Shown here: positions 1-64,000 of the stretch, piece after piece | Position numbering within the stretch: the stretch's first letter is position 1 | Layout: every line of letters starts with the position of its first letter | Source: Alphaproteobacteria bacterium | GTDB lineage: Bacteria > Pseudomonadota > Alphaproteobacteria > RF32 > CAG-239 | Direction of reading: 5' to 3' | Length of the DNA: 64,000 bases | Assembly (NCBI GenBank): GCA_045577985.1 | Contig: JAZNJJ010000026.1 | Coordinates: 19,403-83,402 of the forward strand | Notes under the pieces: generated by a model | What the model saw: the letters and a program-made list of their open reading frames with translations, nothing else | The model's database searches: none | Told to the model about the DNA's origin: nothing | Made by a program: the position numbers and the translations under genes

Positions 1-52
1 ATTCGCTTTCGCTTACATTATACACATAAAAAAAACAAATGCGTTCTTTTAT

Positions 53-628
53 ATGATAAGTTTTTTATGTTTATGCGAATTAATTCAACATACATATTTT
101 ATTGCTGTGTATCCACACTATCTGATTTTGTTATTTTTGTATTCAAGTATTATTACTGCTTATGCTATGTCAACTACAAACAACAAAAAAATTATATATA
201 CGTTTATATCGTTTATTTTATTAAATGTTGTATTAAATTTGTGCACGGTCGCAATCACAAATAATAAAAGTTCTTTGAATTATATGCGCGAATACAATAA
301 AAATCCTGAAGCTTCTATGGTTAATTTTAATGTTACATATTTTAGTATATATGCCCCAAGATTTTCCTATTATTGGTTTTATCCAAATTTTGAATATATG
401 GATAATTCTATGTTCGATAGACTTCCTGATTATAATATAAATGATATTATACAAGAAAATAATGTCGAATTTATTGCATATAATGATGAAGTAAAATTAA
501 ATTTAAATATGGATATTATGAAAAAATATTATAACGCGAAAGATTATTATGATCAGCATAATTTTAATATAAAAATTTTAGAAAATTATGAACAGATTTT
601 GCCTAAATTATATAAGAGAAAAAATTAA
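53..628 (+). CDS. hypothetical membrane-anchored protein (start uncertain; Met at 164 is equally plausible)
   Basis: ORF track. One hydrophobic helix (IIYTFISFILLNVVLNLCTVAI) followed by an N/Y/K-rich soluble part. No motif I recognise. Confidence 0.3.
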   Translation: MISFLCLCELIQHTYFIAVYPHYLILLFLYSSIITAYAMSTTNNKKIIYTFISFILLNVVLNLCTVAITNNKSSLNYMREYNKNPEASMVNFNVTYFSIYAPRFSYYWFYPNFEYMDNSMFDRLPDYNINDIIQENNVEFIAYNDEVKLNLNMDIMKKYYNAKDYYDQHNFNIKILENYEQILPKLYKRKN

Positions 629-636
629 ATTATCTG

Positions 637-1617
637 TTATCTAACGCCTTTATCTAACGGATCAAAATATAATTTGATGGTTTTCCATGAACTGTATTTA
701 TCTGCATACTTAACACCAAAAACTTCTTTAAATGCCTGTTGTGTTGCAATAACTGCTCTTTGAGCACTTTCTGCTACAGAACGATATGCAGGATCTGTTT
801 TGAAACGGCTGAGATCTAAAAATTCTATTCTCTGAATAGATCCATCTCTGAGTAAGTGGACTCTTATTTCAACAACCATTTTATCAAGTCCTATTGCTCC
901 TGGATCAAGGTTCCAGTTTTGACGTAACAAACTTGCTATTGCGTCTGTTTCAGATATTGTTAGATCACTAAAGTAAGAACCTTCGCTATTTCCGCCCTCA
1001 ATTCCCATTTGTTTTACATCGGTACCATTTTTAATGATAGCCTTTTGATTTGTTTCGCCAATATCTATATTTTTATTATTATCTATTTCTTGCATTAAGC
1101 TCCTTAATGCATTACTTTGAACATTAGATTTTGGAGTTTCTTTTTTAGGCTTAGCCTTAGGTTTTGGCTTAGGCTTAGGTTTAGGTTTTGGCTTTGATGA
1201 AGGCACAGGAGGCTTCTTTTTAGGTTGTTCAGCTTTAGGTTTCTTAACCGGCTTTGGAGCTTCTAAGAAATCTTGTGAAACAGGCGAAGGAGTTTCATCT
1301 GCTTTATTTTCTTGAGGTTCAGATTTTGTTTCTTCTTTAATTGGCTCCGGCACTTCCTCAATTTCTTCTTTGGTATCATTATTTGTATATTGTTCTGATT
1401 GAGGTTGTTCAACAACTGTAGCTTTTTGATCTTCTTCGCCAAATTCGGCTTTTGTTGGTAAGTTTGTTATTTCATCAATTCGTACTTCTGATAAATCTAC
1501 AATTATAGGTGTTTCACCTAAAGTCATATCTCTGCGCCATAAAAAAGGCATATCAATAATCATCAAAATGAATACTGCTATATGTAATATTATAGATTGT
1601 TTCAGATACTTATTCAT
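637..1617 (-). CDS. tolA: TolA-like cell-envelope integrity protein
   Basis: N-terminal TM anchor, long E/K/P-rich linker with a (KP)n run, and a TolA/TonB-type C-terminal domain (NWNLDPG...VEIRVHLLRDGSI...AESAQRAV). Lies directly downstream of tolQ-tolR. Confidence 0.65.
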   Translation of the reverse strand: MNKYLKQSIILHIAVFILMIIDMPFLWRRDMTLGETPIIVDLSEVRIDEITNLPTKAEFGEEDQKATVVEQPQSEQYTNNDTKEEIEEVPEPIKEETKSEPQENKADETPSPVSQDFLEAPKPVKKPKAEQPKKKPPVPSSKPKPKPKPKPKPKAKPKKETPKSNVQSNALRSLMQEIDNNKNIDIGETNQKAIIKNGTDVKQMGIEGGNSEGSYFSDLTISETDAIASLLRQNWNLDPGAIGLDKMVVEIRVHLLRDGSIQRIEFLDLSRFKTDPAYRSVAESAQRAVIATQQAFKEVFGVKYADKYSSWKTIKLYFDPLDKGVR

Positions 1618-1622
1618 GCCAA

Positions 1623-2081
1623 CTATTTCTTTTTAGATGAAGTATTTCTTTTTCCGGTGTATGGCTTTGCTTCTGTTTTTAGACCTACCTTTTCATATCC
1701 GGCTTCTTTTAATATTGCCATCAAAGCTATAACACGACCATATGATGTTGTTGTATCACCTGAAATTGTAACAGATAAAGAATTATTGGCTCCTTTTATA
1801 GCTGTTAATTTATCAAGAACTTCGTCGTCCTTAACAACGCTTTCCCCGATATAATAATGACCATCTTTATCTACACTTATATTAACAGATGTTTCGTTAC
1901 CTTCTAAATTTTTACCACCGACCTTAGGTAAATCTAAAGGAATTCCCGATGTCATTAATGGAGCAGCCACCATAAAAACAACAAGCAAAACCATCATTAC
2001 ATCCATTAAATTCGTAATATTTACATCTGCTTGACGACGTGATTGGCGACGACTATATGATGATGTTTGCATAAATGACAT
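1623..2081 (-). CDS. tolR: TolR (ExbD/TolR family)
   Basis: About 150 aa, with the ExbD/TolR N-terminus (ADVNITNLMDVMMVLLVVFMV) and a periplasmic domain. 2-nt gap after tolQ. Confidence 0.8.
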   Translation of the reverse strand: MSFMQTSSYSRRQSRRQADVNITNLMDVMMVLLVVFMVAAPLMTSGIPLDLPKVGGKNLEGNETSVNISVDKDGHYYIGESVVKDDEVLDKLTAIKGANNSLSVTISGDTTTSYGRVIALMAILKEAGYEKVGLKTEAKPYTGKRNTSSKKK

Positions 2082-2083
2082 TC

Positions 2084-2833
2084 TTATTCTCCTGCCAAAT
2101 CTGCTTTTAATGTTGTTTCATCTATTTCTCGAGATAAAATTGTCGAAAACTCTGCCATAAAATTATCTAATTTTTTAGCATATCTATCTATTGAAGTAGT
2201 TATTGTATTATATGCAACAACGGCAGGTATTGCGGCAATGAGACCAAATGCAGTAGTAAATAATGCTTCTGCTATACCGGGAGCCATTGCTGCCAACGAA
2301 TTACTTTGAGTTACGGCAATAGCATTAAAACTGTTAATAATACCCCAAACTGTACCAAATAAACCGATTAACGGAGCAACTGAGCCAGTCGATGCCAGAA
2401 AACCTAAATGAGTATCTAAACTATCTAATTCTTTATCCATTGATACAGTCATTGCCTTTTCTATTCTTTGCTGAAGAGAAACACCACGAATACTTCTGTC
2501 TGTTTTTCCTTTCATAAGGGTATTTCTTTTCCATTCACGCATTGCTGCAACGAACATAGCAGACATCGGATCTCGGGGACGATTTCCGATTGCTTCATAT
2601 AAGCGATCTAATGAACCTCCAGACCAAAATGCTTCTTCAAATTTTTTAGATAAGTTCTGCACTTGACGTAATGTAGAAAATTTTTCTAAAATTATAGCCC
2701 AAGACCAAACTGATGCGGCAATCAAACCTATCATGACAACCTTTGTTACAACATCTGATGCCCAAACCATATCCCATAATGACATTTGCTCTGCTGCAGT
2801 TTTAGCAACTTCTGAAAGTGCTTGTGTTTCCAT
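2084..2833 (-). CDS. tolQ: TolQ (MotA/TolQ/ExbB proton channel)
   Basis: Three-TM layout; SVWSWAIILEKF and the C-terminal APGIAEALFTTAFGLIAAIPAVVAYN motif typical of TolQ/ExbB. Confidence 0.85.
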   Translation of the reverse strand: METQALSEVAKTAAEQMSLWDMVWASDVVTKVVMIGLIAASVWSWAIILEKFSTLRQVQNLSKKFEEAFWSGGSLDRLYEAIGNRPRDPMSAMFVAAMREWKRNTLMKGKTDRSIRGVSLQQRIEKAMTVSMDKELDSLDTHLGFLASTGSVAPLIGLFGTVWGIINSFNAIAVTQSNSLAAMAPGIAEALFTTAFGLIAAIPAVVAYNTITTSIDRYAKKLDNFMAEFSTILSREIDETTLKADLAGE

Positions 2834-2995
2834 CTTTATAACCTTTTTACTTGAAAATTACGATATTTTTTTTGAGAATAACATCAATTGTTAAATATTA
2901 GATTAATTAATTAAAAAAAATAAATGATTTTAAATCAAAAAAAAGCATCACAACTTAGATAAAATATTATTTTATCCAAATTATGATGCTCAAGC

Positions 2996-3244
2996 TTACC
3001 ATCTTCTTATAATGCTACAGATTTTCATCCATACAATCGCAATTGCTACTAAATAGAAACAAGCTGCGACCACGGTCTGAAGGCTGATAGAAAGGCTCAA
3101 TACAGCAGAAAAAGGAGCAAACAAAGAACCTAGCCACCAGAAGAAATAAACAGCAAGAGCCAACCACAAGAGGTCAAAACTTATCTCCTTATTTCTAAAC
3201 CAACCCCATACTAAGAAAATGATGAATGCGACGAGTAGTGCCAT
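2996..3244 (-). CDS. small hydrophobic membrane protein (hypothetical)
   Basis: 82 aa, with three predicted TM helices by eye. No motif. Confidence 0.35.
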   Translation of the reverse strand: MALLVAFIIFLVWGWFRNKEISFDLLWLALAVYFFWWLGSLFAPFSAVLSLSISLQTVVAACFYLVAIAIVWMKICSIIRRW

Positions 3245-3456
3245 AATGTATAAAATTTAAGTTAAAAATCAAAGTATAATGGATTTGAAATAAATTTTAT
3301 TATTGAATGAGCAATAAAATATGGTGCTACTACAACATAACAATTAACAAAATATCACAAAATCCTTATTTATATCACTTTTATTTTACCATATTTTTTA
3401 TACTTTTGCAAAACTTTTATTCTTTTACAAAAAAAAGAGAGCAGACGCTCTCCTTT

Positions 3457-4113
3457 TTATTTATTATTGTACCATTTAATCGCTTCAGCACATTTCTCTT
3501 GGCTTACCCCCTTAATTCGGCAACGATTGACTTCTATTGTTGGTGCTTTATCAATAGAAAAACATCCCTCTCCTAATAACATTATATCTTTATATGTTCT
3601 TACACCAGGATTAAGATTATTCATTTGAATAGCAGTAGAAATTTTTGGCCACTTCAGTTTTACGCCTATGTTGCTTATTTTTGTTTTAAAATCATTCAAA
3701 ACATACACCCGAAGAGAGCAGCGAATCATATTGTCTAAGCCTCGATGTATCTGATAATTATCATAATATATTAAAATACTTCGATTATTATCATCATCAA
3801 ATACAATATCTCCATCTACCATCTTAAAGTGAAAAACTTTGCGATCAGTATTATCATATTTTTTTGTTTTTTCTTTAGGAGTATCAAAGCTTTTTTCTAC
3901 TGTTGCTAAATTCGTACTTGTCTTTGAACTTTCTTGCTGAGTCTCATTCTTTGTCGAAGAAGTAGATTTTTTTTCGGTTGTTTTTAATTTTGTTGCAGGC
4001 GTGTTCTTCTGTACATTTTTACTACCTGTCATAGACGGTGTAAACGTCTGAGCGCTTACACCATTCCAACCAACAAAACAAAAACATAAAATGCAAATAA
4101 ACAGTTTTTTCAT
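3457..4113 (-). CDS. secreted hypothetical protein; its C-terminal Cys-containing domain is shared with the next gene
   Basis: Signal peptide MKKLFICILCFCFVGWNGVSAQ, an S/T/K-rich linker, and a C-terminal domain with the pattern CS[LF]..V...W...CF-x10-11-V..C. A stem-loop plus T-run overlaps its stop. Confidence 0.5.
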   Translation of the reverse strand: MKKLFICILCFCFVGWNGVSAQTFTPSMTGSKNVQKNTPATKLKTTEKKSTSSTKNETQQESSKTSTNLATVEKSFDTPKEKTKKYDNTDRKVFHFKMVDGDIVFDDDNNRSILIYYDNYQIHRGLDNMIRCSLRVYVLNDFKTKISNIGVKLKWPKISTAIQMNNLNPGVRTYKDIMLLGEGCFSIDKAPTIEVNRCRIKGVSQEKCAEAIKWYNNK

Positions 4114-4120
4114 AAAACAC

Positions 4121-4834
4121 CTATTTTATTTCATTTAAAATTCTTCCCGCATTTTCCAATTCTTTATTAACGCCTTGATAATCGTTATTAATTTTTGCAA
4201 TTTCGTTAGCTTTTTCTTCTTCTTTTTGCCTTTCAATCACGCTATCTGGAACATCTTTGAACTCTGAATAATATTCAGGATTTTTAGAATTTATGTAGTT
4301 AAAGTTTTTTCCGCAACTATTTACATTACCGACAACACGACTATCTTTCATTACAAGTTTATCGCCTTCTAACAAACAATTTTTTACATCGTATCTCAAA
4401 CTATCAAATAATAAAAAGCATTTTTCCGTTTCAACAACAGCTTCAAAACTTTTTTGTTTATGAGGTAATAAATTTGTTAATGTTACTTGAGCATTAACAA
4501 CGGTTTCGGCATCTTCCGGATCTTCAACTACTTCAACTTTTTCACCAGTGATATAATATTTTCCAGAAATCATATCAACCCATCCCAAATCTAGTGTAGC
4601 TTCTTTTACTGTTTTTTCCATACGGTTAAATGCTGTAACAACAAAAGAACATTTATCAACTAAACCTTCTTTATTTTCAATAGGTTTAATATTTTCTATA
4701 CGAAATAAGATGCTACCTTCCTCTGATGTTTCTTCTTCGGTCAAGCGACGACGAGCAGCTGTTGCATCTACTATTGAACTTAGAACAAAGCCCAAAACCA
4801 AACTTGATAATAAAAATTTTTTAGATAAATTCAT
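4121..4834 (-). CDS. secreted hypothetical protein, tandem paralog-like partner of 3457..4113
   Basis: ORF 4121..4867 trimmed to Met at 4834, which has GGAG 8 nt upstream. Signal peptide LLSSLVLGFVLSSIVDATA. Same Cys/Trp pattern (DKCSFVV...LGW...EKCFLLFDSLRYDVKNC). Confidence 0.5.
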   Translation of the reverse strand: MNLSKKFLLSSLVLGFVLSSIVDATAARRRLTEEETSEEGSILFRIENIKPIENKEGLVDKCSFVVTAFNRMEKTVKEATLDLGWVDMISGKYYITGEKVEVVEDPEDAETVVNAQVTLTNLLPHKQKSFEAVVETEKCFLLFDSLRYDVKNCLLEGDKLVMKDSRVVGNVNSCGKNFNYINSKNPEYYSEFKDVPDSVIERQKEEEKANEIAKINNDYQGVNKELENAGRILNEIK

Positions 4835-4910
4835 TTTTCTACTCCAAAGTATTAAATTTGTAATCATAATAATTCTTTTTTATTTAATTTTTCTTAATTT
4901 TTCAAAAAAT

Positions 4911-5669
4911 CTACAACTCTTTTAATTTACGTTGTAATCTCAATAGATCACTCCATGCCTTGGCTTTTTGGGGAGCACTACGTAATAAAAATGCAGGGTG
5001 AAAACTTGATAAAGTTGGAATAGTATCCCCATTGTTCAACGTATAATCTATAAAGCGTCCTCGCAAATGTGAAATACTTTCACCATTATCTAATAACGCA
5101 TTTGCTGCACTCCCGCCAAGAATGAAAATAATTTTTGGTTTTATCAATTCTATTTGTCGTTTTAAAAATGGTAAACATACTGCAACCTCTCCATCAGTTG
5201 GCGTTCTGTTTCCAGGTGGGCGCCAAGGTAAAACATTTGTTATCCAACAGTCATCTCGCGACAAAGAAATTGTTTTTAACATTTTATCTAACAAATGCCC
5301 GCTTCGCCCTACAAATGGCTCACCTATTCTATCCTCATCAGCACCGGGAGCTTCACCAACAATTACTATTTCAGCTTGAGGATTGCCATATCCAAAAACT
5401 GTTGAATTTGCCGAAAATTTCAAAGAACATCCCTCAAAATTTTCGAGCATTGCTTTTAAATCATCTAAAGTCTGGGCTTTTGAACATAGTTCTTTAGCGT
5501 TATTGCAGGCAATATTATTTGCTTGAGCTAATAACGTTGTTGCTGGACGAGTGTTCTCTATTGTTATTTTTTCTGAAGATTGGCATAAGGCATTATAAGG
5601 TTCATCATCACAAACCTCATCTATACCACTTAGAATATACCAGTGCAATATTTCTGCTATATCATCCAT
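4911..5669 (-). CDS. uracil-DNA glycosylase, family 4
   Basis: Motif A GEAPGADEDRIGEPFVGRSGHLLDKML and motif B FHPAFLLR. Start trimmed to MDDIAE at 5669 (GGAG upstream). Confidence 0.8.
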   Translation of the reverse strand: MDDIAEILHWYILSGIDEVCDDEPYNALCQSSEKITIENTRPATTLLAQANNIACNNAKELCSKAQTLDDLKAMLENFEGCSLKFSANSTVFGYGNPQAEIVIVGEAPGADEDRIGEPFVGRSGHLLDKMLKTISLSRDDCWITNVLPWRPPGNRTPTDGEVAVCLPFLKRQIELIKPKIIFILGGSAANALLDNGESISHLRGRFIDYTLNNGDTIPTLSSFHPAFLLRSAPQKAKAWSDLLRLQRKLKEL

Positions 5670-5772
5670 TTTTTCTCCATTTTTAATAACTATATCTATA
5701 TTTACTTTTTTTTGCAATATAAAGTGAGTATTTACACATTTATAATAATTTTAATATATCATAGAGGTTAAA

Positions 5773-7677
5773 GTGCGAAAATTTAGGAATAAAAAGGTTA
5801 TGAAAAACATTATGATTAAATCAATTTGTGCAATTGCAATTATTTCATGTGCAGTTTTAGCTTGTTCTCAAAATATTTTTAACTTTGGATACAAGCAATA
5901 TACAATAAAACCTGTTTTTGATAAAGATGGATACTGGAAAACACCGGATTTTATTGTTAAACTGAACAAAGATATGAAAAGTGTATCTCTTTATTCTAAT
6001 AACTCATTATATGGTGCATATTTAGCAGGCAGAGTTGCTCATTTAAGACAGGACTTTGATACGGCTGCAGAATATTATAAAATTGTAATTAATAAAGATA
6101 AAGATAATTTAGATATTAATCGCTCAATTTATATAATTTTAACGTCTTTAGGGCAAATTGACGAAGCTTCTACTTTTGCGCAAAAAGAAATCGATGAAGG
6201 GCAAAAAAATACTTTAGCTCCGTTAATTGTTGCCATCAAAAATTTTGCTGATGGAAATTATGCAGAAGTGAGAAAAAATATCGATATGTTAGATGATCCT
6301 GTATATAAAACTATTATAAATCCTTTATTTTATGCATGGTCATATGCCGGTGAAAAAAATGAAAAAGATGCTATTGAAAGTATTGATAAAATCATAAAAG
6401 ATCCAGCCTTAAATTCCGTAAAATCTTTCCACAAAGCATTAATTTATGATTATTTGGGAAACAAGGAAAAGGCTAATGAGATGTTTTCAGATATTGTTAT
6501 GAAAACACCTCAAGATGTAACTTACAGAATATTAGAAATTATTACAGATTTCTATGTTCGAAGTGGTGATAAAAATATGGCCAAGCAGATATCTAACAAA
6601 TATAATAGTGATAGCACATTAGCTATTTTGTTATCAGATATAGATAAAAGAATTGATTCTGGTTTCTCTTCATCTGAAGCTATAATTAATACTCCTAAAA
6701 AGGGATTAGCCGAAGCATTATTTAATATAGGAACAATATTTAGAGTTTCTCAGGGGGGAACAGAATTTGCTCAAATATACATATCAGCTTCGTCTTATTT
6801 AAATCCTGAATATGATGTTTCAAAAATTGCATTAGCCAGCATTATGGAAGAAGTAGGATTGTTAAAAGAGGCAAATAAATATTATTCAGAAATAGAAAAA
6901 GAATCCGGTTCTTATTTTATTGCTAGAATAAAAATGATTGAAAATTATAATACTCTAAAAGAATATGAAAAAGCAGAAGAAAATTTGAAAAAACTTCTTA
7001 AAGACTATCCTAATAATTTTCAATTACTCAGTGATTTGGGACATATTGCAAGTGGGATGAATAAAAATAAAGAGGCTATAAAAATTTATAATAAAGCAAT
7101 ATCGTCTTTGAAAAATGTTAATAGTAATAGTTGGCCGATATTTTATGCCTTAGCTGTATCTTATGATAGAATCGATCAAAAAGATAAAGCAGAAGAAAAT
7201 TTACAAAAAGCTCTTAAGCTTAGTAATCGAAACCCAAATGTATTAAATTATTTAGGTTATACTTGGCTAACTAATAATAAAAATACAGATGAAGCTATAA
7301 ATATGATTATTGAAGCATACAAACAACATCCTTTCGAAGGACATATTATAGATAGTTTAGGATGGGTATATTTTAAGATTGGTGAATATGACAAGTCTAT
7401 CGAATATCTTGAACAAGCTTCTGATTTAAATCCTGGAAATGCCGTTATTAGCGATCATCTTGGAGATGCTTATTGGTTCGGCGGAAGAAGAAATGAAGCC
7501 GTGTTCCAATGGAAACATGCTTTAGTCTTAAAGGAAGATTCCGAATCTGTAGATAAAAAAGCAATTCAAGCGAAAATTGAAGATGGTATCGTGAAAAATA
7601 ATATTATAAAGATAAACGATATGAAAGTTAAAGAAGAACTATCTAGCTTGGATACAACTGATGAAAAAAACAATTAA
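5773..7677 (+). CDS. TPR-repeat protein, probable lipoprotein
   Basis: Many TPR-like 34-aa helical repeats (AxxYYxxA... patterns). N-terminal AVLAC lipobox. GTG start at 5773 or ATG at 5800. Confidence 0.7.
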   Translation: MRKFRNKKVMKNIMIKSICAIAIISCAVLACSQNIFNFGYKQYTIKPVFDKDGYWKTPDFIVKLNKDMKSVSLYSNNSLYGAYLAGRVAHLRQDFDTAAEYYKIVINKDKDNLDINRSIYIILTSLGQIDEASTFAQKEIDEGQKNTLAPLIVAIKNFADGNYAEVRKNIDMLDDPVYKTIINPLFYAWSYAGEKNEKDAIESIDKIIKDPALNSVKSFHKALIYDYLGNKEKANEMFSDIVMKTPQDVTYRILEIITDFYVRSGDKNMAKQISNKYNSDSTLAILLSDIDKRIDSGFSSSEAIINTPKKGLAEALFNIGTIFRVSQGGTEFAQIYISASSYLNPEYDVSKIALASIMEEVGLLKEANKYYSEIEKESGSYFIARIKMIENYNTLKEYEKAEENLKKLLKDYPNNFQLLSDLGHIASGMNKNKEAIKIYNKAISSLKNVNSNSWPIFYALAVSYDRIDQKDKAEENLQKALKLSNRNPNVLNYLGYTWLTNNKNTDEAINMIIEAYKQHPFEGHIIDSLGWVYFKIGEYDKSIEYLEQASDLNPGNAVISDHLGDAYWFGGRRNEAVFQWKHALVLKEDSESVDKKAIQAKIEDGIVKNNIIKINDMKVKEELSSLDTTDEKNN

Positions 7678-7682
7678 AAAAA

Positions 7683-7711
7683 ATCCCCATGGTTTGCATG
7701 GGGATTTTTTG
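7683..7711. terminator. bidirectional rho-independent terminator between the TPR gene and secF
   Basis: ATCCCCATGgtttgCATGGGGAT stem flanked by an A-run and a T-run. Confidence 0.75.
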
Positions 7712-8647
7712 TTATACATTACCAAACGGATTTATGTCTTTTTCATCCGGTTGAGCTCGTAAATCGAACAAATTGAGTAACGGAACAGAAATATATATTG
7801 AAGAATATGTTCCGATAAGTACACCTGCACTGATAACAAATGCAAAACTACGTAAAGCGTCTCCACCAAATATTAATAAAGATATTGAAGCAAAAAATGT
7901 TGTTACACCTGTTAAAATTGTTCGAGAAAAGATGTCATTAACACTTTTATTTAATAAATCATATTGAGGCATCTTTCTATATTTTTGCAAGTTCTCACGG
8001 ATACGATCATAAGTTACAACTGTATCATTAACAGAATAACCGGCGAGAGTTAAAATTGCGGCAATCGTTGTTAAACTAAAGTCCAAATGCATCATCGATA
8101 ATAAACCTACAATGATAAACACATCGTGGAATAAGCCCATTAACGCACATACAGCAAACTTCCATTCAAAACGAAACCAAATATAAAGAGAGATTGCTAA
8201 AATTGCTAATAAAGAAGCCATTATTCCTGAAAATTTCAGCTCCTCACCTACTTGTGGGCCAACAGACTCTACTCGTTCAAAAGAAAAATCTTTATCTAGA
8301 ATTTCTTTTATTTTATTTACAGCTTGACGCTGACTTTCTTCATCAGCATTATTTGCTTGCGCACGAATCATTAACTGCTCATTATTTTCACCTACAGATT
8401 GCAGATTTAATTCATCTAAATTTAATACAGATAAATCTTGACGAACTTTATCTACATCTACAGGACCGGACTTACTTTTTACTTCAACCAAAACTCCACC
8501 TGAAAAATCAATTCCATAATTAAAGCCGGTTGTATATATACTAACTATTGTTGCAATAGATAATATTATAGACAGTGCATAGGCAATCTTACGACCTTTT
8601 AAAAAATCAATATTTGTATCTTTTGTTATCCAACTAAATAATCTCAT
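7712..8647 (-). CDS. secF: protein translocase subunit SecF
   Basis: About 310 aa with the SecD/SecF six-TM C-terminal half (AAILTLAGYSVNDTVVTYDRIREN). Follows secD. Confidence 0.9.
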   Translation of the reverse strand: MRLFSWITKDTNIDFLKGRKIAYALSIILSIATIVSIYTTGFNYGIDFSGGVLVEVKSKSGPVDVDKVRQDLSVLNLDELNLQSVGENNEQLMIRAQANNADEESQRQAVNKIKEILDKDFSFERVESVGPQVGEELKFSGIMASLLAILAISLYIWFRFEWKFAVCALMGLFHDVFIIVGLLSMMHLDFSLTTIAAILTLAGYSVNDTVVTYDRIRENLQKYRKMPQYDLLNKSVNDIFSRTILTGVTTFFASISLLIFGGDALRSFAFVISAGVLIGTYSSIYISVPLLNLFDLRAQPDEKDINPFGNV

Positions 8648-8665
8648 ATCTTTATTCCTTATTTA

Positions 8666-10216
8666 TTATAGTGGTAATTTAGTAGGCTTACACTTTGCAA
8701 ACCAACCTTCAACCAATAAACGACTGACTGTTACAGATGTAAACATTGATGTTGCTATACCAATAGCTAAAGTAACAGCAAAACCGCGAACAGGTCCACT
8801 ACCAAAGTAAAATAAAACAGCTGCCGCAACCAATGTTGTTAAATTTGAGTCAACAATGGTTCTATACGCTTCTGTAAATCCAACGGAAATAGCATCACGA
8901 ATCGAACGACCACGATTTACTTCTTCACGCATACGCTCAAAAATTAAGATATTTGCATCAACAGACATACCAATTGTTAAAATGATACCGGCAATACCTG
9001 GCAATGTTAATGTTGTTCCTATAAAACTCATAATACCTAACATTATGGCTATATTTAAGAAGATAGCTATGTTAACCATTACTCCAAATAAACCATATGC
9101 CAAAAGCATGAAGATGACAACAGCAACTAAACCAACAATTGAAGCAACAATACCATCACGAATTGAATCAGCTCCTAAACCGGCTCCCACTGTTCTTTCT
9201 TCTAAAACTTCAAGAGGAGCAGGTAAAGCACCTGAACGTAACAATAGAGCCAAATCGTTAGCACTTTTTGTCGTAAAGTTTCCGGTTATTACTCCACTTC
9301 CTCCAGTGATTGCTGTTTGGATGTTTGGTGCAGAAATAACCTCGTTATCTAAAACAATAGCCAGTCTTTCTCCTATATGATTACTGGTTACCTCGGCAAA
9401 TTTACGTCCACCAATAGTATTAAAGCGGAAACTTACAACAGGCTCCCCTTCTTGGAAGGTAACACGAGCATCAGTTAAATTTTCACCCCCAACAACAGGT
9501 TTGCGGATAATAACATATTGCTCTCCATCTGATCCACTCATTACACGAGATGTTTTGCTTAATTTTCCTCTTTTAGCTTGAGAAACACTGGTTGTAGCGT
9601 CAACTAAATGAAAAGCCATTTTAGCAGTCTTTCCAAGTAAAATTTTAACGCTTTCAGGATTCTGAACACCAGGAAGTTGAACTAAAATTCTATCACTGCC
9701 CTGACCTTGAATACTTGGCTCTTTTGTACCAAGTTCATCTATACGACGACGAACGATATTGATTGATTGATCTATAACTCTATATTTCAACTCAATTATT
9801 GCTTGTTCATTATAATTGATGGTAACAAGTCCATCTCCATTTTCATCTTCAACAACATTTAATCCTGTATCCAACTTACGGAATGCATCTTTTGCTTTAT
9901 CACGAGCATTGTAATCTGCGATTTTAACGGTTACACCTTTTTCATCAGATTGTAATTCTTGATAGCGAATTTTATGTTCTCTTAATGATTGGCGAACAGA
10001 ATCTTCCAATGTATCCATCTTTTCTCTTAATACGTCGTCCATCTTAACTTGCAATAACAAGCTTGATCCACCTTGTAAATCTAATCCCAAACTAACGGGT
10101 TGCCACCATTTGGGTAATTTATCTTTATTTGGTACTAAATTTGGAACAGCAAAGAAAATACCTACCAAACATATTGCGATGATAATCAAAATTCTTCGAA
10201 GTGATAATTTATACAT
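8666..10216 (-). CDS. secD: protein translocase subunit SecD
   Basis: 516 aa with the N-terminal TM, a large periplasmic domain and conserved GLDLQGG, LPAPLEVLEERTVGAGLG and GMSVDANILIFER motifs. Confidence 0.9.
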   Translation of the reverse strand: MYKLSLRRILIIIAICLVGIFFAVPNLVPNKDKLPKWWQPVSLGLDLQGGSSLLLQVKMDDVLREKMDTLEDSVRQSLREHKIRYQELQSDEKGVTVKIADYNARDKAKDAFRKLDTGLNVVEDENGDGLVTINYNEQAIIELKYRVIDQSINIVRRRIDELGTKEPSIQGQGSDRILVQLPGVQNPESVKILLGKTAKMAFHLVDATTSVSQAKRGKLSKTSRVMSGSDGEQYVIIRKPVVGGENLTDARVTFQEGEPVVSFRFNTIGGRKFAEVTSNHIGERLAIVLDNEVISAPNIQTAITGGSGVITGNFTTKSANDLALLLRSGALPAPLEVLEERTVGAGLGADSIRDGIVASIVGLVAVVIFMLLAYGLFGVMVNIAIFLNIAIMLGIMSFIGTTLTLPGIAGIILTIGMSVDANILIFERMREEVNRGRSIRDAISVGFTEAYRTIVDSNLTTLVAAAVLFYFGSGPVRGFAVTLAIGIATSMFTSVTVSRLLVEGWFAKCKPTKLPL

Positions 10217-10227
10217 TATAACCTTCC

Positions 10228-10602
10228 TTATTTTTTATTTTTATTTTTCATTTTCGTTTTATTATCTTTTTTAGAAGATACTTTTGTTTTTTCAGAATTA
10301 ACTAGTGCACTAACGGACATACGATCCATAACAATATCTACACCTGGTGCAATTTCTAAAGATAATTCATTTTCTTCTATTTTTGAAATTCTACCATAGA
10401 TACCACCATTAGTAAGAACTCTGTCTCCAACCTTAAGAGCATTTACCATTGCGATATGTTCCTTTACTCTTTTTTGTTGAGGTCTAATTAAAAGAACATA
10501 GAAAATTATCAATATAAAAGCTAACTGGACTAAATTTGCGCCCAAAGAAGTGCTCTCACTTATTGCTGGAGCGGAAGCAGCTAATGCATCGCTAATAAAC
10601 AT
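10228..10602 (-). CDS. yajC: preprotein translocase subunit YajC
   Basis: Single TM followed by IRPQQKRVKEH...L.VGD.V.T.GG.YG.I, the typical YajC pattern. Upstream of secDF. Confidence 0.8.
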   Translation of the reverse strand: MFISDALAASAPAISESTSLGANLVQLAFILIIFYVLLIRPQQKRVKEHIAMVNALKVGDRVLTNGGIYGRISKIEENELSLEIAPGVDIVMDRMSVSALVNSEKTKVSSKKDNKTKMKNKNKK

Positions 10603-10697
10603 ATTTTTCTCCTTTACATATAGTTATGTAGGTAGTTGTATATCATATTCGCAAGATAAAAAACTAATTTTTCAAGTTATTAACGTTTTTTTAAATT

Positions 10698-11564
10698 TTA
10701 CGGAAGGTATGTTCGAGGATTTACAGCCTTTTTTCCAGCTCTAACCTCAAAATGAAGTTGAGGTGTTGTAACGCTTCCCGTACTACCGACTGTCGCAATT
10801 TTTTCTCCACGGGAAATATTTTGCCCTTTTTTCACAAATAAACGATCATTATGAGCGTATGCAGTTATCCAGCCATCTTTATGTTTTAATAATATTAAAT
10901 TACCAAATCCTTTCAACTCGTTGCCTGCATATGCAACAACACCAGAATCTGCAGCCTTAACATTTGTACCTTTGGGTGCTTTTATATTAATTCCATCATT
11001 TTTACGTCCTTTACCTAAATTACCGTAACCGGAAATAATAGTTCCCCTTATCGGCCAATCAAACTTATTACTGCGAGAGCTTGCCACTTTAGTCTTTTTT
11101 GAACCATCTTGTTTTTTGTTTATTTTTGAATACCTATTGTTTTTTGCAACATAAATTTTTGCATTTTCTTTTTGAACTATTATTGAGGAAACATTACCCG
11201 GCAACACTAATTTCTGTCCGACAGATAAAGAATATGGAGTTTGCAAATTATTTACTTTACCTAATGTAAGGACATCAGTATTGTACATTTTTGAAATACC
11301 GTATAAGCTTTCTCCTTTTTTCACAATATGATAATGAGGTGCCGGCAACTTAAGTTTTTGACCTATTTTGAGAGTGTATGGCGCTTTTAAATGATTGGTA
11401 TTTATTAAATCTTTTAAATTAACATTATGATTGCGAGATATACTATATAGTGTATCTCCTCTCCCAACAGTTACAATATCAGAAGAGTTTCTATTCCACC
11501 AGCTTGTAGAATTACAAGCCGTTAAACAAAACAACAATAATGTAATAACAAGTATTTTTTTCAC
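10698..11564 (-). CDS. LysM-domain M23 peptidase lipoprotein (NlpD-like)
   Basis: Lipobox LTAC, two LysM repeats (GDTLYSISRNH..., GESLYGISKMY...) and an M23 C-terminal domain (GINIKAPKGT...HNDRLFVKKGQ...GSTGSVTTPQLHFEVR). Confidence 0.8.
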   Translation of the reverse strand: MKKILVITLLLFCLTACNSTSWWNRNSSDIVTVGRGDTLYSISRNHNVNLKDLINTNHLKAPYTLKIGQKLKLPAPHYHIVKKGESLYGISKMYNTDVLTLGKVNNLQTPYSLSVGQKLVLPGNVSSIIVQKENAKIYVAKNNRYSKINKKQDGSKKTKVASSRSNKFDWPIRGTIISGYGNLGKGRKNDGINIKAPKGTNVKAADSGVVAYAGNELKGFGNLILLKHKDGWITAYAHNDRLFVKKGQNISRGEKIATVGSTGSVTTPQLHFEVRAGKKAVNPRTYLP

Positions 11565-11609
11565 AAGATTACTCCACTTTATGTTAGAATAATCATTATT
11601 TATTTATAT

Positions 11610-12611
11610 TTAATTAAATTTATCTAATGAACCTATACCATAATTATGTGATATTGTACTATTTTTTAAGTACATTCTAGAACTTGATAACATATTTTCT
11701 GCACTTTCGTTTATACCACGACGTTGCATATAAAAAATACTAACCATTTCCGCATTTACTTTGTCTACATTCAATTTGCGAATTTTATTTATTATCGAAT
11801 CCCATATTACTTGGGTTATTTCTGATATTTTTTCCTTTTTATATTTAGTGATTATAATACCTATTTTTGTATTATCATAGCGACCTATTTTAGCAATATT
11901 TCCAACACATTCTATACAAGCATCTGCCACGCTTCTTAATAATTTATCTCCAGTATTAAAACTAAATCCACTATCCACAAAATTTAATATATCAGAAAGT
12001 TCAATAGATATAAAAAGCAATGGTCGATTATATCTATTACATACTTTTATTTGATCTGAAAGATATTTATAAAGACTTTTTTGATTTAATATATTGCTTA
12101 TTAAAGCATCTTTTTCTTTAACTGTTTTTAATTGTTTTTCTAAAGTTAGTTTTTGTTTTAAAGGATAAGCTAAAAAACTTATTCCCTTACATTGAAGAAG
12201 TTCATTTAGTATCGGACTAGCTCTTAATATTACAGGAATTTTTGATCCATCTGTCTTATATAACATTTGTTCTGATGATAAAGTGCGTTTGTTTTTCTTA
12301 AGATATTTCAGTATATCTTTTAGATTCTCTTTATTTGCGGGAATATCTTCAATAATATTTCCTAAAATAGACTTTCCGAGTAAATCTTCTCTTTTATAAT
12401 TTCCATATGATATCATATCATCATTAATATTAATGATATTAAAATCTTTATCAACGCTGAATTTTAAATCTTTTCTTTGCTTCTTATTATCTTCTTTTGA
12501 GCTAAGAATATTGCATTCTTGTACTAGTTCTTTTATTTCGTGTAATTTATAATGAAGCATTATAATATATAGAATTAAAATGAAAATTAATAACAAAAGT
12601 CCGTAAATCAT
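11610..12611 (-). CDS. membrane-anchored PAS plus degenerate GGDEF-like domain protein
   Basis: N-terminal TM, a PAS-like segment (NIININDDMISYGNYKREDLLGKSILGNII) and a GGDEF-fold-like C-terminus in which the GGDEF position reads RYDNTK. Confidence 0.45.
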   Translation of the reverse strand: MIYGLLLLIFILILYIIMLHYKLHEIKELVQECNILSSKEDNKKQRKDLKFSVDKDFNIININDDMISYGNYKREDLLGKSILGNIIEDIPANKENLKDILKYLKKNKRTLSSEQMLYKTDGSKIPVILRASPILNELLQCKGISFLAYPLKQKLTLEKQLKTVKEKDALISNILNQKSLYKYLSDQIKVCNRYNRPLLFISIELSDILNFVDSGFSFNTGDKLLRSVADACIECVGNIAKIGRYDNTKIGIIITKYKKEKISEITQVIWDSIINKIRKLNVDKVNAEMVSIFYMQRRGINESAENMLSSSRMYLKNSTISHNYGIGSLDKFN

Positions 12612-12736
12612 ATCCGCTCCTTCTATATTTATTTAAGAATAGAATAAATTATAAAAAATATTAAGTAAACAAGTATTGATTTTTTATACCATTTTGCATA
12701 TTATACGGCAGGGTTAAATATAGAAAGAAAACTTAA

Positions 12737-14182
12737 GTGGCAAAACAACCAGATATAGAAGATTTAAGCGGTGATAAATATAAATATGGCTTTGTAACTA
12801 ACATTGAAGCTGATGTGGCTCCATGTGGTTTAAATGAAGAAATTATTAAATTTATCTCAAATAAAAAAAATGAACCAAAATGGTTATTAGAACGCCGTTT
12901 AAAAGCCTTTAGATATTGGAAAACTTTGGAAGAACCCAAATGGGCAAAATTAACATACGATAAAATAAAATATCAAGATCTATGTTATTATGCTGCTCCT
13001 AAACAGAAGGTTAAGCCTAAAAGCCTTGATGAAGTTGATAAAGACATCTTAGATACATATAACAAATTAGGTATCCCGTTGAAAGAACAAGAAGTTCTAG
13101 CGGGTATTGTTGCTGTTGATGCTGTATTTGATAGCGTTTCTGTTGCTACAACATATAAAGCAAAGCTGGCTGAACAAGGTGTTATTTTTTGTTCAATATC
13201 CGAAGCTATTAGAGAATACCCTGATTTGGTACAAAAATATCTCGGTTCGGTTGTTCCGTATACTGATAATTTTTTTGCTTGTTTAAATTCCGCAGTTTTT
13301 ACAGATGGTTCCTTTGTTTATATTCCTAAAGGGGTTACTTGTCCATTAGAATTATCTACATATTTTAGAATAAATACTCAAAATACCGGACAATTTGAAC
13401 GAACGCTTATTGTGGCAGAAGACGATAGTTATGTTTCTTATTTAGAAGGATGTACAGCACCTCAACGAGATGAAAACCAACTACACGCAGCAATTGTTGA
13501 AATTGTTGTGATGAACAATGCTGAGGTAAAATATTCAACTGTTCAAAATTGGTATCCCGGAGACAAAGATGGTAAAGGAGGAATTTATAACTTTGTTACC
13601 AAAAGAGCCGCTTGTCGGGGAATAAATTCTAAGGTTTCATGGACACAAGTTGAAACAGGATCTGCCATAACATGGAAATATCCCTCTTGTATTTTAATTG
13701 GTGATAATTCCGTAGGAGAATTTTATTCGGTTGCAATCACTAATAATAAACAACAAGCAGATACCGGAACAAAAATGATTCATATTGGAAAAAATACTAA
13801 ATCTAAAATCATTTCTAAAGGAATATCTGCCGGATATTCAAATCAAACTTACAGAGGATTAGTTGATATTTCAGCAAACGCTAATAACGCTCGTAATTTT
13901 TCACAATGTGATAGCTTATTAATTGGGTCTAATTGTGGTTCTCATACTGTTCCATATATTCAAAATAAAAATAAAACAGCCCTTTTAGAACATGAGGCAA
14001 CCACATCTAAAATTAGTGAAGAACAACTATTTTATTGTCTACAACGTGGTATTACAGAAGAAGAAGCGATAGGGTTAATCGTTAATGGTTTTTGTAAGGA
14101 AGTTATGCAACATTTGCCAATGGAATTCGCTATTGAAGCATCAAAATTAATTAACATCAGTTTGGAAGGTAGTGTAGGATGA
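12737..14182 (+). CDS. sufB: Fe-S cluster assembly protein SufB
   Basis: 481 aa, strongly SufB-like throughout ([16 protein letters not shown]...[24 protein letters not shown]). GTG start. Confidence 0.9.
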
Positions 14183-14475
14183 GTGAAATAAATGAAACAG
14201 AATTATATAAGAGAGCTTTAAAAACCTGGGGAAAAGGTCCTCAAATGATGCAGGTTGTTGAAGAAATGGCTGAACTAACCAAAGAACTGATGAAAAATAT
14301 CAATAGAAATAAAGATAATATTGATGAGATTATTGAAGAAGCAGCTGATGTTGAAATTATGTTGGGACAATTGAAATGTTGTTATAATATATCGGAACAG
14401 ATTGCTAATTATAAAGCGAATAAACTAAAAGTTATTGAAAAAAGGTTAGATGATTGGGATAAGAAGGAACAATAA
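14179..14475 (+). CDS. small MazG-like (all-alpha NTP pyrophosphohydrolase fold) protein embedded in the suf operon
   Basis: 98 aa with paired acidic helices [10 protein letters not shown] and [10 protein letters not shown] (an EExxE / EExxD pattern). ATGA overlap with the sufB stop and TAATG overlap with the sufC start. Confidence 0.5.
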
Positions 14476-15230
14476 TGCCAATACCTATATTAGAAGTTAA
14501 AAATTTATATGCTCGAGTTGATGGTAAAGAAATTATAAAAAATTTTAATTTAACCATTAATAAAGGTGAAGTTCATGCAATTATGGGACCAAATGGAGCT
14601 GGAAAATCTACATTATCTTATGTATTAACAGGTAAACCAGGATATGAAGTGATTTCCGGAGATGTTTTGTTTAAAGGAAAAAATTTATTGGATATGAAAC
14701 CGGAAGATAGAGCTTGTGAAGGATTGTTTTTAAGTATGCAATATCCTGTTTCTATCCCTGGTGTAACGTGTAGTAATTTCTTGAAACATGCAATAAATTC
14801 CATGCTTAAATACAAACAACAAAAAGAGTTAGATGCTGCCGAATTTTTAAAGTTATTAAAAACAAAAGCCAAAGAACTGGATATAAGTCCGGAAATGCTT
14901 AAAAGAGAAATAAATGTTGGATTTTCTGGCGGCGAAAAAAAACGTATGGAAACTTTACAAATGAGTTTATTAGAACCTTGTTTAGCTATATTAGATGAAG
15001 CAGATTCAGGACTGGACTTTGATGCCTTAAAGTTGGTGGCAGATGGAGTTAATAAACTAAGAAATGAAGATAATGCTCTTTTGATTATTACTCATCATTT
15101 GAATTTATTGAATTATATTGAACCTAATTTTGTACATGTTTATGCAGATGGTCATATTGTTAAATCCGGTGATAAAAATTTAGCTGTAGAACTAGAAAGC
15201 AATGGTTATAAAAATTTTTTGGATATCTAA
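14475..15230 (+). CDS. sufC: Fe-S cluster assembly ATPase SufC
   Basis: Walker A GPNGAGKST, ABC signature FSGGEKKR, Walker B AILDEADSGLD. Confidence 0.9.
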   Translation: MPIPILEVKNLYARVDGKEIIKNFNLTINKGEVHAIMGPNGAGKSTLSYVLTGKPGYEVISGDVLFKGKNLLDMKPEDRACEGLFLSMQYPVSIPGVTCSNFLKHAINSMLKYKQQKELDAAEFLKLLKTKAKELDISPEMLKREINVGFSGGEKKRMETLQMSLLEPCLAILDEADSGLDFDALKLVADGVNKLRNEDNALLIITHHLNLLNYIEPNFVHVYADGHIVKSGDKNLAVELESNGYKNFLDI

Positions 15231-15233
15231 CAC

Positions 15234-16487
15234 ATGAACTTAGTAAATCAAAATATTCAACTTTGGGGAAATAATATTCCATGGCTAGAATCCTTGAGGG
15301 AAAAAGGGAAAATAGCTTTTGAGCGAATTGGATTTCCGAACAATAAAAATGAAGCATGGAAATATTCTTTTATTAAACCTGAAATATTGTCTAATTTTAT
15401 AATTAATAATGGTTCAACAGATGAAAATGAAAATGAGTGTTGTTGTTCTGCTTGTCAAAACAGCTTACCATTTGAGGTATTAGATGTAAAATTTTGTAAT
15501 GGGAAAATATCGTGCCAACATTTTGATACAAGTACAGGAATAGTTATTAAACCATTACTTGAAGCCATATTTGATGACGATATAAAAAAATATTTAGGAA
15601 AATCTTTTGATTTTGAAAAATACCCATTCGCGGCGTTGAATACGACGTATTTAGAACAAGGTATTTTTGTTTTGGTTGAAAAAAATTATATCATTAATAA
15701 ACCATTATATATAAAATACCATTATCACGATTGCCAAAATCTTTTTAGTAATATTAGAAATGTTTTTATTTTAGAAACAAATTCTCAATTGAAAATTATT
15801 GAAGACTATGTGGGAGATAAAACTTCAACATATTGCAACAATATTGTAAATGAGTTTTATATTGGTAAAGATGCTAAATTGCAACATTATAAAATACAAA
15901 ATGAAAATCATAATAGTTATCATATTGCAATGAATTCTGTAGTTCTGAAAGATAATGCAAAATATAAGGCGTTATGTATACAAAAAGACTGTATTTTTTC
16001 ACGTAATGAATCTTTGGTCAGATTACAAAATAAAGGCGCAGAGGCTGAGATTAACGGTGTATATTGTATAGGCAAAAATAGTGTTATTGATAATACAACA
16101 AATATTATGCATTTGGCTCCTCATACCTATTCAAATCAATTTGTAAAAGGTGTTGTTAATGAAAACGGAAAAGGAATTTTCCAAGGACAAATTCATATTG
16201 CTAAAGATGCTCAACAAACGGAGGGAAACCAACTTCATAGGGCCTTATTATTGAGTGATGAAGCTGAAATTGACTGTAAACCAGAACTCGAAATTTTTGC
16301 AGATGATGTAAAATGTTCTCACGGTGCAACTTGTGGTGATTTAGATAAAGAGCAACTTTTTTATATGCAATCCAGAGGAATCGCTTTAGAAGAAGCAAAA
16401 CAAATCTTGATCGAAGCATATTTAAATGAAGTTTTGGAAAAGATTGAAGATATTGATATAAAAAACTGGCTAATTAGTTGTTTTTAA
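15234..16487 (+). CDS. sufD: Fe-S cluster assembly protein SufD
   Basis: 417 aa with the SufB/D beta-helix C-terminal region (PELEIFADDVKCSHGATCGDLD.EQLFY..SRGI). Follows sufC. Confidence 0.85.
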   Translation: MNLVNQNIQLWGNNIPWLESLREKGKIAFERIGFPNNKNEAWKYSFIKPEILSNFIINNGSTDENENECCCSACQNSLPFEVLDVKFCNGKISCQHFDTSTGIVIKPLLEAIFDDDIKKYLGKSFDFEKYPFAALNTTYLEQGIFVLVEKNYIINKPLYIKYHYHDCQNLFSNIRNVFILETNSQLKIIEDYVGDKTSTYCNNIVNEFYIGKDAKLQHYKIQNENHNSYHIAMNSVVLKDNAKYKALCIQKDCIFSRNESLVRLQNKGAEAEINGVYCIGKNSVIDNTTNIMHLAPHTYSNQFVKGVVNENGKGIFQGQIHIAKDAQQTEGNQLHRALLLSDEAEIDCKPELEIFADDVKCSHGATCGDLDKEQLFYMQSRGIALEEAKQILIEAYLNEVLEKIEDIDIKNWLISCF

Positions 16488-16944
16488 ATTTTTGCAATAT
16501 TCTAAATAAAGCGGGACGCATGAATTTTCCTTGCCATAGCCCTATTCCTTTTTGTTTAGCATCTTGTTCATCAGATAGGTATTTTTCTGTTCGATATCGG
16601 GTAGCCCATCCGGCTCTAATCATTTCTTGATTTAATGAAACATTATTATCAATAAAGCATTCACAAAGTTTTCTATTATATTTATCACTTTGTTTCAAAC
16701 ATTCGCAATTAACATCTTTATTTGCTATTAATTCTTGCAAGTATTGTGTGGATTTTTCTCCACAATTATATTCTTCAGCTAAAGCATTTTCGCAAATTTG
16801 TAAGTATTCCGGAGCATCAATCCCTTCTAAACGGATACGTTCATTATTTTGTTCTAACGAATCTCCATCCACAACTTTCAAATCGGCATGAGCAAATTGT
16901 GAAAAACATAAGAAACAAATGAATATTATAAAATATTTATACAT
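16474..16944 (-). CDS. secreted thermonuclease (staphylococcal nuclease, SNase-like)
   Basis: Signal peptide, then VVDGDSL...IRLEGIDAPE and a C-terminal GLW motif typical of SNase homologs. Convergent 14-nt overlap with sufD. Confidence 0.7.
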   Translation of the reverse strand: MYKYFIIFICFLCFSQFAHADLKVVDGDSLEQNNERIRLEGIDAPEYLQICENALAEEYNCGEKSTQYLQELIANKDVNCECLKQSDKYNRKLCECFIDNNVSLNQEMIRAGWATRYRTEKYLSDEQDAKQKGIGLWQGKFMRPALFRILQKFKNN

Positions 16945-17071
16945 TTTTACCTCGTATTCATATTATTATGTTAAAAAAAATTAGGCAATAGCTATTTTAT
17001 TTACTTTTCTTTCATATAATATTGTTATTGTTAGCTATATGTTTGTAACTAGTCTATTTAAAGGTATTGCT

Positions 17072-18106
17072 ATGTTAAAAAAATTAGGAATGTTATCTGC
17101 TCTTTGTTTGACTCTGTTAGGTTGTCAATACAGTGATTTTGGTACAGATGAAATTGATACGGTTTTTCAACAACCTAATATAAAAGTACCAAATTCAATT
17201 GTAGTATGTCGAGCAAAACAATGTGCTCCAGCCAGATTATCTATGTCTAAAGAATATATTTATAATACTTTATTACATATGTTTGATAGCAATGCTCGCA
17301 GAAAAGCATTAATATGTGCCGCAGATCCGAATACTCATGCTTGTACAGAAAATTATATATCAGTTCCAATAACGGTTGGTATTACTCCAGCGTATATGTA
17401 TGTTGATGATGTTAAAATTACCGATGTATCAATTAGCAAAAAGAGTACATCTGCATTTAATTTAATATTGAATTGGAATGTATCATATAATGGTCAAACG
17501 CCAGTATGTCGTCCAAGCAAAACTTTGTTATATGCAAAAAATATTGATAATGTTATTATGGAAGACAATGGATACACCTGTAAAATGACAACCATTGGAA
17601 CCAGCACCATCAAGACATTATTTGCTATTGATTATATTGATTTAGACTATGGATATATCGGCGGTTTCTATTCTATCGGATTATCTGGACCTGCATTTGG
17701 AGGTGGAGCTGGTTACATGATGCTTCGCTTACCGGAAGAAATTACTTTGGATCCAAAAGATTTTATGGTTGATAAAGATGGAGGCGTTGTTAGAAGAGGA
17801 GATCCATATGTGAGTGCACCTCAACCAATTCCTGCCCAACAAAAAGATACATCTAAGCAAGGAGCTAGTGTTCAAGCTTCACAATCAACCACAGTTCCTA
17901 ATGTAGATACAATCATAAAATATAATCATCCTTCAAAAGATTATGATAATGCTAAAGCGGCTATTGCAAAAAAGAAAAAAGAAGATGCTGAAGCCTTGAA
18001 TTATGAAGGAGTTAAAGTTTTTCCTGTAGCTTCTACAAACAAAAAACCTCCTGTAGTTGCTCCTAAAAATAAAAACGTATTAACTGATTACAGAGAATAT
18101 AAATAA
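17072..18106 (+). CDS. hypothetical lipoprotein
   Basis: ORF 17039..18106 trimmed to MLKKLGMLSALCLTLLGCQ (lipobox). Several Cys pairs and a Gly-rich segment. No motif recognised. Confidence 0.5.
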   Translation: MLKKLGMLSALCLTLLGCQYSDFGTDEIDTVFQQPNIKVPNSIVVCRAKQCAPARLSMSKEYIYNTLLHMFDSNARRKALICAADPNTHACTENYISVPITVGITPAYMYVDDVKITDVSISKKSTSAFNLILNWNVSYNGQTPVCRPSKTLLYAKNIDNVIMEDNGYTCKMTTIGTSTIKTLFAIDYIDLDYGYIGGFYSIGLSGPAFGGGAGYMMLRLPEEITLDPKDFMVDKDGGVVRRGDPYVSAPQPIPAQQKDTSKQGASVQASQSTTVPNVDTIIKYNHPSKDYDNAKAAIAKKKKEDAEALNYEGVKVFPVASTNKKPPVVAPKNKNVLTDYREYK

Positions 18107-18128
18107 ACCATTATTTTAATTCAATTTT

Positions 18129-18155
18129 TAACCGTCTTTATAGACGGTTTTTTTA
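18129..18155 (+). terminator. rho-independent terminator
   Basis: AACCGTCTttatAGACGGTT followed by a T-run. Confidence 0.75.
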
Positions 18156-18358
18156 TTATAAACTCTTGTCAAAAATAAAATATTATGATATTCTAAGAGG
18201 TGATATAAATATTACCATTGGATGCGATTATTGTTATTATTAAGGAAAAGATACACTACAATTTCATAAACTGTAGTTGATAAGCTTTTCATTGGTAATT
18301 TTGCATATTTCCATTTTCAATGTGATTTATAGTGTAAAATTTTAAATTTATATAGCTT

Positions 18359-21300
18359 ATGGCAAAATTTCAGAAGTTTGTTGCAACATTTGTTGCGTTA
18401 GTAGGTATCGTTCTGTTCGGCTCATGCACAGCTGATGGTTTTGAAGATACTCGTTCGTATCCTACTCATGTGGATACAATTAAGATCGTGAAAGACCATG
18501 TTATGGTTAATGACCTCACCCATGACATCGATACGGCTTTAACAGATAAGGCCAGCGATGAAATGGAAGCTAAAATGAGAATCTACAATATCCTTGACGG
18601 AGAAGTTGTTGATTCTTTTAGTATGACCGAATATCCGACTATGGATACTCACATATACTGCCTGAAGGATAATTATGTCATTACTGAAGAGCAGATTGAG
18701 CCGGTATTGGTTTCTTCTGAACTTAGAAGAAATTATAATCGTGATCATGTGAGTTATAACGGATATGAAGAAAAAGATACTTTAATTCTGTCGTTTAACG
18801 ATGGACAGGTTGTTTCTGTTCCGGTGATTATTTATGCATTTTCAGCTGAAGTTAAAGATGATGTATGCCATTTTGGTTCAGACTCATTGATTAGTGCTAA
18901 GCTGACAAAAGTGCAAAATATTAACACCTCTAAGAACACGACTAGAGCAACTTATGTTTCAAGTGTCTTAACAACTGAGTATTCTGTAGAATTGACATTT
19001 GCAGAAAAAAACACCAAGAGAGATTCTATTTTTAATGTAAATCTTAAGACTTATGTTAATCGTAAGGTTCTCTCTGAAGATGCGATTGATAAAGTTGAAG
19101 TAATTAACAAAAATCGTAAGGTTATTGATGAAACAACTGAGCAAATCTCTTTTGATAAAATGTATACCATGAAGAGTGGTGAAGTTATCAAAGAACCATT
19201 CTCTCGCATTTTGAAAAGAGAATTTAAGGGTATAGCTCCTTATGAGAAATACGTTTCTTCATTTGATTATGCCTTTGATAAATCTAATGGTGTTGTTGTT
19301 AGCGGAAATGAAAATAGTGTCGAAAAGGAAGGTAACTGGAATGTATTCGGTAAAACTGATAAATATTCAGCAAATATTTCTAATGGAATAGAGGCTGAAC
19401 TTATTGTTACAGATTATTCTCTTTATCACGAGAGAGCCGTTTACAGAGATTCTCATGTAGAAGTTGCTTTTGGATATGAAAATGTTGAAGCTACAGAAAT
19501 AGCTAGCAATGTTTCTGCCAAAGGTTCTGATAAAGAAGGTTTTGATAAGGCCGTTCTCAACAATGAGATCAGGACTCTATATCTCGGATATACTCAAAAT
19601 TTGATGGAAGATGTATATCTTTATCAAACTGCAACGAGTATTCAGGGATATGACTTGGAAAATCCTAAACTTCAGATTCTAGATGATAAGGTTATTGCCT
19701 CAATCGATTTTGTTATCAATTATACTGATGGCAAAGACGTGAGAGAAACCGACAAAATAGAACTTCCGCGTTCTATTTCTTGCCTGACAGATTGGACTTG
19801 TATTGAAGCAAATTCAAACCAGAAGACAGATACAGCTATTGTTGTTATATCTGCTTCTAATCAAAAGAGTGAAGGTTTTTGGTCTTATAAAAATCAGACC
19901 AGAAATGTTTCAACTTTAGCTCATTTGAATTCTTCTAAACAAACCAATAAATGGTCTGTGGTTGTACCAAACGAAATTGTTTATTCTCGAGAAGGAAAAA
20001 CATATAATTTTGGAGAAATAGAATTTTTTGCAGATGAAAATGGTGCCGACGTTGTCTTCGTAAAAGAAGAAAATGGACTTTCTGTTTACAAATATACCGA
20101 TAAGTTGAATGTTATTTATGGTGAAAATACTGTGAATACATCTGCTCCAGGTACAATAAAAGTTGACGGAAAGGGTATTAAGAGTAATAGCTATAAAGAC
20201 AAGAAGATCGTTGTTAATTCAAATAACGTGATTGCTTCTCTGACATGGATTACTACTTATAATGACGGCACAGAAAAGACAGAAAGTGTTAGCAAAACAT
20301 TTCCTCGTGAACTTGTTTGCAACACAAACTGGAACTCTAAAGAAGCTAATGCAAATCAGACTACTGGTAATACAAATGTATCGATAGTTAAATCTGAGCC
20401 TGTTGTAGATGGTAATTGGGTATTCATAAAAGAAACCCGTTCAATTTCAACAACAGCAAAATTGGCTTCCTCTTCTCAGGCAAATGAGTGGACTTCTATT
20501 GATCCTAACAGCATTGTTTATACTCAAAATGGTGTAACTGTTGATTTTGGAACTTTAGATTTTTCAGCTACAAAGTCTGATGCTAAGACAACACTTGAAA
20601 GCACTGTTAAAAATGTTGAGACATATAGTTACGTTTGTACTATTAATGTAGCTTTCGGTTCTAACAGTCTTAACAGTTCGGCTCCCGGTACAATTATCGT
20701 AGAAAAAGCTCGTGAAGTTGTAGATCATGAAATTCGTGATCCAAAGCTTGTTGTTAACAGTGAAGATGTTACTGCTACATTAACATGGGCAACTATCTAT
20801 AATGATGGTACTGAAGAAACAGAATCTGTGAAGCAGAGTTTTGCAAGAAGTCTTGAAGTGTATACTAACTGGTCTTCAAAGGAAAACAATGCAACTCAAA
20901 CAACAGAATCTGCCAACACATCTTTGTTGAGTTCTAACAGTAAGAAGGAAGGTTTCTTCACTTATGTAAATGAAACCAGACAGATTACTACTCTTGTAAA
21001 TTTGGCCAGCTCTACTCAGAAAAATGGCTGGAACTCTATTGATCCAAATAGCATAGTTTATTCTCGTGAGGGTAAAACTTTTGCATTTGATAAAATTGAG
21101 TTTAGCGCATCTGAGGCAGGAGCAAACGTTAAGTTGAAAAATGAGACAGCTAATAGCTCGACTTATTCTTATACAGATAAGATAAACGTTGTTTACGGTG
21201 GCAACACTAAAAATTCAACGGCAACAGGAGAGATTATTGTGGATGTTGTTGTTTCTGGTTATGATATAACAAATCCTCAGCTTATCATTAATAACGATAA

Positions 21301-22240
21301 CGTTATCGCTAAACTGAACTGGATTACTAAGTATTCTAATGGTTCAGAAACTAGCGAGGCTATAACTAAAACTTTCACTCGCTCCTTTAATTGTTATACA
21401 AACTGGAGCTCTAAAGAAGCTAATGGCAATCAAAACACTGGTTCTGCTACGGTAAGCGTTTTGAATACTAAAGCAGAAAAAGATGGGTATTGGTCTTGGA
21501 ACGTTGAAACTCGCGATATTAAAACTATTGCAAATCTCAACTCTTCCAATCAAACCAACGGATGGAAATCTATTGATCCGAACTCAATAATCTTTACACG
21601 TGAGGGTAAAACTTATGATTTTGGAAAAGTTGATTTCAATGCTATTGAGAATGGTGCAACTACCAGTATTAAATCAGAAGATGATATGGTAATCGTATAT
21701 AATTATACTGATGTTATCAACGTAAGTTTCGGTAGCAACACATTTAATAGTTCTGCTACGGGAACAATTAATGTTGAGAAGCCATGGAATCCTGATTTTC
21801 CTGCAGATTGGGGTAAGTTTGTTAAGGCTACAGCAACTGTTTCATGTAATGAAGATGTAAAAGACTGGATTTATACATGGTCATTACATTTTGAAAATGG
21901 AACTCTTCCTGTAGTGGTTAGACGTAATGCAAATGAGCCAGAAATAAACACAAATTACTTTGAGGCCATAACTGATAGTCGTTTTAATGGCGGTTCGTAT
22001 GTTAATGGCAAGTGGGTAAATTCTATTGCTTCAGATGAAAGCAACTTTATGTTGTGGACATCTCATGAAGATAAGGTGTTTAGAATGTTTACATATCCTA
22101 CAGCAACAGCTTGGAAATGGAACAATGGCAAGAATACTGTCTATACCGACGAATTTAACTTTGAACTGAAAAATGACGGCAAGGTATTAGTCATTACAAA
22201 AAATGGTAATGAATTTGCTCGTTATAAGGCTGGTAAATAA
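18359..22240 (+). CDS. 1293-aa surface lipoprotein with four tandem modules of about 180 aa (function unknown)
   Basis: Signal peptide ending LFGSC (lipobox) followed by acidic residues (CTADGFED). N/S/T-rich beta-type sequence. Internal repeats span aa 430-1143. No Shine-Dalgarno-like purine run before the ATG. Confidence 0.7.
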   Translation: MAKFQKFVATFVALVGIVLFGSCTADGFEDTRSYPTHVDTIKIVKDHVMVNDLTHDIDTALTDKASDEMEAKMRIYNILDGEVVDSFSMTEYPTMDTHIYCLKDNYVITEEQIEPVLVSSELRRNYNRDHVSYNGYEEKDTLILSFNDGQVVSVPVIIYAFSAEVKDDVCHFGSDSLISAKLTKVQNINTSKNTTRATYVSSVLTTEYSVELTFAEKNTKRDSIFNVNLKTYVNRKVLSEDAIDKVEVINKNRKVIDETTEQISFDKMYTMKSGEVIKEPFSRILKREFKGIAPYEKYVSSFDYAFDKSNGVVVSGNENSVEKEGNWNVFGKTDKYSANISNGIEAELIVTDYSLYHERAVYRDSHVEVAFGYENVEATEIASNVSAKGSDKEGFDKAVLNNEIRTLYLGYTQNLMEDVYLYQTATSIQGYDLENPKLQILDDKVIASIDFVINYTDGKDVRETDKIELPRSISCLTDWTCIEANSNQKTDTAIVVISASNQKSEGFWSYKNQTRNVSTLAHLNSSKQTNKWSVVVPNEIVYSREGKTYNFGEIEFFADENGADVVFVKEENGLSVYKYTDKLNVIYGENTVNTSAPGTIKVDGKGIKSNSYKDKKIVVNSNNVIASLTWITTYNDGTEKTESVSKTFPRELVCNTNWNSKEANANQTTGNTNVSIVKSEPVVDGNWVFIKETRSISTTAKLASSSQANEWTSIDPNSIVYTQNGVTVDFGTLDFSATKSDAKTTLESTVKNVETYSYVCTINVAFGSNSLNSSAPGTIIVEKAREVVDHEIRDPKLVVNSEDVTATLTWATIYNDGTEETESVKQSFARSLEVYTNWSSKENNATQTTESANTSLLSSNSKKEGFFTYVNETRQITTLVNLASSTQKNGWNSIDPNSIVYSREGKTFAFDKIEFSASEAGANVKLKNETANSSTYSYTDKINVVYGGNTKNSTATGEIIVDVVVSGYDITNPQLIINNDNVIAKLNWITKYSNGSETSEAITKTFTRSFNCYTNWSSKEANGNQNTGSATVSVLNTKAEKDGYWSWNVETRDIKTIANLNSSNQTNGWKSIDPNSIIFTREGKTYDFGKVDFNAIENGATTSIKSEDDMVIVYNYTDVINVSFGSNTFNSSATGTINVEKPWNPDFPADWGKFVKATATVSCNEDVKDWIYTWSLHFENGTLPVVVRRNANEPEINTNYFEAITDSRFNGGSYVNGKWVNSIASDESNFMLWTSHEDKVFRMFTYPTATAWKWNNGKNTVYTDEFNFELKNDGKVLVITKNGNEFARYKAGK
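19646..21787 (+). repeat. four tandem coding repeats (units start at 19646, 20189, 20726 and 21257; 177-181 aa each)
   Basis: Recurring blocks N.V(I/T)A.L(T/N)W(I/A)T.YNDG(T/S)E..E...K.F.R......TNW(S/N)SKEAN..Q.T ... IDPNSI(V/I)Y(S/T)REGKT..F ... Y.YTD.INV.(Y/F)G.N..NS(S/T)A.G.I.V. Confidence 0.85.
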
Positions 22241-22262
22241 ATACCAATGATCAACTTTCTAA

Positions 22263-22289
22263 CAGCACCTCATTTGAGGTGCTGTTTTT
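22263..22289 (+). terminator. rho-independent terminator of the 1293-aa gene
   Basis: CAGCACCTCAtttGAGGTGCTG followed by TTTTT. Confidence 0.8.
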
Positions 22290-22308
22290 GTTTAAATAAA
22301 AATGAAAA

Positions 22309-22340
22309 TGTCCGAAAAAAGGGTTCCTTTTTTTCGGACA
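22309..22340. repeat. 32-nt palindrome A1 (TGTCCGAAAAAAGGGTTCCTTTTTTTCGGACA), followed by T8
   Basis: Read directly. Hairpin plus T-run has the form of an intrinsic terminator. Confidence 0.9.
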
Positions 22341-22413
22341 TTTTTTTTATTAAAAAATCTTTCTCTCACAACGTAACATCAATAGGTTAAATTTTTCTAA
22401 ATTTGAAATTTCA

Positions 22414-22445
22414 TGTCCGAAAAAAAGGAACCCTTTTTTCGGACA
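22414..22445. repeat. 32-nt palindrome B1, the exact reverse complement of A1
   Basis: TGTCCGAAAAAAAGGAACCCTTTTTTCGGACA. Ends 5 nt before the SD of the pilin-like gene. Confidence 0.9.
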
Positions 22446-22463
22446 ATCAGAAGGGAGTTTATA

Positions 22464-23096
22464 ATGACAAATAGTAATCAATCTGGTCGTTCTATGATTG
22501 AAATGTTAGGTGTTTTGGCGATTATCGGCGTATTATCTGTCGGAGGAATTGCCGGATACTCTAAAGCGATGATGAAATTCAGAATCAATAAAACTATTGA
22601 TCAAGTTTCACAAATTGCACAAAATATTAGAATTTTATATGCCAGACAGAAAAATTACGGTAGTTTGAGTGCAAAAATAGTATATAAAGCAAATTTGGCA
22701 CCAAGAGAAATGTTTGAAGATGGTTCTGGTAGTTATGGCATGACTAATGCTTTTGGTGGTAGAGTTGGATTTGAAACAGCATCAAAAAGAGCTTCTCAAG
22801 ATAGTAAAGCTTTTGTTATTTCATTATATGATCTACCGGAAGAAGCGTGTATTGAACTGGCTACGCAAGATTGGGGTGGTGGCGAAGCTTCCGGTTTAAT
22901 TTCTGTAGGGATTGATACAAATTCTCGTCCTATATCTACGAGAGAAAACTGTGCAGGTGAAAGCGGTAGTGGTTATGCTATTGCTTGTGCAGGTGGTTCT
23001 GATGTTCCAGTTCCAATGCCAATAGATGTGGCTGTTGATGCTTGTAGTAATATTACAGGGTCCTCAATGGGGCGTTTAACATTCAAATTCTACTAA
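22464..23096 (+). CDS. type IV pilin-like protein, paralog P1 (atypical class III signal peptide)
   Basis: ORF 22413..23096 trimmed to MTNSNQSG|RSMIEMLGVLAIIGVLSVGG (8-aa leader ending in Gly, Glu at +5, 20-residue hydrophobic helix). C-terminal Cys pair (EEACIELATQDWG ... DVAVDACS). Confidence 0.7.
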   Translation: MTNSNQSGRSMIEMLGVLAIIGVLSVGGIAGYSKAMMKFRINKTIDQVSQIAQNIRILYARQKNYGSLSAKIVYKANLAPREMFEDGSGSYGMTNAFGGRVGFETASKRASQDSKAFVISLYDLPEEACIELATQDWGGGEASGLISVGIDTNSRPISTRENCAGESGSGYAIACAGGSDVPVPMPIDVAVDACSNITGSSMGRLTFKFY

Positions 23097-23120
23097 TCTT
23101 AAAAATTCTTTCTTCTACAC

Positions 23121-23157
23121 AAAAAAAGACTTAGTCATTAAAAACTAAGTCTTTTTC
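23121..23157. terminator. bidirectional terminator between P1 and the convergent 189-aa gene
   Basis: AGACTTAGTcattaaaaACTAAGTCT flanked by A7 and T5. Confidence 0.75.
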
Positions 23158-23161
23158 AATC

Positions 23162-23731
23162 TTAATCAAGGCTAATCATTAGGCGTACATTCTGTTTCAT
23201 GTCTGCCATACCGTGAAAATTTCCACAACCGCAGTTCATCATGTACGTAAGAGCATCATTTTCTCCTTCAGGACCTAGAGCCCAGTATGCACATCCCCAC
23301 TCATCAGCTTCAATATTATATTCGTTTAATATTTCAACTGTTTTGTTGAATAAATTTCGGCGAATATATGCTTCATCAAAATGATTATCCCATGGAATTA
23401 TTTGCTTCTTTCCGCAAACTAATGGACGAAGACTTTCGAGCCGTACTGCTTCGATGAAAGTCCGAGGATTTTCCTCTGTCTTTTTAAAAACAATATTACC
23501 GGTTTGAATTCCCCAAATTTCCGCCTTGCGCCTAATGTCAAGATATGGAAAAATCTCTAAATTATCCCCCTTGACGTAAGCAATTGGACATGGTGTCAAA
23601 ATACATTCTTTGGGTAAATTTTTTCTTTCTTCTTTAGATAAAGAACAAGAAAAAAATTTGTCTGCCATTTCTCGCGTAAACTCGAGTTCATCAAGCATTG
23701 CGAATAACTTCTTTTCGTTCATAATAATCAA
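23162..23731 (-). CDS. hypothetical cytoplasmic protein
   Basis: 189-aa ORF, Cys-rich C-terminus (WGCAYWALG...MMNCGCGNFHG). No family recognised with confidence. Confidence 0.45.
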   Translation of the reverse strand: MIIMNEKKLFAMLDELEFTREMADKFFSCSLSKEERKNLPKECILTPCPIAYVKGDNLEIFPYLDIRRKAEIWGIQTGNIVFKKTEENPRTFIEAVRLESLRPLVCGKKQIIPWDNHFDEAYIRRNLFNKTVEILNEYNIEADEWGCAYWALGPEGENDALTYMMNCGCGNFHGMADMKQNVRLMISLD

Positions 23732-23808
23732 TTTTTAAACAACAAAATAATTATATATCAAGATAGGTGTATATCACTTCAGTATAGAATTGTCAATAAC
23801 TTCAACTT

Positions 23809-24945
23809 CTACTGAAATAAATCCTTTATTTTATCAAAAAATCCTTTTATTTCCGGTTGGCAAGTATCGTCTTTATTTTCAGCTCTGAACGCTTCCATAA
23901 GCTCTTTCTGTTTAGCGTTTAATTTTGTTGGAATAATAACTTTCACGCTTACATATAAATCTCCTCGGCGTTCTGAGTCGTATAAATGCATTCCCTCTCC
24001 TTTTACTTTAATCAGAGAATCATTTTGTGTACCTGATGGAATTTCTACTTTAACCGTTTTTCCATCAATACCCGGAATTTCAACTGAACCACCTAAAATT
24101 GCACAACTTACAGATATTGGAACAGCTGTATATAAATCATTTCCATTGCGTTCATAGAGTTTATGAGGTTCTACAATAATACCCACATACAAATCTCCAT
24201 TTTCTCCGCCGTGTAGGCCAGCCATTCCCTCACCTGCAACACGGATACGCATATTTGATTCAATGCCCGCTTTGATTTTTATTTTGAGTTTTTTATTTAT
24301 TTTTGTTTGCCCCGCTCCATGACATTCAGAACAAACGTCTTTTATAACACGACCTTTTCCTCGACAGTTTGGACATGTCGTTTCAAAAACAAAAAATCCA
24401 CCTTGCTGAGTTCTTACCTTTCCGCTTCCATTACATGTTGGGCAAACCTCAGGCTCTTTACCGTTTTTTGTTCCGTGACCATGACATTTTTCGCAAGCTT
24501 GAGTAGTTGGAATGACAATCTCTTCTTCAGTACCATTGAAAGCCTTCTCTAAAGTAATATTAAGATTATATCTTAAATCACTTCCTCGTTGCTGATATGA
24601 ACGTTGTCGTCCAGATGATCCCCCCATAAACTCTGAGAATATATCGTTAAATACATCAGCAAATCCACCACCAGCAAAATCAAAACCTCCAAATGGATTA
24701 CCTCCGCCCATACCTCCATTAGCAAAAGCGTTCTTGCCGTATCTATCATATGCAGCACGTTTTTGTTCATCTTTAAGTACTTCATAAGCTTCGTTTATAG
24801 CTTTGAACTTTTGTTCAGCTTCTTTGTTATCCGGATTTCTATCTGGATGATATTTCATTGCTTGTTTTCTAAAAGCTTTTTTTATTTCATCTTGACTTGC
24901 CGAACGGCTTACTTCTAATAAATCATAGTATTCAGTATCACTCAT
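23809..24945 (-). CDS. dnaJ: molecular chaperone DnaJ
   Basis: J domain with HPD (YHPDRNP), a G/F-rich region, four CxxCxGxG zinc-finger repeats and the C-terminal domains. Confidence 0.95.
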
Positions 24946-25060
24946 TTTTAGTCTCTTTATTTATGTCATGTATGTTATTTAGATTTTTTATTTCATAAAT
25001 GCAAGCACTAAAGCGCTATAATCAACGCTTTTATATGATTAAAATATTGAAAATGTTAAA

Positions 25061-25092
25061 TGTCCGAAAAAAGGGATCCCTTTTTTCGGACA
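25061..25092. repeat. 32-nt perfect palindrome A2 (TGTCCGAAAAAAGGGATCCCTTTTTTCGGACA), followed by T7
   Basis: Read directly. Confidence 0.9.
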
Positions 25093-25165
25093 TTTTTTTC
25101 ATTAAAATTTGTTCTCCTCGTAACGTAACATCAATAGGTTAAAATTTTCTGAATTTAAGATTTTG

Positions 25166-25197
25166 TGTCCGAAAAAAGGGATCCTTTTTTTCGGACA
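25166..25197. repeat. 32-nt palindrome B2 (one C-to-T difference from A2)
   Basis: TGTCCGAAAAAAGGGATCCTTTTTTTCGGACA, located just upstream of the SD. Confidence 0.9.
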
Positions 25198-25215
25198 ATA
25201 GAAAAGGAGAATATA

Positions 25216-25839
25216 ATGAAGAAAAATAACCAATCAGGTCGTTCAATGATTGAAATGCTCGGAGTTTTGGCGATTATTGGGGTATTATCTGTAGGCGGAA
25301 TTGCCGGATACTCAAAGGCGATGATGAAATATCGAATCAATAAGACGATTGATCAAATTACACAAATTTCACAAAATGTTAGAGCTTTATACGCAAGACA
25401 AAGACAAAAAAGATATCGTAATTTATATGAGGGAATTTTATATAAAGCAAATTTAGCTCCAAAGGAAATGTTTGGTTCGGGAAATATAATGACTAACGCT
25501 TGGGGGCAAAGATTTATGGTGGGGTCTGAAGGAGATGATCAAGAAAGCTTTGGTATTGCTACCCTTGTTCCTGAAGAAGCGTGTATTGAACTTGCTACAC
25601 AAGATTGGGGGAGTCGTGATACGACAGGGTTAATTGGTGTAATAGTTAGAGAGTATGATCTATCTGGTCCTAAACCCGATTTATCCACTGGTACAATAGG
25701 TAATAATTATGCTGTAGCCGTTCCCGGCGGCTCTAAAGTTTCCGTGCCTATGCCTGTTGATATAGCTGTAAATGCTTGTTCTCTTTCATCTGGTGATTAC
25801 TTTCCTGGTTATAAAGAGATTGGATGGGTGTTCCAATAA
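25216..25839 (+). CDS. type IV pilin-like protein, paralog P2, inserted between dnaJ and dnaK on the opposite strand
   Basis: ORF 25165..25839 trimmed to MKKNNQSG|RSMIEMLGVLAIIGVLSVGG. The N-terminal 60 aa are nearly identical to P1. Conserved EEACIELATQDWG and VPMPVDIAVNACS. Confidence 0.7.
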   Translation: MKKNNQSGRSMIEMLGVLAIIGVLSVGGIAGYSKAMMKYRINKTIDQITQISQNVRALYARQRQKRYRNLYEGILYKANLAPKEMFGSGNIMTNAWGQRFMVGSEGDDQESFGIATLVPEEACIELATQDWGSRDTTGLIGVIVREYDLSGPKPDLSTGTIGNNYAVAVPGGSKVSVPMPVDIAVNACSLSSGDYFPGYKEIGWVFQ

Positions 25840-25862
25840 TTAAAGAATTCTTTCTTCTATAC

Positions 25863-25893
25863 AAAAAACCTCCCATATTGGGAGGTTTTCTTT
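25863..25893. terminator. bidirectional terminator shared by P2 (+) and dnaK (-)
   Basis: CCTCCCAtatTGGGAGG flanked by A6 and a T-run. Confidence 0.75.
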
Positions 25894-25907
25894 TAAGAAT
25901 AAGTTGA

Positions 25908-27824
25908 TTATTTAACTTCTTCAAAGTCGGCATCAACAACATTATCATCTTTTGGAGCCTCTGTTGAAGAAGATGTTCCGGCATCCGCCCCATGAGGTGT
26001 TCCTTGCATACCCTCTGCTTGTTGAGATTTATACATAGCTTCACCTAATTTCATAGAAGCTTGCATTAACGCATCTGTTTTTGCTTTAATGTCTTCTAAA
26101 TTTTCTTTTTCAAGGCTTGCTTTAACATCTTCAACAGCGGTTGTAATGCTTGTTTTATCTGCTTCAGCAACTTTATCGCCAAACTCTTTTAAGTTCTTTT
26201 CAACTTCATGAATCAAACCTTCTGCACGATTTCTTGCTTCAACAAGTTCTTTCTTTTGTTTATCTGCTTCAGCATTAGCTTCTGCATCTTTTACCATTTG
26301 GTTGATTTCGGCATCACTTAAACCACCAGAAGCTTGAATGCGAATTGCTTGTTCTTTGTTTGTTGCTTTATCTTTTGCAGATACGTTAACAATACCATTA
26401 GCATCAATATCAAATGTTACTTCAATTTGAGGCATACCTCTTGGTGCAGGCGGAATACCCACTAAATCAAATTGTCCTAACAATTTGTTATGTGCGGCAA
26501 TTTCTCGCTCACCTTGGAATACTCTAATTGTTACGGCTGTTTGACCATCTTCTGCTGTTGAAAATACTTGTGATTTACGTGTTGGAATTGTGGTATTTCT
26601 ATCAATTAAACGAGTAAATACTCCGCCTAATGTTTCAATACCCAATGATAATGGTGTTACATCAAGAAGAAGAACGTCTTTAACATCTCCCATCAATACA
26701 CCACCTTGTATTGCAGCACCAACAGCAACAACTTCATCCGGATTTACACCTTTGTGTGGTTCTTTACCAAAAATTTCTTTTACTTTTTCTTGTACTTTTG
26801 GCATACGTGTCATACCACCAACCAAAATTACTTCGCTAATATCACTAGCTTTCAAACCAGCGTCAGCTAATGCTTTTTGGCATGGAATTGCTGTTTTTTC
26901 AATCAAATCTTCAACAAGTGATTCTAATTTAGCACGAGTTAATTTCATGTTTAAGTGTTTTGGACCAGAAGCATCTGCTGTTATGAATGGTAAATTGATT
27001 TCTGTTTGAGTTGTTGATGATAATTCAATCTTAGCTTTTTCTGCTGCCTCTTTCAAACGTTGCAATGCTAATCTATCACCACGTAAATCAATCCCATTTT
27101 CTTTTTGAAATTCTTCAGCTAAATAATTTACTAAGCGTTGGTCAAAATCTTCTCCTCCAAGGAATGTATCACCGTTTGTTGCTTTAACTTCAAATACACC
27201 ATCACCAATTTCTAAGATAGATACATCAAATGTACCACCACCTAAATCATATACAACTATTGTACCAGTTGCTTGCTTATCCATTCCATATGCTAAAGCG
27301 GCAGCTGTTGGCTCGTTGATAATACGTAAAACCTCTAAACCGGCAATTTTACCAGCATCTTTAGTTGCTTGACGTTGAGAATCGTTGAAATATGCAGGAA
27401 CTGTAATAACTGCTTTTTCAACCTTTTCACCTAAATAACTTTCTGCATATTCCTTGATTTTTTGTAATACAATTGCAGATATTTGTGATGGAGCATATTT
27501 TTGACCTTTTGCTTCAACCCATGCATCACCATTATCTCCTGATACAATTTTAAATGGAGAACTTTCTTTAAACTTAGAAACTTCTGCAGAATCATAACGG
27601 CGACCAATTAATCTTTTAATAGCAAATAATGTATTTTCAGGGTTTGTTACAGCTTGTCTTTTAGCTGGGTATCCAACTAAACGCTCAGTATCTGTAAATG
27701 CTACCATTGACGGGGTTGTTCTGGCACCTTCTGAGTTTTCTAACACTTTTGCATCTTTACCATCCATTACTGAAAAGCAAGAGTTTGTTGTACCCAAATC
27801 GATACCAATTACTTTATTACTCAT
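25908..27824 (-). CDS. dnaK: molecular chaperone DnaK (Hsp70)
   Basis: 638 aa, with canonical Hsp70 motifs ([29 protein letters not shown]). Confidence 0.97.
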
Positions 27825-27858
27825 ATTAAATTTCCTCCTATTTTAATTCTAAAGATGT

Positions 27859-27887
27859 ATATAGGGAGTAAATTTTATGTATGCAAG
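27859..27887 (-). promoter_or_regulatory. candidate sigma-32 (RpoH) type promoter of dnaK
   Basis: Minus strand reads CTTGCA-N15-CCCTATAT, against the E. coli sigma-32 consensus CTTGAA-N13-17-CCCCATnT. About 35 nt upstream of the dnaK ATG. Confidence 0.5.
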
Positions 27888-27925
27888 ATGTTAAATGATT
27901 TTTTTATAATTTTTTTAATATTTAT

Positions 27926-29413
27926 TTATTCAACACTTATTGTATAGCCGTTTTGACGTTCCATTAAATTACATGCTATTTCAAAATCATTGGCATTGCA
28001 TGAATATATTGTATATAAAACATCTCCACTTTTTACATAATCACCAACTTTTTTATGTAAGTCTATTCCTGAACCTAAATATTGTGTTGCACCGGCATAA
28101 ACTCCGATTTTATTAATAATGACATTATTAATCGCTTCAACAACTCCATCAAATGCAGAAACAACCTCGCGAGAATATTTTCCCAATTTGGGAACTTTTT
28201 TTAATCCTTGTGTATTTACAATTTGTTGAAAACTTTCTAAAGCTCTGCCACTTTCTAAAAGTTCTTTGGCTACAGCGTAACCTTTACCACCTCTTAATTG
28301 AGGATCAAATTCTAAGACCCTACCCGCTAAGAATAAAGATTTTTCTTTTAGATCTTGTGGGGCATCCTTATAATTTCTCAGAACTTTCATAACATCTCGG
28401 GCTTCTAAAACTGCGCCTATTCCGTTTCCTATTGGCTCACTACCATCAGTTATAACTGCATCAATTTCAATACCCAGCATATCACCGACATATTCTATTT
28501 GCTTGCGAATTCGCATTGCCTCATTGGTACTATGAATACGAGCCTTCTCTCCTACAGGGATATCCAAAACTAAGTGAGTTATTCCCATTGACATCATCAT
28601 TGATAATATGGATGCTATGACAAATTCGTTTTGATCTATTCCTAATTGACGACGAACATCATGTAATAATCGATTGGCTCTAGATATATAAAGAGCATCA
28701 TAACATACAATAGCTCCATTATTTGTGCGTAAGTGTTTTTGAAATTCGTTATCTTTAAGGTTTATTTCAGCCATACAACCTATTGTATCAGCAACACCTG
28801 CACATGATGTCAAAGAGTGAATACACGGTTTTGCTATGGGTAGTCCGTATGCAGCAACAATGGCCAAAACAATTAAATCTGTTTTATTGCCGGGTATTCC
28901 ACCTAAACAATGGTGATCAACTACTATACTTTTTTCATCCCAATGTAAAACCTTATTGCCAACTAATGCTTCTGTTAAAGAAACTAATTCAGAAGCACTC
29001 ATAAATGATGAACAAGCAACTAAAAAGGCTGCGATATCCATTTTTGAATATCTGCCTGAAGATATATCTTGCATAATATCTACATATTCAGATGATGTTA
29101 ATATATCTCCATTTATTTTGCGCTTTATGGCGTTTATACTTGGAGATGGGGATGATAAGCTTACACTTACCTCTATTCCTTCTGGCAAACCAAGTGCTGA
29201 AAATGCTTCATCATTTAATGCTATCTCATCTAGACCAACAATGCTCTCATCTTCAACAATTTGCAAAAAAGCATATACTGTTTTATTTTCACCTTGAATT
29301 TCAAGTTTGGTTATTTTGTTGATGTCATCAAGTTTATAAACTGTACAATTTTTGTTTATAATTGCAAAATTTTCACCAAACGATTTTAAAGATAAATGTT
29401 TTAGTTTGAGCAT
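27926..29413 (-). CDS. thymidine phosphorylase family protein (long ~500-aa form with N-terminal extra domain)
   Basis: Helical-bundle domain (LTSSEY..IMQDISSGRYSKMDIAAFLVA), an alpha/beta domain (DHHCLGGIPGNKT) and a PYNP C-terminal domain (VGDYVKSGDVLYTIYS). 14-nt gap after pilin-like P4. Confidence 0.7.
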   Translation of the reverse strand: MLKLKHLSLKSFGENFAIINKNCTVYKLDDINKITKLEIQGENKTVYAFLQIVEDESIVGLDEIALNDEAFSALGLPEGIEVSVSLSSPSPSINAIKRKINGDILTSSEYVDIMQDISSGRYSKMDIAAFLVACSSFMSASELVSLTEALVGNKVLHWDEKSIVVDHHCLGGIPGNKTDLIVLAIVAAYGLPIAKPCIHSLTSCAGVADTIGCMAEINLKDNEFQKHLRTNNGAIVCYDALYISRANRLLHDVRRQLGIDQNEFVIASILSMMMSMGITHLVLDIPVGEKARIHSTNEAMRIRKQIEYVGDMLGIEIDAVITDGSEPIGNGIGAVLEARDVMKVLRNYKDAPQDLKEKSLFLAGRVLEFDPQLRGGKGYAVAKELLESGRALESFQQIVNTQGLKKVPKLGKYSREVVSAFDGVVEAINNVIINKIGVYAGATQYLGSGIDLHKKVGDYVKSGDVLYTIYSCNANDFEIACNLMERQNGYTISVE

Positions 29414-29427
29414 TGTTATCTATACCA

Positions 29428-30051
29428 TTATCTAAATGACATTATTATTGTATTTGTATTACCACATGTATCTGTAGCAGTTCCTATACCCATAGGAGCT
29501 GGGTTTGTTGAATGCCCTGCTACAGCTAAATTAGCGGACAGTGAAGTGTTTAATCCAGATTGGATTGCACTATCAACTGAGGTTGGAGCATCCATATTAA
29601 CTGCTATGCCTCTAAAACCACTTGATGATGGACCACCCCAATTATTTGTAGCTATCTGCATACAAATATCTGTGCTTACATTTTCTAATTTTATTGAAAA
29701 TAAAACTCTTGGAGAACCAATGTAATAGATTGAATAATCAACATCTCCTGCACCAGTAAAACTAATGTTATCAGGATTAGATTCATCTTCGGTATATAAA
29801 AATGTGTCAGGTACAGCTTTAGCTTTTTTTACATAAGAATTAATTTGTGCTCCAGATGTTCCTTCATAATCTCTAGCAACAGTACGGACTTTACTGGCAA
29901 GTGTTGATACCTCATCCAATACTTCATTGATAGTGCTACTTGTTTGCATTTTATTTACTAAATTAAAACCACCAACAGATAATATTCCAACAATAGCCAG
30001 TACACCAAGCATCTCTATCATTGATCTACCTCTTTGGTAAAAATTTTTCAT
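29428..30051 (-). CDS. type IV pilin-like protein, paralog P4
   Basis: MKNFYQRG|RSMIEMLGVLAIVGILSVGG. Conserved C...IATNNWGG...SGF.GIAV and a C-terminal Cys. SD AAGGAG upstream. Confidence 0.7.
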   Translation of the reverse strand: MKNFYQRGRSMIEMLGVLAIVGILSVGGFNLVNKMQTSSTINEVLDEVSTLASKVRTVARDYEGTSGAQINSYVKKAKAVPDTFLYTEDESNPDNISFTGAGDVDYSIYYIGSPRVLFSIKLENVSTDICMQIATNNWGGPSSSGFRGIAVNMDAPTSVDSAIQSGLNTSLSANLAVAGHSTNPAPMGIGTATDTCGNTNTIIMSFR

Positions 30052-30078
30052 TTATTTTCTCCTTATTTTATATGTATT

Positions 30079-30678
30079 TTATTTACAACCTTTATACCAT
30101 AACTGAATAGTGTTATTTGAACCATTAGTACAATTTTCAACCGCTTTATCAACTGACATCGGATAATTTGATGAAAGAGAACTTACAGCAAAATCTTTGT
30201 CGGCACAATCACTTGTACAACTTTTAAAATATGAACCAACATCACTGTTGCCAATTGCAACACCTATCATTCCAGATGTTCGTCCTGTTCCCCAATCTGC
30301 GGTAGCTAATTTGATGCAACTGTCGTCAGAAAGATTGCTAATATTGATATTGAAATAGTCATTATCTCCATTAATCTGATATATTGAATCCATTATTCCA
30401 ACATATGTATTTGAACCGGAATCATAATATAAATTTGTTGGATAAGCATTTGACTTATACAAAAACAATGTATATGTTCTATAAGCTTTTTCATATTTGC
30501 AAGCAAACTTTTTTGCATATCTTGCTAAATCTGCTGTATCAGATAAAAGTTGTGCTTCGCGATGAGTTTGCATTGCTTTACCTATTATACCAAAACCACC
30601 AACAGAGAGTACTCCGACTATTGCTAAAACACTTATTGTTTCTAGCATTGTCCGACCAAGTTCACTTATTTTGAGCAT
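30079..30678 (-). CDS. type IV pilin-like protein, paralog P3
   Basis: MLKISELG|RTMLETISVLAIVGVLSVGG. Conserved DDSCIKLATADWGTGRTSGMIGVAI and a C-terminal Cys. SD GGAG upstream. Confidence 0.7.
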   Translation of the reverse strand: MLKISELGRTMLETISVLAIVGVLSVGGFGIIGKAMQTHREAQLLSDTADLARYAKKFACKYEKAYRTYTLFLYKSNAYPTNLYYDSGSNTYVGIMDSIYQINGDNDYFNINISNLSDDSCIKLATADWGTGRTSGMIGVAIGNSDVGSYFKSCTSDCADKDFAVSSLSSNYPMSVDKAVENCTNGSNNTIQLWYKGCK

Positions 30679-30707
30679 TATTTTCTCCTATGTATATTAT
30701 CACCTTC

Positions 30708-30728
30708 TAGCCCCAAAATATGGGGCTA
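30708..30728 (-). other. 8-bp GC-rich stem-loop without a U-tract between the 851-aa gene and P3
   Basis: TAGCCCCAaaataTGGGGCTA. No T-run follows it on the minus strand, so it could be a processing or stability hairpin rather than a terminator. Confidence 0.5.
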
Positions 30729-30734
30729 TAGCGA

Positions 30735-33290
30735 TTATTTTCGTTCTTCAGGTTTCATTGCTTCAGGAGCTTTCTGAATTTTCTTAATTTGCTCAGTGAC
30801 TGGCTTATATACAGTTTGTTGCCATGGACTTTCTTCAACATATTCATGCCCACAAATACTGATACCAAGACTACGTAATGCTGTTTCAGTTGGGATAAAC
30901 ATATCTAATCCATCATCTGTTTTTGTGCCAGAATGAGCCATACCATTTATTGTACAATCTTTGTAAATTAAAGCTCCGCCAACTGTAACATTTTGAATGA
31001 ATGTGTTAGCCAGTATTTCTGCTCCTTTATCTTCTGTATATCGATATCCTTCAATTCGAGCACTATTTTCTAAATAGTCTTCGCCATTTTTAAAGTCAGA
31101 TACATCTAATAGACCTACAGTTAAGAACCCACTTTTACCAACTTCTGGTAAGCTTAAGTTAAGAGCAAGAGGAGTATATTCTGTGCTTTTATCAAGCATG
31201 AACAAAGCTGTATTTTTGCTCGGATTAATGCGTACGGCACGAGCCTTTAATTCGTCATTACGAATTGTTTTAATATCATAACTGTTGTTTTCTTTATCTA
31301 CTAAATCTCCTGCAGTTAAAACGAATCTATCTGAGATTAATAGTCCTGCACCTTTTCTTCCATTTGGACTGGTTATTTGAACTATTGATGAACGCATACG
31401 ATGTATGGTTTCAGGTGTTAATGCTTTGCATGGATCTGTTTCTACTACACAGAAATTATCTAAGCTTTTTGCATCTCCTGTTTCAACCCATGTATCGTCG
31501 ACAACTTGGCACATTCCATCGTCTTTCACGTTACCATTTTCATCTATACAAGAATTTATGATATCAAAACTGCTGTATACATTTCCGTCTTCGAAGATAA
31601 CATCACATCCTTCTGAAACAACCAGACCATCTGATATTACTCCGCCAGAATCTAATACGACATCGCAAACTTCTTCATTTATAACAATTCCATCGCTGTT
31701 TACACCACCCTCAATAGTAATACCATCAGCTTTAACTCCACCATCTGCAACAATGGCATCGCAAGTTTCTTTGGTGAGAATTATTCCATCAGCCACAACA
31801 CCGCCTTTTGCTAATATATTATCACAAACCTCTTCAGTGATCGTAATTCCATCAGCAGTTACTCCGCCTTTCGCAACTATAGCATCACAGGTTTCTTCTG
31901 TAAGGATGATTCCATCAGCTACAACCCCACCTTTATTTGTTATATTATCACAAACTTCTTCCGTAATAATAATTCCGTCAGCATTTGTTCCGCCACTAGA
32001 AACAATTGTGTTGCAAATTTCTTCTTTGATAGAGAAACCATTTCCGTTAACTCCACCATCTTCATAAATCTCAACAACTGGAATAGCTGAGGTTGTTGGC
32101 GGACAGCTACAAGTACAAACACCATCTTCATGGAAAACTGTTACAGGTTCAGGTATAACAGGTGTAACAGGAACTGTTTCGGCAATAGGAGTAAATTGAA
32201 CAGCTTGTTCACAAGTTTGTGGACATACGCAAGGAGGACATGGACGACATTTAGAAATATCTGCTCCTGGACGACCTAACTCACAATCTTTGGCTTGATC
32301 ATATTCTTTTCTAAATCCACATTTTAATGGATTTAAGGCTCTTTCTTCTTCAATTAATGCATTACGTTGCATTGCCATCTCTGTAGGGCTTATACGTTGC
32401 ATTAATCTATCTTCAAAACCAGGTAGATTGCGTAAATTACTTGTTGCATCAGCAAATGCACGTTCAATTAATTTAACTTCACCATTTATTTCCCCGTTGT
32501 ATAATTCTCCATAACCAACACTTTCACCTTTCCAATATACTTTATTTTTTGTTAAATCCATTAAACGCCAGGTGATAGTTATTTCTGAAGAACCACTTCT
32601 AATATCTTCTTTTTTAGCTTCATCCCAATTATATTCATCACAAATATTCATAAAATAATCGGTAATCTCTGCCGTTAAAACATATTCAGGAAGCTCTGAA
32701 GGAACTTCTTCTAAACACAAATCTTGAGGCATTGGCAAAACCTTATAACAATCACCAACTACTTCTTCAAATACTGTATTAAAGGCAATATTTTTTTCCA
32801 TAATACGCCCCTTATTCAATACAGCTTCCTTATCAAAACGGCGGCAACCGAAAATACGGAATCGATAATTTCCTAATTTATTGGTATAAGGAGAATCTAA
32901 TTCACTATCTTTTATTCTAAAGTCTACATGAGATAAAGTAATTGGAGCCATTTGACAACAATTACGTTCTACCGCCTCAGCAACAACAGGATTATATGGA
33001 ACATAGTTTTTAACTTTTACACGCTCTACGCATTTTTTGCAGGTACCAGGGAAAAGACTGCCGTCTTTTGTGCAACGAACACATGGGCCTCCAGGAAAAA
33101 GACTTCCATCTTTATCTGTTGAACAATTAGGACAAATTCCTCCCGGAAATAAACTTCCATCCTTATTTAATCGCACATTTTGAGGAACGTTATTTTCATT
33201 ACCATATCCGGCAACAACTGTGCCGGCAGTAAGAATACTAAATCCTAATACAGCGGATAATATATATAACAATTTGTTATGTTTATTCAT
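30735..33290 (-). CDS. 851-aa secreted Cys-rich repeat protein with a C-terminal degenerate trypsin-like domain
   Basis: Signal peptide; 3x KDGSLFPGG-C..C (aa 43-83); Cys/Pro-rich linker (CRPCPPCVCPQTC); about seven 21-aa repeats GGV.ADGI.(I/L)TEE.CD.I..K (aa 412-570); C-terminal GAGLLISDRFVLTAGDLV ... NTALFMLD ... VTVGGALIY, which resembles a chymotrypsin-fold domain with all three triad positions replaced. Confidence 0.7.
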   Translation of the reverse strand: MNKHNKLLYILSAVLGFSILTAGTVVAGYGNENNVPQNVRLNKDGSLFPGGICPNCSTDKDGSLFPGGPCVRCTKDGSLFPGTCKKCVERVKVKNYVPYNPVVAEAVERNCCQMAPITLSHVDFRIKDSELDSPYTNKLGNYRFRIFGCRRFDKEAVLNKGRIMEKNIAFNTVFEEVVGDCYKVLPMPQDLCLEEVPSELPEYVLTAEITDYFMNICDEYNWDEAKKEDIRSGSSEITITWRLMDLTKNKVYWKGESVGYGELYNGEINGEVKLIERAFADATSNLRNLPGFEDRLMQRISPTEMAMQRNALIEEERALNPLKCGFRKEYDQAKDCELGRPGADISKCRPCPPCVCPQTCEQAVQFTPIAETVPVTPVIPEPVTVFHEDGVCTCSCPPTTSAIPVVEIYEDGGVNGNGFSIKEEICNTIVSSGGTNADGIIITEEVCDNITNKGGVVADGIILTEETCDAIVAKGGVTADGITITEEVCDNILAKGGVVADGIILTKETCDAIVADGGVKADGITIEGGVNSDGIVINEEVCDVVLDSGGVISDGLVVSEGCDVIFEDGNVYSSFDIINSCIDENGNVKDDGMCQVVDDTWVETGDAKSLDNFCVVETDPCKALTPETIHRMRSSIVQITSPNGRKGAGLLISDRFVLTAGDLVDKENNSYDIKTIRNDELKARAVRINPSKNTALFMLDKSTEYTPLALNLSLPEVGKSGFLTVGLLDVSDFKNGEDYLENSARIEGYRYTEDKGAEILANTFIQNVTVGGALIYKDCTINGMAHSGTKTDDGLDMFIPTETALRSLGISICGHEYVEESPWQQTVYKPVTEQIKKIQKAPEAMKPEERK
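31581..32057 (-). repeat. about seven tandem 63-nt (21-aa) coding repeats inside the 851-aa gene
   Basis: GGVVADGIILTEETCDAIVAK / GGVTADGITITEEVCDNILAK and similar units. They also produce a long antisense shadow ORF (31405..32067). Confidence 0.85.
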
Positions 33291-33301
33291 TATGTTTTCT
33301 C

Positions 33302-34825
33302 CTATACCTGTTTTGCGGGCATAACATATCTATACGATAATGCCTCTGCTATGTGTACTTTAGACACATTTTTTTCATTTTGCAAGTCTGCAATCGTTCT
33401 TGCCAACTTCAATGTTCGATGATATGCCCTTGCAGACATCTTCATTTTGTCTGCAAAGTTTATCAAAAGTTCTTTCGCATCAGCTGTTAATTGCGTAACT
33501 TCTTCAAGTATATCGCCTTTAAGTTGAGAATTTGTACGCAAATTAGGACAACCTAGCTGTATAAAACGCTCTTGTTGAATCTTTCGAGCCTTAATTACTC
33601 TGTTTCTGATTACTTCTGAACTTTCACCTTTTTTTACTTCAGAAATATCCCAAGGACTGACCGGAGGTACTTGTATATGTATATCGAATCTATCCATCAA
33701 TGGACCAGAAATTTTTGATTGATATTCTTCGGCACATTTTGGAGCTCTAGTACATTCTTGTCCATTATGTCCTAAATATCCGCAACGACAAGGGTTCATC
33801 GCAGCAATGAGCTGGAAATTTGCAGGATATTGAGTATGACAATTTACTCGTGAAATTGTAACGTAACCAGTTTCAATCGGCTGTCTTAGAGCCTCCAATG
33901 TTGCTCGATTAAATTCAGGTAATTCATCTAAGAACAGCACTCCATTATGTGCTAAAGAAATTTCACCAGGTGTCCCTTTTCGACCACCGCCGACTAAAGC
34001 AGGAGTTGAAGCATTGTGATGAGGATCTCGATATGGACGATCAAAACTAATTTCACTATCTTTTAATTCTCCGGCAATAGAATGAATCATACAAGTTTCC
34101 AAAGCTTCTTCGGTTGTTAAAGGAGGTAGGATAGTTGTTAATCTTGACGCCAACATGGATTTACCAGCTCCAGGAGTGCCAACCATTAATAAATTATGAG
34201 CTCCTGCCGCTGCAATTTCTAATGCTCTTTTAGCCGTTTCTTGCCCTTTAACATCTGACATATCTAAGTCGGATATCGGACTCTTTTTCTGTTTTGCAAT
34301 TGGATAAGGAAGCTGTTGAACTCCTTTAAAATGATTTATTAACGACAATAAATCCGGAGCTGCGACAATATCTTTCAATCCAGACCACACCGCCTCACTT
34401 CCTTGCCTTTCAGGACAAATTAAACCTTTATGTTTACGATTTGCATGAATAGCGACAGGGAGGACACCATTGACTGATAAAATAGATGCATCTAATCCCA
34501 ACTCACCAACAACAACATACCCCATTATATCTTCGGCAGGTATAATTCCCATTCCTACTAACAATGCTGTGGCAATCGGCAAATCAAAATGAGAGCCCTC
34601 TTTTAATAAGTCTGCCGGAGCTAGATTAATGGTTATGCGTTTTGCCGGTATTTCTAAGCCTATAGTGTTTAGAGCTGCTCGAACTCTTTCCTTGCTTTCT
34701 GCAATTGTTTTATCAGGAAGACCGACAATATTAAAAGCGGGTAATCCTGATGATATTTGCAACTGCAAATCCACGTCTAAAGTAGATAATCCATTAAAAG
34801 CGATAGTATTTACACGAGCTAACAT
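33302..34825 (-). CDS. comM: ComM/YifB Mg-chelatase-like AAA+ ATPase
   Basis: N-terminal Lon-protease-like fold start (MLARVNTIAFNGL...GLPAFNIVGLPD), Walker A GTPGAGKSM, Walker B VLFLDELPEF and a C-terminal Mg-chelatase subunit ChlI domain. Start trimmed to 34825. Confidence 0.9.
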   Translation of the reverse strand: MLARVNTIAFNGLSTLDVDLQLQISSGLPAFNIVGLPDKTIAESKERVRAALNTIGLEIPAKRITINLAPADLLKEGSHFDLPIATALLVGMGIIPAEDIMGYVVVGELGLDASILSVNGVLPVAIHANRKHKGLICPERQGSEAVWSGLKDIVAAPDLLSLINHFKGVQQLPYPIAKQKKSPISDLDMSDVKGQETAKRALEIAAAGAHNLLMVGTPGAGKSMLASRLTTILPPLTTEEALETCMIHSIAGELKDSEISFDRPYRDPHHNASTPALVGGGRKGTPGEISLAHNGVLFLDELPEFNRATLEALRQPIETGYVTISRVNCHTQYPANFQLIAAMNPCRCGYLGHNGQECTRAPKCAEEYQSKISGPLMDRFDIHIQVPPVSPWDISEVKKGESSEVIRNRVIKARKIQQERFIQLGCPNLRTNSQLKGDILEEVTQLTADAKELLINFADKMKMSARAYHRTLKLARTIADLQNEKNVSKVHIAEALSYRYVMPAKQV

Positions 34826-34826
34826 C

Positions 34827-35360
34827 TTACCACCTTGGAACATTTTCTCCACTACGCCAACGACGAGACGGATATACTCCTCTCTTCAACGTATCATATT
34901 TTGCAGACATACGCGGAATATTACTTAATCTTACATAGCAAGAGTTTTCAAGACGCTTAACACATTTTTCTACAGCTTCTTCAGGTCCACGACAATATGC
35001 CAAAATTCTAGTATTAGGATCTTGTAATACTACCTGATTTCTGAAATATTTGTTATTTTCAACATCTGGAAATTCTCCTTCAATTTCATCAGGATTAAAT
35101 TCCTTTGTCATGAACTCTTGAGATGTTTCAGTTGTAACAAAATCTGAACAAGCTGGAACTTCATATTGCCCCTGTTCATCATAAACGACTACGGTTGTTT
35201 TATTTTCACATTCTGGAACTAAAAACTCTTTTTCTTCTAAAGTTACATCTGCTCCATATTTCACCTCTTTAGATGGTAGCCTATGATAACTGTCTATTTC
35301 TACACACCCTGTGGTAAAAAATACGAAAAATAATATCAAAATTTTACAAATTTGCTTCAT
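34827..35360 (-). CDS. hypothetical lipoprotein (first gene of the comM / pilin-like cluster)
   Basis: Lipobox FFTTGC; acidic, with several Cys. Its stop lies 1 nt before the comM start. Confidence 0.5.
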   Translation of the reverse strand: MKQICKILILFFVFFTTGCVEIDSYHRLPSKEVKYGADVTLEEKEFLVPECENKTTVVVYDEQGQYEVPACSDFVTTETSQEFMTKEFNPDEIEGEFPDVENNKYFRNQVVLQDPNTRILAYCRGPEEAVEKCVKRLENSCYVRLSNIPRMSAKYDTLKRGVYPSRRWRSGENVPRW

Positions 35361-35440
35361 TTTACACCTTAATAAAAACTAGTTTGTTTTAATTTAGCCT
35401 CTAAATGTTAAAATTATATTTATTTCAAATAAAAAAATAC

Positions 35441-35564
35441 TTGCATTTACTTAGTTTTTGTGTATATTAACGCTCGTCCCTTGCCGGATTTATTTATGTT
35501 CGGCTATACATTAACCGACCTGAAAAGGTCTTTTGTTGAGTAATCCATAAGGAGATATTGAAAT
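35441..35564 (+). promoter_or_regulatory. candidate rpsF promoter (TTGCAT-N16-TATATT) plus a ~95-nt GC-richer 5' leader
   Basis: Hexamers at 35441-35446 and 35463-35468. The leader contains CGCTCGTCCCTTGCCGG...CGGCT...CCGACCTGAAAAGGTC, with pairing potential. Confidence 0.4.
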
Positions 35565-35903
35565 ATGGCAAATTATGAAGGCGTATTAATCGCCCGTCAA
35601 GATCTCGGTTCTTCTCAAGTAAATAATATCGTTTCTGAGTTGAGCGATGTTATTAAGGCAGAAGGCGGAGAAGTTGTTAAAGTTGATAATTGGGGTTTGA
35701 AAAACCTTGCTTATCGTATTAAGAAAAACCGCAAAGGTCACTATGTTTTGTTAAACATTGTTGCTCCTGCTAAAGCTATTAGCGAATATGAAAGACGCAT
35801 CAGACTTAGCGAAGATATTATTCGTTACATGACTGTTAAAGTAGAAGATTTCAACAGCGAAATGTCTTCAGACAGTGAAGTTAGTGCAGTTGAAGAAGCA
35901 TAG
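35565..35903 (+). CDS. rpsF: 30S ribosomal protein S6
   Basis: YE...I.R.D..........I...GG.V.....WG.K.LAY.I.K...G.Y pattern, with an acidic tail. Confidence 0.95.
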
Positions 35904-35914
35904 GAGTAATTAAA

Positions 35915-36139
35915 ATGGCAAAACAAACTTTTTTCAAAAGAAAATCTTGTCCTTTTTCTGGTGAAAATGGAATTAAGATTGATTATAAAGATGTGAAGTT
36001 ACTTTCTCGTTATGTTTCTGAGAAAGGTAAAATTATTCCTTCACGTATTACATCTGTTTCAGCTAAGAAACAAAGAGAATTAGCTCGTGCAATTAAACGT
36101 GCTCGCTATATTGCTTTGTTACCATATGTTGCTATGTAG
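35915..36139 (+). CDS. rpsR: 30S ribosomal protein S18
   Basis: FFKRKSCPF...[45 protein letters not shown]. Confidence 0.95.
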
Positions 36140-36148
36140 GAGGGTATT

Positions 36149-36634
36149 ATGGAAGTTATTTTACTCGAACACGTAGAAAAATTAGGTAAAATGGGTGATA
36201 AAGTTTCTGTAAAGAATGGTTATGCTCGTAACTATTTATTACCTCAAGGTAAAGCTTTGCGTGCAACAGATGCTAATATGGCTTATTTTGAAGCTCAAAA
36301 AGCTGCTTTAGAAACTCGCAATAAAGAATTATTTAATGAAGCTTCTAAGTTAGCTGAGTCATTAAATGGCTTTAGCGCTATTTTGATTCGTCAAGCAGCT
36401 GAAACAGGACAATTATATGGTTCTGTTACTATTCGTGATATTGCAAGCGCAATTAAAGAAGCTGGTTTCGAAGTTGCTCGTCGCTATGTTTATTTGGAAA
36501 AACCTATTAAAGATTTAGGTATTTACCAAGTTAAATTAAACTTGCACCCTGAAGTTTCTCAGACAATTTTAGTAAATATTGCTAGAAGCTCTGAAGAAGC
36601 TAAGAAACAAGCTAAATCTTTCAGTCAGGAATAA
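36149..36634 (+). CDS. rplI: 50S ribosomal protein L9
   Basis: MEVILLE.VEKLGKMGD.V.VK.GYARNYL.PQGKA. Confidence 0.95.
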   Translation: MEVILLEHVEKLGKMGDKVSVKNGYARNYLLPQGKALRATDANMAYFEAQKAALETRNKELFNEASKLAESLNGFSAILIRQAAETGQLYGSVTIRDIASAIKEAGFEVARRYVYLEKPIKDLGIYQVKLNLHPEVSQTILVNIARSSEEAKKQAKSFSQE

Positions 36635-36654
36635 TTTTCTGAAATAGATTAAAA

Positions 36655-36686
36655 AAAGCCTTTGCTATGCAAGGGCTTTTATTTTT
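36655..36686. terminator. bidirectional terminator between rplI and the GT2 gene
   Basis: GCCTTTGCtatGCAAGGGC (one G-T pair) flanked by A7 and a T-run. Overlaps the GT2 stop. Confidence 0.65.
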
Positions 36687-37470
36687 TACGTTTGATATAA
36701 ATTTTGAAACCTAAAATAGAGATAATTTTAAACTTTTTATCTGTAGAATTTTTTATAGAAAAGATTTTCTGAAATATTTTACTTCTATGATTATGCTTGT
36801 ATTTTGTTATTTCTGCATCTGTATAATATTTTTGATGAACCCTATCAATTTCCGGTCTATTTCTACTACTGTCAGATGATATTCCGCCAGCTCTAAAAGA
36901 AGCGATAATATATGGAACATATTCAAAAGTTCCGCCATTAACAGCCAGATTTGTAAATTTTTCAAAATCAGCAACTATACGGAATGATTCATCATACAAA
37001 CCTAGCTTATTGAAAACATCTTTTTTAATGAATGTTGCTTGATGGCATAATGTATCATTTATGAAAAAATATTTATTATGAACTTTTCTGCTATGAAAAA
37101 CTTTTTTCCATTTTATATAATCAAATTCTATATCGCCATAAATAACATCAGCTTTATGAGATTGAGTAAAAATTTCTTCTAATAATGTTTCTTTATAAAA
37201 AGAATCTCCCGCATTCATAAAAATAAGATATTCTCCTTTCGCCTGACTGATACCTTTATTCATAGCATTATAAATACCATCATCAGGTTCCGAAACAAAG
37301 TATGTCATTTTATTTTTATATTGAGAAAAAATATCTAATATCTCTGATTTTGAACCTCCATCGATAACAATCCATTCAAAATCATCAAAGCTTTGAGATG
37401 CAATACTCTTACAAGTATCTTCAACACCTTCGGCATTATAGCAAATTGTTATAACTGAGACTTTAACCAT
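36679..37470 (-). CDS. family 2 glycosyltransferase
   Basis: VSVITICYNAE....CKSIASQSFDDFEWIVIDGGS, followed by a DxD-like region (EPDDGIYNAMNKG). Very AT-rich. Confidence 0.75.
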   Translation of the reverse strand: MVKVSVITICYNAEGVEDTCKSIASQSFDDFEWIVIDGGSKSEILDIFSQYKNKMTYFVSEPDDGIYNAMNKGISQAKGEYLIFMNAGDSFYKETLLEEIFTQSHKADVIYGDIEFDYIKWKKVFHSRKVHNKYFFINDTLCHQATFIKKDVFNKLGLYDESFRIVADFEKFTNLAVNGGTFEYVPYIIASFRAGGISSDSSRNRPEIDRVHQKYYTDAEITKYKHNHRSKIFQKIFSIKNSTDKKFKIISILGFKIYIKRKK

Positions 37471-37496
37471 GATATAAAGACCTAAAAATAAGGCGG

Positions 37497-37662
37497 TCGG
37501 GGAGTTCGCAAATCATAATTCAGAAAAATGATTTCTTGTGCCTTTAAAAGTAGTGTAGAACCGTTTTATACTTTTTGGACATACGCACAAGACTCCCCGA
37601 TCATTAGGGGGATATATTCTTTTAAAGGCGAATATACAAGCCCTCTGAATTATTAACCTGCG
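37497..37662. other. GC-richer structured element: ~156-nt imperfect inverted repeat (rod) plus competing 9-bp GGGG/CCCC pairings. Candidate sRNA, cis-leader or MITE.
   Basis: Arms 37507-37550 and 37619-37662 pair as 4+10+5+11 bp. TCGGGGAGT (37497-37505) is perfectly complementary to ACTCCCCGA (37592-37600), which can alternatively pair with GGGGGA at 37607-37612. Confidence 0.5.
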
Positions 37663-37778
37663 AAAGTTAATGTGGTAATAATAAAGAATCATTACCTCTT
37701 TTTTGTATATAAAATTTTAAAATATAAATCAATAATATTTTTTAGTACCTGAGCAAAAGTTTATATTTATCAAAATTA

Positions 37779-38204
37779 TTATTTAAACTGCTCAGCAAAC
37801 TTATATTTGTCTATTCCATTTATCTTTAAAATCTGTGGATTTTGTAATATATTTGGTAACTCGATAGAAACAAAAGTGCTGCGCTTATCTGCATTATACA
37901 CAAATGCTGTTATATTTCCAGAAGCAGACCATATAAAACGCCGTGAAGCAATTGCCCAAACTTTCATTATTTCTGGATCTGGTATGCCATTACAAGAATC
38001 CAAGCCTAAGGCTATGAGCTTTTTACCACATTCAGTATTATCTAAAGTATAAGTTCCTGCATTTTCTTTTATATACTGTAAAGCTTGACGCTTATTTTCG
38101 TCTGTTTCTAAAAAACTGACACTATATAAAACTACACTATCAGGAGGTGTTGTTACATCTGCATTTTGAGCTATATTATAGGCTTTTTCTAAATTATTTT
38201 GCAT
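37779..38204 (-). CDS. hypothetical protein
   Basis: 141-aa ORF, no signal peptide, no motif recognised. Confidence 0.4.
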   Translation of the reverse strand: MQNNLEKAYNIAQNADVTTPPDSVVLYSVSFLETDENKRQALQYIKENAGTYTLDNTECGKKLIALGLDSCNGIPDPEIMKVWAIASRRFIWSASGNITAFVYNADKRSTFVSIELPNILQNPQILKINGIDKYKFAEQFK

Positions 38205-38280
38205 TTAAATATCCTTATATTCACAAAAAGACTTCGGATTTACCATAGGTTTCCGGATAAAATTATATATTTGTAAATTA

Positions 38281-38832
38281 TTATTCAGCTGTTGCTACAG
38301 GCATCTCTGTTGTTTCTTCAGCAGTTTTACGTTTTGCACCACGACGAGAAACTTTAGCCTCTTTTTCTGTCGGTAGTGTTTCTGCGTTGTTTTCAGCTAC
38401 TTCAACTACTGTAAAACTACGTCTTTTTCTCGTTGTTTTCTCAGCAACTTTTTTTGTTGGATGCTCTTCTGATGTTGTCTCTTCTGCTGTTATTTCTGTT
38501 ACATTATTTTCTATTGTCTTATCTGCAACTTCACTATCTTCGCTTTTTTCTGTTGCTTCAATATTATTTTCATTTTGAGCTTGATTTTCTCTACTTTGAT
38601 TCTTGCGTTCGTTAATCTCTGTTACAATTTTACGATAATGTTCTGCATATTGACGAAATACTTCCATTTCAACATAGTTACCATTGCTATGAGCCTCTTT
38701 AGCTAACTCATTATACTTTTTTATTAAATCTAATGCCGTTCCACTAAATTTACCTGCAGAACTAACACTATCAAATTTGTAATTTAACGAATATACATTA
38801 TTACCGCGAAATTTATTATTAACTTTTCTCAT
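38281..38832 (-). CDS. DUF4167-like protein (alphaproteobacterial conserved, adjacent to prmC)
   Basis: N-terminal G.A..L..KY..LA.EA...G......E.F.Q.AEHY.(R/K)I pattern, followed by a low-complexity E/T/K tail. Confidence 0.55.
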   Translation of the reverse strand: MRKVNNKFRGNNVYSLNYKFDSVSSAGKFSGTALDLIKKYNELAKEAHSNGNYVEMEVFRQYAEHYRKIVTEINERKNQSRENQAQNENNIEATEKSEDSEVADKTIENNVTEITAEETTSEEHPTKKVAEKTTRKRRSFTVVEVAENNAETLPTEKEAKVSRRGAKRKTAEETTEMPVATAE

Positions 38833-38920
38833 TTATAAACCAATCAAAAAAAACAAGCCTTATAGCCTTAATAAAATTAAACATTTTTGAGCGACAAAAA
38901 ATATGCTCATTTTTTATATA

Positions 38921-39787
38921 CTAATTTTTTTTTATTTCTGCAATAGCTTTTTGCATAATTACACATCGTTCTATTGATGATAAATCACAAGCCGTTGTTT
39001 TGTGAATAAATCCTTTTTTAGAAAATATTTTGATAATTTCTTGAGATTGAAAAATACCTGCCTCAATAAAAATAAGACCATTATCTTTTAATAAGTCAGG
39101 AGCCAACTCTGATATCCTTATATAACTATCAAGACCATCTTTTCCACCGTCTAATGCTAATATCGGGTCGTGCTCTTTAACTTCATCATCTAATTTTTTT
39201 ATATCATCACTGGGAATATATGGTGGATTAGTAACAATTATATCATATTGTTGATTAAAGTTTTTTAGAAAATTATTGGCAAACCAATCTGCCTGTATAA
39301 AATTTATACGTTCATTTACTCCTAATTTGCGAGCATTTTGTTTTGCTACTTTTAGTGCTTCATCAGATATATCAACTGCATCTCCTTTGGCACTTGGCAT
39401 CTCTAATAATAATGATTCAATAATGCAACCACTTCCCGTACCTAAATCTAAAATAGATACATCTGTTTTTTCCTTTGTATATTCTAAAACACTTTCTACC
39501 AGAATTTCGGTATCACAACGTGGTGATAAAACATATTCATTAGTAAAAAATTCTGCTTTGAAAAATTCTTTATGACCAATAATTTTATCTAAGGGATAAT
39601 GGTTGATTCTTTTGGTTAATAATTTTTCTATTTTTTCTTTATTTATATCATCAATCTCTTTTCCCATATATATTTCTGACGGAGAACATTCTAAAACATG
39701 AGAAATTAAAATACGTGCTTCTAATCGAGGATTACTAATTCCTCCATCTACAAGTTTTTGTATTACGTAAGAATAAAAATCTATCAT
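38921..39787 (-). CDS. prmC: peptide chain release factor N5-glutamine methyltransferase PrmC (HemK)
   Basis: SAM motif ILDLGTGSGCI and catalytic IIVTNPPYI. Start abuts the rpoH stop. Confidence 0.85.
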   Translation of the reverse strand: MIDFYSYVIQKLVDGGISNPRLEARILISHVLECSPSEIYMGKEIDDINKEKIEKLLTKRINHYPLDKIIGHKEFFKAEFFTNEYVLSPRCDTEILVESVLEYTKEKTDVSILDLGTGSGCIIESLLLEMPSAKGDAVDISDEALKVAKQNARKLGVNERINFIQADWFANNFLKNFNQQYDIIVTNPPYIPSDDIKKLDDEVKEHDPILALDGGKDGLDSYIRISELAPDLLKDNGLIFIEAGIFQSQEIIKIFSKKGFIHKTTACDLSSIERCVIMQKAIAEIKKN

Positions 39788-40693
39788 TTAGGCGGCGCCA
39801 CTTAAACTTAATTTAACTTCTGCTGATAATTTTTCAAAGGCTCTTTTTTCTATTTGACGAACTCGTTCTCGACTAATATTAAATTTATTGCCAATGTCAT
39901 CTAATGTTTGAGGAGAATCTGTCAACATTCTGTTTTTCACAATATATTGTTCTCGCTCATTTAACTTAGCTACAGCATTTAATAGAATCTTGTGTTTTAA
40001 TAAAGCTTCCTGTTTTTGTTCTAATCGACCTTCAATATTTTGACTTTTATCCGCAAGTAAATCTATTTTTTCTACGGTTTCATCATCTGCACCATAAACC
40101 GTCGTATTAAGAGAATAATCACCGCTGATACGACGGTTCATCTCAATAACATCTCGCTCATCTACAATTAATTCTCCAGCTATTTGCTTTACAACTGCCG
40201 GTTCTAATTCTTTATTTTCATATAGTCCCAATCTGGCTTTTATGCGACTCAAATTATAAAATAATTTTTTTTGTGCGGCAACTGTTCCAATTTTAACTAA
40301 GGACCACGAACGCAAAACAAAATCATTTAAGGCTGCTTTTATCCATAATATAGCATATGTCGATAACCGAACATTTTTACTTACATCAAATTTTTTTACC
40401 GCTTGCATCAAACCTATATTTGCTTCAGAAATTAAATCCGCTGTCGGTAAGCCATATCTTCGATATGTTAAAGCGATTTTCACAGCCAGACGCAAATGAG
40501 ATGTTATTAATCTCTGAGCGGCTTGCAAATCCCCTCTTTCTTTAAATTCATAGATTAAACGATTTTCTTCATCTTCTGTGAGAATCGGAAATTGTTTGAT
40601 TTGCTCCAAATAAGCATGTAGGCCATCATCTGCAACAATTGCAGGCAGATTACTTTTGTTTTCATAAACAACTATATCTGTACTTTTTACCAA
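39788..40693 (-). CDS. rpoH: RNA polymerase sigma-32 factor RpoH
   Basis: Sigma-70 regions 2-4 and an RpoH-box-like QKKLFYNLSRIKARL. About 300 aa. Confidence 0.85.
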   Translation of the reverse strand: MVKSTDIVVYENKSNLPAIVADDGLHAYLEQIKQFPILTEDEENRLIYEFKERGDLQAAQRLITSHLRLAVKIALTYRRYGLPTADLISEANIGLMQAVKKFDVSKNVRLSTYAILWIKAALNDFVLRSWSLVKIGTVAAQKKLFYNLSRIKARLGLYENKELEPAVVKQIAGELIVDERDVIEMNRRISGDYSLNTTVYGADDETVEKIDLLADKSQNIEGRLEQKQEALLKHKILLNAVAKLNEREQYIVKNRMLTDSPQTLDDIGNKFNISRERVRQIEKRAFEKLSAEVKLSLSGAA

Positions 40694-40711
40694 AGCTTAA
40701 CCTCTTAGCTA

Positions 40712-41347
40712 TTACCAACTATAAGTAAATGTTGCGTCTTCAATTTGTTGCGGTGTGGAAATCAAATTAGGGACAACTACTTTATAGTAATTTAAATATT
40801 GATATATAATTACATATAAGTTTTTAAAATTTTTAGATTTATTATCTACACTTTTACATATTCGATAAATCGTCCGATGTTCATTTATTTTTAAATGAGC
40901 TAACAAAGACATTGTTGTATAGTTTTCTTTTCCAGAAATATCATCTTCTGATACTTGTGAAAAATCATGTAAATTACGAACCAAAAGTAACCGGTCTCTT
41001 TTTTCAATCACCGAATTAGTATTGATTTTATTTATATAATTATAGATGAAAGACTCTACTTGTTTTTTTAATTTAGTATCAGAACATTTCAGTTCTGGAA
41101 GTTTATCATCTTCTTCAATAAAATTTACATCTGTACTATTGGGTTGTGACTGTTCTTCTTCAGACATCTCTTTTTCTATAGGACGAATATCTGTACCGGC
41201 ATAAAACTCATCTTCATCCGGAGTCATTTCTTCATAGTTAATGGATGACGGAAAATTTGTATATTCAACTCCGTCGTTAGCATATGTTTTTGAACATATA
41301 ATCCCCATAGCAAATAATAAAACAAGTATAGCTTTCTTCATCGTCAT
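40712..41347 (-). CDS. secreted hypothetical protein
   Basis: Signal peptide KKAILVLLFAMGIICSKTYA, with an acidic N-terminal part. No motif. Confidence 0.45.
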   Translation of the reverse strand: MTMKKAILVLLFAMGIICSKTYANDGVEYTNFPSSINYEEMTPDEDEFYAGTDIRPIEKEMSEEEQSQPNSTDVNFIEEDDKLPELKCSDTKLKKQVESFIYNYINKINTNSVIEKRDRLLLVRNLHDFSQVSEDDISGKENYTTMSLLAHLKINEHRTIYRICKSVDNKSKNFKNLYVIIYQYLNYYKVVVPNLISTPQQIEDATFTYSW

Positions 41348-41350
41348 TCC

Positions 41351-42739
41351 TTAGAAACTGATTGATTTAGGTGTTCGAGGGAACGGAATTGTATCACGGA
41401 TGTTAGTAATACCTGTTACCAACATCATCATTCTTTCAAATCCCAAACCGAATCCGGCATGAGGAACAGTTCCGTATTTTCGAGAATCGAGATACCACGA
41501 ATAGCTATCTAATTCCATGCCCATATCTTTTATTTTTTGAACAAGAACATCATATCTATCTTCACGCTGAGAACCTCCAATAAGTTCACCTATTCTTGGT
41601 ACTAATACATCCATAGCAGCAACTGTTTTTCCATCATCATTTAAGCGCATATAAAAAGCCTTAATTTCTTTTGGATAATCTCTCACAATTACTGGTCGTT
41701 TGAAGTATTCTTCTGCTAAAAAACGCTCATGTTCTGTTTGTAAATCTATTCCATATTGTGGCTCATATTCAAACTTACGATTAGAATTTTTCATAATTTC
41801 AATCGCTTCAGTATATGTAATACGAGCAAAACCATTATCAACAATATTACTTAATGTTTGTTTTAATGTAGGATCAACAAAACGCTCGAATAAATCTAAA
41901 TCATCCGAACAATTTTCCATAATATCTTTAACACAATAGCGAACCATGTCTTCAGCCAAATCCATATCATCATTTAAATCTGCAAAAGCCATTTCTGGTT
42001 CTATCATCCAAAATTCAGCAGCATGACGTGGTGTGTTAGAGTTTTCTGCTCTAAATGTTGGACCAAATGTATATATATCTCCAAGAGCACATGCATACAT
42101 CTCACCATTTAATTGGCCTGATACGGTCAAGTGTGCTTCTTTACCGAAAAAGTCTTTACTATAATCAACTTGACCATTTGGTAGTTTTGGCGGATTTTTC
42201 ATATCTAATGTTGTGATTTGACACATTTCACCTGCTCCTTCACAATCAGATCCGGTTATAATTGGAGTGTGTACATAAGAAAAACCTCGACTTTGGAAAA
42301 AACTATGGATAGCATAAGATAAACGAGATCTAACTCTAAATGCTGCTCCATATTTGTTTGTTCGTGGACGTAAATGAGCTATTGAACGCAAAAATTCATC
42401 TGTCATTCCTTTTTTTTGCAAAGGATAATCATCTGGGGCAACACCATATATTTCTATTTCTGTTGCAACAATTTCATATTTCTGCTTACCGCCGGCAGAA
42501 GCTACTAATGCTCCTTTTACGGATATAGATGAGCCAGTTGTTAATTTTTTTACATCATTATAATTATTGAGGGTATTATTGGCGATTATTTGAATATTTT
42601 TTAAACATGATCCATCATTTAATTCAACAAATGAAAAATCTTTAGAATCTCTTTTTGTTCTAACCCAACCTTTTACTAATACTTCAGAAATAGTTTCTTC
42701 CGATGCCAATAATGTTTTTATTTTAGTTCTTTTTAACAT
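41351..42739 (-). CDS. asnS: asparagine--tRNA ligase
   Basis: Collinear with E. coli AsnRS as I recall it (VRGWVRT.RDSK, FGPTFRAENSNT.RH.AEFWM.EPE.AF, IGGSQRE.R.D, GFGLGFER, FPRTP...SF). Confidence 0.93.
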   Translation of the reverse strand: MLKRTKIKTLLASEETISEVLVKGWVRTKRDSKDFSFVELNDGSCLKNIQIIANNTLNNYNDVKKLTTGSSISVKGALVASAGGKQKYEIVATEIEIYGVAPDDYPLQKKGMTDEFLRSIAHLRPRTNKYGAAFRVRSRLSYAIHSFFQSRGFSYVHTPIITGSDCEGAGEMCQITTLDMKNPPKLPNGQVDYSKDFFGKEAHLTVSGQLNGEMYACALGDIYTFGPTFRAENSNTPRHAAEFWMIEPEMAFADLNDDMDLAEDMVRYCVKDIMENCSDDLDLFERFVDPTLKQTLSNIVDNGFARITYTEAIEIMKNSNRKFEYEPQYGIDLQTEHERFLAEEYFKRPVIVRDYPKEIKAFYMRLNDDGKTVAAMDVLVPRIGELIGGSQREDRYDVLVQKIKDMGMELDSYSWYLDSRKYGTVPHAGFGLGFERMMMLVTGITNIRDTIPFPRTPKSISF

Positions 42740-42884
42740 TTTTCCCTCTATTTTTTTTATTTTAATGTTAATATTTATTCAAATCTTATGCACTATATAT
42801 CATTCATCTTAAATTGTCTAGCCTTGACAACAAATTTTATATGGATAATTATGTAGTTAGTGTTTATTTTTAGGAGAATCAATA

Positions 42885-43337
42885 ATGAAAAAGAATCTGT
42901 TGTATGTTTTACCTGTTTTAATGGCTTTATCCGCTTGTGCTCCAAGAATTGGTAGTAGCGATTATGGTTATTCTTCCGTTGGTCAAGTTTCAAGTACGTT
43001 TCCTTGTACTGTTATTTCTGTAAGAGCTGTAAATGTTAACAGCGGAGGCGGAACTGGGTCTGTTTTGGGCGGTGTAGCTGGAGGATTTGCAGGTTCAACT
43101 ATCGGACACGGAAAAAGTTCTCATGTATTAGGAGCTATCGGAGGTGCAGCTGTTGGCGCATTAGCAGGAAATATGGCTGAAGGTGCTTTGATGAGACAAA
43201 GCGGATATGAATATGTTGTCAGAACAGATAATGGTGGTATTTATACAGTTACTCAGGGTGCTGATAATTTAATTGCTGCAGGACAGAGATGTATGCTTAT
43301 AAATGGAAATCCTGCAAGAGTAATTCCTTATTATTAA
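42885..43337 (+). CDS. glycine-zipper outer-membrane lipoprotein (SlyB/Pcp/17-kDa-antigen-like)
   Basis: Lipobox MALSAC. GxxxG-rich segment GSVLGGVAGGFAGSTIG...GAIGGAAVGALAG. Confidence 0.7.
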   Translation: MKKNLLYVLPVLMALSACAPRIGSSDYGYSSVGQVSSTFPCTVISVRAVNVNSGGGTGSVLGGVAGGFAGSTIGHGKSSHVLGAIGGAAVGALAGNMAEGALMRQSGYEYVVRTDNGGIYTVTQGADNLIAAGQRCMLINGNPARVIPYY

Positions 43338-43391
43338 TTTAAAAAAAATATTGCACTTAAAAAAATAATCAGCTAAATTGCCGATTATTCT

Positions 43392-43482
43392 GGATAGATG
43401 GCCGAGTGGTCGAAGGCGCACGATTGGAAATCGTGTGTACCTCCAAAGGGTACCGTGAGTTCGAATCTCACTCTATCCGCCA
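43392..43482 (+). tRNA. tRNA-Ser (anticodon GGA), CCA encoded
   Basis: GGATAGA...TCTATCC acceptor stem, GCCGAGTGGTCGAAGGC D-arm, CACGA-TTGGAAA-TCGTG anticodon arm, long variable arm, GAGTTCGAATCTC T-arm, GCCA 3' end. 91 nt. Confidence 0.92.
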
Positions 43483-43493
43483 TTTTACTTTTT

Positions 43494-43522
43494 AACCTGC
43501 TGACGGAGCAGGTTATTTTTTT
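43494..43522 (+). terminator. rho-independent terminator after tRNA-Ser
   Basis: AACCTGCTgacggAGCAGGTT followed by ATTTTTTT. Confidence 0.8.
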
Positions 43523-43638
43523 GTTTAAAAATGGAATTACTAAACCAACTTATTACAGATATAAAGAGAGTTTTGGATTGTGAGCCATAAAGAAAAACTC
43601 CTCACAATTTTTGTGTTGTGAGAGGGTTTAATTAGTTT

Positions 43639-43932
43639 TTATTCACATTTAACATCGTTACGGGTTATGTTTGTAAAATCAATGATTTCATTGGTAGTAT
43701 CCCATATTGTTACCTCAACAGTTTCACCAATAGAAGATGTAGCTATGTGAGAAAACGTTGAATTTGCATAATTTCATGATAAAGACTTGTGTAAACAAGA
43801 TGCATGATGGGTATAATGCAATTCTTTATATTCCTCATTACTTTTTATTGCTATTAGTACGAGGCTGCGATCTACACCTGTCATCACTACCGGTTGACAC
43901 ACAATTTGTCCTGTAATTCTTTTTTCTTTCAT
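43639..43932 (-). pseudogene. 97-codon ORF interrupted by a single in-frame TGA at codon 53 (43774-43776)
   Basis: ATG at 43932 and TAA at 43639-43641. By my coordinate arithmetic, both halves are in the same frame (156 and 291 nt from the ATG are multiples of 3). Lies 10 nt downstream of the 130-aa gene. Confidence 0.45.
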
Positions 43933-43942
43933 AAGCCATTTT

Positions 43943-44335
43943 TTAAGGTTTCATTACTTTTACATTGATTGTATTGATACAACGATGATAACAACGTACA
44001 ACCTCATCAAGATCAGTTTCTGCTGTAATATAAAGTTTTCTGTTATTAAATACAGCACGCACAGGTAGTTTAATAAAAGTACTTAAAATTTTCATCTCTT
44101 TCAAAACATCAGAAAGATCAGAACCACATGATGGCTCTATAATCACCTCATAGAAAGTTCGGGGATTACTCGTGCTATTGTTGAGAAGTTCTTGTCTTTT
44201 TCTTACTTCCTCACCATGTTTTTCTGCTTTTTTCAGCAGTTTATTAAAGCTTTTTAATAGCCCACTGAAAATTACAATAAATACAATGGTGCAAATAGCA
44301 ATTATTGACCAAAAAATAATTCTTTCTGTTACCAT
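43943..44335 (-). CDS. hypothetical membrane-anchored protein
   Basis: 130 aa, N-terminal TM (IIFWSIIAICTIVFIVIFSGLL). No motif. Confidence 0.4.
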   Translation of the reverse strand: MVTERIIFWSIIAICTIVFIVIFSGLLKSFNKLLKKAEKHGEEVRKRQELLNNSTSNPRTFYEVIIEPSCGSDLSDVLKEMKILSTFIKLPVRAVFNNRKLYITAETDLDEVVRCYHRCINTINVKVMKP

Positions 44336-44509
44336 AACATAATATTTTAATAGTTTAACATAATAATTTTTAATAGTGGGCTGATACTAATCGATGTTAC
44401 TATAAAAATGAAGATATTTTCTATATTTCAAAAATTGTTGCATTCTCTTACAAAATATGTATAATAAGCACAAAATAATATAATTATATCACCTTAATTT
44501 TTATGTCTT

Positions 44510-45007
44510 ATGAAAAACAAAGTTTTTTTATTTTTTATGATGCTTGTTTGCATGGTTACAACTTCTTTTGCTAATGACGATGTAAAAAAAAGCGATGAGA
44601 TAGTGATAATCGGAGTTGGTCATATAGATAGTCATTTTGATGAATACGGAAATCTCCTCTACTATTTCGAGGCTGGAGGTAAAAGGTATTATATTGATGA
44701 ACGTACTATATTATTATCCCCAGCAGGAATTGAACAAGATAAAAAGTATCATATCATAGATTCTTATGGAAGACCTAGACGTTTTAACAGTGGCGACCAA
44801 GTTACGTGTTTTCGTTTAAAAAGTTCTCCATTATCAGTTTATGATTTTGTTCAAGGATATGTAAACGAAGAAGAAATTGCCAATATTGCCAATCTTACTC
44901 CTGAAGAGATTGCAAAAGTTACTCCATATGAAAGATTTTGGCTTATTTCAATATGTTTTGTATTGGCTGGTCTTTTAGCACTGGGTGTACCTGGGGATGA
45001 TTGTTAA
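44510..45007 (+). CDS. hypothetical secreted protein with a C-terminal TM anchor
   Basis: Signal peptide FLFFMMLVCMVTTSFA and a C-terminal helix FWLISICFVLAGLLALGV. Confidence 0.4.
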   Translation: MKNKVFLFFMMLVCMVTTSFANDDVKKSDEIVIIGVGHIDSHFDEYGNLLYYFEAGGKRYYIDERTILLSPAGIEQDKKYHIIDSYGRPRRFNSGDQVTCFRLKSSPLSVYDFVQGYVNEEEIANIANLTPEEIAKVTPYERFWLISICFVLAGLLALGVPGDDC

Positions 45008-45115
45008 ACAAGATTGCATTTTATAGCTTGTTTATCGTCAAATTATCCGTAATGAGTTAAAACTTTTACTGTTCTCGTATTGTTTATATCCCCTCATTTG
45101 ATGAGGGGGTATTGT

Positions 45116-46228
45116 TTAATATTTAATACCTATTCCTGATATAACTCCATATCCTCGATTATCATTATCAGATACTAATCCGTGTGTATTTAGATATGTA
45201 GCTGATAAAAATATATCTAAATATTTATTATAACTATATACATTGGACCATAATATCAAATTATCTTGATGACGAGTATTTTCAGCTTTTGTATTTAAAT
45301 ATGCTATATTTGTTTTGTAGTTATCCCACTTATATCCGATACTTATATTCCAAGCAGTAGACTCTCTATAATTATCAAAATAAGCTGGTAAATATTCGTT
45401 TATACGTGAGGTTGAAATACTATTTTTATTTCCGTCAACATATGCTTTTTTGTAACCTGTTGCTATATTAAAATTATTATACTCAAACGTTAATCCTATA
45501 GATAATTCTTTATCTGTTTCATTAAAGATTCCATAACCCAATGAAGTATAAAATTTTGAATGACACAATTGCCATTTTTTCTGTAATCCGAAACTGTATC
45601 CATCCTCATTTGTTTCGTAATCGACATAACGACTTACCATACCTCTGCGATGCTCATTTTGAGGTGTATATGAGAATCCTATCTTTAATGAATCTTTATA
45701 TGGTAATATATACGTAAACTTGGCTGCTCTCCCGTCATTCATTATTGATGTAGATTTTGGTGTTGCATAAAATGTTGATTTATATCCATTGTTCCAATTT
45801 GGATTACTCAAAAAATACGTAGCATTAGAATCATCTATTTTTAAGAATGTTATATCTTGAGCCCCTTTGTGCAACATGTAGGCTGCATTATACGTATAAC
45901 CCAGATAAAATTCTCCTAAATTATTTTTATCAATTATGTATGGATAAAATCGATATTCTCCACCGCGACGATTTTTATCATCCTGACGAAACATTATGGT
46001 TGTAGATGCATGTAAACCTAAACTATGATTTTGATTAAATTCATAATCTGCTTTTAAAGATGTATCAGCTCTTAATACCCAACGATTAGGATATTTATTT
46101 TCTTCTTTAGTTTCCGATACTCCATAATATCCACCAGCTAAACCTGAGGCATCAAATTTCCAAGTTCCGGCATATACAATAATCGGACATATTGATAGTA
46201 AAAATATGAGTATTATTAGTTTTTTCAT
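45116..46228 (-). CDS. putative outer-membrane beta-barrel protein (porin-like)
   Basis: Signal peptide, alternating aromatic/polar beta-strand pattern, Y/G/N-rich, C-terminal ...GIGIKY. Confidence 0.5.
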   Translation of the reverse strand: MKKLIILIFLLSICPIIVYAGTWKFDASGLAGGYYGVSETKEENKYPNRWVLRADTSLKADYEFNQNHSLGLHASTTIMFRQDDKNRRGGEYRFYPYIIDKNNLGEFYLGYTYNAAYMLHKGAQDITFLKIDDSNATYFLSNPNWNNGYKSTFYATPKSTSIMNDGRAAKFTYILPYKDSLKIGFSYTPQNEHRRGMVSRYVDYETNEDGYSFGLQKKWQLCHSKFYTSLGYGIFNETDKELSIGLTFEYNNFNIATGYKKAYVDGNKNSISTSRINEYLPAYFDNYRESTAWNISIGYKWDNYKTNIAYLNTKAENTRHQDNLILWSNVYSYNKYLDIFLSATYLNTHGLVSDNDNRGYGVISGIGIKY

Positions 46229-46231
46229 TAA

Positions 46232-46792
46232 TTATTTCCCCATTTCATATAGCTTATTGTATATTTCATCGGGCATTAGCATTTGAATACTTTCTATGGT
46301 GAAATTCATTTCATGCAACAAACGTTCTATCTTTTGAAAACTAGGATTTGTTATTATTTTAACTGAATAATTTTCAGAAAGCATTTGCTCCCAATTTTGA
46401 GCTTCACAAAGACATATTTCACCGGCTCCCAAACATGGAAGTCCTATTTTTTCAATAACAGGAAGATGCGTAACAAAATGATAATGTCTGATGTTATTAT
46501 CTGTATTTAATAATACTTGATTGATAAATTTTTGAATAACAAACTTTGGACTATTTTCGGTCAAATTATCTGTTTCTATTTTATGATTACAACCAATTCC
46601 TAACGCACGAAACTTTGCAGTTTCAACGGCTCTTGCTATTGGAGAATAGTATATTGTTTCACATAAAGGATAGTTATTTTTTAAATATACTCCGAGTAAA
46701 TAAGCTTCGAGCATACTTGTACGATCTATAGCAGTATCATTACCATAACGCCCATGTCGCCCGAAGCTTAAATAAACACTATTTTGTGGCAC
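46232..46792 (-). CDS. histidine phosphatase family protein (SixA-like)
   Basis: RHG motif near the N-terminus (FGRHGRYG) and VTHLPVI, which resembles the SixA SHLPLV motif. Confidence 0.45.
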   Translation of the reverse strand: MPQNSVYLSFGRHGRYGNDTAIDRTSMLEAYLLGVYLKNNYPLCETIYYSPIARAVETAKFRALGIGCNHKIETDNLTENSPKFVIQKFINQVLLNTDNNIRHYHFVTHLPVIEKIGLPCLGAGEICLCEAQNWEQMLSENYSVKIITNPSFQKIERLLHEMNFTIESIQMLMPDEIYNKLYEMGK

Positions 46793-47753
46793 TTATTTCA
46801 CCTTTATTTTTCTTCAATAGTGAAAGTAGAATACCGCCTAATAACAACCCTATTGTTACGGTTAAAGACTGCCACTCTTCCACTTTATAGCCAAACATTG
46901 GTAGGAATATTTTAAAGCCAATGAATATCAAAATTATTGATATTGCGGGTTTTAAATATACAAATTTGCTTATTATGGCTGCCAATAAGAAATATAATGC
47001 ACGCATTCCTAAAATGGCAAAAATATTACTTGTATACACGATATAAACATCTGTTGTTACTAAAAATATAGCAGGAATACTGTCTAAAGCAAAAATAACA
47101 TCCATTGTTTCAATGATTAAAAGAGCAAAGAATAAAGGAGTTATATATTGTATTCCATTTTTCTTAACAAAGAAATGTTCTCCGTGAATTTCATGCGTAA
47201 CATGAAAGCGTTTAGATACAAATTTATAAATCTTGCTATCTTGGATTTTACCCTCTTCATCGTGCTTCATTAAAAGCATTTTCATACCAGTAAAAATCAA
47301 AAATACTGCAAATAAATATAGTATCCAGTGGAATTTCAAAATAAGGACATCACCTACTCCAATTAAAATTCCTCGCATAACTAAAGCACCTAAAATACCC
47401 CAAAATAAAACTCTATGTTGATACATTTTAGGAACACCTAAAGCGGTAAATACCATTGACATAACGAATATGTTATCCATGGATAAACTTTTTTCTAAAA
47501 GATATCCGGTAAAGTAAGACATTCCCTTTTCCGGACCATCTTCATACATAACGAAAACACCGAATATTAAAGCTGCAACAATATAGGCAACACAAATCCA
47601 TAATGTGTGCCAAAAATGAGGTTCTTCATTTTTTCGGTTAAACCAAAACAAGTCTGCGGCTAACAAAAGCACGACAACAATACCAAAAATTGTCCATAGC
47701 CAAAATGGAGACAAGGTTTCATGATTTGAAAGAAGGTTTATTAAGCTTTCCAT
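46779..47753 (-). CDS. TerC family integral membrane protein
   Basis: EKSLSMDNIFV and FALDSIPAIFLVT.DVYIVYTSNIFAILGMRALYFLL, the TerC signature regions. Confidence 0.8.
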   Translation of the reverse strand: MESLINLLSNHETLSPFWLWTIFGIVVVLLLAADLFWFNRKNEEPHFWHTLWICVAYIVAALIFGVFVMYEDGPEKGMSYFTGYLLEKSLSMDNIFVMSMVFTALGVPKMYQHRVLFWGILGALVMRGILIGVGDVLILKFHWILYLFAVFLIFTGMKMLLMKHDEEGKIQDSKIYKFVSKRFHVTHEIHGEHFFVKKNGIQYITPLFFALLIIETMDVIFALDSIPAIFLVTTDVYIVYTSNIFAILGMRALYFLLAAIISKFVYLKPAISIILIFIGFKIFLPMFGYKVEEWQSLTVTIGLLLGGILLSLLKKNKGEISATK

Positions 47754-48727
47754 TATTTATCCTCTAAATTCCAGGTTGTTCGTATAATCTCATCTATATC
47801 TGTATATTTAGGTTCCCATCCTAAAAGTTCTTTTGCTAAATCGTTTGTAGCAATAACTATTGACGGATCCCCTGCTCTACGAGGTGCAAAATCATAGTTT
47901 ACTTTACGTCCAGTTACACGTTCAGTGGATTTAATTATTTCTAAAACTGATGTACCTTTATTTGTTCCTAGATTGATAATATGAGATTTTGGTTCTTGCC
48001 AGAGTTTTTTTATTGCGGCAACGTGAGCTCTTCCTAAATCTTCAACATGAATATAATCACGAATACAAGTGCCATCCGGTGTATCATAATCATTACCAAA
48101 AACATGAACTATTTCTCTTTTACCCGTTATAACTTCCATAATTACAGGAACTAAATTTTGTGGATTTATTTCTTTTCCACGAATACTTCCATCTGATGCA
48201 TAACCAACTGCATTAAAATAACGTAATGCGATAAAATTGAAATCTTTTAACTTGCTATACCATTCCATAACGCGTTCAATTTCAACTTTACTAAAACCAT
48301 AAAAGCTCATCGGATTTATCGGATGCTTTTCATCTAATGGCATATATTGAGGCATTCCATATGATGCAGATGTTGAGGAAAATACAATATTCTTAACTCC
48401 ATTATTGACCATTGCATTAAAGATGTTTATAGAACCACAAATATTATTTATAGCATACATTTGAGGTTTTTCCATCGACTCTCCTACAGCTTTTTTTGCA
48501 GCTAGATGCACAACAGCATCAAAACCTTCAGACATAGTCTTTTCTAATTTTTCAACATCTAAAATATCGCCTTCAATAAACTTTGCTTCTTGAAATAGAT
48601 TGCAACGTTGTCCTGTTGAAAGGTTATCATAAACCGTTACGTTAAAATTTTCCTCCAATAATGATTTTACGACATGGCTACCTATATATCCAGCACCACC
48701 TATAACCAATATTTTTTTATCTGACAT
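47753..48727 (-). CDS. galE: UDP-glucose 4-epimerase
   Basis: ILVIGGAGYIGSH Rossmann motif, YG.SK catalytic motif (FYGFSKVE) and a DGTCIRDYIHV.DL region. Start trimmed to MSDKK (AAGGAG upstream). Confidence 0.85.
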   Translation of the reverse strand: MSDKKILVIGGAGYIGSHVVKSLLEENFNVTVYDNLSTGQRCNLFQEAKFIEGDILDVEKLEKTMSEGFDAVVHLAAKKAVGESMEKPQMYAINNICGSINIFNAMVNNGVKNIVFSSTSASYGMPQYMPLDEKHPINPMSFYGFSKVEIERVMEWYSKLKDFNFIALRYFNAVGYASDGSIRGKEINPQNLVPVIMEVITGKREIVHVFGNDYDTPDGTCIRDYIHVEDLGRAHVAAIKKLWQEPKSHIINLGTNKGTSVLEIIKSTERVTGRKVNYDFAPRRAGDPSIVIATNDLAKELLGWEPKYTDIDEIIRTTWNLEDK

Positions 48728-48795
48728 GATAATCTCCTTTGTTTTGTTGAATGTAGGATATAGCTTTTTTGCATATTTTTGTTTTTTTATACCCA

Positions 48796-48804
48796 TTATC
48801 CACA
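48796..48804. promoter_or_regulatory. perfect consensus DnaA box TTATCCACA in the galE-dnaB divergent intergenic region
   Basis: Exact 9-mer read in the sequence, about 80 nt upstream of the dnaB ATG. Confidence 0.4.
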
Positions 48805-48883
48805 AGATAAATTTTTTTTGCGTTCCTTTTTTTTGTTTTATAACGTAGAGAAAATTAAAAAAGTATATATAAGGATCAATGTA

Positions 48884-50356
48884 ATGGAAAAATTAGATGC
48901 AGCAAAACTCCCTAAAAATATTGAAGCAGAACAGGCTCTTATTGGCGCTATATTAGCTAATAACAAAGCATATGAAAAAGTTTCTGAGTTTTTAAAAGCA
49001 AACCATTTTGCTGATGCAACGCATCAAAAAGTTTTTGACGTCATGACTAAACTTATAGGAAAAGGTCATGTCGCGGATGTTATTACTCTTAAGAATTTTT
49101 TTGAACAAGAAGGTACATTGAATGAAGTTGGGGGATTTCCTTATTTAGTAAAATTAGCTGATAGTGCATCTCCATTAACAAATGTCGAATATTATGCTCA
49201 ATTTATATATGATAAATATTTACGAAGAGAGTTAATACATACCGGCTATGAGATTGTAAATAATGCTTTAGAAGAAAACATCGAATCTACAGCAACTGAC
49301 CAAATTGAACAAGCTGAAAAGGCATTATATGTAATATCTGATCAAGGTGATGCTCAAGGCGGTTTTGTAGATTTTTCTACAGCTTTGGGGGCGTCATTAG
49401 CAACAATTGAAAAAGCTTACCAAAAAGAAGGAAAGATATCTGGTACTTCTACTGGACTATCAAAACTTGATTATAAAATAGGTGGATTAAACGAATCCAA
49501 TTTAATTATTTTAGCCGGTCGTCCGGCTATGGGAAAAACCGCATTAGCAACTAATATTGCATATAATGTTGCTGAGTTATTTTCCAGAGATAAAGATATT
49601 CCGCCAGAGAATCGTGGCGTAGCTTTCTTTTCTCTTGAAATGTCTGCCGATGAATTAGCATCTCGTATATTATCTACCGTAACTCAAACTTCCAGCCAAA
49701 AAATGCGTAACGGCGCATTAGATGCAGCTGAATTTACGAGAATTGCCGCTGCTGTACGAGAACTGGAAAGCATTCCTATGTATATAGATGATACACCGGG
49801 AATCAGTATTAATGCGATAAGAACCAGAGCAAGAAGATTAAAAAGAAGCAAGGGATTAGGATTGGTTGTTATTGATTATATTCAATTGATTTCTGGTACA
49901 GGAAGCAAAAAAAGTGATGGAAACCGTGTGCAAGAAGTTGCTGAAATTTCAAGAGGTTTGAAAATTCTAGCTAAGGAACTAAAAATCCCGGTAATAGCTC
50001 TTTCTCAATTAAATCGTGGCGTTGAAGGACGTGAAGATAAAAGACCAGTGATGTCCGACTTAAGAGAATCCGGATCTATTGAGCAAGATGCAGATATTGT
50101 AATGTTCGTATATAGAGAAAATTATTATATTCATAATGCAGAACCTAAAATGCAAGAGGGCGATACTCCAGATAAATTCCAGAAAAAACATGATGAATGG
50201 GTTATAAGAGACAGAGAAACTGCAAATGTTGCAGAAGTGATTATAGGTAAGAATCGTCACGGTTCAACTGGTCCTGTTAAACTATTCTGGAATGGAGAAT
50301 TTACTCAATTTGGCAATTTAGCTGAAGAAGATAAAATGGCAGAACAAAGAGGTTAA
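48884..50356 (+). CDS. dnaB: replicative DNA helicase DnaB
   Basis: LP.NIEAEQALIGAIL N-terminus, Walker A GRPAMGKTA, Walker B VVIDYIQL, and LSQLNR / RESGSIEQDAD motifs. Start trimmed to MEKLD. Confidence 0.93.
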   Translation: MEKLDAAKLPKNIEAEQALIGAILANNKAYEKVSEFLKANHFADATHQKVFDVMTKLIGKGHVADVITLKNFFEQEGTLNEVGGFPYLVKLADSASPLTNVEYYAQFIYDKYLRRELIHTGYEIVNNALEENIESTATDQIEQAEKALYVISDQGDAQGGFVDFSTALGASLATIEKAYQKEGKISGTSTGLSKLDYKIGGLNESNLIILAGRPAMGKTALATNIAYNVAELFSRDKDIPPENRGVAFFSLEMSADELASRILSTVTQTSSQKMRNGALDAAEFTRIAAAVRELESIPMYIDDTPGISINAIRTRARRLKRSKGLGLVVIDYIQLISGTGSKKSDGNRVQEVAEISRGLKILAKELKIPVIALSQLNRGVEGREDKRPVMSDLRESGSIEQDADIVMFVYRENYYIHNAEPKMQEGDTPDKFQKKHDEWVIRDRETANVAEVIIGKNRHGSTGPVKLFWNGEFTQFGNLAEEDKMAEQRG

Positions 50357-50358
50357 AA

Positions 50359-50739
50359 ATGAAACCATGGGATAATATTGATGAAGAAGAATGGGAAGCT
50401 ATTTGTGATAGATGTGGCAAATGTTGTTTAATTAAATTGCAAGATGAAGAAACTGATGAAGTTTATTATACAAATGTAATTTGTAAATATTATGACACAG
50501 AACACGCTTCTTGTACTATATATAGTAAAAGATGTGAAACAGTTGAGGGGTGTCTAAAATTAACAAAAGAAAATGTTGATAAATTAGATTGGATGCCTAG
50601 AACTTGTGCTTATAGAAAACTTTTTGAAAAAAATTTTAAGCAGGAACCAGTAAAAACTGTCAGAGATAGAGTTATATCTGAAGAAATGATAAATATTGAG
50701 GATTTAGAAAACCATATTGTTGATTGGGATGATTTATGA
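50359..50739 (+). CDS. YcgN/UPF0260-like Cys-cluster protein, short paralog
   Basis: EWEAICDRCGKCCL.KL.DEETDEVYYTNV.C......C.IY..R......C..LT.ENV..L.WMP.TCAYR. Lacks the LP.WHPL motif. Confidence 0.65.
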   Translation: MKPWDNIDEEEWEAICDRCGKCCLIKLQDEETDEVYYTNVICKYYDTEHASCTIYSKRCETVEGCLKLTKENVDKLDWMPRTCAYRKLFEKNFKQEPVKTVRDRVISEEMINIEDLENHIVDWDDL

Positions 50740-51245
50740 GTTCAGAAAATGAAGACATTTTAATTGATGAGTACAATCCTCAAAATCGTGTTGATGAATT
50801 TAAGCATCTTGAACCCGAATTCTGGAAGCATAAAAAACTTGAAGAAATGAATCATTTTGAATGGGAAGCTCTATGTGATGGTTGTGGAAAATGCTGTCTT
50901 AATAAAATAGAAATAAAAGGTAAGATAAAATTTACCAATGCTCATTGTCGATTTTTAGATTGTAAAAGCTGTTTATGTAAAATATATAAACAACGCTTCA
51001 GTGTTGTTCCTGATTGTAGAGATATTGACTTGGAAGCAATTAGAGAAAAACCTCGTTGGCTACCGAAAACTTGTGCATATTGGTTATTGGATAATGGTTA
51101 TGATTTACCTGATTGGCATCCATTAATAACAGGAAAGGCTAATAGCGTGGAAAAGGCGGGAATGTCCCTAAGCAATAGAGATTTGATTAGTGAAACAAAG
51201 GTTAAAAACTATGAAGATTACATTGTTGACTGGCAAGATCTTTGA
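50736..51245 (+). CDS. YcgN/UPF0260-like Cys-cluster protein, full-length paralog
   Basis: FWK.KKLEEM...EWEALCDGCGKCCLNK...WLPKTCAYWLL.NGYDLPDWHPLITG...IVDWQD. ATGA overlap with the preceding paralog. Confidence 0.7.
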   Translation: MSSENEDILIDEYNPQNRVDEFKHLEPEFWKHKKLEEMNHFEWEALCDGCGKCCLNKIEIKGKIKFTNAHCRFLDCKSCLCKIYKQRFSVVPDCRDIDLEAIREKPRWLPKTCAYWLLDNGYDLPDWHPLITGKANSVEKAGMSLSNRDLISETKVKNYEDYIVDWQDL

Positions 51246-51921
51246 TATTAAAGAAGCTATTGGAATCGATATAAAAATAGTTCAATCTAAAACATCAAGC
51301 AAATTAATTTTAAAGATTGATGCTAAAGAAAGAATCCCCGTACTCTCAATACCAAAATATTGCACAAGAAAGAGAGCAATAAATTTTATAAATGAAAACA
51401 TGGATTGGATTATAGAGAGTTTAAAAAAACTCCCAAAAATTAAATATTTTGAAGACAAAGAAAAAATTTCTTTATTCGGAAAATTATATACAATCATACA
51501 CAAAAAAGAGGCAAAATGTGGAGTTATGGAAGAAAAGGATTGTTTGATTGTATCCGGAGGAAAAGAATTTTTGCATCGACGTGTAAAGGATTATATTAAA
51601 AGAAAAGCCGAAACCGAATTTTTCAATATATCTAGCGATTTAGCTAATCGAATCGGATGTAAAATAAATAGTGTTTGTATAAAAGATACTAAGTCCAGAT
51701 GGGGCAGTTGCTCAACATTAAACAACATAAATTATAGTTGGAGAATCGCCTTAGCTCCTGACTTTGTCATTAAATATTTAATTGCTCATGAAGTCGCTCA
51801 TTTAAAACATCCTGATCATTCTGTAGATTTTTGGAACTGTGTTGAATTTTTATATAATGATTGGAAAAAAGGTCATAAATGGCTTCAAGATAATGGAAAA
51901 AATTTATACGTTTATAAATGA
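51211..51921 (+). CDS. YgjP-like (DUF45/M48-type) metal-dependent hydrolase
   Basis: RWGSCS and HEVAHLKHPDHSVDFW motifs. ORF 51190..51921 trimmed to MKITL. Confidence 0.7.
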   Translation: MKITLLTGKIFDIKEAIGIDIKIVQSKTSSKLILKIDAKERIPVLSIPKYCTRKRAINFINENMDWIIESLKKLPKIKYFEDKEKISLFGKLYTIIHKKEAKCGVMEEKDCLIVSGGKEFLHRRVKDYIKRKAETEFFNISSDLANRIGCKINSVCIKDTKSRWGSCSTLNNINYSWRIALAPDFVIKYLIAHEVAHLKHPDHSVDFWNCVEFLYNDWKKGHKWLQDNGKNLYVYK

Positions 51922-52024
51922 TTGATCACGATTAAACTTGACTTAAAGTTTTAGAACTTTTATCGTGTTGGTACGATGCGAATGATCGTATTCGTGTAAT
52001 GTAAATTGTAAAGGAATATAGCTC

Positions 52025-52636
52025 ATGAAAAAATTGTTATTATTAGCAGGTGTTGCTTGCTTATTTACAGCTAACGCTCAAGCTGAAGTTAGCCAATATG
52101 TATCTGGTAAAGTTTCTTATGATTTTAATAAAGTTGATGTAAAGAACAATAATGGTTCTGCTATTGAAGAAATTAAAATGGATAAAGAATTATTCGGCAC
52201 TCATTTAGCTTATGGTGTTAAAGCAGGATATGTTCGTGGTGAATTAGAATTAAACAACTCTCGTGACGTTAAAAGAAATCATGTTACAGATACTCAATGG
52301 ACAGGTGAATATGATCATTTCAGACTTTATAAACATTCTGTAATGGCTAATGCTTATTTTGACTTCTTAACTTGTACTCCATGGACACCATATGTTGGAG
52401 CAGGTTTGGGTGTATCTTATTTGAAAGCTGACTCTGGTGAAGAAGCTAAATCTGTTTACAATTTAGCATGGCAAGTTATGGCTGGTATTACATATAGCGT
52501 TAATCTTGATTGGGATTTAGATTTAGGTTATCGTTATGCTGATTTAGGTCGTATCAGAAAGAATTATGGAAATGGCGTAACTAAGGTTACTGCTCGTGAA
52601 CATGAAGTTTTGTTCGGTGTTAGATATAATTTCTAA
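52025..52636 (+). CDS. small outer-membrane beta-barrel protein (Omp25/Omp31/OmpA-like TM family)
   Basis: Signal peptide ...ANAQA, eight amphipathic strands by eye, PYVGAGLGVSY motif, C-terminal GVRYNF. Confidence 0.7.
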   Translation: MKKLLLLAGVACLFTANAQAEVSQYVSGKVSYDFNKVDVKNNNGSAIEEIKMDKELFGTHLAYGVKAGYVRGELELNNSRDVKRNHVTDTQWTGEYDHFRLYKHSVMANAYFDFLTCTPWTPYVGAGLGVSYLKADSGEEAKSVYNLAWQVMAGITYSVNLDWDLDLGYRYADLGRIRKNYGNGVTKVTAREHEVLFGVRYNF

Positions 52637-52655
52637 CTATTGAAAACTTTATTTT

Positions 52656-52684
52656 AGGCGATACACATTGTATCGCCTTTTTTG
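52656..52684 (+). terminator. rho-independent terminator
   Basis: AGGCGATACacattGTATCGCCT followed by a T-run. Confidence 0.8.
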
Positions 52685-52785
52685 TTAATCACATTTGTTA
52701 CAAACAAGTAACTTTTTGTGTGTTGCAAGAAAAGAAAAAAAATTGTAGATTAACCGCAGTTAAAACATTTTGAGAGGATAATAAT

Positions 52786-53946
52786 ATGACAACAAAACCT
52801 TCTACACCAATTAATTTATTTGATTGCTCAACAGCTCAAAAGGTTATTGGTCAAGAAAAATTTTTAGACGCATTTAAGACTATCTTAAACCATGGTGCAT
52901 ATTGCCAAGGCCCTGAAACGAAAGAATTAGATGAAAAATTAGCCAATTTCTCCGGCGTTAAATATTGTTCAACATGTGGCTCCGGCACAGATGCTCTTAC
53001 TTTGGCTTTAATGGCATGGAATGTAAAAGAAGGTGATGCTGTGTTTGTTTCATCTTTCACTTTTGTTGCATCTGCTGAAGCTCCTGTTTTATTGGGGGCT
53101 ACTCCAATATTTGTTGATTCAGATCCTGATACATTTAATATGAATCCTGATGATTTGAGAAAAGCTATTGAAGAAGTTAAAAAAGAAGGAAAATTGAATC
53201 TAAAGGCTGTTATTGCTGTAGATATCTTTGGCTCTCCTTGTGATTATGATGAAATTATCAAAATTGCTCATGAAAACGGAATGAAGGTATTATCTGATTC
53301 ATGTCAATCATATGGTTCAGTTTATCATGGAAAAAATGCAGGCTCTATTGCAGATATGAGTGCTACATCTTTTTATCCAACAAAGCCTTTAGCTTGTTAT
53401 GGTGATGGAGGTGCTGTATTTACAAATTCAAATGAAGAAAATGAATTAGTAAAATCTTGTAGAGTTCATGGAATGAGTCCGGAAGATCATTATGATAATG
53501 TAAGATTAGGTATGACCGGACGCATGAATACTTTCCAAGCGGCTGTTATTTTACAGAAATTGACTGTTTTTGAAAAAGAACTTAAAGATAGATATACTAT
53601 TGCAAAACGCTATGATGAAGAACTTAATTCTTATTATGGAAAGCAAAAGATTCTAGATAATTGTCAATCTGCATATGCTTTATATACAATTCATTGTGAA
53701 GATAGAGATGAATTGATGAGTTTCTTAAAAGAAAATGGAATCCCTTGTGGAGCTTATTATCCTAGACCAGTAAATACTCAAACAGCTTACGCTAAATGGA
53801 ACACACGTTCATTGCCTGTTTGTGAAAGATTGTCTAAAACAGTTTGCAGTATTCCAATGCATCCATATTTGAGTGAAGAAGCTCAGTCTTATGTTATAAG
53901 CAAAATGAATGAGTTCGCAGAAAAAAAATCTCAGAAAGTAGCTTAA
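52786..53946 (+). CDS. DegT/DnrJ/EryC1/StrS family PLP-dependent sugar aminotransferase
   Basis: Family-typical layout, including GSGTDAL and the SFYPTKPL Lys motif. Confidence 0.8.
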   Translation: MTTKPSTPINLFDCSTAQKVIGQEKFLDAFKTILNHGAYCQGPETKELDEKLANFSGVKYCSTCGSGTDALTLALMAWNVKEGDAVFVSSFTFVASAEAPVLLGATPIFVDSDPDTFNMNPDDLRKAIEEVKKEGKLNLKAVIAVDIFGSPCDYDEIIKIAHENGMKVLSDSCQSYGSVYHGKNAGSIADMSATSFYPTKPLACYGDGGAVFTNSNEENELVKSCRVHGMSPEDHYDNVRLGMTGRMNTFQAAVILQKLTVFEKELKDRYTIAKRYDEELNSYYGKQKILDNCQSAYALYTIHCEDRDELMSFLKENGIPCGAYYPRPVNTQTAYAKWNTRSLPVCERLSKTVCSIPMHPYLSEEAQSYVISKMNEFAEKKSQKVA

Positions 53947-53960
53947 AATAAATATATTTC

Positions 53961-53995
53961 AAAAAAAACAACCGATTAAATCGGTTGTTTTTTTT
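53961..53995. terminator. bidirectional terminator
   Basis: ACAACCGATtaaATCGGTTGT flanked by A8 and T7. Confidence 0.75.
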
Positions 53996-54572
53996 ACATA
54001 TCATAGTTAGGAATTCTCTCAAATTTATTGTATAGTGCTTGATATGCGGAAGATATTTGTTTAAATTTTTCTTCGGCATTTTCATCATCTTTATTAACAT
54101 CCGGATGATATTTTTTTGCTAATTTCTTATACTGTTTTTTTAATGTTTCAGGATTTATATCTTTGATATCCATTTCTAATAATTTAATATATTTTCGCTC
54201 TTCTATGGTAAAATAAATGCCATCTCTAGAATATGTACCAGAAGAATCCGTGTCATTTGAATAACCGCCATCAAAATAGCTCGCCTCTTCCCATAAATCA
54301 TAACCAAATTGGTATCTTACCTTTGAGCGAAAGCCTCGTTTAAAACGCGTTCGTTTCTTTTCTTCTTCAGGTTCAGAATCCGTTTCTCCAGCATAATAAT
54401 TCCATTTTGAATTATACTCTTGAACATGCTTTAAACAGAACCAATAATATTCCTTAAGCTTTCTATCTTTAGGAGCTTTATATTCCCCTTTTTCATTACA
54501 ATTAGGATGATCACATTGGTGTGCAACATTTTCATTTTGTGGGGCATAATATTTTTTAGTTCTTTTAATCAT
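53994..54572 (-). CDS. J-domain protein with an N-terminal Cys/His-rich segment
   Basis: C-terminal J domain (LKKQYKKLAKKYHPDVN) and an N-terminal CDHPNCNEKGEY...FCLKHV segment. ORF 53994..54878 trimmed to MIKRTKK at 54572, because the extension overlaps mutM and is hydrophobic nonsense. Confidence 0.65.
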   Translation of the reverse strand: MIKRTKKYYAPQNENVAHQCDHPNCNEKGEYKAPKDRKLKEYYWFCLKHVQEYNSKWNYYAGETDSEPEEEKKRTRFKRGFRSKVRYQFGYDLWEEASYFDGGYSNDTDSSGTYSRDGIYFTIEERKYIKLLEMDIKDINPETLKKQYKKLAKKYHPDVNKDDENAEEKFKQISSAYQALYNKFERIPNYDM

Positions 54573-54681
54573 TATCCAATCCAAATTTGACACTTTTTCC
54601 AGTTTACTACTGTTTATAAATAATGGCAAGAGATTTGCAAAATATTTAAGCTGGTGTATACCTTTATTGAGGAGATTGATA

Positions 54682-55533
54682 ATGCCAGAATTACCAGAAG
54701 TTGAAACAATAAAGAATACAATACAGCCTATTTTATTAGGGGCAAAAATCAAAAATATTGAAATTTGCCAAAGAAAATTTCGTGAAATAATTCCCGATGA
54801 TTTTGAAGAAAAATTTATAGGAGCCGTTGTTATATCCATAAAAAGAATCGCAAAATACATGATTATCAATTTTGACAATCAGTTTTCAATAATTTGGCAT
54901 TTTGGAATGAGTGGAAAAATCAGAATAGAATCGAGTATAGATAATACAAAAAATAAGCATGATCATGTTGTCTTTGAAACAGATAAAGGTATTTTTGTAT
55001 ATAATGATGTTCGTCGTTTTGGTCTTATAACTTTATGCGAATCTGATAAGTTAAAAAGTCATCATTTATTAAAAAATATAGGAATGGATCCATGGGATGA
55101 AAAGTTAACGGAAGAATATTTATTACAAAAACTAAATGGTAAAAAGACACCAATAAAAATAGAACTTTTAAATCAAGAGATTATTTGTGGAATCGGCAAC
55201 ATATATGCCTCAGAAATTTTATATAAAGCCAGAATCCATCCTGAAAAAATATCTGCCAGCATTACAAAGAATGAAGCTCTTTTAATTATTAAATATACTA
55301 GAGAAATTTTAGAATCCGCAATAAGAGCCGGAGGTTCTACTATTCATGACTACAAAAAACCAGACGGAAATATTGGTTATTTTCAGCAGATGCATTGTGT
55401 TTATAATAAAACAGGTCAAAAATGTCCGGATTGTAAATGCAATATAGAAAAAACCGGAGGCATAAAAAAAATAGTTCAAGGAGGACGATCTTCTTTTTAT
55501 TGTGAGACATTGCAAAAAAAAGAATCTAAATAG
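54682..55533 (+). CDS. mutM: formamidopyrimidine-DNA glycosylase (Fpg/MutM)
   Basis: MPELPEVE N-terminus, H2TH region, and a C-terminal CPDC...GRSSFYCETLQ zinc-finger region (fourth Cys missing, see findings). Confidence 0.88.
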   Translation: MPELPEVETIKNTIQPILLGAKIKNIEICQRKFREIIPDDFEEKFIGAVVISIKRIAKYMIINFDNQFSIIWHFGMSGKIRIESSIDNTKNKHDHVVFETDKGIFVYNDVRRFGLITLCESDKLKSHHLLKNIGMDPWDEKLTEEYLLQKLNGKKTPIKIELLNQEIICGIGNIYASEILYKARIHPEKISASITKNEALLIIKYTREILESAIRAGGSTIHDYKKPDGNIGYFQQMHCVYNKTGQKCPDCKCNIEKTGGIKKIVQGGRSSFYCETLQKKESK

Positions 55534-55675
55534 AATCCGATAGAATCGATTTATGAAAATTATTAATTTTTATAAATTGATATCATTTTTCTTGTTATAA
55601 TTTATATAAAATACTCTTAATTGTTTAATTAAACCCAATAAAGCCTTAGAAAATAAAAAAAATAAAAAAATTTAG

Positions 55676-55705
55676 TTGACTTCTGATGGTTCTAGTGGTT
55701 ATAAG
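55676..55705 (+). promoter_or_regulatory. candidate sigma-70 promoter of rpsT (TTGACT-N18-TATAAG) with an A-rich UP-like tract
   Basis: Hexamers at 55676-55681 and 55700-55705, about 50 nt upstream of the rpsT ATG. Confidence 0.4.
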
Positions 55706-55752
55706 GTTACCAGTATAAAATTTTGGTTTAATAATTTAATAGGAAGAAAAAT

Positions 55753-56013
55753 ATGGCCAATCATAAATCGGCAAAAACAAGAATTGTCAGAAATAATAAA
55801 CGTAGCGTTATTAATGGTGCTCGTAGAAGTCGTGTTAGAACTTTTGTAAAAAAGGTTGATGCATTAATTGCTTCTAATGATAAAGAAGCTGCTTTAGCTG
55901 CATTCAAAGTTGCTGAAAGCGAAATGATGAGAGCAGCTCAAAAAGGAGTATTCAAAAAGAATACTGCTTCTCGCACTATTTCTCGTTTAGCTCAAAAAAT
56001 TAAAGCTCTTTAA
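55753..56013 (+). CDS. rpsT: 30S ribosomal protein S20
   Basis: [15 protein letters not shown]...N...RS..RT..KK, the typical S20 pattern. 86 aa. Confidence 0.93.
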
Positions 56014-56042
56014 TTTTACATAAAGAATCTAAATTTTGATAA

Positions 56043-56084
56043 AAATGCAAATTGTTTCCGCAAGGTTACGATTTGCATTTTTTG
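56043..56084 (+). terminator. terminator-like hairpin after rpsT
   Basis: AAATGCAAAT ... ATTTGCATTT (10 bp, 18-nt loop) running into a T-run. Confidence 0.55.
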
Positions 56085-56493
56085 CTTATTTTTCAAACAC
56101 TTATTTGCGACTCTGCTAGAATCCTATGTCAAGTTAAATAATTACAATGTTCTTAAAAAGTTCTATTGAAATTTGTTTTTTTATAGTTAACATCCTATTT
56201 AGATTTTCGAAGTAATTATGCAGGACTAAATTACACCGATAAAAAAAATTGGGATGGTTGTTCGCATACTTTATGAAATCTAGCACTAATAAATAAAAAA
56301 TTTTGTAGTGTTATTTTATGGAAGGTTACTTTGGAAGTTTAGATCATATGACAATAAGAGTTGGCGTGTGATTTAATAATTAGATTGAACAGATAAAAAG
56401 GCATAATGAAATAATTTTATGATTTATGAGTGAAAATATTAAATCTGTTTCAAATATTAGTTTGTATAATTTTAATAGGACGGGAAAAGAGAA

Positions 56494-57927
56494 ATGGCTG
56501 AAGAAGCAATAAACAATGAAGAATTCTCCATTAATGACCAATGGAATCAAATTTGCAGTCAATTAAAGATGGAATTTGGTGAAACCGCCTTTGACAGTTG
56601 GTTAAAACCTTTAAGCATCAGCTCCTTTGATGACGGAGTTATGAATATTTGTGCGCCAACTGCCTTCATGAAAAACTGGGTTATAGCACACTACTCAGAT
56701 AGAATCCATAAGATATGGGAACATAAGAATCCAAACATTAAAAAAGTTCAATTCATTGTGCAAAATGTTGCACGCTCTGAAAAATCTAATATGTTGCATG
56801 GCGATACATCTTTACTCAAAAAGATTAAATCGACTCCAACACCTCAAAGTATATATGGACTAAATAACATTGCTAATTCTTATGCTGAAGCAGGTGAACA
56901 ATATTTATCATCAAAATTAAATCCTGCATATACATTTGAAAATTTTGTTGTTGGAAAGACGAATGAATTTGCTTATGTTGCAGCTCGTAAGGTAGCAGAA
57001 TCCAGAAATGTTTCTTTCAACCCTCTATTTTTGTATTCAGGTGTTGGTTTAGGAAAAACTCACTTAATGCACGCTATCGCTTGGCACATTAAAAAGCAGG
57101 ATCCAACAAGAAATGTTGTTTATATTTCAGCAGAACAGTTCTTATACAAATTTGTAAATGCATTGCGTTACAAAGATACTGCAGCCTTTAAAGAACAATT
57201 CCGTTCAGTTGATGTTTTAATGATAGATGATGTTCAATTTTTAGCAAATAAAGAAAAGACTCAAGATGAATTTTTCTATACATTTAACTCATTAATGGAA
57301 GGTGGCAGACAAATTATATTATCTGCAGATAAGTCCCCTAGCGATTTAGATGGTATAGAATCAAGATTAAAGTCTCGTCTGAATAGTGGTTTAGTAGCAG
57401 ATATTATGCCAACTGATTTTGATTTAAGAATTGGTATATTGAACAAAAAAGCTGCTCAATTAGGTATTGAATTACCTCAAAACGTTGCTGAATTTTTAGC
57501 TCAAAAGATTTCATCTAATATCAGAGAATTGGAGGGTTCTTTGAAAAGAATTGCCGCTCATTCTCAACTATTGTCAGGTCATGAAATTACTCTTGATATG
57601 ACACAAGATGTTTTGAAAGATATGCTTCGTTCAATTGATAGAAAAACAACAATTGATGAAATTCAGAAAAAAGTTGCCGAATACTTTAATATTTCTGTTA
57701 AAGAAATGCAATCTTCTCGCAGAGCAAGAAATGTTGCCAGACCTCGTCAAATTGCTATGTATTTAGCAAAACAATTAACTTCTCGCTCTCTTCCTGAAAT
57801 AGGACGAAAGTTTGATAGAGATCATACAACTGTTATGCACGCTGTTCGCAAAGTTGAAGAATTAATCATTGAAGATACTTCTTTGGCAGAGAGTGTTGAT
57901 GCATTACGTCGCTCTTTAGAAAATTAA
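56494..57927 (+). CDS. dnaA: chromosomal replication initiator DnaA
   Basis: AAA+ Walker A GVGLGKTHLMHAI, Walker B LMIDDVQF, and the C-terminal DNA-binding signature (IGRKFDRDHTTVMHAVRKV). Confidence 0.95.
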   Translation: MAEEAINNEEFSINDQWNQICSQLKMEFGETAFDSWLKPLSISSFDDGVMNICAPTAFMKNWVIAHYSDRIHKIWEHKNPNIKKVQFIVQNVARSEKSNMLHGDTSLLKKIKSTPTPQSIYGLNNIANSYAEAGEQYLSSKLNPAYTFENFVVGKTNEFAYVAARKVAESRNVSFNPLFLYSGVGLGKTHLMHAIAWHIKKQDPTRNVVYISAEQFLYKFVNALRYKDTAAFKEQFRSVDVLMIDDVQFLANKEKTQDEFFYTFNSLMEGGRQIILSADKSPSDLDGIESRLKSRLNSGLVADIMPTDFDLRIGILNKKAAQLGIELPQNVAEFLAQKISSNIRELEGSLKRIAAHSQLLSGHEITLDMTQDVLKDMLRSIDRKTTIDEIQKKVAEYFNISVKEMQSSRRARNVARPRQIAMYLAKQLTSRSLPEIGRKFDRDHTTVMHAVRKVEELIIEDTSLAESVDALRRSLEN

Positions 57928-58057
57928 TAGTAAAAAAAACTGTTGACGACTCATTATTTTATCTTCTGATTTAGATGTATTTTTGTTACTCTAGTATCGT
58001 GAAGAGAAACGATGAGTCGTTTTTTATATGTGTAATATTTTAGGTTGGTAGAAAAAA

Positions 58058-59176
58058 ATGAAGTTTACAATAGAAAGAGCTGTTTTATTAAAAACTCTGG
58101 GGCATGTGCAAAACATTGTAGAAAAAAGAAATACTGTTCCAGTATTATCAAATGTTAGAATCGAAGCTAACAACGAAGGTATTAGTTTCAAAGCCACAGA
58201 TATGGATACTGAAATAACTGAAATTGTTGATGCAAAAATATTAGAAAATGGTGCAATTACAGCTCCGGCTCATATGTTGTATGACATTGTAAGAAAATTG
58301 TCTGATGGTTCAGAAATCGATTTAATTTATCCTGATGAAAAAGAACAGCTTACGATTGCTTCGGGACGTTCAAAATTCTCTTTATCAACTATTGGTGTTG
58401 AAGATTTCCCTGTTATTTCAACAGATGCATTGCCTACAAGTTTTGAAATGAATCGTGATGAATTAAAGGATGTAATTGATCGCACTCAATTTGCAGCATC
58501 TACAGAAGAAACAAGATACTATTTGAATGGTTTATATATTCATCCCAAAAATGAGGGTGATACAAAAGTTTTGAGAATCGTCGCAACTGATGGTCATAGA
58601 TTGGCTTGTGTAGAGACTCCATTGCCAACCGGAGCTGAAAATATGGAAGGAGTTATTCTTCCTCGTAAAACAGTTGCCGAAATTCGTAAACTTTTAGATG
58701 ATACTTCTGCAGAATCCATCAATATTTCTCTTTCAGACAGTAAAGTTCGTTTTGTTTTAGATGACGTAACATTAGCATCAAAATTAATTGATGGAACATA
58801 TCCTGATTATGAAAGAGTGATACCTACTGATAATGATAAAATTTTAGAGCTTAAAGTAAAAACTTTGGCAACTGCAGTTGATCGTGTTTCTGTTGTTGCA
58901 GAAAGAACTAGAGCTATAAAAATGATAGCAAATAAAAATCATGTTATTATAACAACATCTAGTCCTGATTTGGGTAGTGCTATTGAAGAAATTGAAGCAA
59001 CTTATGATAGCGAATCTTTGGAGATTGGTTATAATTTCCGTTACCTTTTAGATATCTTATCTGAAATTAAAGGTGAAACAGCTAAATTTAGTTTCAGTGA
59101 TGGAGCATCTCCATCTGTAATACATGATACATCTGATGCTAGTGCTATTTATGTATTAATGCCTATGAGGGTGTAA
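58058..59176 (+). CDS. dnaN: DNA polymerase III beta sliding clamp
   Basis: 372 aa, MKF.I.R..L........V....T.P.LSNV... with a three-domain layout. Lies between dnaA and recF. Confidence 0.93.
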   Translation: MKFTIERAVLLKTLGHVQNIVEKRNTVPVLSNVRIEANNEGISFKATDMDTEITEIVDAKILENGAITAPAHMLYDIVRKLSDGSEIDLIYPDEKEQLTIASGRSKFSLSTIGVEDFPVISTDALPTSFEMNRDELKDVIDRTQFAASTEETRYYLNGLYIHPKNEGDTKVLRIVATDGHRLACVETPLPTGAENMEGVILPRKTVAEIRKLLDDTSAESINISLSDSKVRFVLDDVTLASKLIDGTYPDYERVIPTDNDKILELKVKTLATAVDRVSVVAERTRAIKMIANKNHVIITTSSPDLGSAIEEIEATYDSESLEIGYNFRYLLDILSEIKGETAKFSFSDGASPSVIHDTSDASAIYVLMPMRV

Positions 59177-59177
59177 G

Positions 59178-60380
59178 TTGAACGACTTAGCAGTTAAATT
59201 GAAAGAAATAACAAAGTTGAAGTCAGGTATTAAACGCCTGACTTTAACTAATTTTAGAAATTATAAAAATCTGCGAATCGAAACAGAAGTTTCCCCCATA
59301 ATAATTACCGGTGAAAATGGGTCTGGAAAAACAAATATATTAGAGGCTATCTCATTTCTATCTCCAGGTAGAGGTTTAAGAGGAGCCAGACTCGCTGATA
59401 TAAAGAGATTATCGGCAAATGATGATAATTTACTAATTAATGAAGGTTGGAGTGTAGCTGCAAATATATTAAAAAATGACGAAGAACATCAAATAGGAAC
59501 AGCATCTCAAAAGACGAATCGTGAAGATAATGAAGACGATAGCATTCATTCTTTTGAAAGAAGAATTGTAAAAATAAATCAACAAAAAATTTCACAACAA
59601 TCCGAGTTAGGAAAATATATTTCAACTATATGGATAACTCCGCAAATGGATCGCTTGTTTTTAGGTGGAACGCAACCTCGTCGTAGCTTCTTAGATAGAT
59701 TGGTTTATGCCTTTGATTTAGAACATGCAAAAAGAACTGCTAATTTTGAACATTTATATAGACAGTGGTTTCAGTTAATAAAATCTGGTTGCAAAGATAT
59801 TAATTGGTTAGCTTCTATTGAAACAGATTTAGCTTCATTGGGGGTTGCTATTGCAGCAGCACGTAGAGAGCAAATAGCAAAATTAAATACTTTTATTTTA
59901 AATGAACCAGATGACATATTTCCTGATGTACGTTTGGAATTAAGCGGAACAATTGAGAAGCTATTAGATACAATGCCGGCTATAAAAGTTGAAGATTTTT
60001 ATATTGACCTATTAGCAAAGCAACGACATCGTGTTTTATATAATGAATATGTAGATGGTATTAATAGAACTGATTTTAAGGTGTTTTTTAAGAAAAAAGA
60101 TATGCCCGCTGAAATGTGTTCTACGGGAGAACAGAAAGCTCTCTTAATTAGCATTATATTAGCACAAACAAAATGCCAAATCTTGGATAAAGGCTTTTCA
60201 CCTATACTGTTACTAGATGAAGTTACTACACATCTAGATGACAAAAAAAGAGATGCTTTATTGGAAAAAATCCAAAACTTATCTATACAAGCATGGATAA
60301 CATCAACAGAACCACAAAATTTTTCGGCATTAAAAGGAAAAGCTCAATTTTTTAATATTGAAAATAGCACTCTATTTTAA
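59178..60380 (+). CDS. recF: DNA replication and repair protein RecF
   Basis: L.L.NFRNY, Walker A GENGSGKTNILEAI, signature STGEQKAL, and LLLDEV. TTG start. Confidence 0.9.
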   Translation: MNDLAVKLKEITKLKSGIKRLTLTNFRNYKNLRIETEVSPIIITGENGSGKTNILEAISFLSPGRGLRGARLADIKRLSANDDNLLINEGWSVAANILKNDEEHQIGTASQKTNREDNEDDSIHSFERRIVKINQQKISQQSELGKYISTIWITPQMDRLFLGGTQPRRSFLDRLVYAFDLEHAKRTANFEHLYRQWFQLIKSGCKDINWLASIETDLASLGVAIAAARREQIAKLNTFILNEPDDIFPDVRLELSGTIEKLLDTMPAIKVEDFYIDLLAKQRHRVLYNEYVDGINRTDFKVFFKKKDMPAEMCSTGEQKALLISIILAQTKCQILDKGFSPILLLDEVTTHLDDKKRDALLEKIQNLSIQAWITSTEPQNFSALKGKAQFFNIENSTLF

Positions 60381-60445
60381 ACTTGTTTTTTTATAAATTT
60401 TAACATACCTTAATCTTATAATAAATATAATTAATTCTTATAATT

Positions 60446-60859
60446 ATGAACAGAGATGATTTTATTAAATTCAAGCATCTTTACGAATCCGAATCTCTTG
60501 AAAAACATCAAGTTCAAACGCTGACTTCTATGTATGAAACAGTTTTAGATTTTTTGGATAATACAGATTTTTTGGATTTACTTAGTGAAGAAGAGTGCGA
60601 TGAAATTTATGAAAAGATGTTATCTATTGAAGGAGAACTGGAAAAGAGGCATATTAAACCTATTGACATTAAGTCTTTAGTTATGGAATCTCCTATTGAT
60701 GCAATTGTTTTGTTTACATCAATGAAGTTCCATGATTTATTACTGCTTGATAAAAAAGTTGATTTGCTTCCTGAATCTGAATTTAAGAGTAAATTTAAGG
60801 AACTTCTTGAAATAGCTATGACATCAATTATTTCATTACAGAAATTAGGAGAATGCTAA
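60446..60859 (+). CDS. hypothetical acidic helical protein
   Basis: 137-aa ORF, E/D/L-rich. No motif. Confidence 0.4.
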   Translation: MNRDDFIKFKHLYESESLEKHQVQTLTSMYETVLDFLDNTDFLDLLSEEECDEIYEKMLSIEGELEKRHIKPIDIKSLVMESPIDAIVLFTSMKFHDLLLLDKKVDLLPESEFKSKFKELLEIAMTSIISLQKLGEC

Positions 60860-60893
60860 AAAAAGTCGCAGATTAAATCTGCGACTTTTTTTG
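60858..60893. terminator. bidirectional terminator shared with eno
   Basis: AGTCGCAGATtaaATCTGCGACT flanked by A7 and T7. Confidence 0.8.
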
Positions 60894-60905
60894 TTTCAAT
60901 CTTGA

Positions 60906-62189
<1,284 letters not shown>

Positions 62190-62405
62190 CTATTTATAAA
62201 TTTTAAGTGTTGGCTATAACTTAGATTATTTTTAGCTATTGTCAAGATAAAACGCTTATTCAACTGCTTTAATCAACAAATAAAACTCTTTTATTTTGAT
62301 GATATTATTTTATGAAAATTTTTATCAATAATCATAAATTTATTGAAATGTAATTATTTTAATTTTATAGTTACTTCATTGAAAATTTAGCATGGAGGTT
62401 CTAAT

Positions 62406-62867
62406 ATGTTTTCAGAAAAATGGAACTATCGTTTTTTAGAACTAGCAGAAATGGTAGCTACCTGGTCAAAAGATCCATCAACAAAAACAGGAGCAATCGT
62501 TGTCGGACCAGATAAAGAAATTAGAGCTACAGGTTATAACGGTTTTGTTCGTGGTGTTGATGATGATAAATCAGAAAGAATGGAGAGACCAACCAAATAT
62601 GATTTTTTTGAGCACGCAGAAAGAAATGCAATATATAATGCATGTTTGACAGGAACTCAATTAAAAGGTTGTACAATATATTGTACATTGACTCCTTGTA
62701 CGGATTGTGCAAGAGCTATTATTCAAGCCGGAATTAAAACTGTAATTACATATGAATATAAACTTAAAGATGATGATCCTAAAAATACTTGGCGAGATAA
62801 ATTGAATTATTCTGCTCAAATGTTTGACGAGGCAGGAATAACTTATATTGAATTACCAAAAAAATAA
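62406..62867 (+). CDS. dCMP deaminase (CMP/dCMP-type zinc deaminase)
   Basis: HAERNAI and PCTDCA zinc-binding motifs. About 150 aa. Begins W...FL.LA..V...SKDPSTK.GA.IV. Confidence 0.75.
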   Translation: MFSEKWNYRFLELAEMVATWSKDPSTKTGAIVVGPDKEIRATGYNGFVRGVDDDKSERMERPTKYDFFEHAERNAIYNACLTGTQLKGCTIYCTLTPCTDCARAIIQAGIKTVITYEYKLKDDDPKNTWRDKLNYSAQMFDEAGITYIELPKK

Positions 62868-62943
62868 ATATTTGTTGTCTTTAAATTTATCATATCAGAA
62901 ATATATATGTATTGATGATATGCATAACTAAGGGAGATGCGGA

Positions 62944-63570
62944 ATGAAAATTCTAATTGCTGATGACCATGCACTATTTAGAGACGGACTATCAATGAGA
63001 TTAGAACAAATTGCACCTGATGCTGTTATATTACAGGCTGCAAGTTATTCTCAAGTATTTAAAATTTTAAGAGATGAAAATGATATTGATATGATCATCT
63101 TAGATGTTGAAATGCAAGATATGCCTTGGCAAGAAGCATTGAACGATATAAAAATGGGAAATCCTAATGCAACAATTGTTGTAATTTCAGCATCTGAAGA
63201 TAGTAGAACAATCCGTATGATTTTATCAACCGGTGTAAAAGGATATATACCTAAACGTTCTGATATTAAGGTATTAAACAATGCCTTAAAATTAATATTA
63301 GACGGAGGTACATATATTCCACCAACATTGATAGATAGTACGCCCATGAATAATTTAAGCGGAAAAAGTGCAGGTATAAAGACTTTAACAACAAGACAAT
63401 CGCAAGTTCTTGATTTAATTGCTCAAGGAAAATCAAACAAACAAATTGCTTATGATATGGGTGTTTCAGAATCTACGGTAAAATTACATATAAATGCCTT
63501 GTTGCGTTCATTACATGTAAGTAATAGAACTCAAGCAGTTGTTACAGCCCAAAAGATGGGAATCATTTAA
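62944..63570 (+). CDS. NarL/FixJ-type response regulator (REC + LuxR HTH)
   Basis: ILIADDH, phospho-acceptor context IILDVEM, conserved K (GYIPK), and a C-terminal LT.RQ..VL.L.A.G.SNK.IA....VSE.TVK.H. Confidence 0.85.
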   Translation: MKILIADDHALFRDGLSMRLEQIAPDAVILQAASYSQVFKILRDENDIDMIILDVEMQDMPWQEALNDIKMGNPNATIVVISASEDSRTIRMILSTGVKGYIPKRSDIKVLNNALKLILDGGTYIPPTLIDSTPMNNLSGKSAGIKTLTTRQSQVLDLIAQGKSNKQIAYDMGVSESTVKLHINALLRSLHVSNRTQAVVTAQKMGII

Positions 63571-64000
63571 TTTCTTGATCTTTTTTAGATTTAAGTTGCC
63601 CACATGCGGCTAATATATCTTGCCCGCGCGCCACTCTAACCGGAGCGGCGTAGCCGGCTTTTTCTAACTCTTGAGCAAATAAATGTACTCGTTTATTGGA
63701 GCTTGGCTTATATAAGCATCCCGGCCATGGGTTGAATGGAATTAAATTAAAGCTTGCCCTCAGTTGATATTTCTTCATCAGCGCAATGAGTTCACGGGCA
63801 CATTCCATGGTATCATTAACATTATCAAGCATTAAATATTCAAAAGTAATATACCGACTGCCATCTTCACTCTGATATTCTCTACATGCGGATAAAACTT
63901 CTTCTAGAGGATATTTGTTATTTATTGGCATTATTTGTGAACGAAGATTATTATTTGGAGCGTGCAATGATACAGCTAAACGAACTCCTGTCTCCTTTAG
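63563..64000 (-). CDS. rlmN: 23S rRNA/tRNA adenine-C2 methyltransferase RlmN (C-terminal part; gene continues beyond the window)
   Basis: LAVSLHAPNN.LR..IMPIN.KYPL.E....C....ITFEY.ML..VND....A.EL..L........NLIPFNPWPG......S......F...L...G....VR..RG.DI.AACGQL. The reading frame is open to the window edge. Confidence 0.85.
   Translation of the reverse strand, partial: LKETGVRLAVSLHAPNNNLRSQIMPINNKYPLEEVLSACREYQSEDGSRYITFEYLMLDNVNDTMECARELIALMKKYQLRASFNLIPFNPWPGCLYKPSSNKRVHLFAQELEKAGYAAPVRVARGQDILAACGQLKSKKDQEIK

Follow-up and report, generated by a model that had tools for sequence, protein, structure and literature searches.

A mirrored-palindrome leader shared by type IVb major-pilin genes of an uncultured ruminant-gut alphaproteobacterium

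A leader of about 155 bases fronts many pilus-subunit genes of an uncultured ruminant-gut alphaproteobacterium. In the window, by which we mean the whole 64,000-nucleotide stretch of DNA analysed here, two type IVb major-pilin genes (ATG 22464 and ATG 25216) are preceded by a module of identical design, in which a 32-nt palindrome (HP1) and its T-run are followed by a 73-nt spacer, by the palindrome again (HP2) and, 5-6 nt further on, by a Shine-Dalgarno sequence. Our best, and still tentative, explanation is that this module is an insulated expression cassette in which HP1 acts as a bidirectional intrinsic terminator, the spacer supplies the promoter region, and HP2 forms a stem-loop close to where the mRNA begins; we assign this reading a probability of about 0.4.

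The leader module at two pilin loci

The features of the two loci are as follows.

22261 to 22286, + strand: intrinsic terminator of the upstream 1293-aa gene (terminator scan: 11-bp stem, 6 G-C pairs, T-run)
22309 to 22340, no strand assigned: HP1 of locus 1, TGTCCG-A6-GGGTTCC-T7-CGGACA, a 12-8-12 layout with arms TGTCCGAAAAAA and TTTTTTCGGACA and centre GGGTTCCT
22341 to 22413, + strand: spacer of locus 1, 73 nt, opening with T8 and holding the conserved blocks AACGTAACATCAATAGGTTAAA (22370-22391) and TCTAAATTT (22396-22404)
22414 to 22445, no strand assigned: HP2 of locus 1, centre AGGAACCC, the exact reverse complement of HP1, with no U-tract after it
22451 to 22466, + strand: Shine-Dalgarno sequence AAGGGAG (22451-22457) and start codon ATG (22464-22466) of locus 1
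22464 to 23096, + strand: type IVb major pilin 1, 210 aa, with a leader peptide ending G|RSMIEML (Pfam PilS_N 1.1e-11, Bundlin 9.6e-11)
23100 to 23127, + strand: 3' boundary motif TAAAAATTCTTTCTTCTACACAAAAAA just past the stop codon of pilin 1, followed by a locus-specific terminator hairpin (23128-23156)
25061 to 25092, no strand assigned: HP1 of locus 2, a perfect palindrome with centre GGGATCCC, an A-run before it and a T-run after it; a terminator with a 17-bp stem
25093 to 25165, + strand: spacer of locus 2, 73 nt, with the core at 25122-25143 and candidate promoter elements GTAACAT (25125-25131) and TCTGA (25148-25152)
25166 to 25197, no strand assigned: HP2 of locus 2, centre GGGATCCT, one base off, giving a G.U pair in + strand RNA
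25204 to 25839, + strand: Shine-Dalgarno sequence AAGGAG (25204-25209) and type IVb major pilin 2 (ATG 25216), 207 aa
25841 to 25868, + strand: conserved 3' boundary motif TAAAGAATTCTTTCTTCTATACAAAAAA of pilin 2, followed by a locus-specific terminator (25869-25890)

Both downstream genes carry the N-terminal methylation motif and the PilS/Bundlin domain by which type IVb pilins are recognised, the N_methyl motif being weak in each (Pfam 0.0025 and 0.0015). Pilin 2 matches PilS_N at 3e-10 and Bundlin at 6.4e-9, and pilin 1 has more than 7900 homologues. The gene upstream of HP1 at locus 2 is a divergent dnaJ. Gene callers extend some paralogues (P0012, P0015 and P0047) to an in-frame start at the edge of HP2 (MSEKKDPFFRT...), a region that we regard as non-coding because this start is CTG in L001, is out of frame in L014, and is not accompanied by a Shine-Dalgarno sequence.

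When checked, every sequence statement made in a first-pass annotation about a shared four-part leader before both genes proved correct, except that the conserved module begins at about 22305, with the A-run just 5' of HP1, rather than at 22296. The two leaders are 83% identical (HP1 30/32, spacer 58/73, HP2 29/32), and the annotation's further claim that they are conserved at least as well as synonymous positions is borne out by the four-fold sites of the coding sequences, which match at 10/19 over codons 1-60 and at 15/33 beyond them. In the 60 nt 5' of HP1, 17/60 positions agree. Matches to the arm motif TGTCCGAAAAAAGG with two or fewer mismatches number eight in the window, where 0.51 are expected, and all eight lie inside the four palindromes. 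No Rfam 15 family matches the leader at the gathering score, the sole match in the window being a tRNA (43392-43479), and a full-text literature search with the arm sequence returned no relevant paper.

Structure and variation of the palindromes

At locus 1, HP1 is extended by its flanking A-run and T-run to 22305-22345, is terminator-like on both strands in the terminator scan, and gives an RNA fold of -23 kcal/mol (z = -7.2); HP1 of locus 2 folds at -25.1 kcal/mol. The corresponding values for HP2 are -16.3 kcal/mol at locus 1, with an A.C mismatch on the + strand, and -19.6 kcal/mol at locus 2. A stable G+C stem-loop followed by a U-tract, the signature of an intrinsic terminator, is present in HP1 at both loci but not in HP2, where the U-tract is missing. 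In each of the nine distinct leader variants, HP1 runs into T6-T8.

A repeat search gives 33/33 complementary positions for HP1 and HP2 of locus 1, as the first-pass annotation had stated in calling the second copy the exact reverse complement of the first. Over arms of 32-33 nt the complementarity is 100% at locus 1 and 97% at locus 2, where the centre of HP2 is one base off, and so of these two loci only locus 1 has an exact mirror relation. The annotation's view that the copies are inverted repeats of each other, and not just two hairpins, proves correct, and the mirror relation recurs in a further variant class whose central change is compensated: HP1 is the exact reverse complement of HP2 in two of the three classes (types A and C), and type B centres show a single-base difference. 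Comparison of all 49 palindrome copies shows invariant 12-bp arms, with variation confined to the central 8 bp. Some centres are fully symmetric (GGGATCCC and AGGATCCT), and positions 13 and 20 occur as G-C, G.T, A.C and, in L032, as a compensated A-T pair. The spacer is exactly 73 nt in nine of the nine variants, one of which is about 50% diverged, and the resulting centre-to-centre distance of 105 bp corresponds to 10.0 turns at 10.5 bp/turn.

Distribution among pilin paralogues

Across 180 kb of sequence from the lineage the palindrome occurs 49 times, each time upstream of a pilin gene, on its sense strand and at fixed offsets, the leaders compared being those recovered through pilin-protein look-ups in ENA assemblies. 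Because every copy is linked to a pilin gene in this way, the motif is pilin-specific and not a generic REP, MITE or terminator; a generic REP or terminator element was among the findings that the first-pass annotation named as undoing its proposal. Scans for the palindrome detected one unrelated Prevotella terminator, and nothing else, in GTDB species genomes and had no match in viral contigs; a scan for palindrome pairs in JGI metagenomes returned two unrelated long palindromes only. The distant pilin homologues L017 and L018 have no palindrome, so the element is not family-wide. A likeness between their promoter regions and the reverse-complemented spacer was judged to be chance.

HP2 lies 5 nt before the Shine-Dalgarno sequence and 18 nt before the ATG in nearly all variants, and the part of the module that is retained in every paralogue consists of HP2, the 18 nt with the Shine-Dalgarno sequence, and the ATG. 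This part stands alone in the leaders with a single palindrome, which precede pilin P0057 (L028-31) and a truncated pilin (L003:338-369); these leaders carry a 5' flank of HP1 type (an A-run) together with a 3' flank of HP2 type. At the other end of the gene, the same boundary motif follows the stop codon in most of the pilin paralogues examined.

Pilin cassettes have been swapped between strains that are otherwise at least 99% identical. In the 896-nt contig L027 the upstream flank comes from one locus, whereas the pilin and the flank downstream of it come from a second; we regard it as a probable assembly chimera formed through the repeated leader and not as a sign of rearrangement. Contigs often stop within the leader (L006, L013, L016, L025, L026 and L032), and we attribute these ends to the multi-copy palindromic repeat and not to inversion.

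The spacer as presumed promoter region

The two spacers share the 22-nt core AACGTAACATCAATAGGTTAAA without a mismatch (22370-22391 and 25122-25143), and shuffles of the window give 0.00 matches to it. We presume that the spacer is the promoter region, and in locus 1 a candidate ECF-like -35 element (GTAACAT, 22373-22379) and -10 element (TCTAA, 22396-22400) can be proposed. Exact matches to GTAAC-N18-TCTRA occur in the window only at the two leaders, and matches with one mismatch are at chance level. The motif is oriented toward the gene in type A and B leaders only, being absent from the type C, L028 and L032 leaders. Scans of the spacer and leader on both strands give no sigma-70 match of 9/12 or better, and this, together with the loss of the ECF-like motif in some leaders, leaves the spacer promoter a candidate. 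By eye, no sigma-54 or sigma-28 consensus is evident in the spacer. RNAalifold analysis of eight leaders reveals no covariation, including in the outer stem, and no conserved spacer structure beyond a 4-bp TAAC/GTTA dyad.

An insulated expression cassette as the preferred explanation

Of the three readings offered in the first-pass annotation, an upstream insulating terminator combined with a hairpin in the 5' UTR fits best, the U-tract and terminator score being found only at HP1. The module may be seen as a self-contained, insulated leader that would travel with type IVb major-pilin genes within one uncultured ruminant-gut lineage of the Alphaproteobacteria. On the strength of its stem and of the A-run and U-run that flank it, HP1 is predicted to be a strong bidirectional terminator that ends or blocks transcription from neighbouring genes. 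In L003 and L022, HP1 begins 20-24 nt past the stop codon of a co-directional gene with no other hairpin seen in the gap; at locus 1 the upstream 1293-aa gene has its own terminator, and HP1 is therefore not needed to end that gene. The pilin promoter would lie in the spacer, the two best-conserved blocks of which occupy -35 and -10 positions, and the -10-like block would set the transcription start about 3-8 nt before HP2. Lacking a U-tract, HP2 is expected to fold into a stable stem-loop that opens the mRNA or lies close to its start and ends 5 nt ahead of the Shine-Dalgarno sequence; in that position, by analogy with 5' stabilisers, it likely shields a very abundant message from 5'-end-dependent decay while leaving the ribosome-binding site exposed. 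The states seen at positions 13 and 20 are the path expected of a stem, which supports the cassette. Also in its favour are the retention of HP2 and the Shine-Dalgarno sequence in all paralogues, the sense-strand placement of all 49 copies before pilins, a leader conservation far above that of synonymous sites, the uniform orientation of the spacer, and the fit of its conserved blocks to the GTAAC-N18-TCTRA geometry.

Several features are not so readily accommodated. A terminator and a 5' hairpin alone do not explain why the spacing is exactly 73 nt in nine variants, nor why the 48 arm nucleotides of each leader are free of substitutions, even of neutral G.U changes. Moreover, HP2 of types A and C has the weaker A.C form on the mRNA strand (-16.3 versus -19.6 kcal/mol), which is not what selection on an RNA hairpin alone would favour, and the lack of covariation in the outer stem and of a canonical sigma-70 promoter in the spacer also counts against the cassette. 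The invariant arms, fixed spacing and mirrored centres point to something beyond simple hairpin function and hint at a palindrome-recognising factor; given that the arms are invariant while their surroundings diverge by 20-50%, one sequence-specific factor probably binds the palindrome as well, either as hairpin or as DNA. Such a factor would provide a handle on how these bacteria choose among many pilin variants. The exact mirror relation of HP1 and HP2 might be kept by template switching or gene conversion between the closely spaced inverted repeats. Control of the CsrA type, suggested by GGA in the apex of HP2 and in the Shine-Dalgarno sequence, was considered and set aside, GGA being a by-product of the palindrome and CsrA being uncommon in Alphaproteobacteria.

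If the cassette explanation holds, the module is a natural, compact and insulated unit that obtains both its terminator and its hairpin from one sequence, and that this little-known gut lineage employs again before each of its variable pilin genes. The leader, the conserved N-terminal coding block and the conserved 27-nt post-stop motif would then delimit the exchange of pilin alleles between strains, and this swapping suggests that type IVb pili of the rumen and gut are under strong pressure to diversify, exerted by phage or by the host.

Alternative explanations

The alternative that survives best, although unlikely, is that the palindromes are paired operators for a regulator with dyad symmetry, double occupancy of which would loop out and silence the promoter in the manner of lac O1/O3 or gal OE/OI. 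HP2 would then lie between the promoter and the Shine-Dalgarno sequence and HP1 on the same helical face 105 bp further upstream, which would put the two sites at roughly -90 and +16, on either side of the presumed promoter. A paired operator had been among the readings of the first-pass annotation and stays viable, since it is the simplest account of invariant 12-bp arms, set in flanks and spacer that are 20-50% diverged, and of a strict 73-nt spacer that places the dyad sites in helical phase. It can also accommodate the leaders with one palindrome, as a simpler, one-operator version. On the other hand, a perfect palindrome of 32 bp is long for the operator of a dimer, the textbook-terminator context of A-run and T-run around HP1 would have to be coincidence, and the compensated pair at positions 13 and 20 would be needless for a protein that contacts the arms. 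Nor does this explanation account for the mirrored centres, and the gene tables examined contain no candidate regulator gene linked to the pilin loci.

We consider it distinctly unlikely that the module is a minimal inverton, in which a recombinase encoded elsewhere would act on 12-bp arms and an 8-bp crossover region to flip the 73-bp promoter segment, switching each pilin paralogue ON or OFF. Flipping would occur where the centres are asymmetric and mirrored, and recombination between direct repeats would delete the promoter to leave silent leaders with one palindrome, the HP1-type 5' flank and HP2-type 3' flank of which do look like a deletion product. The 12-8-12 layout, with all variation in the central 8 bp, resembles the 13-8-13 layout of loxP and FRT; in types A and C the HP1 and HP2 centres mirror each other exactly, even across the compensated TT/AA versus AT/AT change; strict spacing is what synapsis in a tiny loop would demand; and the target, a multi-copy surface-antigen family in a gut bacterium, is an apt one. 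Inversion of a promoter, as put forward in the first-pass annotation, nevertheless finds no support in the assembled leaders, none of which (0 of about 20, from six loci and at least ten metagenome assemblies) is inverted, this count being taken from consensus assemblies, which mask minority orientations. All paralogues share one orientation, which is unexpected of independent switches. In agreement with the same annotation, which had seen no recombinase gene, we detect no integrase, resolvase or invertase Pfam domain in ORFs of at least 120 aa in the 64-kb window, and no recombinase domain appears in the gene tables of the fetched flanks. The spacing of 73 bp is below the minimum reported for Cre (82 bp) and at that reported for FLP (74 bp) (PMC4929723). 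In addition, the symmetric centres GGGATCCC and AGGATCCT would give a site without direction, type B centres differ by one base, and neither orientation of the spacer contains a recognisable sigma-70 promoter.

The broader proposition that the palindromes are sites for a dedicated trans-acting protein, whether recombinase or looping regulator, that controls at least five or six dispersed major-pilin paralogues is also one that we rate as unlikely. Were the recombinase version true, no natural promoter smaller than this 73-bp segment would be known to be inverted or excised, with mirrored asymmetric centres leading to inversion and symmetric centres to deletion and hence to silent pilin genes with one palindrome. 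Combined with cassette swapping, this would amount to a new system of phase and antigenic variation of pili in uncultured gut Alphaproteobacteria.

It is very improbable that the module acts as an RNA switch or processing site, in which HP1 and HP2 of read-through transcripts would pair as a 32-bp duplex that is cut by RNase III or bound by a duplex-binding factor, separating read-through RNA from pilin mRNA or setting the level of the message. Folding of the entire leader does give this long-range pairing as its lowest-energy structure (-58 kcal/mol, z = -7.4), and in types A and C the complementarity of HP1 and HP2 is perfect despite imperfect local hairpins, as selection for long-range pairing predicts. 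If HP1 is a strong terminator, however, few transcripts would contain both copies, and in those that do the local hairpins would form earlier during transcription. Type B leaders are imperfectly complementary, leaders with one palindrome cannot form the duplex at all, and the constraint on the 73-nt length is left unexplained. Finally, in size and layout, the pair of inverted 32-bp ends around some 70 bp of spacer recalls REP doublets and Correia elements. The idea of a mobile or selfish repeat, a 137-bp element of the MITE, Correia or REPIN kind bounded by 32-bp terminal inverted repeats and placed before pilins by chance, is nevertheless close to refuted, given that 49/49 copies stand before pilins at a fixed distance from the start codon with none elsewhere in the 64-kb window, that element-like copies are absent from the GTDB species genomes, JGI metagenomes and viral contigs, and that the window has no transposase.

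Comparison with known systems

The arrangement of inverted repeats around a short, presumed promoter-bearing segment before a surface gene recalls fimS of E. coli, the capsule promoters of Bacteroides, where a single distant recombinase serves many loci with the same repeats, and the flgB and cwpV switches of C. difficile. Known invertible switches span about 150-320 bp and have repeats of 9-25 bp that are not themselves palindromes, whereas here a segment of 73 bp separates repeats that are hairpins in themselves, and neither inverted copies nor a recombinase turned up in the assemblies and gene tables examined. The palindromes also resemble the core sites of loxP and FRT in having inverted arms of 12-13 bp around an 8-bp centre, with variation confined to the centre and, in types A and C, matched between partners, but several of the centres are perfectly symmetric and the spacing is at or below the minimum for FLP and Cre.

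With the lac, gal and pap systems, in which O1 and O3 are about 92 bp apart, OE and OI about 113 bp, and the GATC boxes about 102 bp, the module shares two dyad sites that are separated by integral helical turns and bracket a promoter, which here is a presumed one, and in contrast to them its sites are perfect 32-bp palindromes that double as a terminator. The pap boxes, each with a GATC, are likewise inverted and lie upstream of a fimbrial subunit gene. In types B and C both palindromes have a GATC in their centre, at a distance of 105 bp; a Dam/Lrp switch of the pap type, with two GATC sites about 102-103 bp apart, does not fit locus 1, neither palindrome of which contains GATC (GGGTTCC / GGAACCC), and control by Dam and Lrp is, as far as we know, not expected in Alphaproteobacteria. 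The vsa, vsp and vpma families of Mycoplasma and the pilE/pilS system of Neisseria are similar in that a family of surface antigens has a conserved 5' leader and 3' flank and exchanges its variable parts. Here, however, most copies have an apparently full promoter leader, the paralogues are scattered over the chromosome and not clustered, and exchange is seen only between strains, not within a clone.

The closest parallels to the preferred explanation, an insulated cassette, are 5' hairpins of the ompA type and insulator terminators. HP1, like the latter, has a G+C-anchored stem between an A-run and a U-run, and HP2, like the hairpin in the 5' UTR of ompA, is a stable stem-loop just before the Shine-Dalgarno sequence of a presumed highly expressed surface-protein gene. 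Unlike in ordinary terminators and stabilisers, however, the terminator and the UTR hairpin share one 32-nt sequence, present as exact inverted copies at a fixed distance of 73 nt, and the sequence of the stem is invariant across paralogues.

Leader architecture at the two pilin loci

The first-pass annotation described a module consisting of a palindrome, a 73-nt spacer, a second palindrome and a Shine-Dalgarno sequence, and this arrangement is confirmed at both type IVb major-pilin genes in the window (locus 1 and locus 2). The upstream and downstream palindrome copies are termed HP1 and HP2.

Palindromes and the pilin genes that follow them
22309-22340, HP1 of locus 1: 32-nt palindrome with A-run and T-run flanks
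22414-22445, HP2 of locus 1: second copy of the same palindrome as HP1
22464-23096, plus strand, locus 1: type IVb major pilin; Pfam PilS_N and Bundlin; G/RSMIEML cleavage motif
25061-25092, HP1 of locus 2: 32-nt perfect palindrome with A-run and T-run flanks
25166-25197, HP2 of locus 2: second palindrome copy, one base different from HP1
25216-25839, plus strand, locus 2: type IVb major pilin; Pfam PilS_N and Bundlin; G/RSMIEML cleavage motif

The spacer is exactly 73 nt at both loci, with an identical 22-nt core, and HP2 is followed by 5-6 nt, the Shine-Dalgarno sequence and the start codon. Matches to the arm motif in the window (8 against 0.5 expected) are far above chance, and the spacer core has 2 matches against 0 expected. 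The HP1 and HP2 copies of locus 1 are imperfect as hairpins, yet each is the exact reverse complement of the other, as first described; at locus 2, this relationship fails by one base. The claim that the leader is at least as conserved as neighbouring synonymous positions also stands, given that the two leaders are 83% identical whereas four-fold synonymous sites of the adjoining coding sequences are 45-53% identical. DNA directly 5' of HP1 is unrelated between the loci. A perfect TATAAT overlaps the start codon at both loci (TATAATG; 22459-22466 and 25211-25218) and recurs in a number of leaders of types A and B (classes defined below); other leader variants lack it, and it is probably a coincidence of AT-rich DNA.

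The window is AT-rich chromosomal DNA (~29-36% G+C) from an uncultured alphaproteobacterium known solely through gut and rumen metagenome assemblies, and the records of its DnaK and pilin relatives are named "MAG: Alphaproteobacteria bacterium". Genes present in the window include dnaK/dnaJ, secDF, suf genes and a dnaA-dnaN-recF cluster (56494-60380); the cumulative GC skew has its minimum near 48-50 kb, and the region of the replication origin is probably included. Two adjacent minus-strand pilin-like genes at 29428-30678 (207 and 199 aa, with GRSMIEML in the first) have no palindrome leader, show almost no variation between strains, and may encode minor pilins. Neither a secretin nor an ATPase for pilus assembly could be recognised within the window. 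Directly 5' of pilin locus 1 lies a 1293-aa ORF (18359-22240) that has its own terminator, internal repeats of ~190 aa with recurring ...NWSSKEAN..QTTG... segments, and no Pfam match. An 851-aa minus-strand ORF (30735-33290) contains tandem 63-nt (21-codon) repeats at 31714-32069 and gives only a weak trypsin-like match.

Distribution of the element

Searches of genome_contigs (one genome per GTDB species), JGI metagenomes and viral contigs with the single palindrome or with the pair returned only unrelated sequences, and 25 related loci were obtained by pilin-homologue look-up in ENA assemblies. At least 5 or 6 pilin paralogues are present in the same genome lineage, dispersed among housekeeping genes, with neighbours that include dnaJ and genes for SIR2, BOF, OMP, Lon and prolyl-tRNA synthetase. 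All 49 palindrome copies in 180 kb of lineage DNA lie 5' of a pilin gene on the sense strand, the distance to the SMIEML codons being 45-57 nt from the end of HP2 and 150-162 nt from that of HP1; none occurs outside pilin leaders. The element is thus specific to pilin genes rather than a generic REP, MITE or terminator, which disposes of the main objection foreseen in the first-pass annotation. More distant pilin homologues (contigs L017 and L018; 52-57% identity) have short leaders that lack the palindrome, and the module is therefore a recent invention of one lineage. Taken as a whole, it is a genuine cis-element, strongly conserved, specific to pilin genes and restricted to one lineage. Pilin ORFs are sometimes called through HP2 (P0012, P0015 and P0047), giving a spurious N-terminus, MSEK(K/R)DPFFRT, that can be used as a palindrome marker in databases.

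Coupled variation of the palindromes

The palindrome has a 12-8-12 layout in which the arms, TGTCCGAAAAAA and TTTTTTCGGACA, are unchanged in all copies and variation is confined to the central 8 bp. Double leaders were sorted into three classes by their palindrome centres, with locus 1 belonging to type A and locus 2 to type B.

Palindrome centres of the double-leader classes
Class A: HP1 GGGTTCCT; HP2 AGGAACCC; exact reverse complements
Class B: HP1 GGGATCCC; HP2 GGGATCCT; differ by one base
Class C: HP1 GGGATCCT; HP2 AGGATCCC; exact reverse complements

Because the step from C to A takes a single change in HP1 matched by a mirrored, complementary one in HP2, HP1 and HP2 are coupled as inverted repeats, and this coupling is not explained by their nature as individual hairpins. 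The simplest explanation of the mirrored centres is that inverted repeats lying so close together undergo template switching or gene conversion. One palindrome, in contig L032, has the centre AGGATCCT, in which the 13/20 pair has gone from G-C to A-T by compensated change, making the symmetry perfect again. The spacer is 73 nt long in all nine distinct variants, its homopolymer runs undergoing substitutions but never altering in length; the type C spacer is about half diverged, retaining only ATCAATA..TTAAA at the same position.

The intact pilin P0057 (contigs L028-L031, four assemblies) is preceded by an A-run, one palindrome (centre GGGATCCC, ~50 nt 5' of the start codon) and 18 nt including the Shine-Dalgarno sequence before the ATG, HP1 and the spacer being absent in all four assemblies. 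This is the structure expected from deletion of the 105-bp HP1-HP2 unit, and P0057 may be a promoterless silent copy. A 75-aa pilin remnant adjoining divergent rpsL (L003:338-615), in which an internal deletion joins the N-terminal helix to a C-terminal ...KFY, is built similarly, with 10 nt between a lone palindrome and the Shine-Dalgarno sequence. The existence of such leaders implies that HP2 and the Shine-Dalgarno sequence are universal, with HP1 and the spacer being an addition or a deletable unit. In the 896-nt contig L027 the flank found upstream at the L014 locus is followed by the L022 pilin and its downstream terminator; the contig is either an assembly chimera formed via the repeated leader or a genuine rearrangement. 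Contigs L006, L013, L016, L025, L026 and L032, and one end of L001, break off within the leader or at its margin, two of the leader-broken contigs beginning 1 nt before HP2; such breaks would be expected from a multi-copy palindromic repeat, and also from orientation heterogeneity.

Apparent replacement of pilin alleles between strains

Over 12.6 kb the window and contig L004, from another sample, are 97-100% identical per 100-bp bin (mostly 99-100%), the only exceptions being the two pilin cassettes (57-86%; window 22290-23100 and 25300-25880). Since divergence is confined to these cassettes, pilin variable regions appear to be replaced between near-identical strains, and the sequence comparison suggests recombinational replacement of pilin alleles. 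The locus 1 block runs from ~17 nt 5' of HP1 to just past the stop codon, the window having a type A leader here and L004 a type B one; the locus 2 block starts within the coding sequence, after the conserved N-terminal helix and inside the conserved N-terminal coding block, and extends to the 3' UTR. The 3' breakpoint of the divergent blocks falls at a 27-nt motif.

Copies of the 27-nt motif TAAAAATTCTTTCTTCTACACAAAAAA
23100-23127, window
25841-25868, window
Also in contigs L003, L004, L014, L022 and L028

This motif lies directly 3' of the stop codon in most paralogues examined and is followed by differing, locus-specific terminator hairpins. It is similar to the spacer at positions 11-26 (AAAATTTGTTCTTCTCA) and shows partial complementarity to the purine-rich Shine-Dalgarno region. 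The leader with the N-terminal block, and the 3' motif, serve as conserved boundaries of this apparent replacement, and such concerted evolution may also help to keep the leader copies alike.

Function of the leader

The most likely function of the module, to which we assign a probability of about 0.4, is that of an insulated pilin expression leader, in which HP1 would serve as terminator, the spacer as promoter and HP2 as a 5'-terminal stem-loop. HP1 has the full bidirectional signature of an intrinsic terminator (-23 and -25 kcal/mol at locus 1 and locus 2). At two related loci, L003 and L022, it begins 20-24 nt past the stop codon of a gene read in the same direction, and the intervening gap contains no second hairpin. 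HP2 lacks a U-tract and is positioned 5 nt 5' of the Shine-Dalgarno sequence. The G-C / G.T / A.C / A-T series of base pairs at positions 13/20 across the palindromes supports a stem. The two best-conserved spacer blocks, GTAACAT...(16 nt)...TCTRA, match the geometry of ECF/sigma-E promoters, including the -10 element and element spacing of that class, and form a candidate promoter, from which transcription would start a few bases 5' of HP2. The -35 box GGAACTT is documented for ECF/sigma-E promoters (PMC8103513). The exact promoter-like motif occurs within the window only in the two leaders. As some leader types do not retain it and the leader has no recognisable sigma-70 promoter, the promoter assignment is one that we infer. 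The expression cassette leaves the complete arm invariance and the strict 73-nt spacing unexplained, which leads us to infer that the palindrome is also recognised by a sequence-specific factor.

It is rather unlikely that the palindromes are instead a DNA-looping operator pair, an arrangement with which their separation of 105 bp, or 10.0 turns, around the candidate promoter is consistent. One of the three readings in the first-pass annotation, that the 73-bp segment flips, giving phase variation, is not supported, and such a minimal inverton seems improbable. The pair does have lox-like traits in its 12-8-12 layout, matched centres and fixed spacing, but the spacer core points to the pilin gene in all ~20 assembled double leaders (six loci, at least 10 samples), albeit in consensus assemblies that would hide any minority orientation. 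Moreover, window ORFs of at least 120 aa yielded no integrase, resolvase or invertase domain, as the earlier remark on recombinases had anticipated, and neither did the gene tables of fetched flanks. Several centres are also symmetric, leaving a recombination site without polarity, and the 73-bp inter-site distance is under the 82 bp reported as the minimum for Cre and at the 74 bp reported for FLP (PMC4929723). Less probable still is a 32-bp HP1:HP2 duplex serving as an RNase III target, even though this is the minimum-energy fold (-58 kcal/mol) when both copies lie in one RNA. Should a factor bind the palindromes as DNA, their separation would resemble that of the lac or gal repression loops.

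What the first reader, a model, noticed from the sequence alone, without database searches (positions are those of the whole stretch)
22464..30678. Four paralogous type IV pilin-like proteins with a non-canonical G|R-[ST]-M-[IL]-E processing motif and no assembly genes nearby
P1 (22464-23096), P2 (25216-25839), P3 (30079-30678) and P4 (29428-30051) share these features:
- an 8-residue leader ending in Gly;
- R-(S/T)-M-(I/L)-E, which places Glu at +5;
- a hydrophobic helix of about 20 residues ending VGG;
- a conserved Cys pair bracketing a C-terminal region, with motif C(I/M)(E/K/Q)(L/I)AT..WG.....G..G(V/I).

The canonical prepilin motif, as I recall it, is G-[FYLIVM]-[ST]-[LT]-[LIVP]-E. Arg at +1 and Met at +3 are both outside that pattern.

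No prepilin peptidase, PilB/PilT/GspE ATPase, platform protein or secretin is present in the 64 kb. This looks like a distinct subfamily of pilin or pseudopilin-like proteins whose processing enzyme and filament machinery are unknown from this window.
Basis: partly seen in the sequence, partly recalled or inferred. Interest (0 to 1): 0.6.

Follow-up and report, generated by a model that had tools for sequence, protein, structure and literature searches.

The report
Arg-first type IVb pilin gene family
The four genes encode real pilus subunits of a very large, undescribed branch of type IVb pilins whose mature protein begins with arginine; this 1.5-Mb gut alphaproteobacterium carries about 45 scattered copies that must all feed one pilus machine encoded elsewhere in the genome.

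Summary
All four ORFs exist and share Gly-1, Arg+1, Glu+5, a hydrophobic helix and a conserved Cys pair.

They are type IVb pilins. P1 and P2 pass the Pfam PilS and Bundlin cut-offs. AlphaFold models of P1 and P4 match only CofA, TcpA and Salmonella PilS among solved structures.

The window holds no assembly genes, but the genome does: one R64-like type IVb cluster and one prepilin peptidase without a methyltransferase domain.

The four genes belong to a family of at least 44 loci in this genome, all with Arg+1. The family was found in 151 of 151 sampled genomes of the order, at 2 to over 100 copies each.

P1 and P2 are typical copies. Each sits behind a roughly 105-bp inverted-repeat switch, and their alleles are replaced between strains. 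P3 and P4 are a conserved, switch-less, fast-evolving tandem pair.

Arg+1 falls outside the PROSITE-style and PilFind motifs but meets the structural definition of a class III signal peptide.

Earlier notes of this scan reported the same family and switch on other pieces of this genome.

Verdict: a new variant of a known kind.

The parts
22464..23096 (+). P1, a 210-aa type IVb pilin of the multi-copy core class (leader MTNSNQSG, mature N-terminus RSMIEML)
   Evidence: Pfam PilS 1.1e-11 and Bundlin 9.6e-11. AF2 pLDDT 84.7. The 13 Foldseek PDB hits with E <= 0.001 are all type IVb pilins.
25216..25839 (+). P2, a 207-aa type IVb pilin of the core class, lying between dnaJ and dnaK on the opposite strand
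   Evidence: Pfam PilS 3e-10 and Bundlin 6.4e-9. Identity to P1 is 89% over the first 55 mature residues and 45% over the rest.
30079..30678 (-). P3, a 199-aa divergent pilin (G|RTMLETI), first gene of a conserved switch-less tandem pair
   Evidence: Matches family members at E 1e-22 to 1e-25. Single-copy orthologue next to a P4 orthologue across the genus.
29428..30051 (-). P4, a 207-aa divergent pilin (G|RSMIEML), second gene of the pair
   Evidence: AF2 pLDDT 78.5. The top four Foldseek hits are CofA and Salmonella PilS. Orthologues found in 36 of 40 genus genomes.
22310..22444 (.). P1 upstream switch: 30-bp near-palindromic repeats at 22310-22339 and 22415-22444, exact reverse complements of each other, flanking a 75-bp spacer. 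Repeat spacing is 105 bp.
   Evidence: The same module precedes 30 family genes in the genome, 26 in this orientation and 4 flipped.
25062..25196 (.). P2 upstream switch: repeats at 25062-25091 and 25167-25196 with a 75-bp spacer, in the same orientation as P1
   Evidence: Several metagenome contigs of this locus break at the proximal repeat.
30735..33290 (-). 851-aa Cys-rich secreted protein directly upstream of P3-P4. Context only; it is always adjacent to the pair in the genus.
   Evidence: Its C-terminal ~250-310 residues are 73-82% identical in nine other genus genomes, next to pilins that are only 28-48% identical. Only a weak Trypsin_2 hit.

Best explanation
**What they are.** All four genes encode type IVb pilins, the subunits of a type IV pilus.

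**Processing and assembly (inferred from homology).**
- Each precursor inserts into the inner membrane through its hydrophobic helix.
- The genome's single A24 prepilin peptidase cuts it after Gly-1. This enzyme has a peptidase domain only.
- The mature protein therefore starts with an unmethylated Arg1 and keeps Glu5.
- The subunit is polymerised by the genome's single R64-like type IVb machine. That machine consists of a TcpQ-domain lipoprotein, a PilN-type secretin, PilO, PilP, an assembly ATPase and a platform protein, with a PilT-like ATPase next to them.

**Two classes among the four.**
- P1 and P2 are two of about 37 interchangeable major-pilin genes. About 30 of these have a complete copy of a small invertible DNA segment (two 30-bp inverted repeats 105-106 bp apart) in front of them.
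- Together these genes form a phase-variable, antigenically diverse pilin repertoire.
- In this assembly P1 and P2 are in the majority orientation, which I take to be OFF. This is inferred and unproven.
- P3 and P4 are a conserved tandem pair without a switch, transcribed with their neighbours. They are most likely constitutive pilins, either minor or default subunits.

**Arg+1.** It is a selected, clade-defining feature. I infer that its fixed positive charge stands in for the usual N-terminal chemistry, either in membrane topology or in pairing with Glu5.
For: **Fold and family.**
- Pfam PilS and Bundlin hits are above cut-off for P1 and P2.
- A profile of the family hits BfpA (4e-10), TcpA, Salmonella PilS and CofA among PDB sequences, with the Glu5 register preserved.
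- AF2 models have a ~50-residue N-terminal helix plus a beta-sheet.
- The significant Foldseek matches are all type IVb pilins.

**Machine.**
- One A24 peptidase.
- One T2SSF platform gene.
- A cluster in the gene order TcpQ-domain protein, secretin, PAP_PilO, PilP-like, T2SSE, T2SSF.
- The secretin matches TIGR02520, PilN family type IVB, at 1.9e-79.

**No N-methyltransferase domain.**
- PF06750 was not found in this genome or in 4 other Arg+1 genomes from 4 other families.
- It was found in 5 of 5 relatives with Phe+1 pilins.
- In the order, only 1 of 81 genomes had a hit, and that was a partial match.

**Selection on Arg+1.**
- All 44 loci have it.
- It is encoded by CGT (28), AGA (4) and CGA (2).
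- Over Gly-1 to +29, third codon positions are 63% identical and first plus second positions are 97% identical.

**Repertoire and switch.**
- 30 loci carry the complete switch, 26 in one orientation and 4 in the other.
- At locus C28_144456, seven metagenome contigs that are 97% identical carry the repeat-spacer-repeat segment inverted.
- In contigs with an identical DnaJ, the pilin at the P1 locus is 100% or 60% identical to P1 and the pilin at the P2 locus is 57% identical to P2. One of these contigs (L078) matches the window at 99.5%.

**P3-P4.** The synteny is conserved in the genus, with pilins 28-48% identical between neighbours that are 66-82% identical.
Against: - There is no direct evidence of cleavage, assembly or expression.
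- No sigma-70 consensus promoter was found in the switch in either orientation, so ON and OFF cannot be assigned.
- At the P1 and P2 loci themselves, every contig recovered had the same orientation as the window. Inversion is shown for a sister locus, not for these two.
- P3 and P4 score below the Pfam PilS cut-off.
- Leaders of 7-12 residues are shorter than those I recall for classical type IVb pilins.
- Other presumed substrates in these genomes have G, N, Y, S or A at +1, so the peptidase does not need Arg.
Confidence: 0.72

Rival explanations
1. Neisseria-like cassette model. Most copies are donor cassettes, and variation arises mainly by recombination into a few expressed loci, not by switching each gene on and off.
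For: Strains with an identical DnaJ carry entirely different pilin alleles (57-60% identity) at the same two loci, so alleles are replaced by recombination. The N-terminal 55 residues are conserved and could serve as a recombination anchor.
Against: Every copy is a full-length ORF with its own start codon, ribosome-binding site and signal peptide. Third codon positions of the conserved 5' region are only 63% identical, so there has been no recent homogenisation by gene conversion. Inversion of the switch is seen directly at one locus.
Confidence: 0.12
2. The proteins form a periplasmic pseudopilus for protein secretion or DNA uptake and are not a surface adhesive pilus. P3 and P4 lie two genes from comM.
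For: ComM (Mg_chelatase-type) lies two genes upstream of P3. As I recall, type IVb systems such as TCP also export proteins. Some homologues score weakly against pseudopilin models.
Against: The best structural and sequence matches are major pilins of surface type IVb pili. The machine is of the PilN/PilO/TcpQ type IVb kind and has a PilT-like ATPase beside it. Strain-level hypervariability and per-gene switches fit an exposed antigen better than a periplasmic piston.
Confidence: 0.1
3. The N-termini are ordinary Sec signal-anchor sequences, and the proteins are not processed by a prepilin peptidase.
For: Arg+1 lies outside every sequence rule for prepilin cleavage sites. Pfam N_methyl scores are below cut-off.
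Against: There is no lipobox. The hydrophobic segment is modelled as the first half of one continuous 50-residue helix, as in pilins. Gly-1 and Glu5 are invariant in 81 sequences. An intact A24 peptidase is present; the two catalytic Asp motifs, EID...LPD and GGGDIKL, are read by eye from the printed sequence. A matching machine is also encoded.
Confidence: 0.04

Closest known systems
Type IVb major pilins: bundlin BfpA (PDB 1zwt; Pfam PF05307), TcpA (8uhf, 3hrv), CofA (9iuf, 3s0t) and Salmonella Typhi PilS (3fhu, 1q5f; Pfam PF08805)
   Same: Same fold, with TM-scores of 0.5-0.69. Mature size of about 190-200 residues. A non-Phe residue at +1, a conserved Glu5, and a C-terminal Cys pair.
   Different: Arg at +1 and Met at +3. 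Leaders are short (7-12 residues). There are dozens of scattered gene copies instead of one gene inside the assembly operon. Sequence identity to solved structures is only 14-18%.
IncI1 plasmid R64 thin pilus (pilL to pilV) with the Rci shufflon
   Same: The chromosomal machine has the same gene order and families: TcpQ-domain lipoprotein, PilN-family secretin, PilO, PilP-like protein, ATPase, platform protein. Variation is produced by site-specific DNA inversion.
   Different: In R64, as I recall, inversion shuffles the C-terminal exons of the tip adhesin PilV. Here, small switches sit in front of about 30 separate major-pilin genes. The machine is chromosomal and was found in every sampled genome of the order.
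Multi-locus invertible promoters of gut Bacteroides (capsule and fimbrial loci)
   Same: Many dispersed loci share one inverted-repeat design. Mixed orientations occur within one genome, and the organism lives in the gut.
   Different: The invertible unit is much smaller (75-76 bp between 30-bp repeats). It controls single pilin genes, not operons. No promoter could be recognised in it, and the recombinase is not identified; three small serine and four tyrosine recombinase genes are candidates.
Neisseria pilE/pilS antigenic variation and Moraxella Piv pilin inversion
   Same: The N-terminus of the pilin is constant and the exposed C-terminal part is hypervariable. The repertoire is stored as many gene copies.
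   Different: The copies here are complete, individually translatable genes, not promoterless silent cassettes, and the DNA inversion lies upstream of the coding sequence.

Membership tests
Type IV pilin (class III signal peptide, as defined in PMC4471445) | Hydrophilic leader of 6-26 residues ending in Gly | tested here: met
   The four genes have 8-residue leaders. Family leaders are 7-12 residues and all end in Gly.
Type IV pilin (class III signal peptide, as defined in PMC4471445) | Glu at +5 within a tract of about 21 mainly hydrophobic residues | tested here: met
   E13 (P1 numbering) is invariant in 81 sequences and is followed by MLGVLAIIGVLSVGG. Its register against TcpA Glu5 is confirmed.
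Type IV pilin (class III signal peptide) | Sequence rules for the cleavage site: the PilFind motif [GAS]-[ACFGILMNPQSTVWY]4-[DE], and the PROSITE-style G-[FYLIVM]-[ST]-[LT]-[LIVP]-E (the latter from memory) | tested here: not met
   Arg at +1 is excluded by both rules, and Met at +3 by the second (sequence; PilFind rule read).
Type IV pilin (class III signal peptide) | Curated HMM cut-offs: Pfam N_methyl PF07963 (21.2 bits) and TIGR02532 (16.3 bits) | tested here: inconclusive
   PF07963 scores are 17.4-18.5 bits for P1, P2 and P4, with no hit for P3. TIGR02532 scores are P4 17.0, P2 16.3, P1 16.2 and P3 11.5.
Type IV pilin (class III signal peptide) | Cleavage after Gly-1 by an A24 prepilin peptidase | not testable with these tools
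   One A24 peptidase gene with both Asp motifs is present. No biochemical data are available.
Type IVb pilin subclass | Type IVb globular fold: long alpha-1 helix, beta-sheet and a disulfide-bounded D-region | tested here: met
   For the P1 and P4 models, every significant PDB match is CofA, TcpA or Salmonella PilS. C129 and C194 are invariant.
Type IVb pilin subclass | Pfam PilS (PF08805) or Bundlin (PF05307) above the gathering score | tested here: met
   P1 scores 45.4 and 42.6 bits and P2 scores 40.7 and 36.6 bits, against cut-offs of about 22. P3 (15.5) and P4 (17.7) are below cut-off.
Type IVb pilin subclass | Long leader peptide (about 15-30 residues, from memory) | tested here: not met
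   Leaders are 7-12 residues.
Type IVb pilin subclass | Assembly by a type IVb machine (PilN/BfpB-type lipoprotein secretin, PilO, TcpQ-like protein) | tested here: met
   The genes are present in the same genome on contig C3. Their use by these pilins is inferred from there being only one platform gene.
N-methylated pilins (substrates of bifunctional PilD) | Prepilin peptidase carrying the N-terminal A24_N_bact methyltransferase domain (PF06750) | tested here: not met
   No PF06750 match in this genome or in 4 other Arg+1 genomes. It is present in 5 of 5 Phe+1 relatives. In the order, 1 of 81 genomes has a hit, and only a partial one.

The most novel reading that the evidence does not exclude
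This is a previously unrecognised pilin system. A fixed Arg1 side chain, paired with a peptidase-only processing enzyme, replaces N-methylation as the partner of Glu5 or as the topology signal. A single type IVb machine is fed from the largest known phase-variable pilin library: about 45 genes here and over 100 in sister genomes of 1.5 Mb, most behind their own ~105-bp inverton. The library lets an uncultured gut symbiont change its pilus surface cell by cell.
Probability: 0.35. Interest if true: 0.75.

Novelty: new variant of a known kind. Interest (0 to 1): 0.62.

Why it matters
- **Detection gap.** Motif-based pilin finders exclude charged residues at +1, so this family is missed or left as 'hypothetical'. 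It is nevertheless very large: 5,569 representatives at 50% identity with E <= 0.001, and it was present in every sampled genome of a whole order of gut alphaproteobacteria.
- **A natural experiment on residue 1.** The family bears on what the first residue of a pilin, and its methylation, are for.
- **Genome investment.** With about 45 pilin genes, about 30 of them behind a complete switch, roughly 2% of a 1.5-Mb genome is devoted to varying one surface filament. This points to strong pressure from host immunity, phages or grazers on an uncultured lineage.
- **Assembly quality.** The repeated N-terminus and switch are where MAG assemblies of these organisms break.

Tried and rejected
**Could not be done**

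**Gave no result**
- Promoter assignment: the consensus scan found no sigma-70 promoter in either orientation. It found only terminator-like hairpins at the distal repeat, and my inspection by eye was inconclusive.
- Exact-protein look-up of the 189-aa neighbour of P1 found nothing. DnaJ worked instead.
- Literature search for the N-terminal string returned no papers. General searches found no description of this family.

**Rejected or left open**
- T2SS pseudopilin reading: rejected, because NCBIfam pseudopilin hits are far below cut-off.
- Lipoprotein or Sec signal: rejected, because there is no lipobox and the hydrophobic segment is modelled as part of one continuous helix.
- The 181-aa ORF at the pilS position of the machine cluster as the 'true' major pilin: left open. 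Its similarity to the family is weak (hhalign probability 35%) and it lacks Gly-1 and Glu5.
- Testing whether the P2 module is a recent insertion between dnaK and dnaJ: dnaK and dnaJ are adjacent in two other genera, but a same-genus genome has a gap of similar size without a detectable pilin, so the result is unclear.


Full report
**1. Observation**

The four ORFs are present as described. Each short start codon follows a GGAG-type ribosome-binding site. The longer ORFs listed mechanically for P1 and P2 begin inside an upstream palindrome.

All four proteins read leader-Gly | Arg-(Ser/Thr)-Met-(Ile/Leu)-Glu, followed by a hydrophobic helix ending in VGG. In an 81-sequence alignment the invariant residues (P1 numbering) are G8, R9, M11, E13, G27, G28, C129, W137, G138, G144 and C194.

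None of the genome's matches to Peptidase_A24, T2SSE, T2SSF or Secretin lies in the window. The matches are on contigs C1, C3, C5 and C25, and the window is C26:19403-83402.

**2. What the proteins are**

- P1 and P2 pass the Pfam cut-offs for PilS (PF08805) and Bundlin (PF05307). P3 and P4 score below them.
- The general prepilin models are borderline. N_methyl scores are below cut-off, and TIGR02532 scores sit at the cut-off.
- A profile of the family finds only type IVb pilins among PDB sequences: BfpA at 4e-10, TcpA at 2.6e-5, Salmonella PilS at 5e-5 and CofA at 1e-3. The TcpA alignment places the family's Glu on Glu5, which fixes Arg as residue +1.
- The AlphaFold model of P1 (pLDDT 84.7) has a helix over residues 9-58 and a beta-sheet domain. 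All 13 Foldseek matches with E <= 0.001 are CofA, TcpA or Salmonella PilS.
- The model of the divergent P4 (pLDDT 78.5) gives the same result.
- P3 matches P1 at E 1.6e-22 and other family members at E down to about 1e-25. P4 matches P1 at E 6e-24.

**3. The machinery exists elsewhere in the genome**

The assembly is 1.54 Mb, 40 contigs, 99% complete and about 32% G+C.

- It has one A24 peptidase (237 aa, C1:16605-17318, next to groES-groEL). By eye, both Asp motifs (EID...LPD and GGGDIKL) are present. It has no other Pfam domain.
- Contig C3 carries, in this order, a TcpQ-domain lipoprotein, a secretin, a PAP_PilO protein, a PilP-like protein, a T2SSE ATPase and a T2SSF platform protein. A PilT-like ATPase lies alongside.
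- The secretin is closest to TIGR02520, 'PilN family type IVB' (1.9e-79).
- This is the gene order of the R64 thin-pilus locus, as I recall it.
- Only one platform gene is present. I infer that all the pilins must use this one machine.

**4. Family size and Arg+1**

A six-frame scan finds 44 loci with G|R[ST][ML][ILMV]E (41 complete, 3 cut by contig ends), plus several C-terminal fragments at contig starts. Every locus has Arg at +1.

Evidence that Arg+1 is selected at the protein level:
- Arg is encoded by CGT (28), AGA (4) and CGA (2).
- Over Gly-1 to +29, third codon positions are 63% identical and first plus second positions are 97% identical.
- The conservation is therefore selection on the protein, not recent gene conversion.

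Distribution in public data and genomes:
- Public data hold at least 7,948 relatives at 90% clustering.
- There are 5,569 representatives at 50% identity with E <= 0.001.
- 112 of the best 120 hits and 141 of 150 representatives begin GRSM(I/V)EM. The rest are truncated or mis-started gene calls, except one representative with a spurious pattern match (GSLINEN).
- The family is in 151 of 151 sampled genomes of the order, covering 20 genera. Most carry 2-10 copies, with expansions to 38-235 first-look candidates in five genera.
- It is in 37 of 251 sampled genomes of the class.

Limits on what Arg+1 means:
- Strong hits in ten GTDB families keep the Arg+1 N-terminus. Weaker hits in fourteen other families have F, L, V, I or M at +1. 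Arg+1 therefore marks a clade.
- The peptidase does not require Arg. Second-class pilins in the same genomes have N, Y, S or A at +1.
- The only other class III candidate in this genome is a ~1240-aa PilV-like protein, which reads G|GLMIE.

The A24_N_bact domain (PF06750) shows a matching pattern:
- It is absent from this genome and from four Arg+1 genomes of other families.
- It is present in 5 of 5 relatives with Phe+1 pilins.
- It is essentially absent from the order, where 1 partial hit was found in 81 genomes.

This domain is held to carry out N-methylation (PMC4471445), so Arg1 is probably not methylated. In known filaments Glu5 pairs with the N-terminal amine of a neighbouring subunit (PMC10191384). 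Whether the Arg side chain takes part in that pairing is my inference.

The motif lies outside the PilFind rule, which allows no charged residue at +1 to +4 (PMC3244431).

**5. Two classes among the four genes**

*P1 and P2.*
- They are 89% identical over the first 55 mature residues and 45% identical beyond.
- Each is preceded by the same module: a 30-bp near-palindrome, a 75-bp spacer, the reverse-complement palindrome, a ribosome-binding site and the ATG.
- Thirty loci carry the complete module with a repeat spacing of 105-106 bp. Twenty-six are in the orientation of P1 and P2 and four are flipped.
- At one flipped locus (C28_144456), seven metagenome contigs that are 97% identical over 2.2 kb carry the 137-bp segment in the opposite orientation. 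The segment therefore inverts.
- At the P1 and P2 loci, all recovered contigs share the window's orientation.
- In those contigs, which encode an identical DnaJ, the P1-locus pilin is either identical to P1 or only 60% identical. The P2-locus pilin is 57% identical to P2. This shows allele replacement in a constant chromosomal frame.

*P3 and P4.*
- They have no switch.
- They form a tandem pair found once per genome in 35-36 of 40 genus genomes, beside the same 851-aa Cys-rich protein in the nine of ten loci whose flank was recovered, and usually beside the thymidine-phosphorylase-family gene.
- The neighbours are 66-82% identical, while P3 and P4 are 28-48% identical. The pair is fast-evolving but positionally fixed.

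**6. Mechanism and limits**

- Shown by computation: fold, family, genomic machinery, copy number, selection on Arg+1, inversion at a sister locus, and allele turnover.
- Inferred: cleavage after Gly, lack of methylation, use of the C3 machine, ON/OFF control, the majority orientation being OFF, and the roles of P3 and P4.
- No promoter was recognisable in the switch.
- Candidate recombinases are three small serine and four tyrosine recombinase genes.

**7. Novelty**

No paper contains the N-terminal string, and my other searches found no description of the family. NCBI labels a few members 'type 4 pilus major pilin' and most 'hypothetical'.

Earlier notes of this scan described the same family, the Arg+1 feature and the switch on other pieces of this genome. 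I re-derived each point independently here.

I class this as a new variant of a known kind.

Noticed in passing
window 23809-27824: The P2 module (switch plus pilin, + strand) lies between dnaK and dnaJ (both - strand), splitting the usual dnaKJ pair. In two other genera of the family the two genes are 109-176 nt apart (L122, L145). A same-genus genome (L119) has a gap of similar size with no detectable pilin.
   Followed up: partly
window 22377-22389 and 25129-25141: Close to the centre of each 75-bp spacer is cATCAATAGGTTA, which fits the IHF consensus WATCAANNNNTTR (from memory) except at the first base. The core is the most conserved part of all three spacer classes. It could be a bending site that lets repeats only 105 bp apart meet.
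   Followed up: no
G000 C3:89671-90216 (-), outside the window: A 181-aa ORF sits at the 'pilS' position at the end of the assembly cluster. It is weakly pilin-like (hhalign probability 35%, E 4e-4) and ends ...VMWTFQ like family members, but lacks Gly-1 and Glu5. It may be a Glu5-less initiator or cap subunit, or a decayed pilin.
   Followed up: partly
window 18359-22240 (+): A 1293-aa predicted lipoprotein (signal ...LFGSC) built of about four long internal repeats, with no Pfam match, lies directly upstream of the P1 switch and ends in a strong terminator hairpin at 22261-22286.
   Followed up: no
window 30735-33290 (-): An 851-aa Cys-rich secreted protein with DGSLFPG and GGVxADGIxxTEExCD repeats and a weak trypsin-like C-terminal domain. 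In the nine loci of other genus genomes whose flank was recovered it is adjacent to P3-P4, and its C-terminal part is 73-82% identical.
   Followed up: partly
L097, L098 (G278, a 1.1-Mb genome of another family): At least 12 ORFs of 360-800 aa start with the same GRSMVEMLGVLAI N-terminus. These are modular pilins with large C-terminal domains in a different lineage.
   Followed up: no
G000 contig ends (C8:31, C13:18508, C26:65, C3:169955, C17:16333, C28:198736) and L079-L086: Contigs of this genome, and of metagenome assemblies of the same species, often end in the conserved pilin N-terminus or at the switch repeats. Public gene calls sometimes start at Met+3 ('MIEMLGV...').
   Followed up: partly
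G000 C28:47718-48143, C28:69531-69953, C29:39890-40291: Three small serine-recombinase genes (open frames of 194-237 aa). Two are on the contig that carries ten pilin loci, and one lies 2.5 kb upstream of pilin C28_50612. They are candidate invertases for the switches.
   Followed up: no

Follow-up and report, generated by a model that had tools for sequence, protein, structure and literature searches.

The six genes at positions 27926-35360 of the window, by which we mean the whole 64 kb stretch of DNA that was analysed, are best explained as a mosaic of three units that were juxtaposed by genome reduction and local insertions in a host-associated alphaproteobacterium. We give this reading a probability of roughly 55%. 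On the same estimate, the tight spacing of the genes would be the result of compaction and not the mark of a single dedicated DNA-uptake machine. When related loci are compared, three layers can be told apart in the cluster, i.e. a lipoprotein-comM-large protein trio, a pilin pair that lies behind a hairpin, and a phosphorylase gene. In agreement with the sequence-only reading of this DNA, the composition matches no described system.

Gene content and spacing

Six minus-strand ORFs were confirmed. They encode a 177-aa lipoprotein (34827-35360), ComM (33302-34825), a secreted Cys-rich protein of 851 aa (30735-33290), two pilins of 199 aa (30079-30678) and 207 aa (29428-30051), and a 495-aa phosphorylase (27926-29413), and the intergenic gaps are exactly 1, 11, 56, 27 and 14 nt. 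The recomputed positions agree with the six co-directional ORFs and the gaps described earlier, and the gene identifications given at that time also proved right, as judged from family profiles, prepilin motifs and signal peptides. All six genes have many homologues, so they are not chance findings; the same gene string, with identical gene calls, occurs in independent metagenome assemblies. The host of the window is an uncultured, low-GC alphaproteobacterium of the gut or rumen.

The lipoprotein, the product of the first gene of the trio, has a signal peptide with a lipobox-like TTGC (its homologues have canonical lipoboxes) and a conserved C-terminal motif, YPxRRWRxGExVPRW; no Pfam or NCBIfam family was matched. 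ComM/YifB is a Mg-chelatase-like AAA+ ATPase that starts at ATG 34825 (alternative GTG at 34852) and is called as 507 aa in the independent assemblies as well. It is a full-length match to TIGR00368 (550.9 bits vs a cut-off of 362.4) with all three Pfam domains (ChlI, Mg_chelatase, Mg_chelatase_C). The protein itself is ordinary, whereas its fixed, putative co-transcription with two envelope proteins is unusual.

Downstream of the cluster, dnaK follows in the same direction after 101 nt, a neighbour that had been overlooked. It has its own sigma-32-like promoter element, CTTG-N18-CCTATAT at 27859-27887 (minus strand), a candidate promoter that we take to resemble the alphaproteobacterial RpoH consensus and that delimits the cluster on its downstream side.

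Conservation of the locus

The comparison set consisted of 85 related loci. The lipoprotein-comM-large protein trio was found in every related locus with room for it, and a homologue of the lipoprotein precedes comM in almost all of the loci. The distance from the comM stop to the ATG of the large gene has a median of 11 nt, and the two genes are paired in 72 of 72 species loci. The pilin pair directly follows the large gene in 38-41 of the 65 species loci with room (about 60%), and the phosphorylase gene is present in 17 of 80 only, where it invariably separates the second pilin gene from dnaK or from whichever gene comes next. In other words, the trio alone is universal, and the six-gene cluster does not represent a conserved order. 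A pilin pair behind the large gene at about 60% of the loci exceeds what would be expected had the insertion site been random, which counts against the mosaic reading.

The large gene keeps its position in many species without adjacent pilin genes. Among the close relatives, L043, L051 and L053 have it with comM and no adjacent pilin genes, and in the deep clade the pilin pair is absent and hslVU or unrelated genes are found in its place. It had been proposed, as a second reading of the cluster, that comM and the phosphorylase gene are mere neighbours. This view holds for the phosphorylase gene; it does not hold for comM, whose coupling to the large gene is tighter than that of the pilins. The strict pairing is maintained despite divergence of the large protein to about 35% identity, so it may be due to a functional link and not to inertia, a point against the mosaic reading.

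An 8-bp GC-rich hairpin is found directly after the stop codon of the large gene (30708-30728, minus strand). It reads TAGCCCCA-TATT-TGGGGCTA and is followed by GAAGGTGAT, which gives no U-tract, just as had been noted from the sequence. A GC hairpin with a T-rich tail is present right after the large gene in 57 of 77 species, both with pilins following (31 of 43) and without (26 of 34). In most species a terminator-type hairpin therefore sets the large gene apart from its downstream neighbour, which, together with the unconserved gene order, goes largely against the earlier proposal of a six-gene unit. The hairpin of the window occupies the predicted intrinsic terminator site of its relatives, here without the T-tail. 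Since the T-tail is missing and the gaps are at most 56 nt, read-through from comM and the large gene into the pilin and phosphorylase genes is quite possible in the window, again a point against the mosaic reading.

The large Cys-rich protein

This protein contains 35 Cys residues (4.1%). It has more than 1600 homologues, all of them from uncultured gut or rumen Alphaproteobacteria, and its relatives are encoded in 267 GTDB species. The signal peptide (residues 1-27, 33210-33290) has the inferred cleavage site ...TAGTVVA|GYG, seen in the translation and the family alignment, and lacks a lipobox. It is followed by three (K/D)DGSLFPGxC..C repeats (33021-33170) that are conserved across the family and modelled with low confidence by AF2.

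Residues 90-345 (32256-33023) are predicted to form a CsgG/PelC/LptE-like alpha/beta fold followed by helices (AF2 model with pLDDT 74 and pTM 0.71). Foldseek matched this domain to CsgG (E 1.7e-6 to 1e-4, TM 0.33-0.43), and also to PelC, LptE, Cj1090c and GNA1162. The model is closest to CsgG, and a lipobox, as in the outer-membrane lipoproteins of this class, is present in the distant relatives of the large protein. Nevertheless, the similarity is at the level of the fold class, with low TM scores of 0.33-0.46 and 8-12% identity, the protein of the window has no lipobox, and a channel or ring would be conjecture. The low TM scores speak against the mosaic reading.

The middle of the protein is a linker with seven copies of a repeat of about 21 aa, GGVxADGIxxTEExCDxI (residues 433-570, 31581-31994), and TRF detects 63-nt and 126-nt periods at 31713-31995. 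The repeat region is absent or different in aligned homologues, so that the copies are best read as an expansion, specific to the lineage, of a linker that is hypervariable and rich in Cys and Pro.

The C-terminal domain of about 190 residues (30846-31403) has the HtrA/DegS (S1C) protease fold, according to Foldseek against the PDB (Rv3671c, DegS, DegQ and HtrA2; E 3e-9 to 1e-7, TMt about 0.64) and to a profile alignment to HtrA1. In the columns of the catalytic His, Asp and Ser of active relatives the large protein has Asp662, Asn693 and Val770, and this substitution is found throughout the family. The distant relatives are lipoproteins of about 450 aa that share the N-domain and have a Trypsin_2/HtrA (S1C) domain with an intact H/D/S triad, i.e. 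they are bona fide HtrA-like proteases. In contrast to the HtrA/DegP/DegS family, the large protein has neither a PDZ domain nor the triad, and it is fused to the CsgG/PelC-like N-domain, the Cys-rich repeats and a conserved C-terminal tail that ends in RK. MamO of magnetotactic Alphaproteobacteria is a known non-catalytic member of the HtrA family, and the large protein would likewise retain an HtrA domain without catalysis, as predicted from the loss of the triad.

Pilin and phosphorylase genes

By motif and profile, the two pilin-like proteins are members of the type IVb pilin family (BfpA, TcpA, PilS). Both have a G|R(S/T)M(I/L)E prepilin motif (G|RTMLE in the 199-aa and G|RSMIE in the 207-aa protein) and a conserved Cys pair, and the family alignment has invariant G, R, M and E and also shows the Cys pair. 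The alignment profile matches BfpA (2.7e-12), TcpA (1e-7), PilS (8.5e-5) and CofA (6e-4). The 207-aa protein just exceeds the cut-off of the TIGR02532 prepilin domain (17.0 vs 16.3 bits), and its homologues grade into PilS/Bundlin proteins named 'type 4 pilus major pilin' in their sources; the 199-aa protein stays below the Pfam PilS cut-off, with 15.5 bits against 22. The window contains two further paralogues on the plus strand, missed in the earlier description and found by a motif scan. One is at 22413-23096 (Pfam PilS 1.4e-11, Bundlin 1.3e-10) and the other at 25165-25839, between dnaJ and dnaK (PilS 3.6e-10, Bundlin 8.4e-9), with a probable start at ATG 25216 (MKKNNQSG|RSMIE).

Like the major pilins BfpA (bundlin), TcpA, PilS and CofA, these proteins combine the prepilin motif, including Glu5, with a hydrophobic N-terminal helix and a C-terminal disulfide pair, and the paralogues elsewhere in the window pass the Pfam PilS and Bundlin thresholds. 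They differ in a short leader of about 8 residues and in Arg at +1, both cluster pilins fall individually under the Pfam cut-offs, and the four paralogues lie dispersed between housekeeping genes, with no assembly machinery near them in the window.

The last gene belongs to the archaeal-type thymidine/AMP-phosphorylase family. Its product matches NF003338 'thymidine phosphorylase' at 485.9 bits (cut-off 434), and the best PDB match is the AMP phosphorylase of T. kodakarensis (4ga5, E 2e-64), with which it shares the same three domains and an extra N-terminal region. The score to the AMP phosphorylase equivalog TIGR03327 stays below the threshold, at 346 bits against a cut-off of 535, so any substrate is putative. 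Unlike a conserved cluster member, the gene is, on the comparison of loci, a recent, lineage-specific insertion.

Origin of the locus

The distant relatives of the large protein in free-living Alphaproteobacteria are encoded between the his operon and hslVU. The more distant, intermediate locus L088 has the order gshB-lipoprotein-comM-(HIT, opposite strand)-pseudoprotease-...-hslVU, and its 96-aa lipoprotein is homologous to the 177-aa one of the window (blastp 8e-13). This intermediate suggests that comM became adjacent to the protease gene after the loss of the his operon, which had stood between two ancestral blocks.

We infer the following order of events for the mosaic. Unit A, the lipoprotein-comM-large protein trio, would be one conserved transcription unit in which the lipoprotein-comM pair is old. 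The large protein would descend from outer-membrane-lipoprotein-like S1C (HtrA-type) proteases with a CsgG/PelC-like N-domain, which free-living Alphaproteobacteria encode beside hslVU. Loss of the his operon from between the comM block and the protease-hslVU block would then, in the gut lineage, have made comM and the protease gene adjacent and co-transcribed. The large protein would have lost its lipid anchor and catalytic triad, acquired Cys-rich repeats and a variable linker, and become, most likely, a secreted non-catalytic envelope protein with a binding or scaffolding role, probably oligomeric. ComM presumably keeps its usual cytoplasmic role, branch migration in recombination. Unit B, the pilin pair, would have arrived downstream of the unit A terminator in a single sub-clade, feeding a type IVb pilus whose machinery genes sit elsewhere. 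Unit C, the phosphorylase gene, would be a still younger insertion between the pilins and dnaK that may serve nucleoside or nucleotide salvage.

Alternative functions

Two relatives, L003 and L080, carry the series lipoprotein-comM-large protein-pilin-pilin with a complete type IVb machinery operon (secretin, PilO, ATPase, platform) immediately upstream and a pilT-like gene immediately downstream; L003 lacks the hairpin behind the large gene. This arrangement speaks against the mosaic reading. It would suit a large protein that is a dedicated type IVb pilus component partnered by the two downstream pilins, with comM and the phosphorylase as passengers. The protein could then serve the pilins as a collar or chaperone in the periplasm or outer membrane, or be a factor presented or secreted by the pilus like TcpF/CofJ or PilY1. 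The pilin pair directly downstream in 38-41 of 65 species fits this, as do a secreted protein whose N-domain model falls in the ring-forming CsgG/PelC class, a peptide-binding protease fold predicted to lack catalysis, and a hypervariable, repeat-rich linker like those of surface-exposed proteins. We nevertheless consider it unlikely. The deep clade and the three close relatives that lack adjacent pilins still have the large gene beside comM, a terminator usually separates it from the pilin genes, its ancestors neighbour hslVU and not pilus genes, and pilin paralogues are also scattered over several other sites in the region. The analysis found no known pilus accessory protein that resembles the large protein. 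Its likeness to PilY1 (type IVa) and TcpF/CofJ (type IVb) is positional, i.e. that of a large secreted protein encoded beside pilin genes, and at this locus it predates them.

Still less probable is that the protein acts in envelope quality control as a stress-related, holdase-like pseudo-HtrA, functionally linked to the surrounding heat-shock genes and unrelated to pili or DNA. HtrA-family proteins can act as chaperones without proteolysis, the predicted fold is that of HtrA, hslVU is both the ancestral and the deep-clade neighbour, and dnaK, dnaJ and rpoH lie within 10 kb in the window. The absence of a PDZ domain, the replacement of all three triad residues and the large Cys-rich and repeat insertions, atypical of chaperones, argue against such a role, and the proximity of the heat-shock genes may be plain synteny.

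The last alternative, possible but unlikely, is the DNA-uptake or scavenging module proposed earlier. Here the lipoprotein, ComM, the large protein, the pilins and perhaps the phosphorylase would act jointly: a retractile type IVb pilus captures DNA, the large protein and the lipoprotein work in the envelope, ComM integrates the DNA, and the phosphorylase salvages the degraded strand. There is no direct support for it, since comEC, comEA, dprA, comF and pilus machinery genes were not found within the 64 kb window, the collapse of synteny upon his operon loss would account for the comM adjacency, and both the pilins and the phosphorylase joined the locus later and in some lineages only. comM/yifB is moreover widespread, also in bacteria that are not known as transformable, and the adjacency to machinery occurs in only 2 of about 80 species. 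In favour of the competence-pilus reading, the machinery operon and the pilT-family ATPase gene flank these genes, comM included, in L003 and L080; the putative co-transcription that joins comM to two envelope protein genes in all of the 72 species, the tight gaps of the window and the missing U-tract behind the large gene point in the same direction. In Gram-negative bacteria, branch migration in transformation is the specific task of the helicase ComM (PMC6158740, PMC12012524).

Gene order and setting of the cluster

Six ORFs were found on the minus strand at the positions given by the sequence-only reading, and the gaps of 1, 11, 56, 27 and 14 nt between them were reproduced. In the direction of transcription they encode a small lipoprotein, ComM, a large Cys-rich protein (Big), two pilins and a phosphorylase, and in independent metagenome assemblies the string recurs with each gene called identically. 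That the six genes form one system, as had been proposed, was not borne out by synteny. The comparison covered 85 related loci, of which 80 serve as species representatives, from the 267 species with a relative of Big. No gene beyond the first three is universal: the pilin genes are found in about 60% of the species and the phosphorylase gene in 17 of 80. The string resolves into three layers of different age. As a single system the cluster dissolves, and its composition is new solely as a mosaic. In a compact genome, close spacing and co-direction can mimic an operon-encoded machine. Searches of the literature yielded nothing relevant on either this combination of genes or type IVb pili of Alphaproteobacteria from the gut.

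The G+C content of the window is about 32%, and its genes include dnaK, dnaJ, rpoH (39788-40693), rpsF-rpsR-rplI, secDF, sufBCD, dnaB, dnaA and dnaN. Homologues were found only in MAGs of uncultured bacteria from gut and rumen, named "Alphaproteobacteria bacterium". An origin from a mobile element or prophage was dropped because the cluster is flanked by housekeeping genes (rpsF-rpsR-rplI, dnaK, dnaJ, rpoH, prmC, aspS) in conserved order.

The conserved unit of lipoprotein, comM and big

The trio lipoprotein-comM-big was found at every related locus with room for it, and the distance from the comM stop to the first ATG of big has a median of 11 nt (72/72 species). The three genes are a conserved, tightly spaced unit, and in the predicted transcription units big always goes with comM and the small lipoprotein gene. 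No description of this invariant coupling was found in the literature searched. We consider the coupling of a pseudo-HtrA family to comM to be of real, moderate interest.

The small lipoprotein (34827-35360, minus strand) belongs to no Pfam or NCBIfam family, and a homologue search with it returned close relatives only, without a name or a family. The comM/yifB gene (33302-34825, minus strand) is clear-cut: it scores 550.9 bits against TIGR00368 (cut-off 362.4), and the match is full-length, with the N-terminal, Lon-like ChlI domain (PF13541, 4e-39), the AAA+ Mg_chelatase domain (PF01078, 5e-94) and the C-terminal domain (PF13335, 9e-30). ComM is a natural-transformation helicase recruited by DprA, a function established in V. 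cholerae and Acinetobacter (PMC6158740, PMC12012524); the protein encoded here would perform branch migration in recombination (PMC6158740, PMC12012524).

Domain structure of Big

The gene big (30735-33290, minus strand) encodes 851 aa with a signal peptide, no lipobox and three DGSLFPGxC..C repeats. An exact look-up of the protein returned no record, and the locus was recovered via the lipoprotein. A conserved N-domain (residues ~90-345) is followed by a hypervariable Cys/Pro-rich linker and then by a C-domain and a tail ending in RK, both conserved. In the window the linker has grown to seven 21-aa copies of GGVxADGIxxTEExCDxI (31581-31994, minus strand; periods of 63 and 126 nt). This array is specific to the lineage of the window, and because the linkers of homologues differ greatly in length and composition, the segment, probably exposed, appears to evolve rapidly.

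The full-length AF2 model was poor (pLDDT 53.8) and only its C-domain was usable (domain pLDDT ~65-80). The latter has a chymotrypsin-like two-barrel fold, with Foldseek E values of 3e-9 to 1e-7 and TMt ~0.64 against Rv3671c, DegS, DegQ, HtrA2 and MucD. A profile of Big gave only a marginal match to HtrA1 among the PDB sequences (E 0.94), which was used solely to place the catalytic triad; an alignment with active relatives then bore out the triad columns. The His, Asp and Ser are replaced by Asp662, Asn693 and Val770, with the same or equivalent changes in all aligned family members. A PDZ domain was not detected with Pfam or NCBIfam, and the protein ends about 35 residues past the protease fold. 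Since all three catalytic residues are replaced, an active protease was rejected; judged from its sequence, Big is a secreted protein that cannot have serine-protease activity.

The N-domain was re-predicted on its own (pLDDT 74, pTM 0.71). It is overall most similar to CsgG, with a Foldseek probability of 1.00 and E of 1.7e-6, but at a TM score of 0.33-0.43 and an rmsd above 13 Å; the TM scores to PelC, LptE and CC_3750 are 0.41-0.47. As these TM scores are low, we read the similarity to the CsgG/PelC/LptE outer-membrane lipoproteins as one of probable fold class, not of family. Unlike the CsgG/PelC-like lipoproteins, Big has a signal peptide without a Cys and hence no lipobox, and although it shares the two-barrel fold with the HtrA/S1C proteases it lacks both their triad and their PDZ domain. 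Because both fold classes form rings and there are precedents such as MamO, an inactive HtrA-like protein, Big may have a non-catalytic role in the envelope, in binding or as a scaffold, and may be oligomeric.

Origin of Big and of its coupling to comM

At least 267 species encode a relative of Big. An exhaustive search with the N-domain also returned proteins of ~390-460 aa outside the gut family, at 24-29% identity, in which a strong Trypsin_2/HtrA-like domain (1e-30) comes after the same N-domain. They come from Rhodovibrionaceae and other Alphaproteobacteria, where they are named "S1-C subfamily serine protease", and four of the distant relatives (P0295, P0301, P0273 and P0275) have a lipobox. 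In a joint alignment the His, Asp and Ser are kept in the ~450-aa relatives and lost in Big and all its close relatives; the intermediates P0273 and P0275 are also without an intact triad. Since distant relatives keep the triad, the lipobox and the common N-domain, and Big has no triad, we interpret Big as having descended from an HtrA-like lipoprotein protease, with a gain in size and a loss of catalysis. The family would document a stepwise passage from an HtrA-type lipoprotein protease, through the loss of catalysis and anchor, to a secreted, repeat-bearing protein. No description of the pseudo-HtrA family was found in the literature searched; as a large, uncharacterised family of uncultured gut and rumen Alphaproteobacteria it is of real, moderate interest.

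The ~450-aa alphaproteobacterial lipoproteins (as in loci L086 and L089) combine a CsgG-like N-domain with a predicted active HtrA-like protease and have no PDZ domain. This family, consistently located between the his operon and hslVU, is itself uncharacterised and its function apparently undescribed.

The gene order in distant loci suggests how comM came to lie next to big. The genes of the active relatives P0295 and P0287 are flanked by hslV-hslU on one side and by a divergent his operon on the other. The intermediate locus L088 has the order rsmI-yraN-gshB-gshB-lipoprotein-comM, then a HIT gene on the opposite strand, the pseudoprotease gene and, a few genes on, hslVU; its 96-aa lipoprotein is homologous to that of the window (8e-13, with a common C-terminal motif). 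In seven gut loci of the deep clade hslVU comes next 3' of big or follows within a few kb. The arrangements are observed and the order of events is inferred; the simplest history would have four steps. Loss of his genes would have joined a lipoprotein-comM block to a protease-hslVU block, after which the comM-big junction would have been compacted into one transcription unit. Pilin genes would then have been inserted behind the terminator of this unit, and the phosphorylase gene after the pilin genes.

The boundary after big

The stem-loop without a U-tract noticed at 30708-30728 was also recovered from the sequence. It reads, on the minus strand, TAGCCCCA-TATT-TGGGGCTA and there is no U-tract because the next sequence is GAAGGTGAT. 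In 57 of 77 species the big stop codon is followed, at a distance of at most a few tens of bases, by a GC-rich hairpin and a T-rich tail; this was so in 31/43 of those with pilin genes downstream and in 26/34 of those without. The hairpin of the window occupies the place of the relatives' terminator and appears to have lost its T-tail. Scanning this region of the window for promoters and terminators gave nothing above the shuffled background, and the scan was not used as evidence.

The pilin and phosphorylase genes

The two pilin-like genes (29428-30051 and 30079-30678, minus strand) proved to be type IVb pilin paralogues. Their ~200-aa products have the prepilin motifs G/RSMIE and G/RTMLE with a hydrophobic helix (N-termini G/RSMIEMLGVLAIVGILSVGG and G/RTMLETISVLAIVGVLSVGG; the slash follows the Gly). 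In an alignment of 26 pilin sequences G8, R9, M11 and E13 are invariant, which agrees with a class III signal peptide (Gly at -1, Glu at +5). Cys130 and Cys196 are invariant too and would form the C-terminal disulfide. The 207-aa pilin passes TIGR02532 (17.0 bits, cut-off 16.3), and the family profile matched BfpA (2.7e-12), TcpA (1.1e-7), PilS (8.5e-5) and CofA (6e-4) in the PDB. The family profile was needed here, as a single-sequence PDB search with a pilin paralogue gave nothing useful; as single sequences the two cluster pilins score 17.7 and 15.5 bits against Pfam PilS, below the cut-off of 22. Their homologues grade into PilS/Bundlin proteins. On these similarities both genes encode members of the type IVb pilin family.

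The pilin pair directly follows big in 38-41 of the 65 species with room for it. These are essentially the species whose Big is at least 55% identical to that of the window; the pair is absent from the deep clade and from some close relatives (loci L043, L051 and L053). A prepilin peptidase gene was seen in none of the loci examined. The cluster pilins would feed a pilus built by machinery encoded elsewhere.

Two further paralogues on the plus strand (25165-25839 and 22413-23096) have the N-terminus G/RSMIEMLGVLAIIGVLSVGG and pass both the Pfam PilS and Bundlin thresholds; one of them is an extra paralogue between dnaJ and dnaK. In related loci pilin genes stand at varying sites among housekeeping genes (in L001 beside rplI and after dnaJ). 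Type IVb pilin paralogues are, in other words, dispersed among housekeeping genes in a clade without a cultured member. A perfect palindrome with a 17-bp stem and T-runs on both sides (25058-25095), between dnaJ (end 24945) and the pilin gene at 25165, resembles a bidirectional terminator. Two predicted lipoproteins on the plus strand, of 1293 aa (18359-22240) and 355 aa (17039-18106), belong to no Pfam or NCBIfam family; the gene of the larger ends 172 nt 5' of the pilin gene at 22413, forming a second pair of large exported protein and pilin.

The last gene (27926-29413, minus strand) is of the thymidine/pyrimidine-nucleoside phosphorylase family: it scores 485.9 bits against NF003338, "thymidine phosphorylase" (cut-off 434), and has all three Pfam domains (Glycos_trans_3N, Glycos_transf_3, PYNP_C). 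The curated profiles (TIGR00368, NF003338) agree with the identities first assigned to this gene and to comM. The score against the AMP-phosphorylase equivalog TIGR03327 is 346.2 bits, below the cut-off of 535. Among solved structures its best match is PDB 4ga5, which carries the deposited name "putative thymidine phosphorylase" and which we take to be the AMP phosphorylase of T. kodakarensis. The enzyme would salvage nucleosides or nucleotides. Where present, the gene always follows the second pilin gene; elsewhere dnaK directly follows the pilins. Because of its presence in 17 of 80 species only, it was rejected as a core member, and its distribution marks it as an apparent late insertion, with the order of events inferred. 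In the window dnaK starts 101 nt past it, preceded by CTTG-N18-CCTATAT (27859-27887, minus strand), which resembles an alphaproteobacterial RpoH (sigma-32) promoter.

A possible link to competence

In two related loci (L003, 1-14997; L080, 1-14400) a complete type IVb machinery operon lies directly 5' of lipoprotein-comM-big-pilin-pilin. It encodes a secretin, PAP_PilO, a 602-aa coiled-coil protein, a T2SSE ATPase, a T2SSF platform protein and a 182-aa protein, and a PilT-family ATPase gene stands directly 3' of the pilins on the opposite strand. In locus L003 no hairpin follows big, and a strong terminator first occurs after the second pilin gene. One could take these loci as the integrated form, and the window as the dispersed form, of a type IVb pilus regulon that includes comM, in which a retractile bundlin/PilS-type pilus would be the DNA-uptake pilus and the lipoprotein and the pseudo-HtrA/CsgG-like Big would be new envelope components. 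We regard this as improbable, and give it some small weight because comM is physically embedded in the pilus locus of L003 and L080, between the machinery genes on one side and the pilins and pilT on the other. However, just 2 of about 80 species have the machinery next to the conserved unit, and L068, a close relative of that lineage, does not; moreover, the 64-kb window has no secretin, ATPase or platform gene, and no comEC, comEA or dprA was found among the ORFs scanned in it. Were it true, natural transformation would gain a competence pilus of type IVb and two envelope factors that are new to it, and the finding would point to gene exchange by transformation in abundant, unstudied gut bacteria. 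We prefer the mosaic of three layers and read the arrangement in L003 and L080 as secondary clustering.

Two further features of the window lie apart from the cluster. Of all genes in the window, only one, of the staphylococcal-nuclease (SNase) family (16474-16944, minus strand; Pfam 1.2e-15), can obviously be tied to DNA degradation outside the cell or in the periplasm. Since dnaA and dnaN are present (56494-59176) and the cumulative GC skew is lowest near 48-50 kb, the chromosomal origin of replication probably lies in the window or not far from it.

Follow-up and report, generated by a model that had tools for sequence, protein, structure and literature searches.

Precedents for a bacterial protein such as the one reported here come from HtrA-type (S1C) proteases that serve purposes other than cleavage. 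MamO carries a second, transporter-like domain beside its HtrA-derived one. The HtrA-like part of MamO is a degenerate protease that has been repurposed for non-catalytic roles (PMC4794232), and the S1C domain of RsgI9, also protease-like, has been described as cellulose-binding (PMC12203970). In addition, a proteolytically inactive HtrA reportedly retains chaperone-like activity (PMC10715036). By analogy, the protein described below is comparable to MamO and to the RsgI9 S1C domain as a non-catalytic S1C protein. A literature search for its architecture, or for a described family with this architecture, returned only MamO and the inactive-HtrA precedents. Members of the family are named 'hypothetical protein' only, and weak similarity to Trypsin_2 is their sole match to a Pfam or NCBIfam family. 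These results agree with the proposal in the first-pass annotation of this DNA that the architecture is undescribed.

The gene resides in a 64,000-nucleotide stretch of DNA (hereafter the window) from an alphaproteobacterium, uncultured and of gut origin, that represents housekeeping chromosome near dnaA, dnaN and recF. Its ORF (30735..33290, minus strand) has an ATG start and codes for 851 amino acids, including 35 cysteines. The translation matches the ORF and segment layout proposed in the first-pass annotation, namely a signal peptide, CxxC units, a linker, repeats and a C-terminal domain (Table 1). It also shows a Sec-type export signal, and a lipobox-like motif is present within the first 40 residues of none of the 115 members of the family of long proteins to which the query belongs (the long family). 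Two further segments are conserved and are modelled by AlphaFold2 with low confidence. The segment at aa 575-632 has invariant residues V597, D598, D599, T600, W601 and C614, and the C-terminal tail has invariant residues S821, Q824, T826, Y828, P830, T832, R850 and K851.

Table 1. Features of the pseudoprotease gene and of its neighbours, with coordinates in the 64,000-nucleotide window.
Feature	Coordinates	Strand	Residues	Basis and remarks
Signal peptide, Sec-type, without lipobox	33210..33290	(-)	1-27	MNKHNK, then hydrophobic stretch, VVA/G; read from translation
Three KDGSLFPG(G)xCxxC units	33030..33164	(-)	43-87	Units start at aa 43, 60 and 75
Central domain, conserved	32256..33008	(-)	~95-345	Homologue of N-domain in active lipoprotein S1C proteases (hhalign)
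Variable linker, Cys/Pro-rich	32061..32255	(-)	346-410	Aligns poorly across the long family
21-aa GGVxADGIxxTEExCDxIxxK repeats	31584..32060	(-)	411-569	Tandem Repeats Finder periods of 63 and 126 nt
Cys-containing conserved segment preceding the protease fold	31395..31568	(-)	575-632	Contains VVDDTW
S1C (HtrA-type) pseudoprotease domain	30846..31394	(-)	633-815	Pfam Trypsin_2; Foldseek; hhalign E 7.4e-37
Position of catalytic His	31305..31307	(-)	D662	HtrA1 alignment; MAFFT; 257-domain alignment; hhalign
Position of catalytic Asp	31212..31214	(-)	N693	HtrA1 alignment; MAFFT; 257-domain alignment; hhalign
Position of catalytic Ser	30981..30983	(-)	V770	Inside QNVTVGGAL; MAFFT; 257-domain alignment; hhalign; weak HtrA1 alignment agrees
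Conserved C-terminal tail	30738..30845	(-)	816-851	SPWQQTVYKPVT...ERK
Small lipoprotein gene	34827..35360	(-)		First gene of conserved three-gene module; lipobox FTTGC; C-terminus YPSRRWRSGENVPRW
comM/yifB, Mg-chelatase-like AAA+	33302..34852	(-)		Directly upstream, same operon; Pfam Mg_chelatase 5e-94, ChlI, Mg_chelatase_C
Pilin-like gene 1	30079..30678	(-)		N-terminus G/RTMLE; weak PilS and prepilin-type matches; adjacent to the target gene in one subclade only
Pilin-like gene 2	29428..30051	(-)		N-terminus G/RSMIE; TIGR02532 17.0 bits (cutoff 16.3); N_methyl E 0.003

Structure prediction and sequence alignment together support the assignment of the C-terminal domain to the S1C chymotrypsin fold, with all three residues of the catalytic triad replaced throughout the family. 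In the query, the Pfam Trypsin_2 match over aa 647-776 is below threshold (E 0.0089; 17.2 bits, cutoff 27.6), and 10 of the 15 members of a 15-member family alignment match at E<=0.01 (best 3.5e-7). The AlphaFold2 model of aa 575-851, in which confidence for the protease domain is moderate (mean pLDDT 65), yields 936 Foldseek matches to the PDB at E<=1e-3. All of these are S1C-type with TMq of about 0.5; those for RsgI9 S1C (1.7e-9), HtrA1, DegS and DegP are at the top, and MarP is also among them. When the family alignment was used as a profile against PDB sequences directly, it returned only HtrA1, at an E value of about 1.6, where the register is right and the match is not significant alone. 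NCBIfam yielded nothing meaningful for the query, and neither Pfam nor NCBIfam matched a PDZ domain; only a 36-aa tail follows the protease fold. The first-pass annotation had proposed an apparently dead trypsin-like domain, and the S1C fold of this region (aa 633-800, nt 31394-30893) is supported both by Foldseek on the predicted model and by hhalign.

The substitutions listed in that annotation (His to Asp, Asp to Asn and Ser to Val) are recovered in the same register at D662, N693 and V770 by a weak HtrA1 alignment, by MAFFT with active relatives, and by hhalign. Replacement of all three residues extends throughout the long family: in an alignment of 257 domains, its triad is read as DNV (94), DNI (35), NNI (9), DNL (8) and similar combinations, and never as HDS, which is the triad of 70 short relatives. 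A few relatives in this alignment read DNS, a return of Ser to the nucleophile position. Overall, the His position is occupied by D, N or G and the Ser position by V, I or L. N693 is invariant in alignment A1, as are Q766, T769, G771 and L774 in the former nucleophile loop surrounding V770.

The sequence relationships suggest a clear evolutionary path from active lipoprotein proteases, via dead lipoprotein intermediates, to a dead protein that has Cys-rich repeats and no anchor. A search of representative proteins identified relatives of ~430-460 aa that match the query in two stretches per protein, corresponding to the central and C-terminal domains. Examples include MCK5296163.1, annotated as 'serine protease [Alphaproteobacteria bacterium]', and proteins named 'serine protease Do' by JGI. 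Like the query, these proteins have the N-domain followed by the S1C domain, with about 22% identity over the aligned positions. Unlike the query, they carry a lipobox, match Trypsin_2 at E values of 1e-28 to 1e-32, retain an intact His-Asp-Ser triad within LTNxHVV, RDVAL and GNSGGP, and lack the Cys-rich N-terminal units, the long spacer and the conserved tail. Alignment of the long family to the active lipoprotein proteases with hhalign shows homology across both domains (99.94% probability, E 7.4e-37, 389 columns). Intermediates P0146, P0150 and P0151 combine a lipobox, the N-domain and a linker with a dead S1C domain. More than 1,600 sequence clusters match the family, and relatives are found in 242 species-level genomes, all from uncultured gut or rumen Alphaproteobacteria.

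The query shares the protease fold and the motif register at the three catalytic loops with HtrA, DegP, DegS and DegQ (MEROPS S1C; Pfam Trypsin_2 PF13365), but it has lost the triad, lacks the one or two C-terminal PDZ domains of HtrA/DegP proper, scores below the Pfam gathering cutoff, and has a domain with a predicted CsgG/LptE-like fold fused upstream. MamO similarly has an HtrA-derived domain with a degenerate triad that is kept for non-catalytic functions in an alphaproteobacterial host (PMC4794232). However, in MamO the His and Asp remain, Thr occupies the Ser position and a di-His metal site is present, whereas the query reads D/N/V and has no match to the NCBIfam MamO model NF040961. 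The pseudoproteases of MamO and the query arose independently. Among known structures, the C-terminal model is matched best by the S1C-NTF2 ectodomain of RsgI9 from Clostridium thermocellum (PDB 7sjy; E 1.7e-9, TM 0.53). This ectodomain differs from the query in belonging to an anti-sigma factor of Firmicutes, where its S1C domain is paired with NTF2, and it has 17% identity and an unrelated architecture and context.

Within the protein, sequence conservation is highest in the central domain. The first-pass annotation had found no match for this region of about 230 aa, but hhalign reveals homology to the N-domain of the ~440-aa lipoprotein S1C proteases with intact triads. Pfam has no match to this domain in either the query or its active relatives. 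The AlphaFold2 model (pLDDT 76) retrieves CsgG (4e-5), DUF330, LptE and PelC from the PDB by Foldseek, with E values from 4e-5 to 5e-3 and probabilities near 1, but the TM-scores are low (0.3-0.48), with rmsd of 7-16 A and identity of 7-13%. The predicted alpha/beta structure therefore resembles CsgG/LptE/PelC/DUF330-type outer-membrane lipoproteins at the fold level only. The query also has no lipid anchor.

The region between the two globular domains is variable. Linker length ranges from 46 to 271 aa in the long family, with the query having the longest, and the linker cysteines are not conserved, numbering from 4 to 24. In the query, Cys/Pro clusters occur at aa 348-360 (CRPCPPCVCPQTC) and at aa 392-396 (CTCSC). 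The seven 21-aa repeats proposed in the first-pass annotation are indeed present as regular units at aa 433-569, preceded by a degenerate first unit at aa 411, and one unit is truncated. At the DNA level, Tandem Repeats Finder detects periods of 63 nt (4.2 copies) and 126 nt (2.2 copies, 76% matches). These repeats are not a trait of the family, as most homologues lack them, and on sequence comparison they are a lineage-specific expansion of the variable spacer. For the same reason, we rejected the possibility that the repeats are the binding domain of the family. An antisense ORF of 220 aa at 31405-32067 was rejected as a by-product of the repeats. Copy number of the KDGSLFPG(G)xCxxC unit ranges from 0 to 5 across the long family, the second Cys of the CxxC unit is lost in some relatives, and the KDGSLFPGG motif was not found outside the target gene in the window or within +/-10 kb of 83 loci. 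Twelve cysteines are invariant across alignment A1.

The target gene is the last of three genes whose order is kept in essentially all of the more than 80 loci, down to about 35% identity of the target protein. Essentially every locus has comM upstream of the target, and most also have the small lipoprotein gene. The first in-frame ATG of the target is located from -77 to +22 nt relative to the comM stop codon in 72 of 81 loci, which shows operon linkage. The same gene order is found at the distant locus L084, which encodes the lipoprotein-type relative P0146 and a homologue of the small lipoprotein with C-terminus YPSRRWRDGENTPRW. Homologue searches with the small lipoprotein returned only unnamed proteins from the same clade and so gave no clue to its function. 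P0150 is not located beside comM, and the one active relative of ~430-460 aa that was examined also lacks this linkage. The locus adjoins the rpsF-rpsR-rplI operon, and promoter and terminator scans performed no better than shuffled controls. Linkage to comM is more consistent than linkage to the downstream pilins. The first-pass annotation had placed the gene immediately before pilin-like genes; two do follow at this locus, but as a general linkage this holds for 42 of the 66 loci with enough downstream DNA. The remaining 24 lack a neighbouring pilin gene and have no downstream partner in common.

We consider it somewhat better than an even chance that the protein is a Sec-exported, non-catalytic component of the cell envelope that has a binding or scaffold role and is descended from active lipoprotein S1C proteases. 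Its ancestors would have been outer-membrane-type lipoproteins in which an N-terminal CsgG/LptE/PelC-like domain was joined to an active HtrA-type serine protease. The lipid anchor would then have given way to a plain signal peptide followed by the short Cys-containing KDGSLFPGG-CxxC units, a variable and repeat-prone spacer would have been inserted between the N-domain and the S1C domain, and the conserved C-terminal tail would have been gained. In the same lineage, the His-Asp-Ser triad would have changed to Asp/Asn, Asn, and Val/Ile. The numerous invariant residues in both globular domains imply strong purifying selection, and thus binding rather than cleavage is the most likely mode of action. 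The N-domain would attach the protein to a partner in the envelope or to an oligomer. The dead protease domain would hold a peptide or protein ligand in the former substrate cleft and function as an adaptor, a holdase or a regulator. Co-transcription of the gene would include comM and the small, clade-specific lipoprotein gene, although, because ComM is cytoplasmic, the operon link may reflect conserved synteny rather than shared function. We infer that the protein is periplasmic or close to the outer membrane, where it would bind a ligand and serve as a scaffold. Outer-membrane attachment is conjectural, given that the protein has no lipid anchor.

Several other explanations can be weighed against this one. 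The protein might be an adhesin associated with type IV pili, or a protein secreted by them, that is exported and then displayed or released via the pilus system of the neighbouring pilin genes and whose dead protease domain is a host- or surface-binding module. This would fit the pilin-like genes that follow it here and in many other loci, the presence of four pilin paralogues within 9 kb, and a variable, repeat-rich spacer as is typical for surface proteins. At two loci only (L003 and L078), pilus machinery adjoins the gene: a secretin/PilO/T2SSE/T2SSF cluster lies a short way upstream of it, and a PilT-like gene closely follows it. However, this explanation appears unlikely because the protein is conserved in the loci that lack an adjacent pilin gene, pilus machinery was not found in the 64-kb window (Pfam batches; tblastn with the L003 machinery proteins), Pfam identified no PilY1/PilC-type domain, the ancestors and intermediates are periplasmic-type lipoproteins, and an 8-bp hairpin separates the target from the first pilin gene. 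Of the binding module or adhesin suggested in the first-pass annotation, our favoured reading keeps a non-catalytic binding role; the adhesin and pilin argument is weak, being based on adjacency, which applies in 42 of 66 loci. Quite unlikely, in turn, is a role as the envelope part of a ComM-linked module (small lipoprotein, ComM and pseudoprotease) for DNA uptake or natural transformation, with the pseudoprotease and the lipoprotein at work in the periplasm and ComM acting on incoming DNA in the cytoplasm. The three-gene order, which extends to the distant P0146, and the close spacing or overlap of the target start with comM are consistent with such a module, as are the pilin genes that follow in many loci, given that competence systems need pilins. 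Against it, comM/yifB is widespread, including in bacteria without known transformability, and no DNA-binding motif or competence-family match was found in the target or the small lipoprotein. In addition, P0150 is encoded away from comM, and the rpsF-rpsR-rplI synteny suggests a housekeeping neighbourhood. We see only a slim chance that the three genes constitute an unrecognized functional module of gut and rumen Alphaproteobacteria whose dead HtrA-like envelope protein, joined in many lineages by adjacent type IV pilins, has a part in DNA uptake or couples the envelope to the cytoplasm during transformation.

Two further alternatives concern the chemistry of the protein itself. It might act in the periplasm by binding transition metals or shuttling disulfides through its CxxC units and Cys clusters, perhaps with a contribution from the dead protease domain, as in MamO. 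The 35 cysteines, with three CxxC units, a CC pair and CRPCPPCVCPQTC, and the 12 that are invariant could support metal or redox chemistry, and metal binding by such a degenerate HtrA-like domain has a precedent in MamO (PMC4794232). However, the linker cysteines are not conserved, the CxxC units are incomplete in some relatives, no CxxCH heme motif occurs in the 851-aa protein, and neither the NCBIfam MamO model nor any metal-binding family matches the query. The conserved cysteines could equally form structural disulfides. We regard this role as quite unlikely, and the best explanation does not cover it. Far less probable is an active hydrolase with a non-canonical nucleophile and base, for example the invariant T769 and D662. 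T769 adjoins what was once the Ser position, the oxyanion loop still has its GG, and Ser has been regained in the few DNS relatives. Nevertheless, no member of the long family has His at or near the base position, and all three alignment methods place T769 one residue ahead of the nucleophile position. Moreover, MamO has Thr at the nucleophile position itself and is inactive (PMC4794232).

Few catalytically dead HtrA-type domains have been studied in bacteria, MamO and the RsgI9 sensor being examples, and the family described here is large. Its analysis also defines a new unnamed N-domain that is common to active and dead members, as well as an operon with comM that is tightly conserved. The finding overturns no current concept. 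Rather, the family, its N-domain and the comM operon offer concrete starting points for testing how the envelope works in a gut lineage about which little is known.

The gene at the centre of this analysis encodes a predicted Sec-exported protein, and each architectural element that the first-pass annotation had listed is present in its translation (see table). Pfam Trypsin_2 matches aa 647-776 below threshold (E 0.0089; 17.2 bits versus a cutoff of 27.6). An AlphaFold2 model of aa 575-851 (mean pLDDT 65; 81-88 in the first barrel) gave 936 Foldseek matches in the PDB at E<=1e-3, every one HtrA-type, led by the RsgI9 S1C domain, HtrA1, DegS, DegP, DegQ, MarP, and MucD. At the positions of the catalytic His, Asp, and Ser, the protein carries D662, N693, and V770, in a register on which MAFFT, hhalign, and a weak HtrA1 alignment agree. 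The proposal of a dead trypsin-like domain is thus supported, and the hhalign profile alignment to S1C relatives confirms that all three residues are replaced.

Features of the target protein, the surrounding window, and two related loci
Feature	Position	Strand	Details
Target ORF	30735-33290	-	851 aa
N-terminus of target			Sec-type signal peptide without lipobox; read from translation
KDGSLFPG(G)xCxxC units	aa 43-87		n=3; translation
Conserved region			~250 aa; translation
Cys/Pro clusters			CRPCPPCVCPQTC and CTCSC; translation
21-aa GGVxADGI...CD units	aa 411-569		7 regular units and a degenerate first unit; translation
Antisense ORF	31405-32067	+	220 aa
Small lipoprotein gene	34827-35360	-	
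Hairpin, G+C-rich	30708-30728		8 bp; TAGCCCCA, 5-nt loop, TGGGGCTA
Pilin paralog	22413-23096	+	
Pilin paralog	25165-25839	+	
Pilin paralog	29428-30051	-	
Pilin paralog	30079-30678	-	
Lipoprotein gene, 355 aa	17039-18106	+	Lipobox LLGC
Lipoprotein gene, 1293 aa	18359-22240	+	Lipobox FGSC
Thymidine/pyrimidine-nucleoside-phosphorylase-like gene, divergent	27926-29413	-	Pfam E ~1e-9 for each of three domains
Pilus cluster	L003 1-7883 and 14017-14997; L078		Secretin, PAP_PilO, T2SSE, T2SSF, and PilT-like ATPase gene; one species

When 257 fetched domains were aligned to a single HMM, members of the long family, to which the target belongs, read DNV (94), DNI (35), NNI (9), DNL (8), or minor variants at the triad, and never HDS; 70 short relatives retain HDS. 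Loss of the triad is therefore old and fixed. Despite this loss the domain is still highly conserved, and Q766, T769, G771, and L774 are conserved around the former nucleophile loop in an alignment of 15 members, which argues that the former active-site region may be kept for a non-catalytic use.

The origin of the family is evident from an exhaustive representative search, in which the family profile found 483 proteins. Many of them, ~430-460 aa in length, align with the target over its central as well as its C-terminal domain. These relatives have lipoprotein signal peptides, an N-domain that belongs to no Pfam family, strong Trypsin_2 and Do-family matches, and intact LTNxHVV, RDVAL, and GNSGGP motifs; where named, they are called 'serine protease' or 'serine protease Do'. 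An hhalign comparison of the target family with 20 active relatives covered 389 columns across both domains (99.94% probability, E 7.4e-37). The proteins form a series from active lipoproteins of ~440 aa, through intermediates (P0146, P0150, and P0151 among them) that combine a lipobox, N-domain, linker, and dead S1C domain, to the target type with Cys-containing N-terminal units, a variable spacer, the dead domain, and a conserved tail. None of the 115 proteins of the target type has a lipobox. In another lineage, P0257 (619 aa) has two N-domain copies and a separately degenerate triad (GRRVV, LDLAL, GTLGGP), which suggests that catalysis was lost more than once among these proteases.

The first-pass annotation had described the central domain (~230 aa) as having no nameable match. 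It does lack a Pfam model, in the target and in the active proteases, but hhalign identifies it as homologous to the N-domain of the latter, and it is therefore an unnamed domain common to both groups. Modelled with AlphaFold2, aa 88-350 (pLDDT 76) form a long antiparallel sheet with helices packed on it. Foldseek matches in the PDB include CsgG, DUF330 (XCC0632), CT253, Cj1090c, CC_3750, LptE, PelC, GNA1162, and HpaA; their E-values run from 4e-5 to 5e-3, but the TM scores are just 0.3-0.48. We take this as a resemblance of the predicted fold to small outer-membrane lipoproteins, not as family membership. Many such lipoproteins either build envelope assemblies or attach to them.

More than 1,635 clusters match the target at E<=1e-3, all of them unnamed or 'hypothetical protein' and from metagenome-assembled Alphaproteobacteria. 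With each species represented by a single genome, relatives turned up in 242 species. Among the 80 genomes listed, nearly all are uncultured Alphaproteobacteria of human gut, rumen, or other animal guts, and a small number of bins are labelled as other taxa. In the 15-member alignment, the signal peptide and a variable N-terminal stretch are followed by KDGSLFPGG-type units, in one to five copies. Conservation is strong in the central domain (aa ~95-345), weak in the Cys/Pro-rich spacer after it, and strong again in the C-terminal region (aa ~575-851), which ends in an invariant tail. The 21-aa repeats are missing from most members, and the spacer spans 46-271 aa (median 89) with the target's the longest, so the repeats represent a lineage-specific spacer expansion rather than a defining module. 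Tandem Repeats Finder detects periods of 63 and 126 nt in the repeat DNA. The antisense ORF lies wholly inside this region and is most likely a by-product of repeat composition, not a gene.

Neighbouring genes were compared by tblastn against 83 loci. The comM gene lies directly upstream of the target in essentially every locus with upstream DNA, a small lipoprotein gene precedes comM in most, and in 72 of 81 loci the target's first in-frame ATG falls at -77 to +22 nt relative to the stop codon of comM. The same order recurs around the distant intermediate P0146 (locus L084); neither P0150 nor P0222, an active relative, lies beside comM. The small lipoprotein, whose family is unnamed and confined to the clade of the target, belongs to no Pfam family, and a homolog search gave no named proteins. 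Its strongly conserved C-terminal motif, YPSRRWRxGENxPRW, also ends the L084 copy. Because the 3' end of its gene overlaps the longest comM ORF (GTG at 34852), the true comM start is probably further downstream.

The window (G+C ~33%) includes dnaK, dnaJ, suf genes, secDF, dnaA, dnaN, and recF, housekeeping content that marks it as chromosomal. Cumulative GC skew has its minimum near 48-50 kb, the genes dnaA, dnaN, and recF occupy 56.5-60.4 kb, and the window probably contains the replication origin, at ~48000-58000. The four pilin paralogs share a stretch of ~9 kb with dnaJ, dnaK, and the phosphorylase-like gene, which are scattered among them. Three have a near-identical N-terminus, G|RSMIEMLGVLAI, and that of the fourth, G|RTMLETISVLAI, is related. 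By score, two of the four are PilS/Bundlin-type (type IVb) pilins. Directly upstream of the paralog at 22413 are the 355-aa and 1293-aa lipoprotein genes, whose products have no Pfam family and are possibly pilus-associated large proteins. The hairpin begins 7 nt past the target stop codon, between the target and the first pilin gene downstream of it, and has no T-run after it; it could act in RNA stability or in partial termination. The phosphorylase-like gene sits between pilin genes and dnaK; in 16 of 66 related loci a homolog comes after the pilin-like genes, no more than 3 kb past the target.

An adhesin role had been suggested from the adjacent pilins. Of the 66 loci whose downstream sequence reaches 1.5 kb or more, 42 have pilin-like genes after the target; the other 24 have no downstream neighbour in common. 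No pilus machinery was found within the window, and a full cluster adjoins the module only in loci L003 and L078, directly upstream of the lipoprotein-comM-target genes, with the PilT-like gene downstream of the pilins. The pilin link is therefore clade-specific, whereas that to comM and the lipoprotein is general. Support for the adhesin and pilin proposal is weak, and we consider a pilus adhesin or secreted protein unlikely. Membership in a competence module with ComM agrees with the shared operon, is not reflected in the surroundings of P0150, and seems slightly less likely still. A metal or redox protein, which the Cys-containing units would suit and the weakly conserved Cys/Pro-rich spacer would not, is a little less likely again. 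A non-canonical hydrolase would fit the conserved T769 and is, with the triad replaced throughout the long family, very improbable.

Of the readings considered, the best supported makes the target a non-catalytic protein of the cell envelope, exported through Sec. Its N-domain would attach it to a partner or oligomer in the envelope, the spacer would set the reach between this domain and the dead S1C domain, and the latter may bind a peptide or protein ligand. The analysis establishes the fold, ancestry, loss of the triad, export signal, and operon; the location, ligand binding, and role are predictions. This binding mechanism is proposed from three precedents: non-catalytic roles are filled by MamO, a degenerate HtrA-like protein (PMC4794232), the RsgI9 S1C domain has been described as protease-like and cellulose-binding (PMC12203970), and HtrA without proteolytic activity reportedly keeps chaperone-like activity (PMC10715036). 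HtrA-type pseudoproteases of bacteria are thus already known as a kind. What is new in this family is the combination of domains, the clear descent from active lipoprotein proteases, and the conserved operon with comM.
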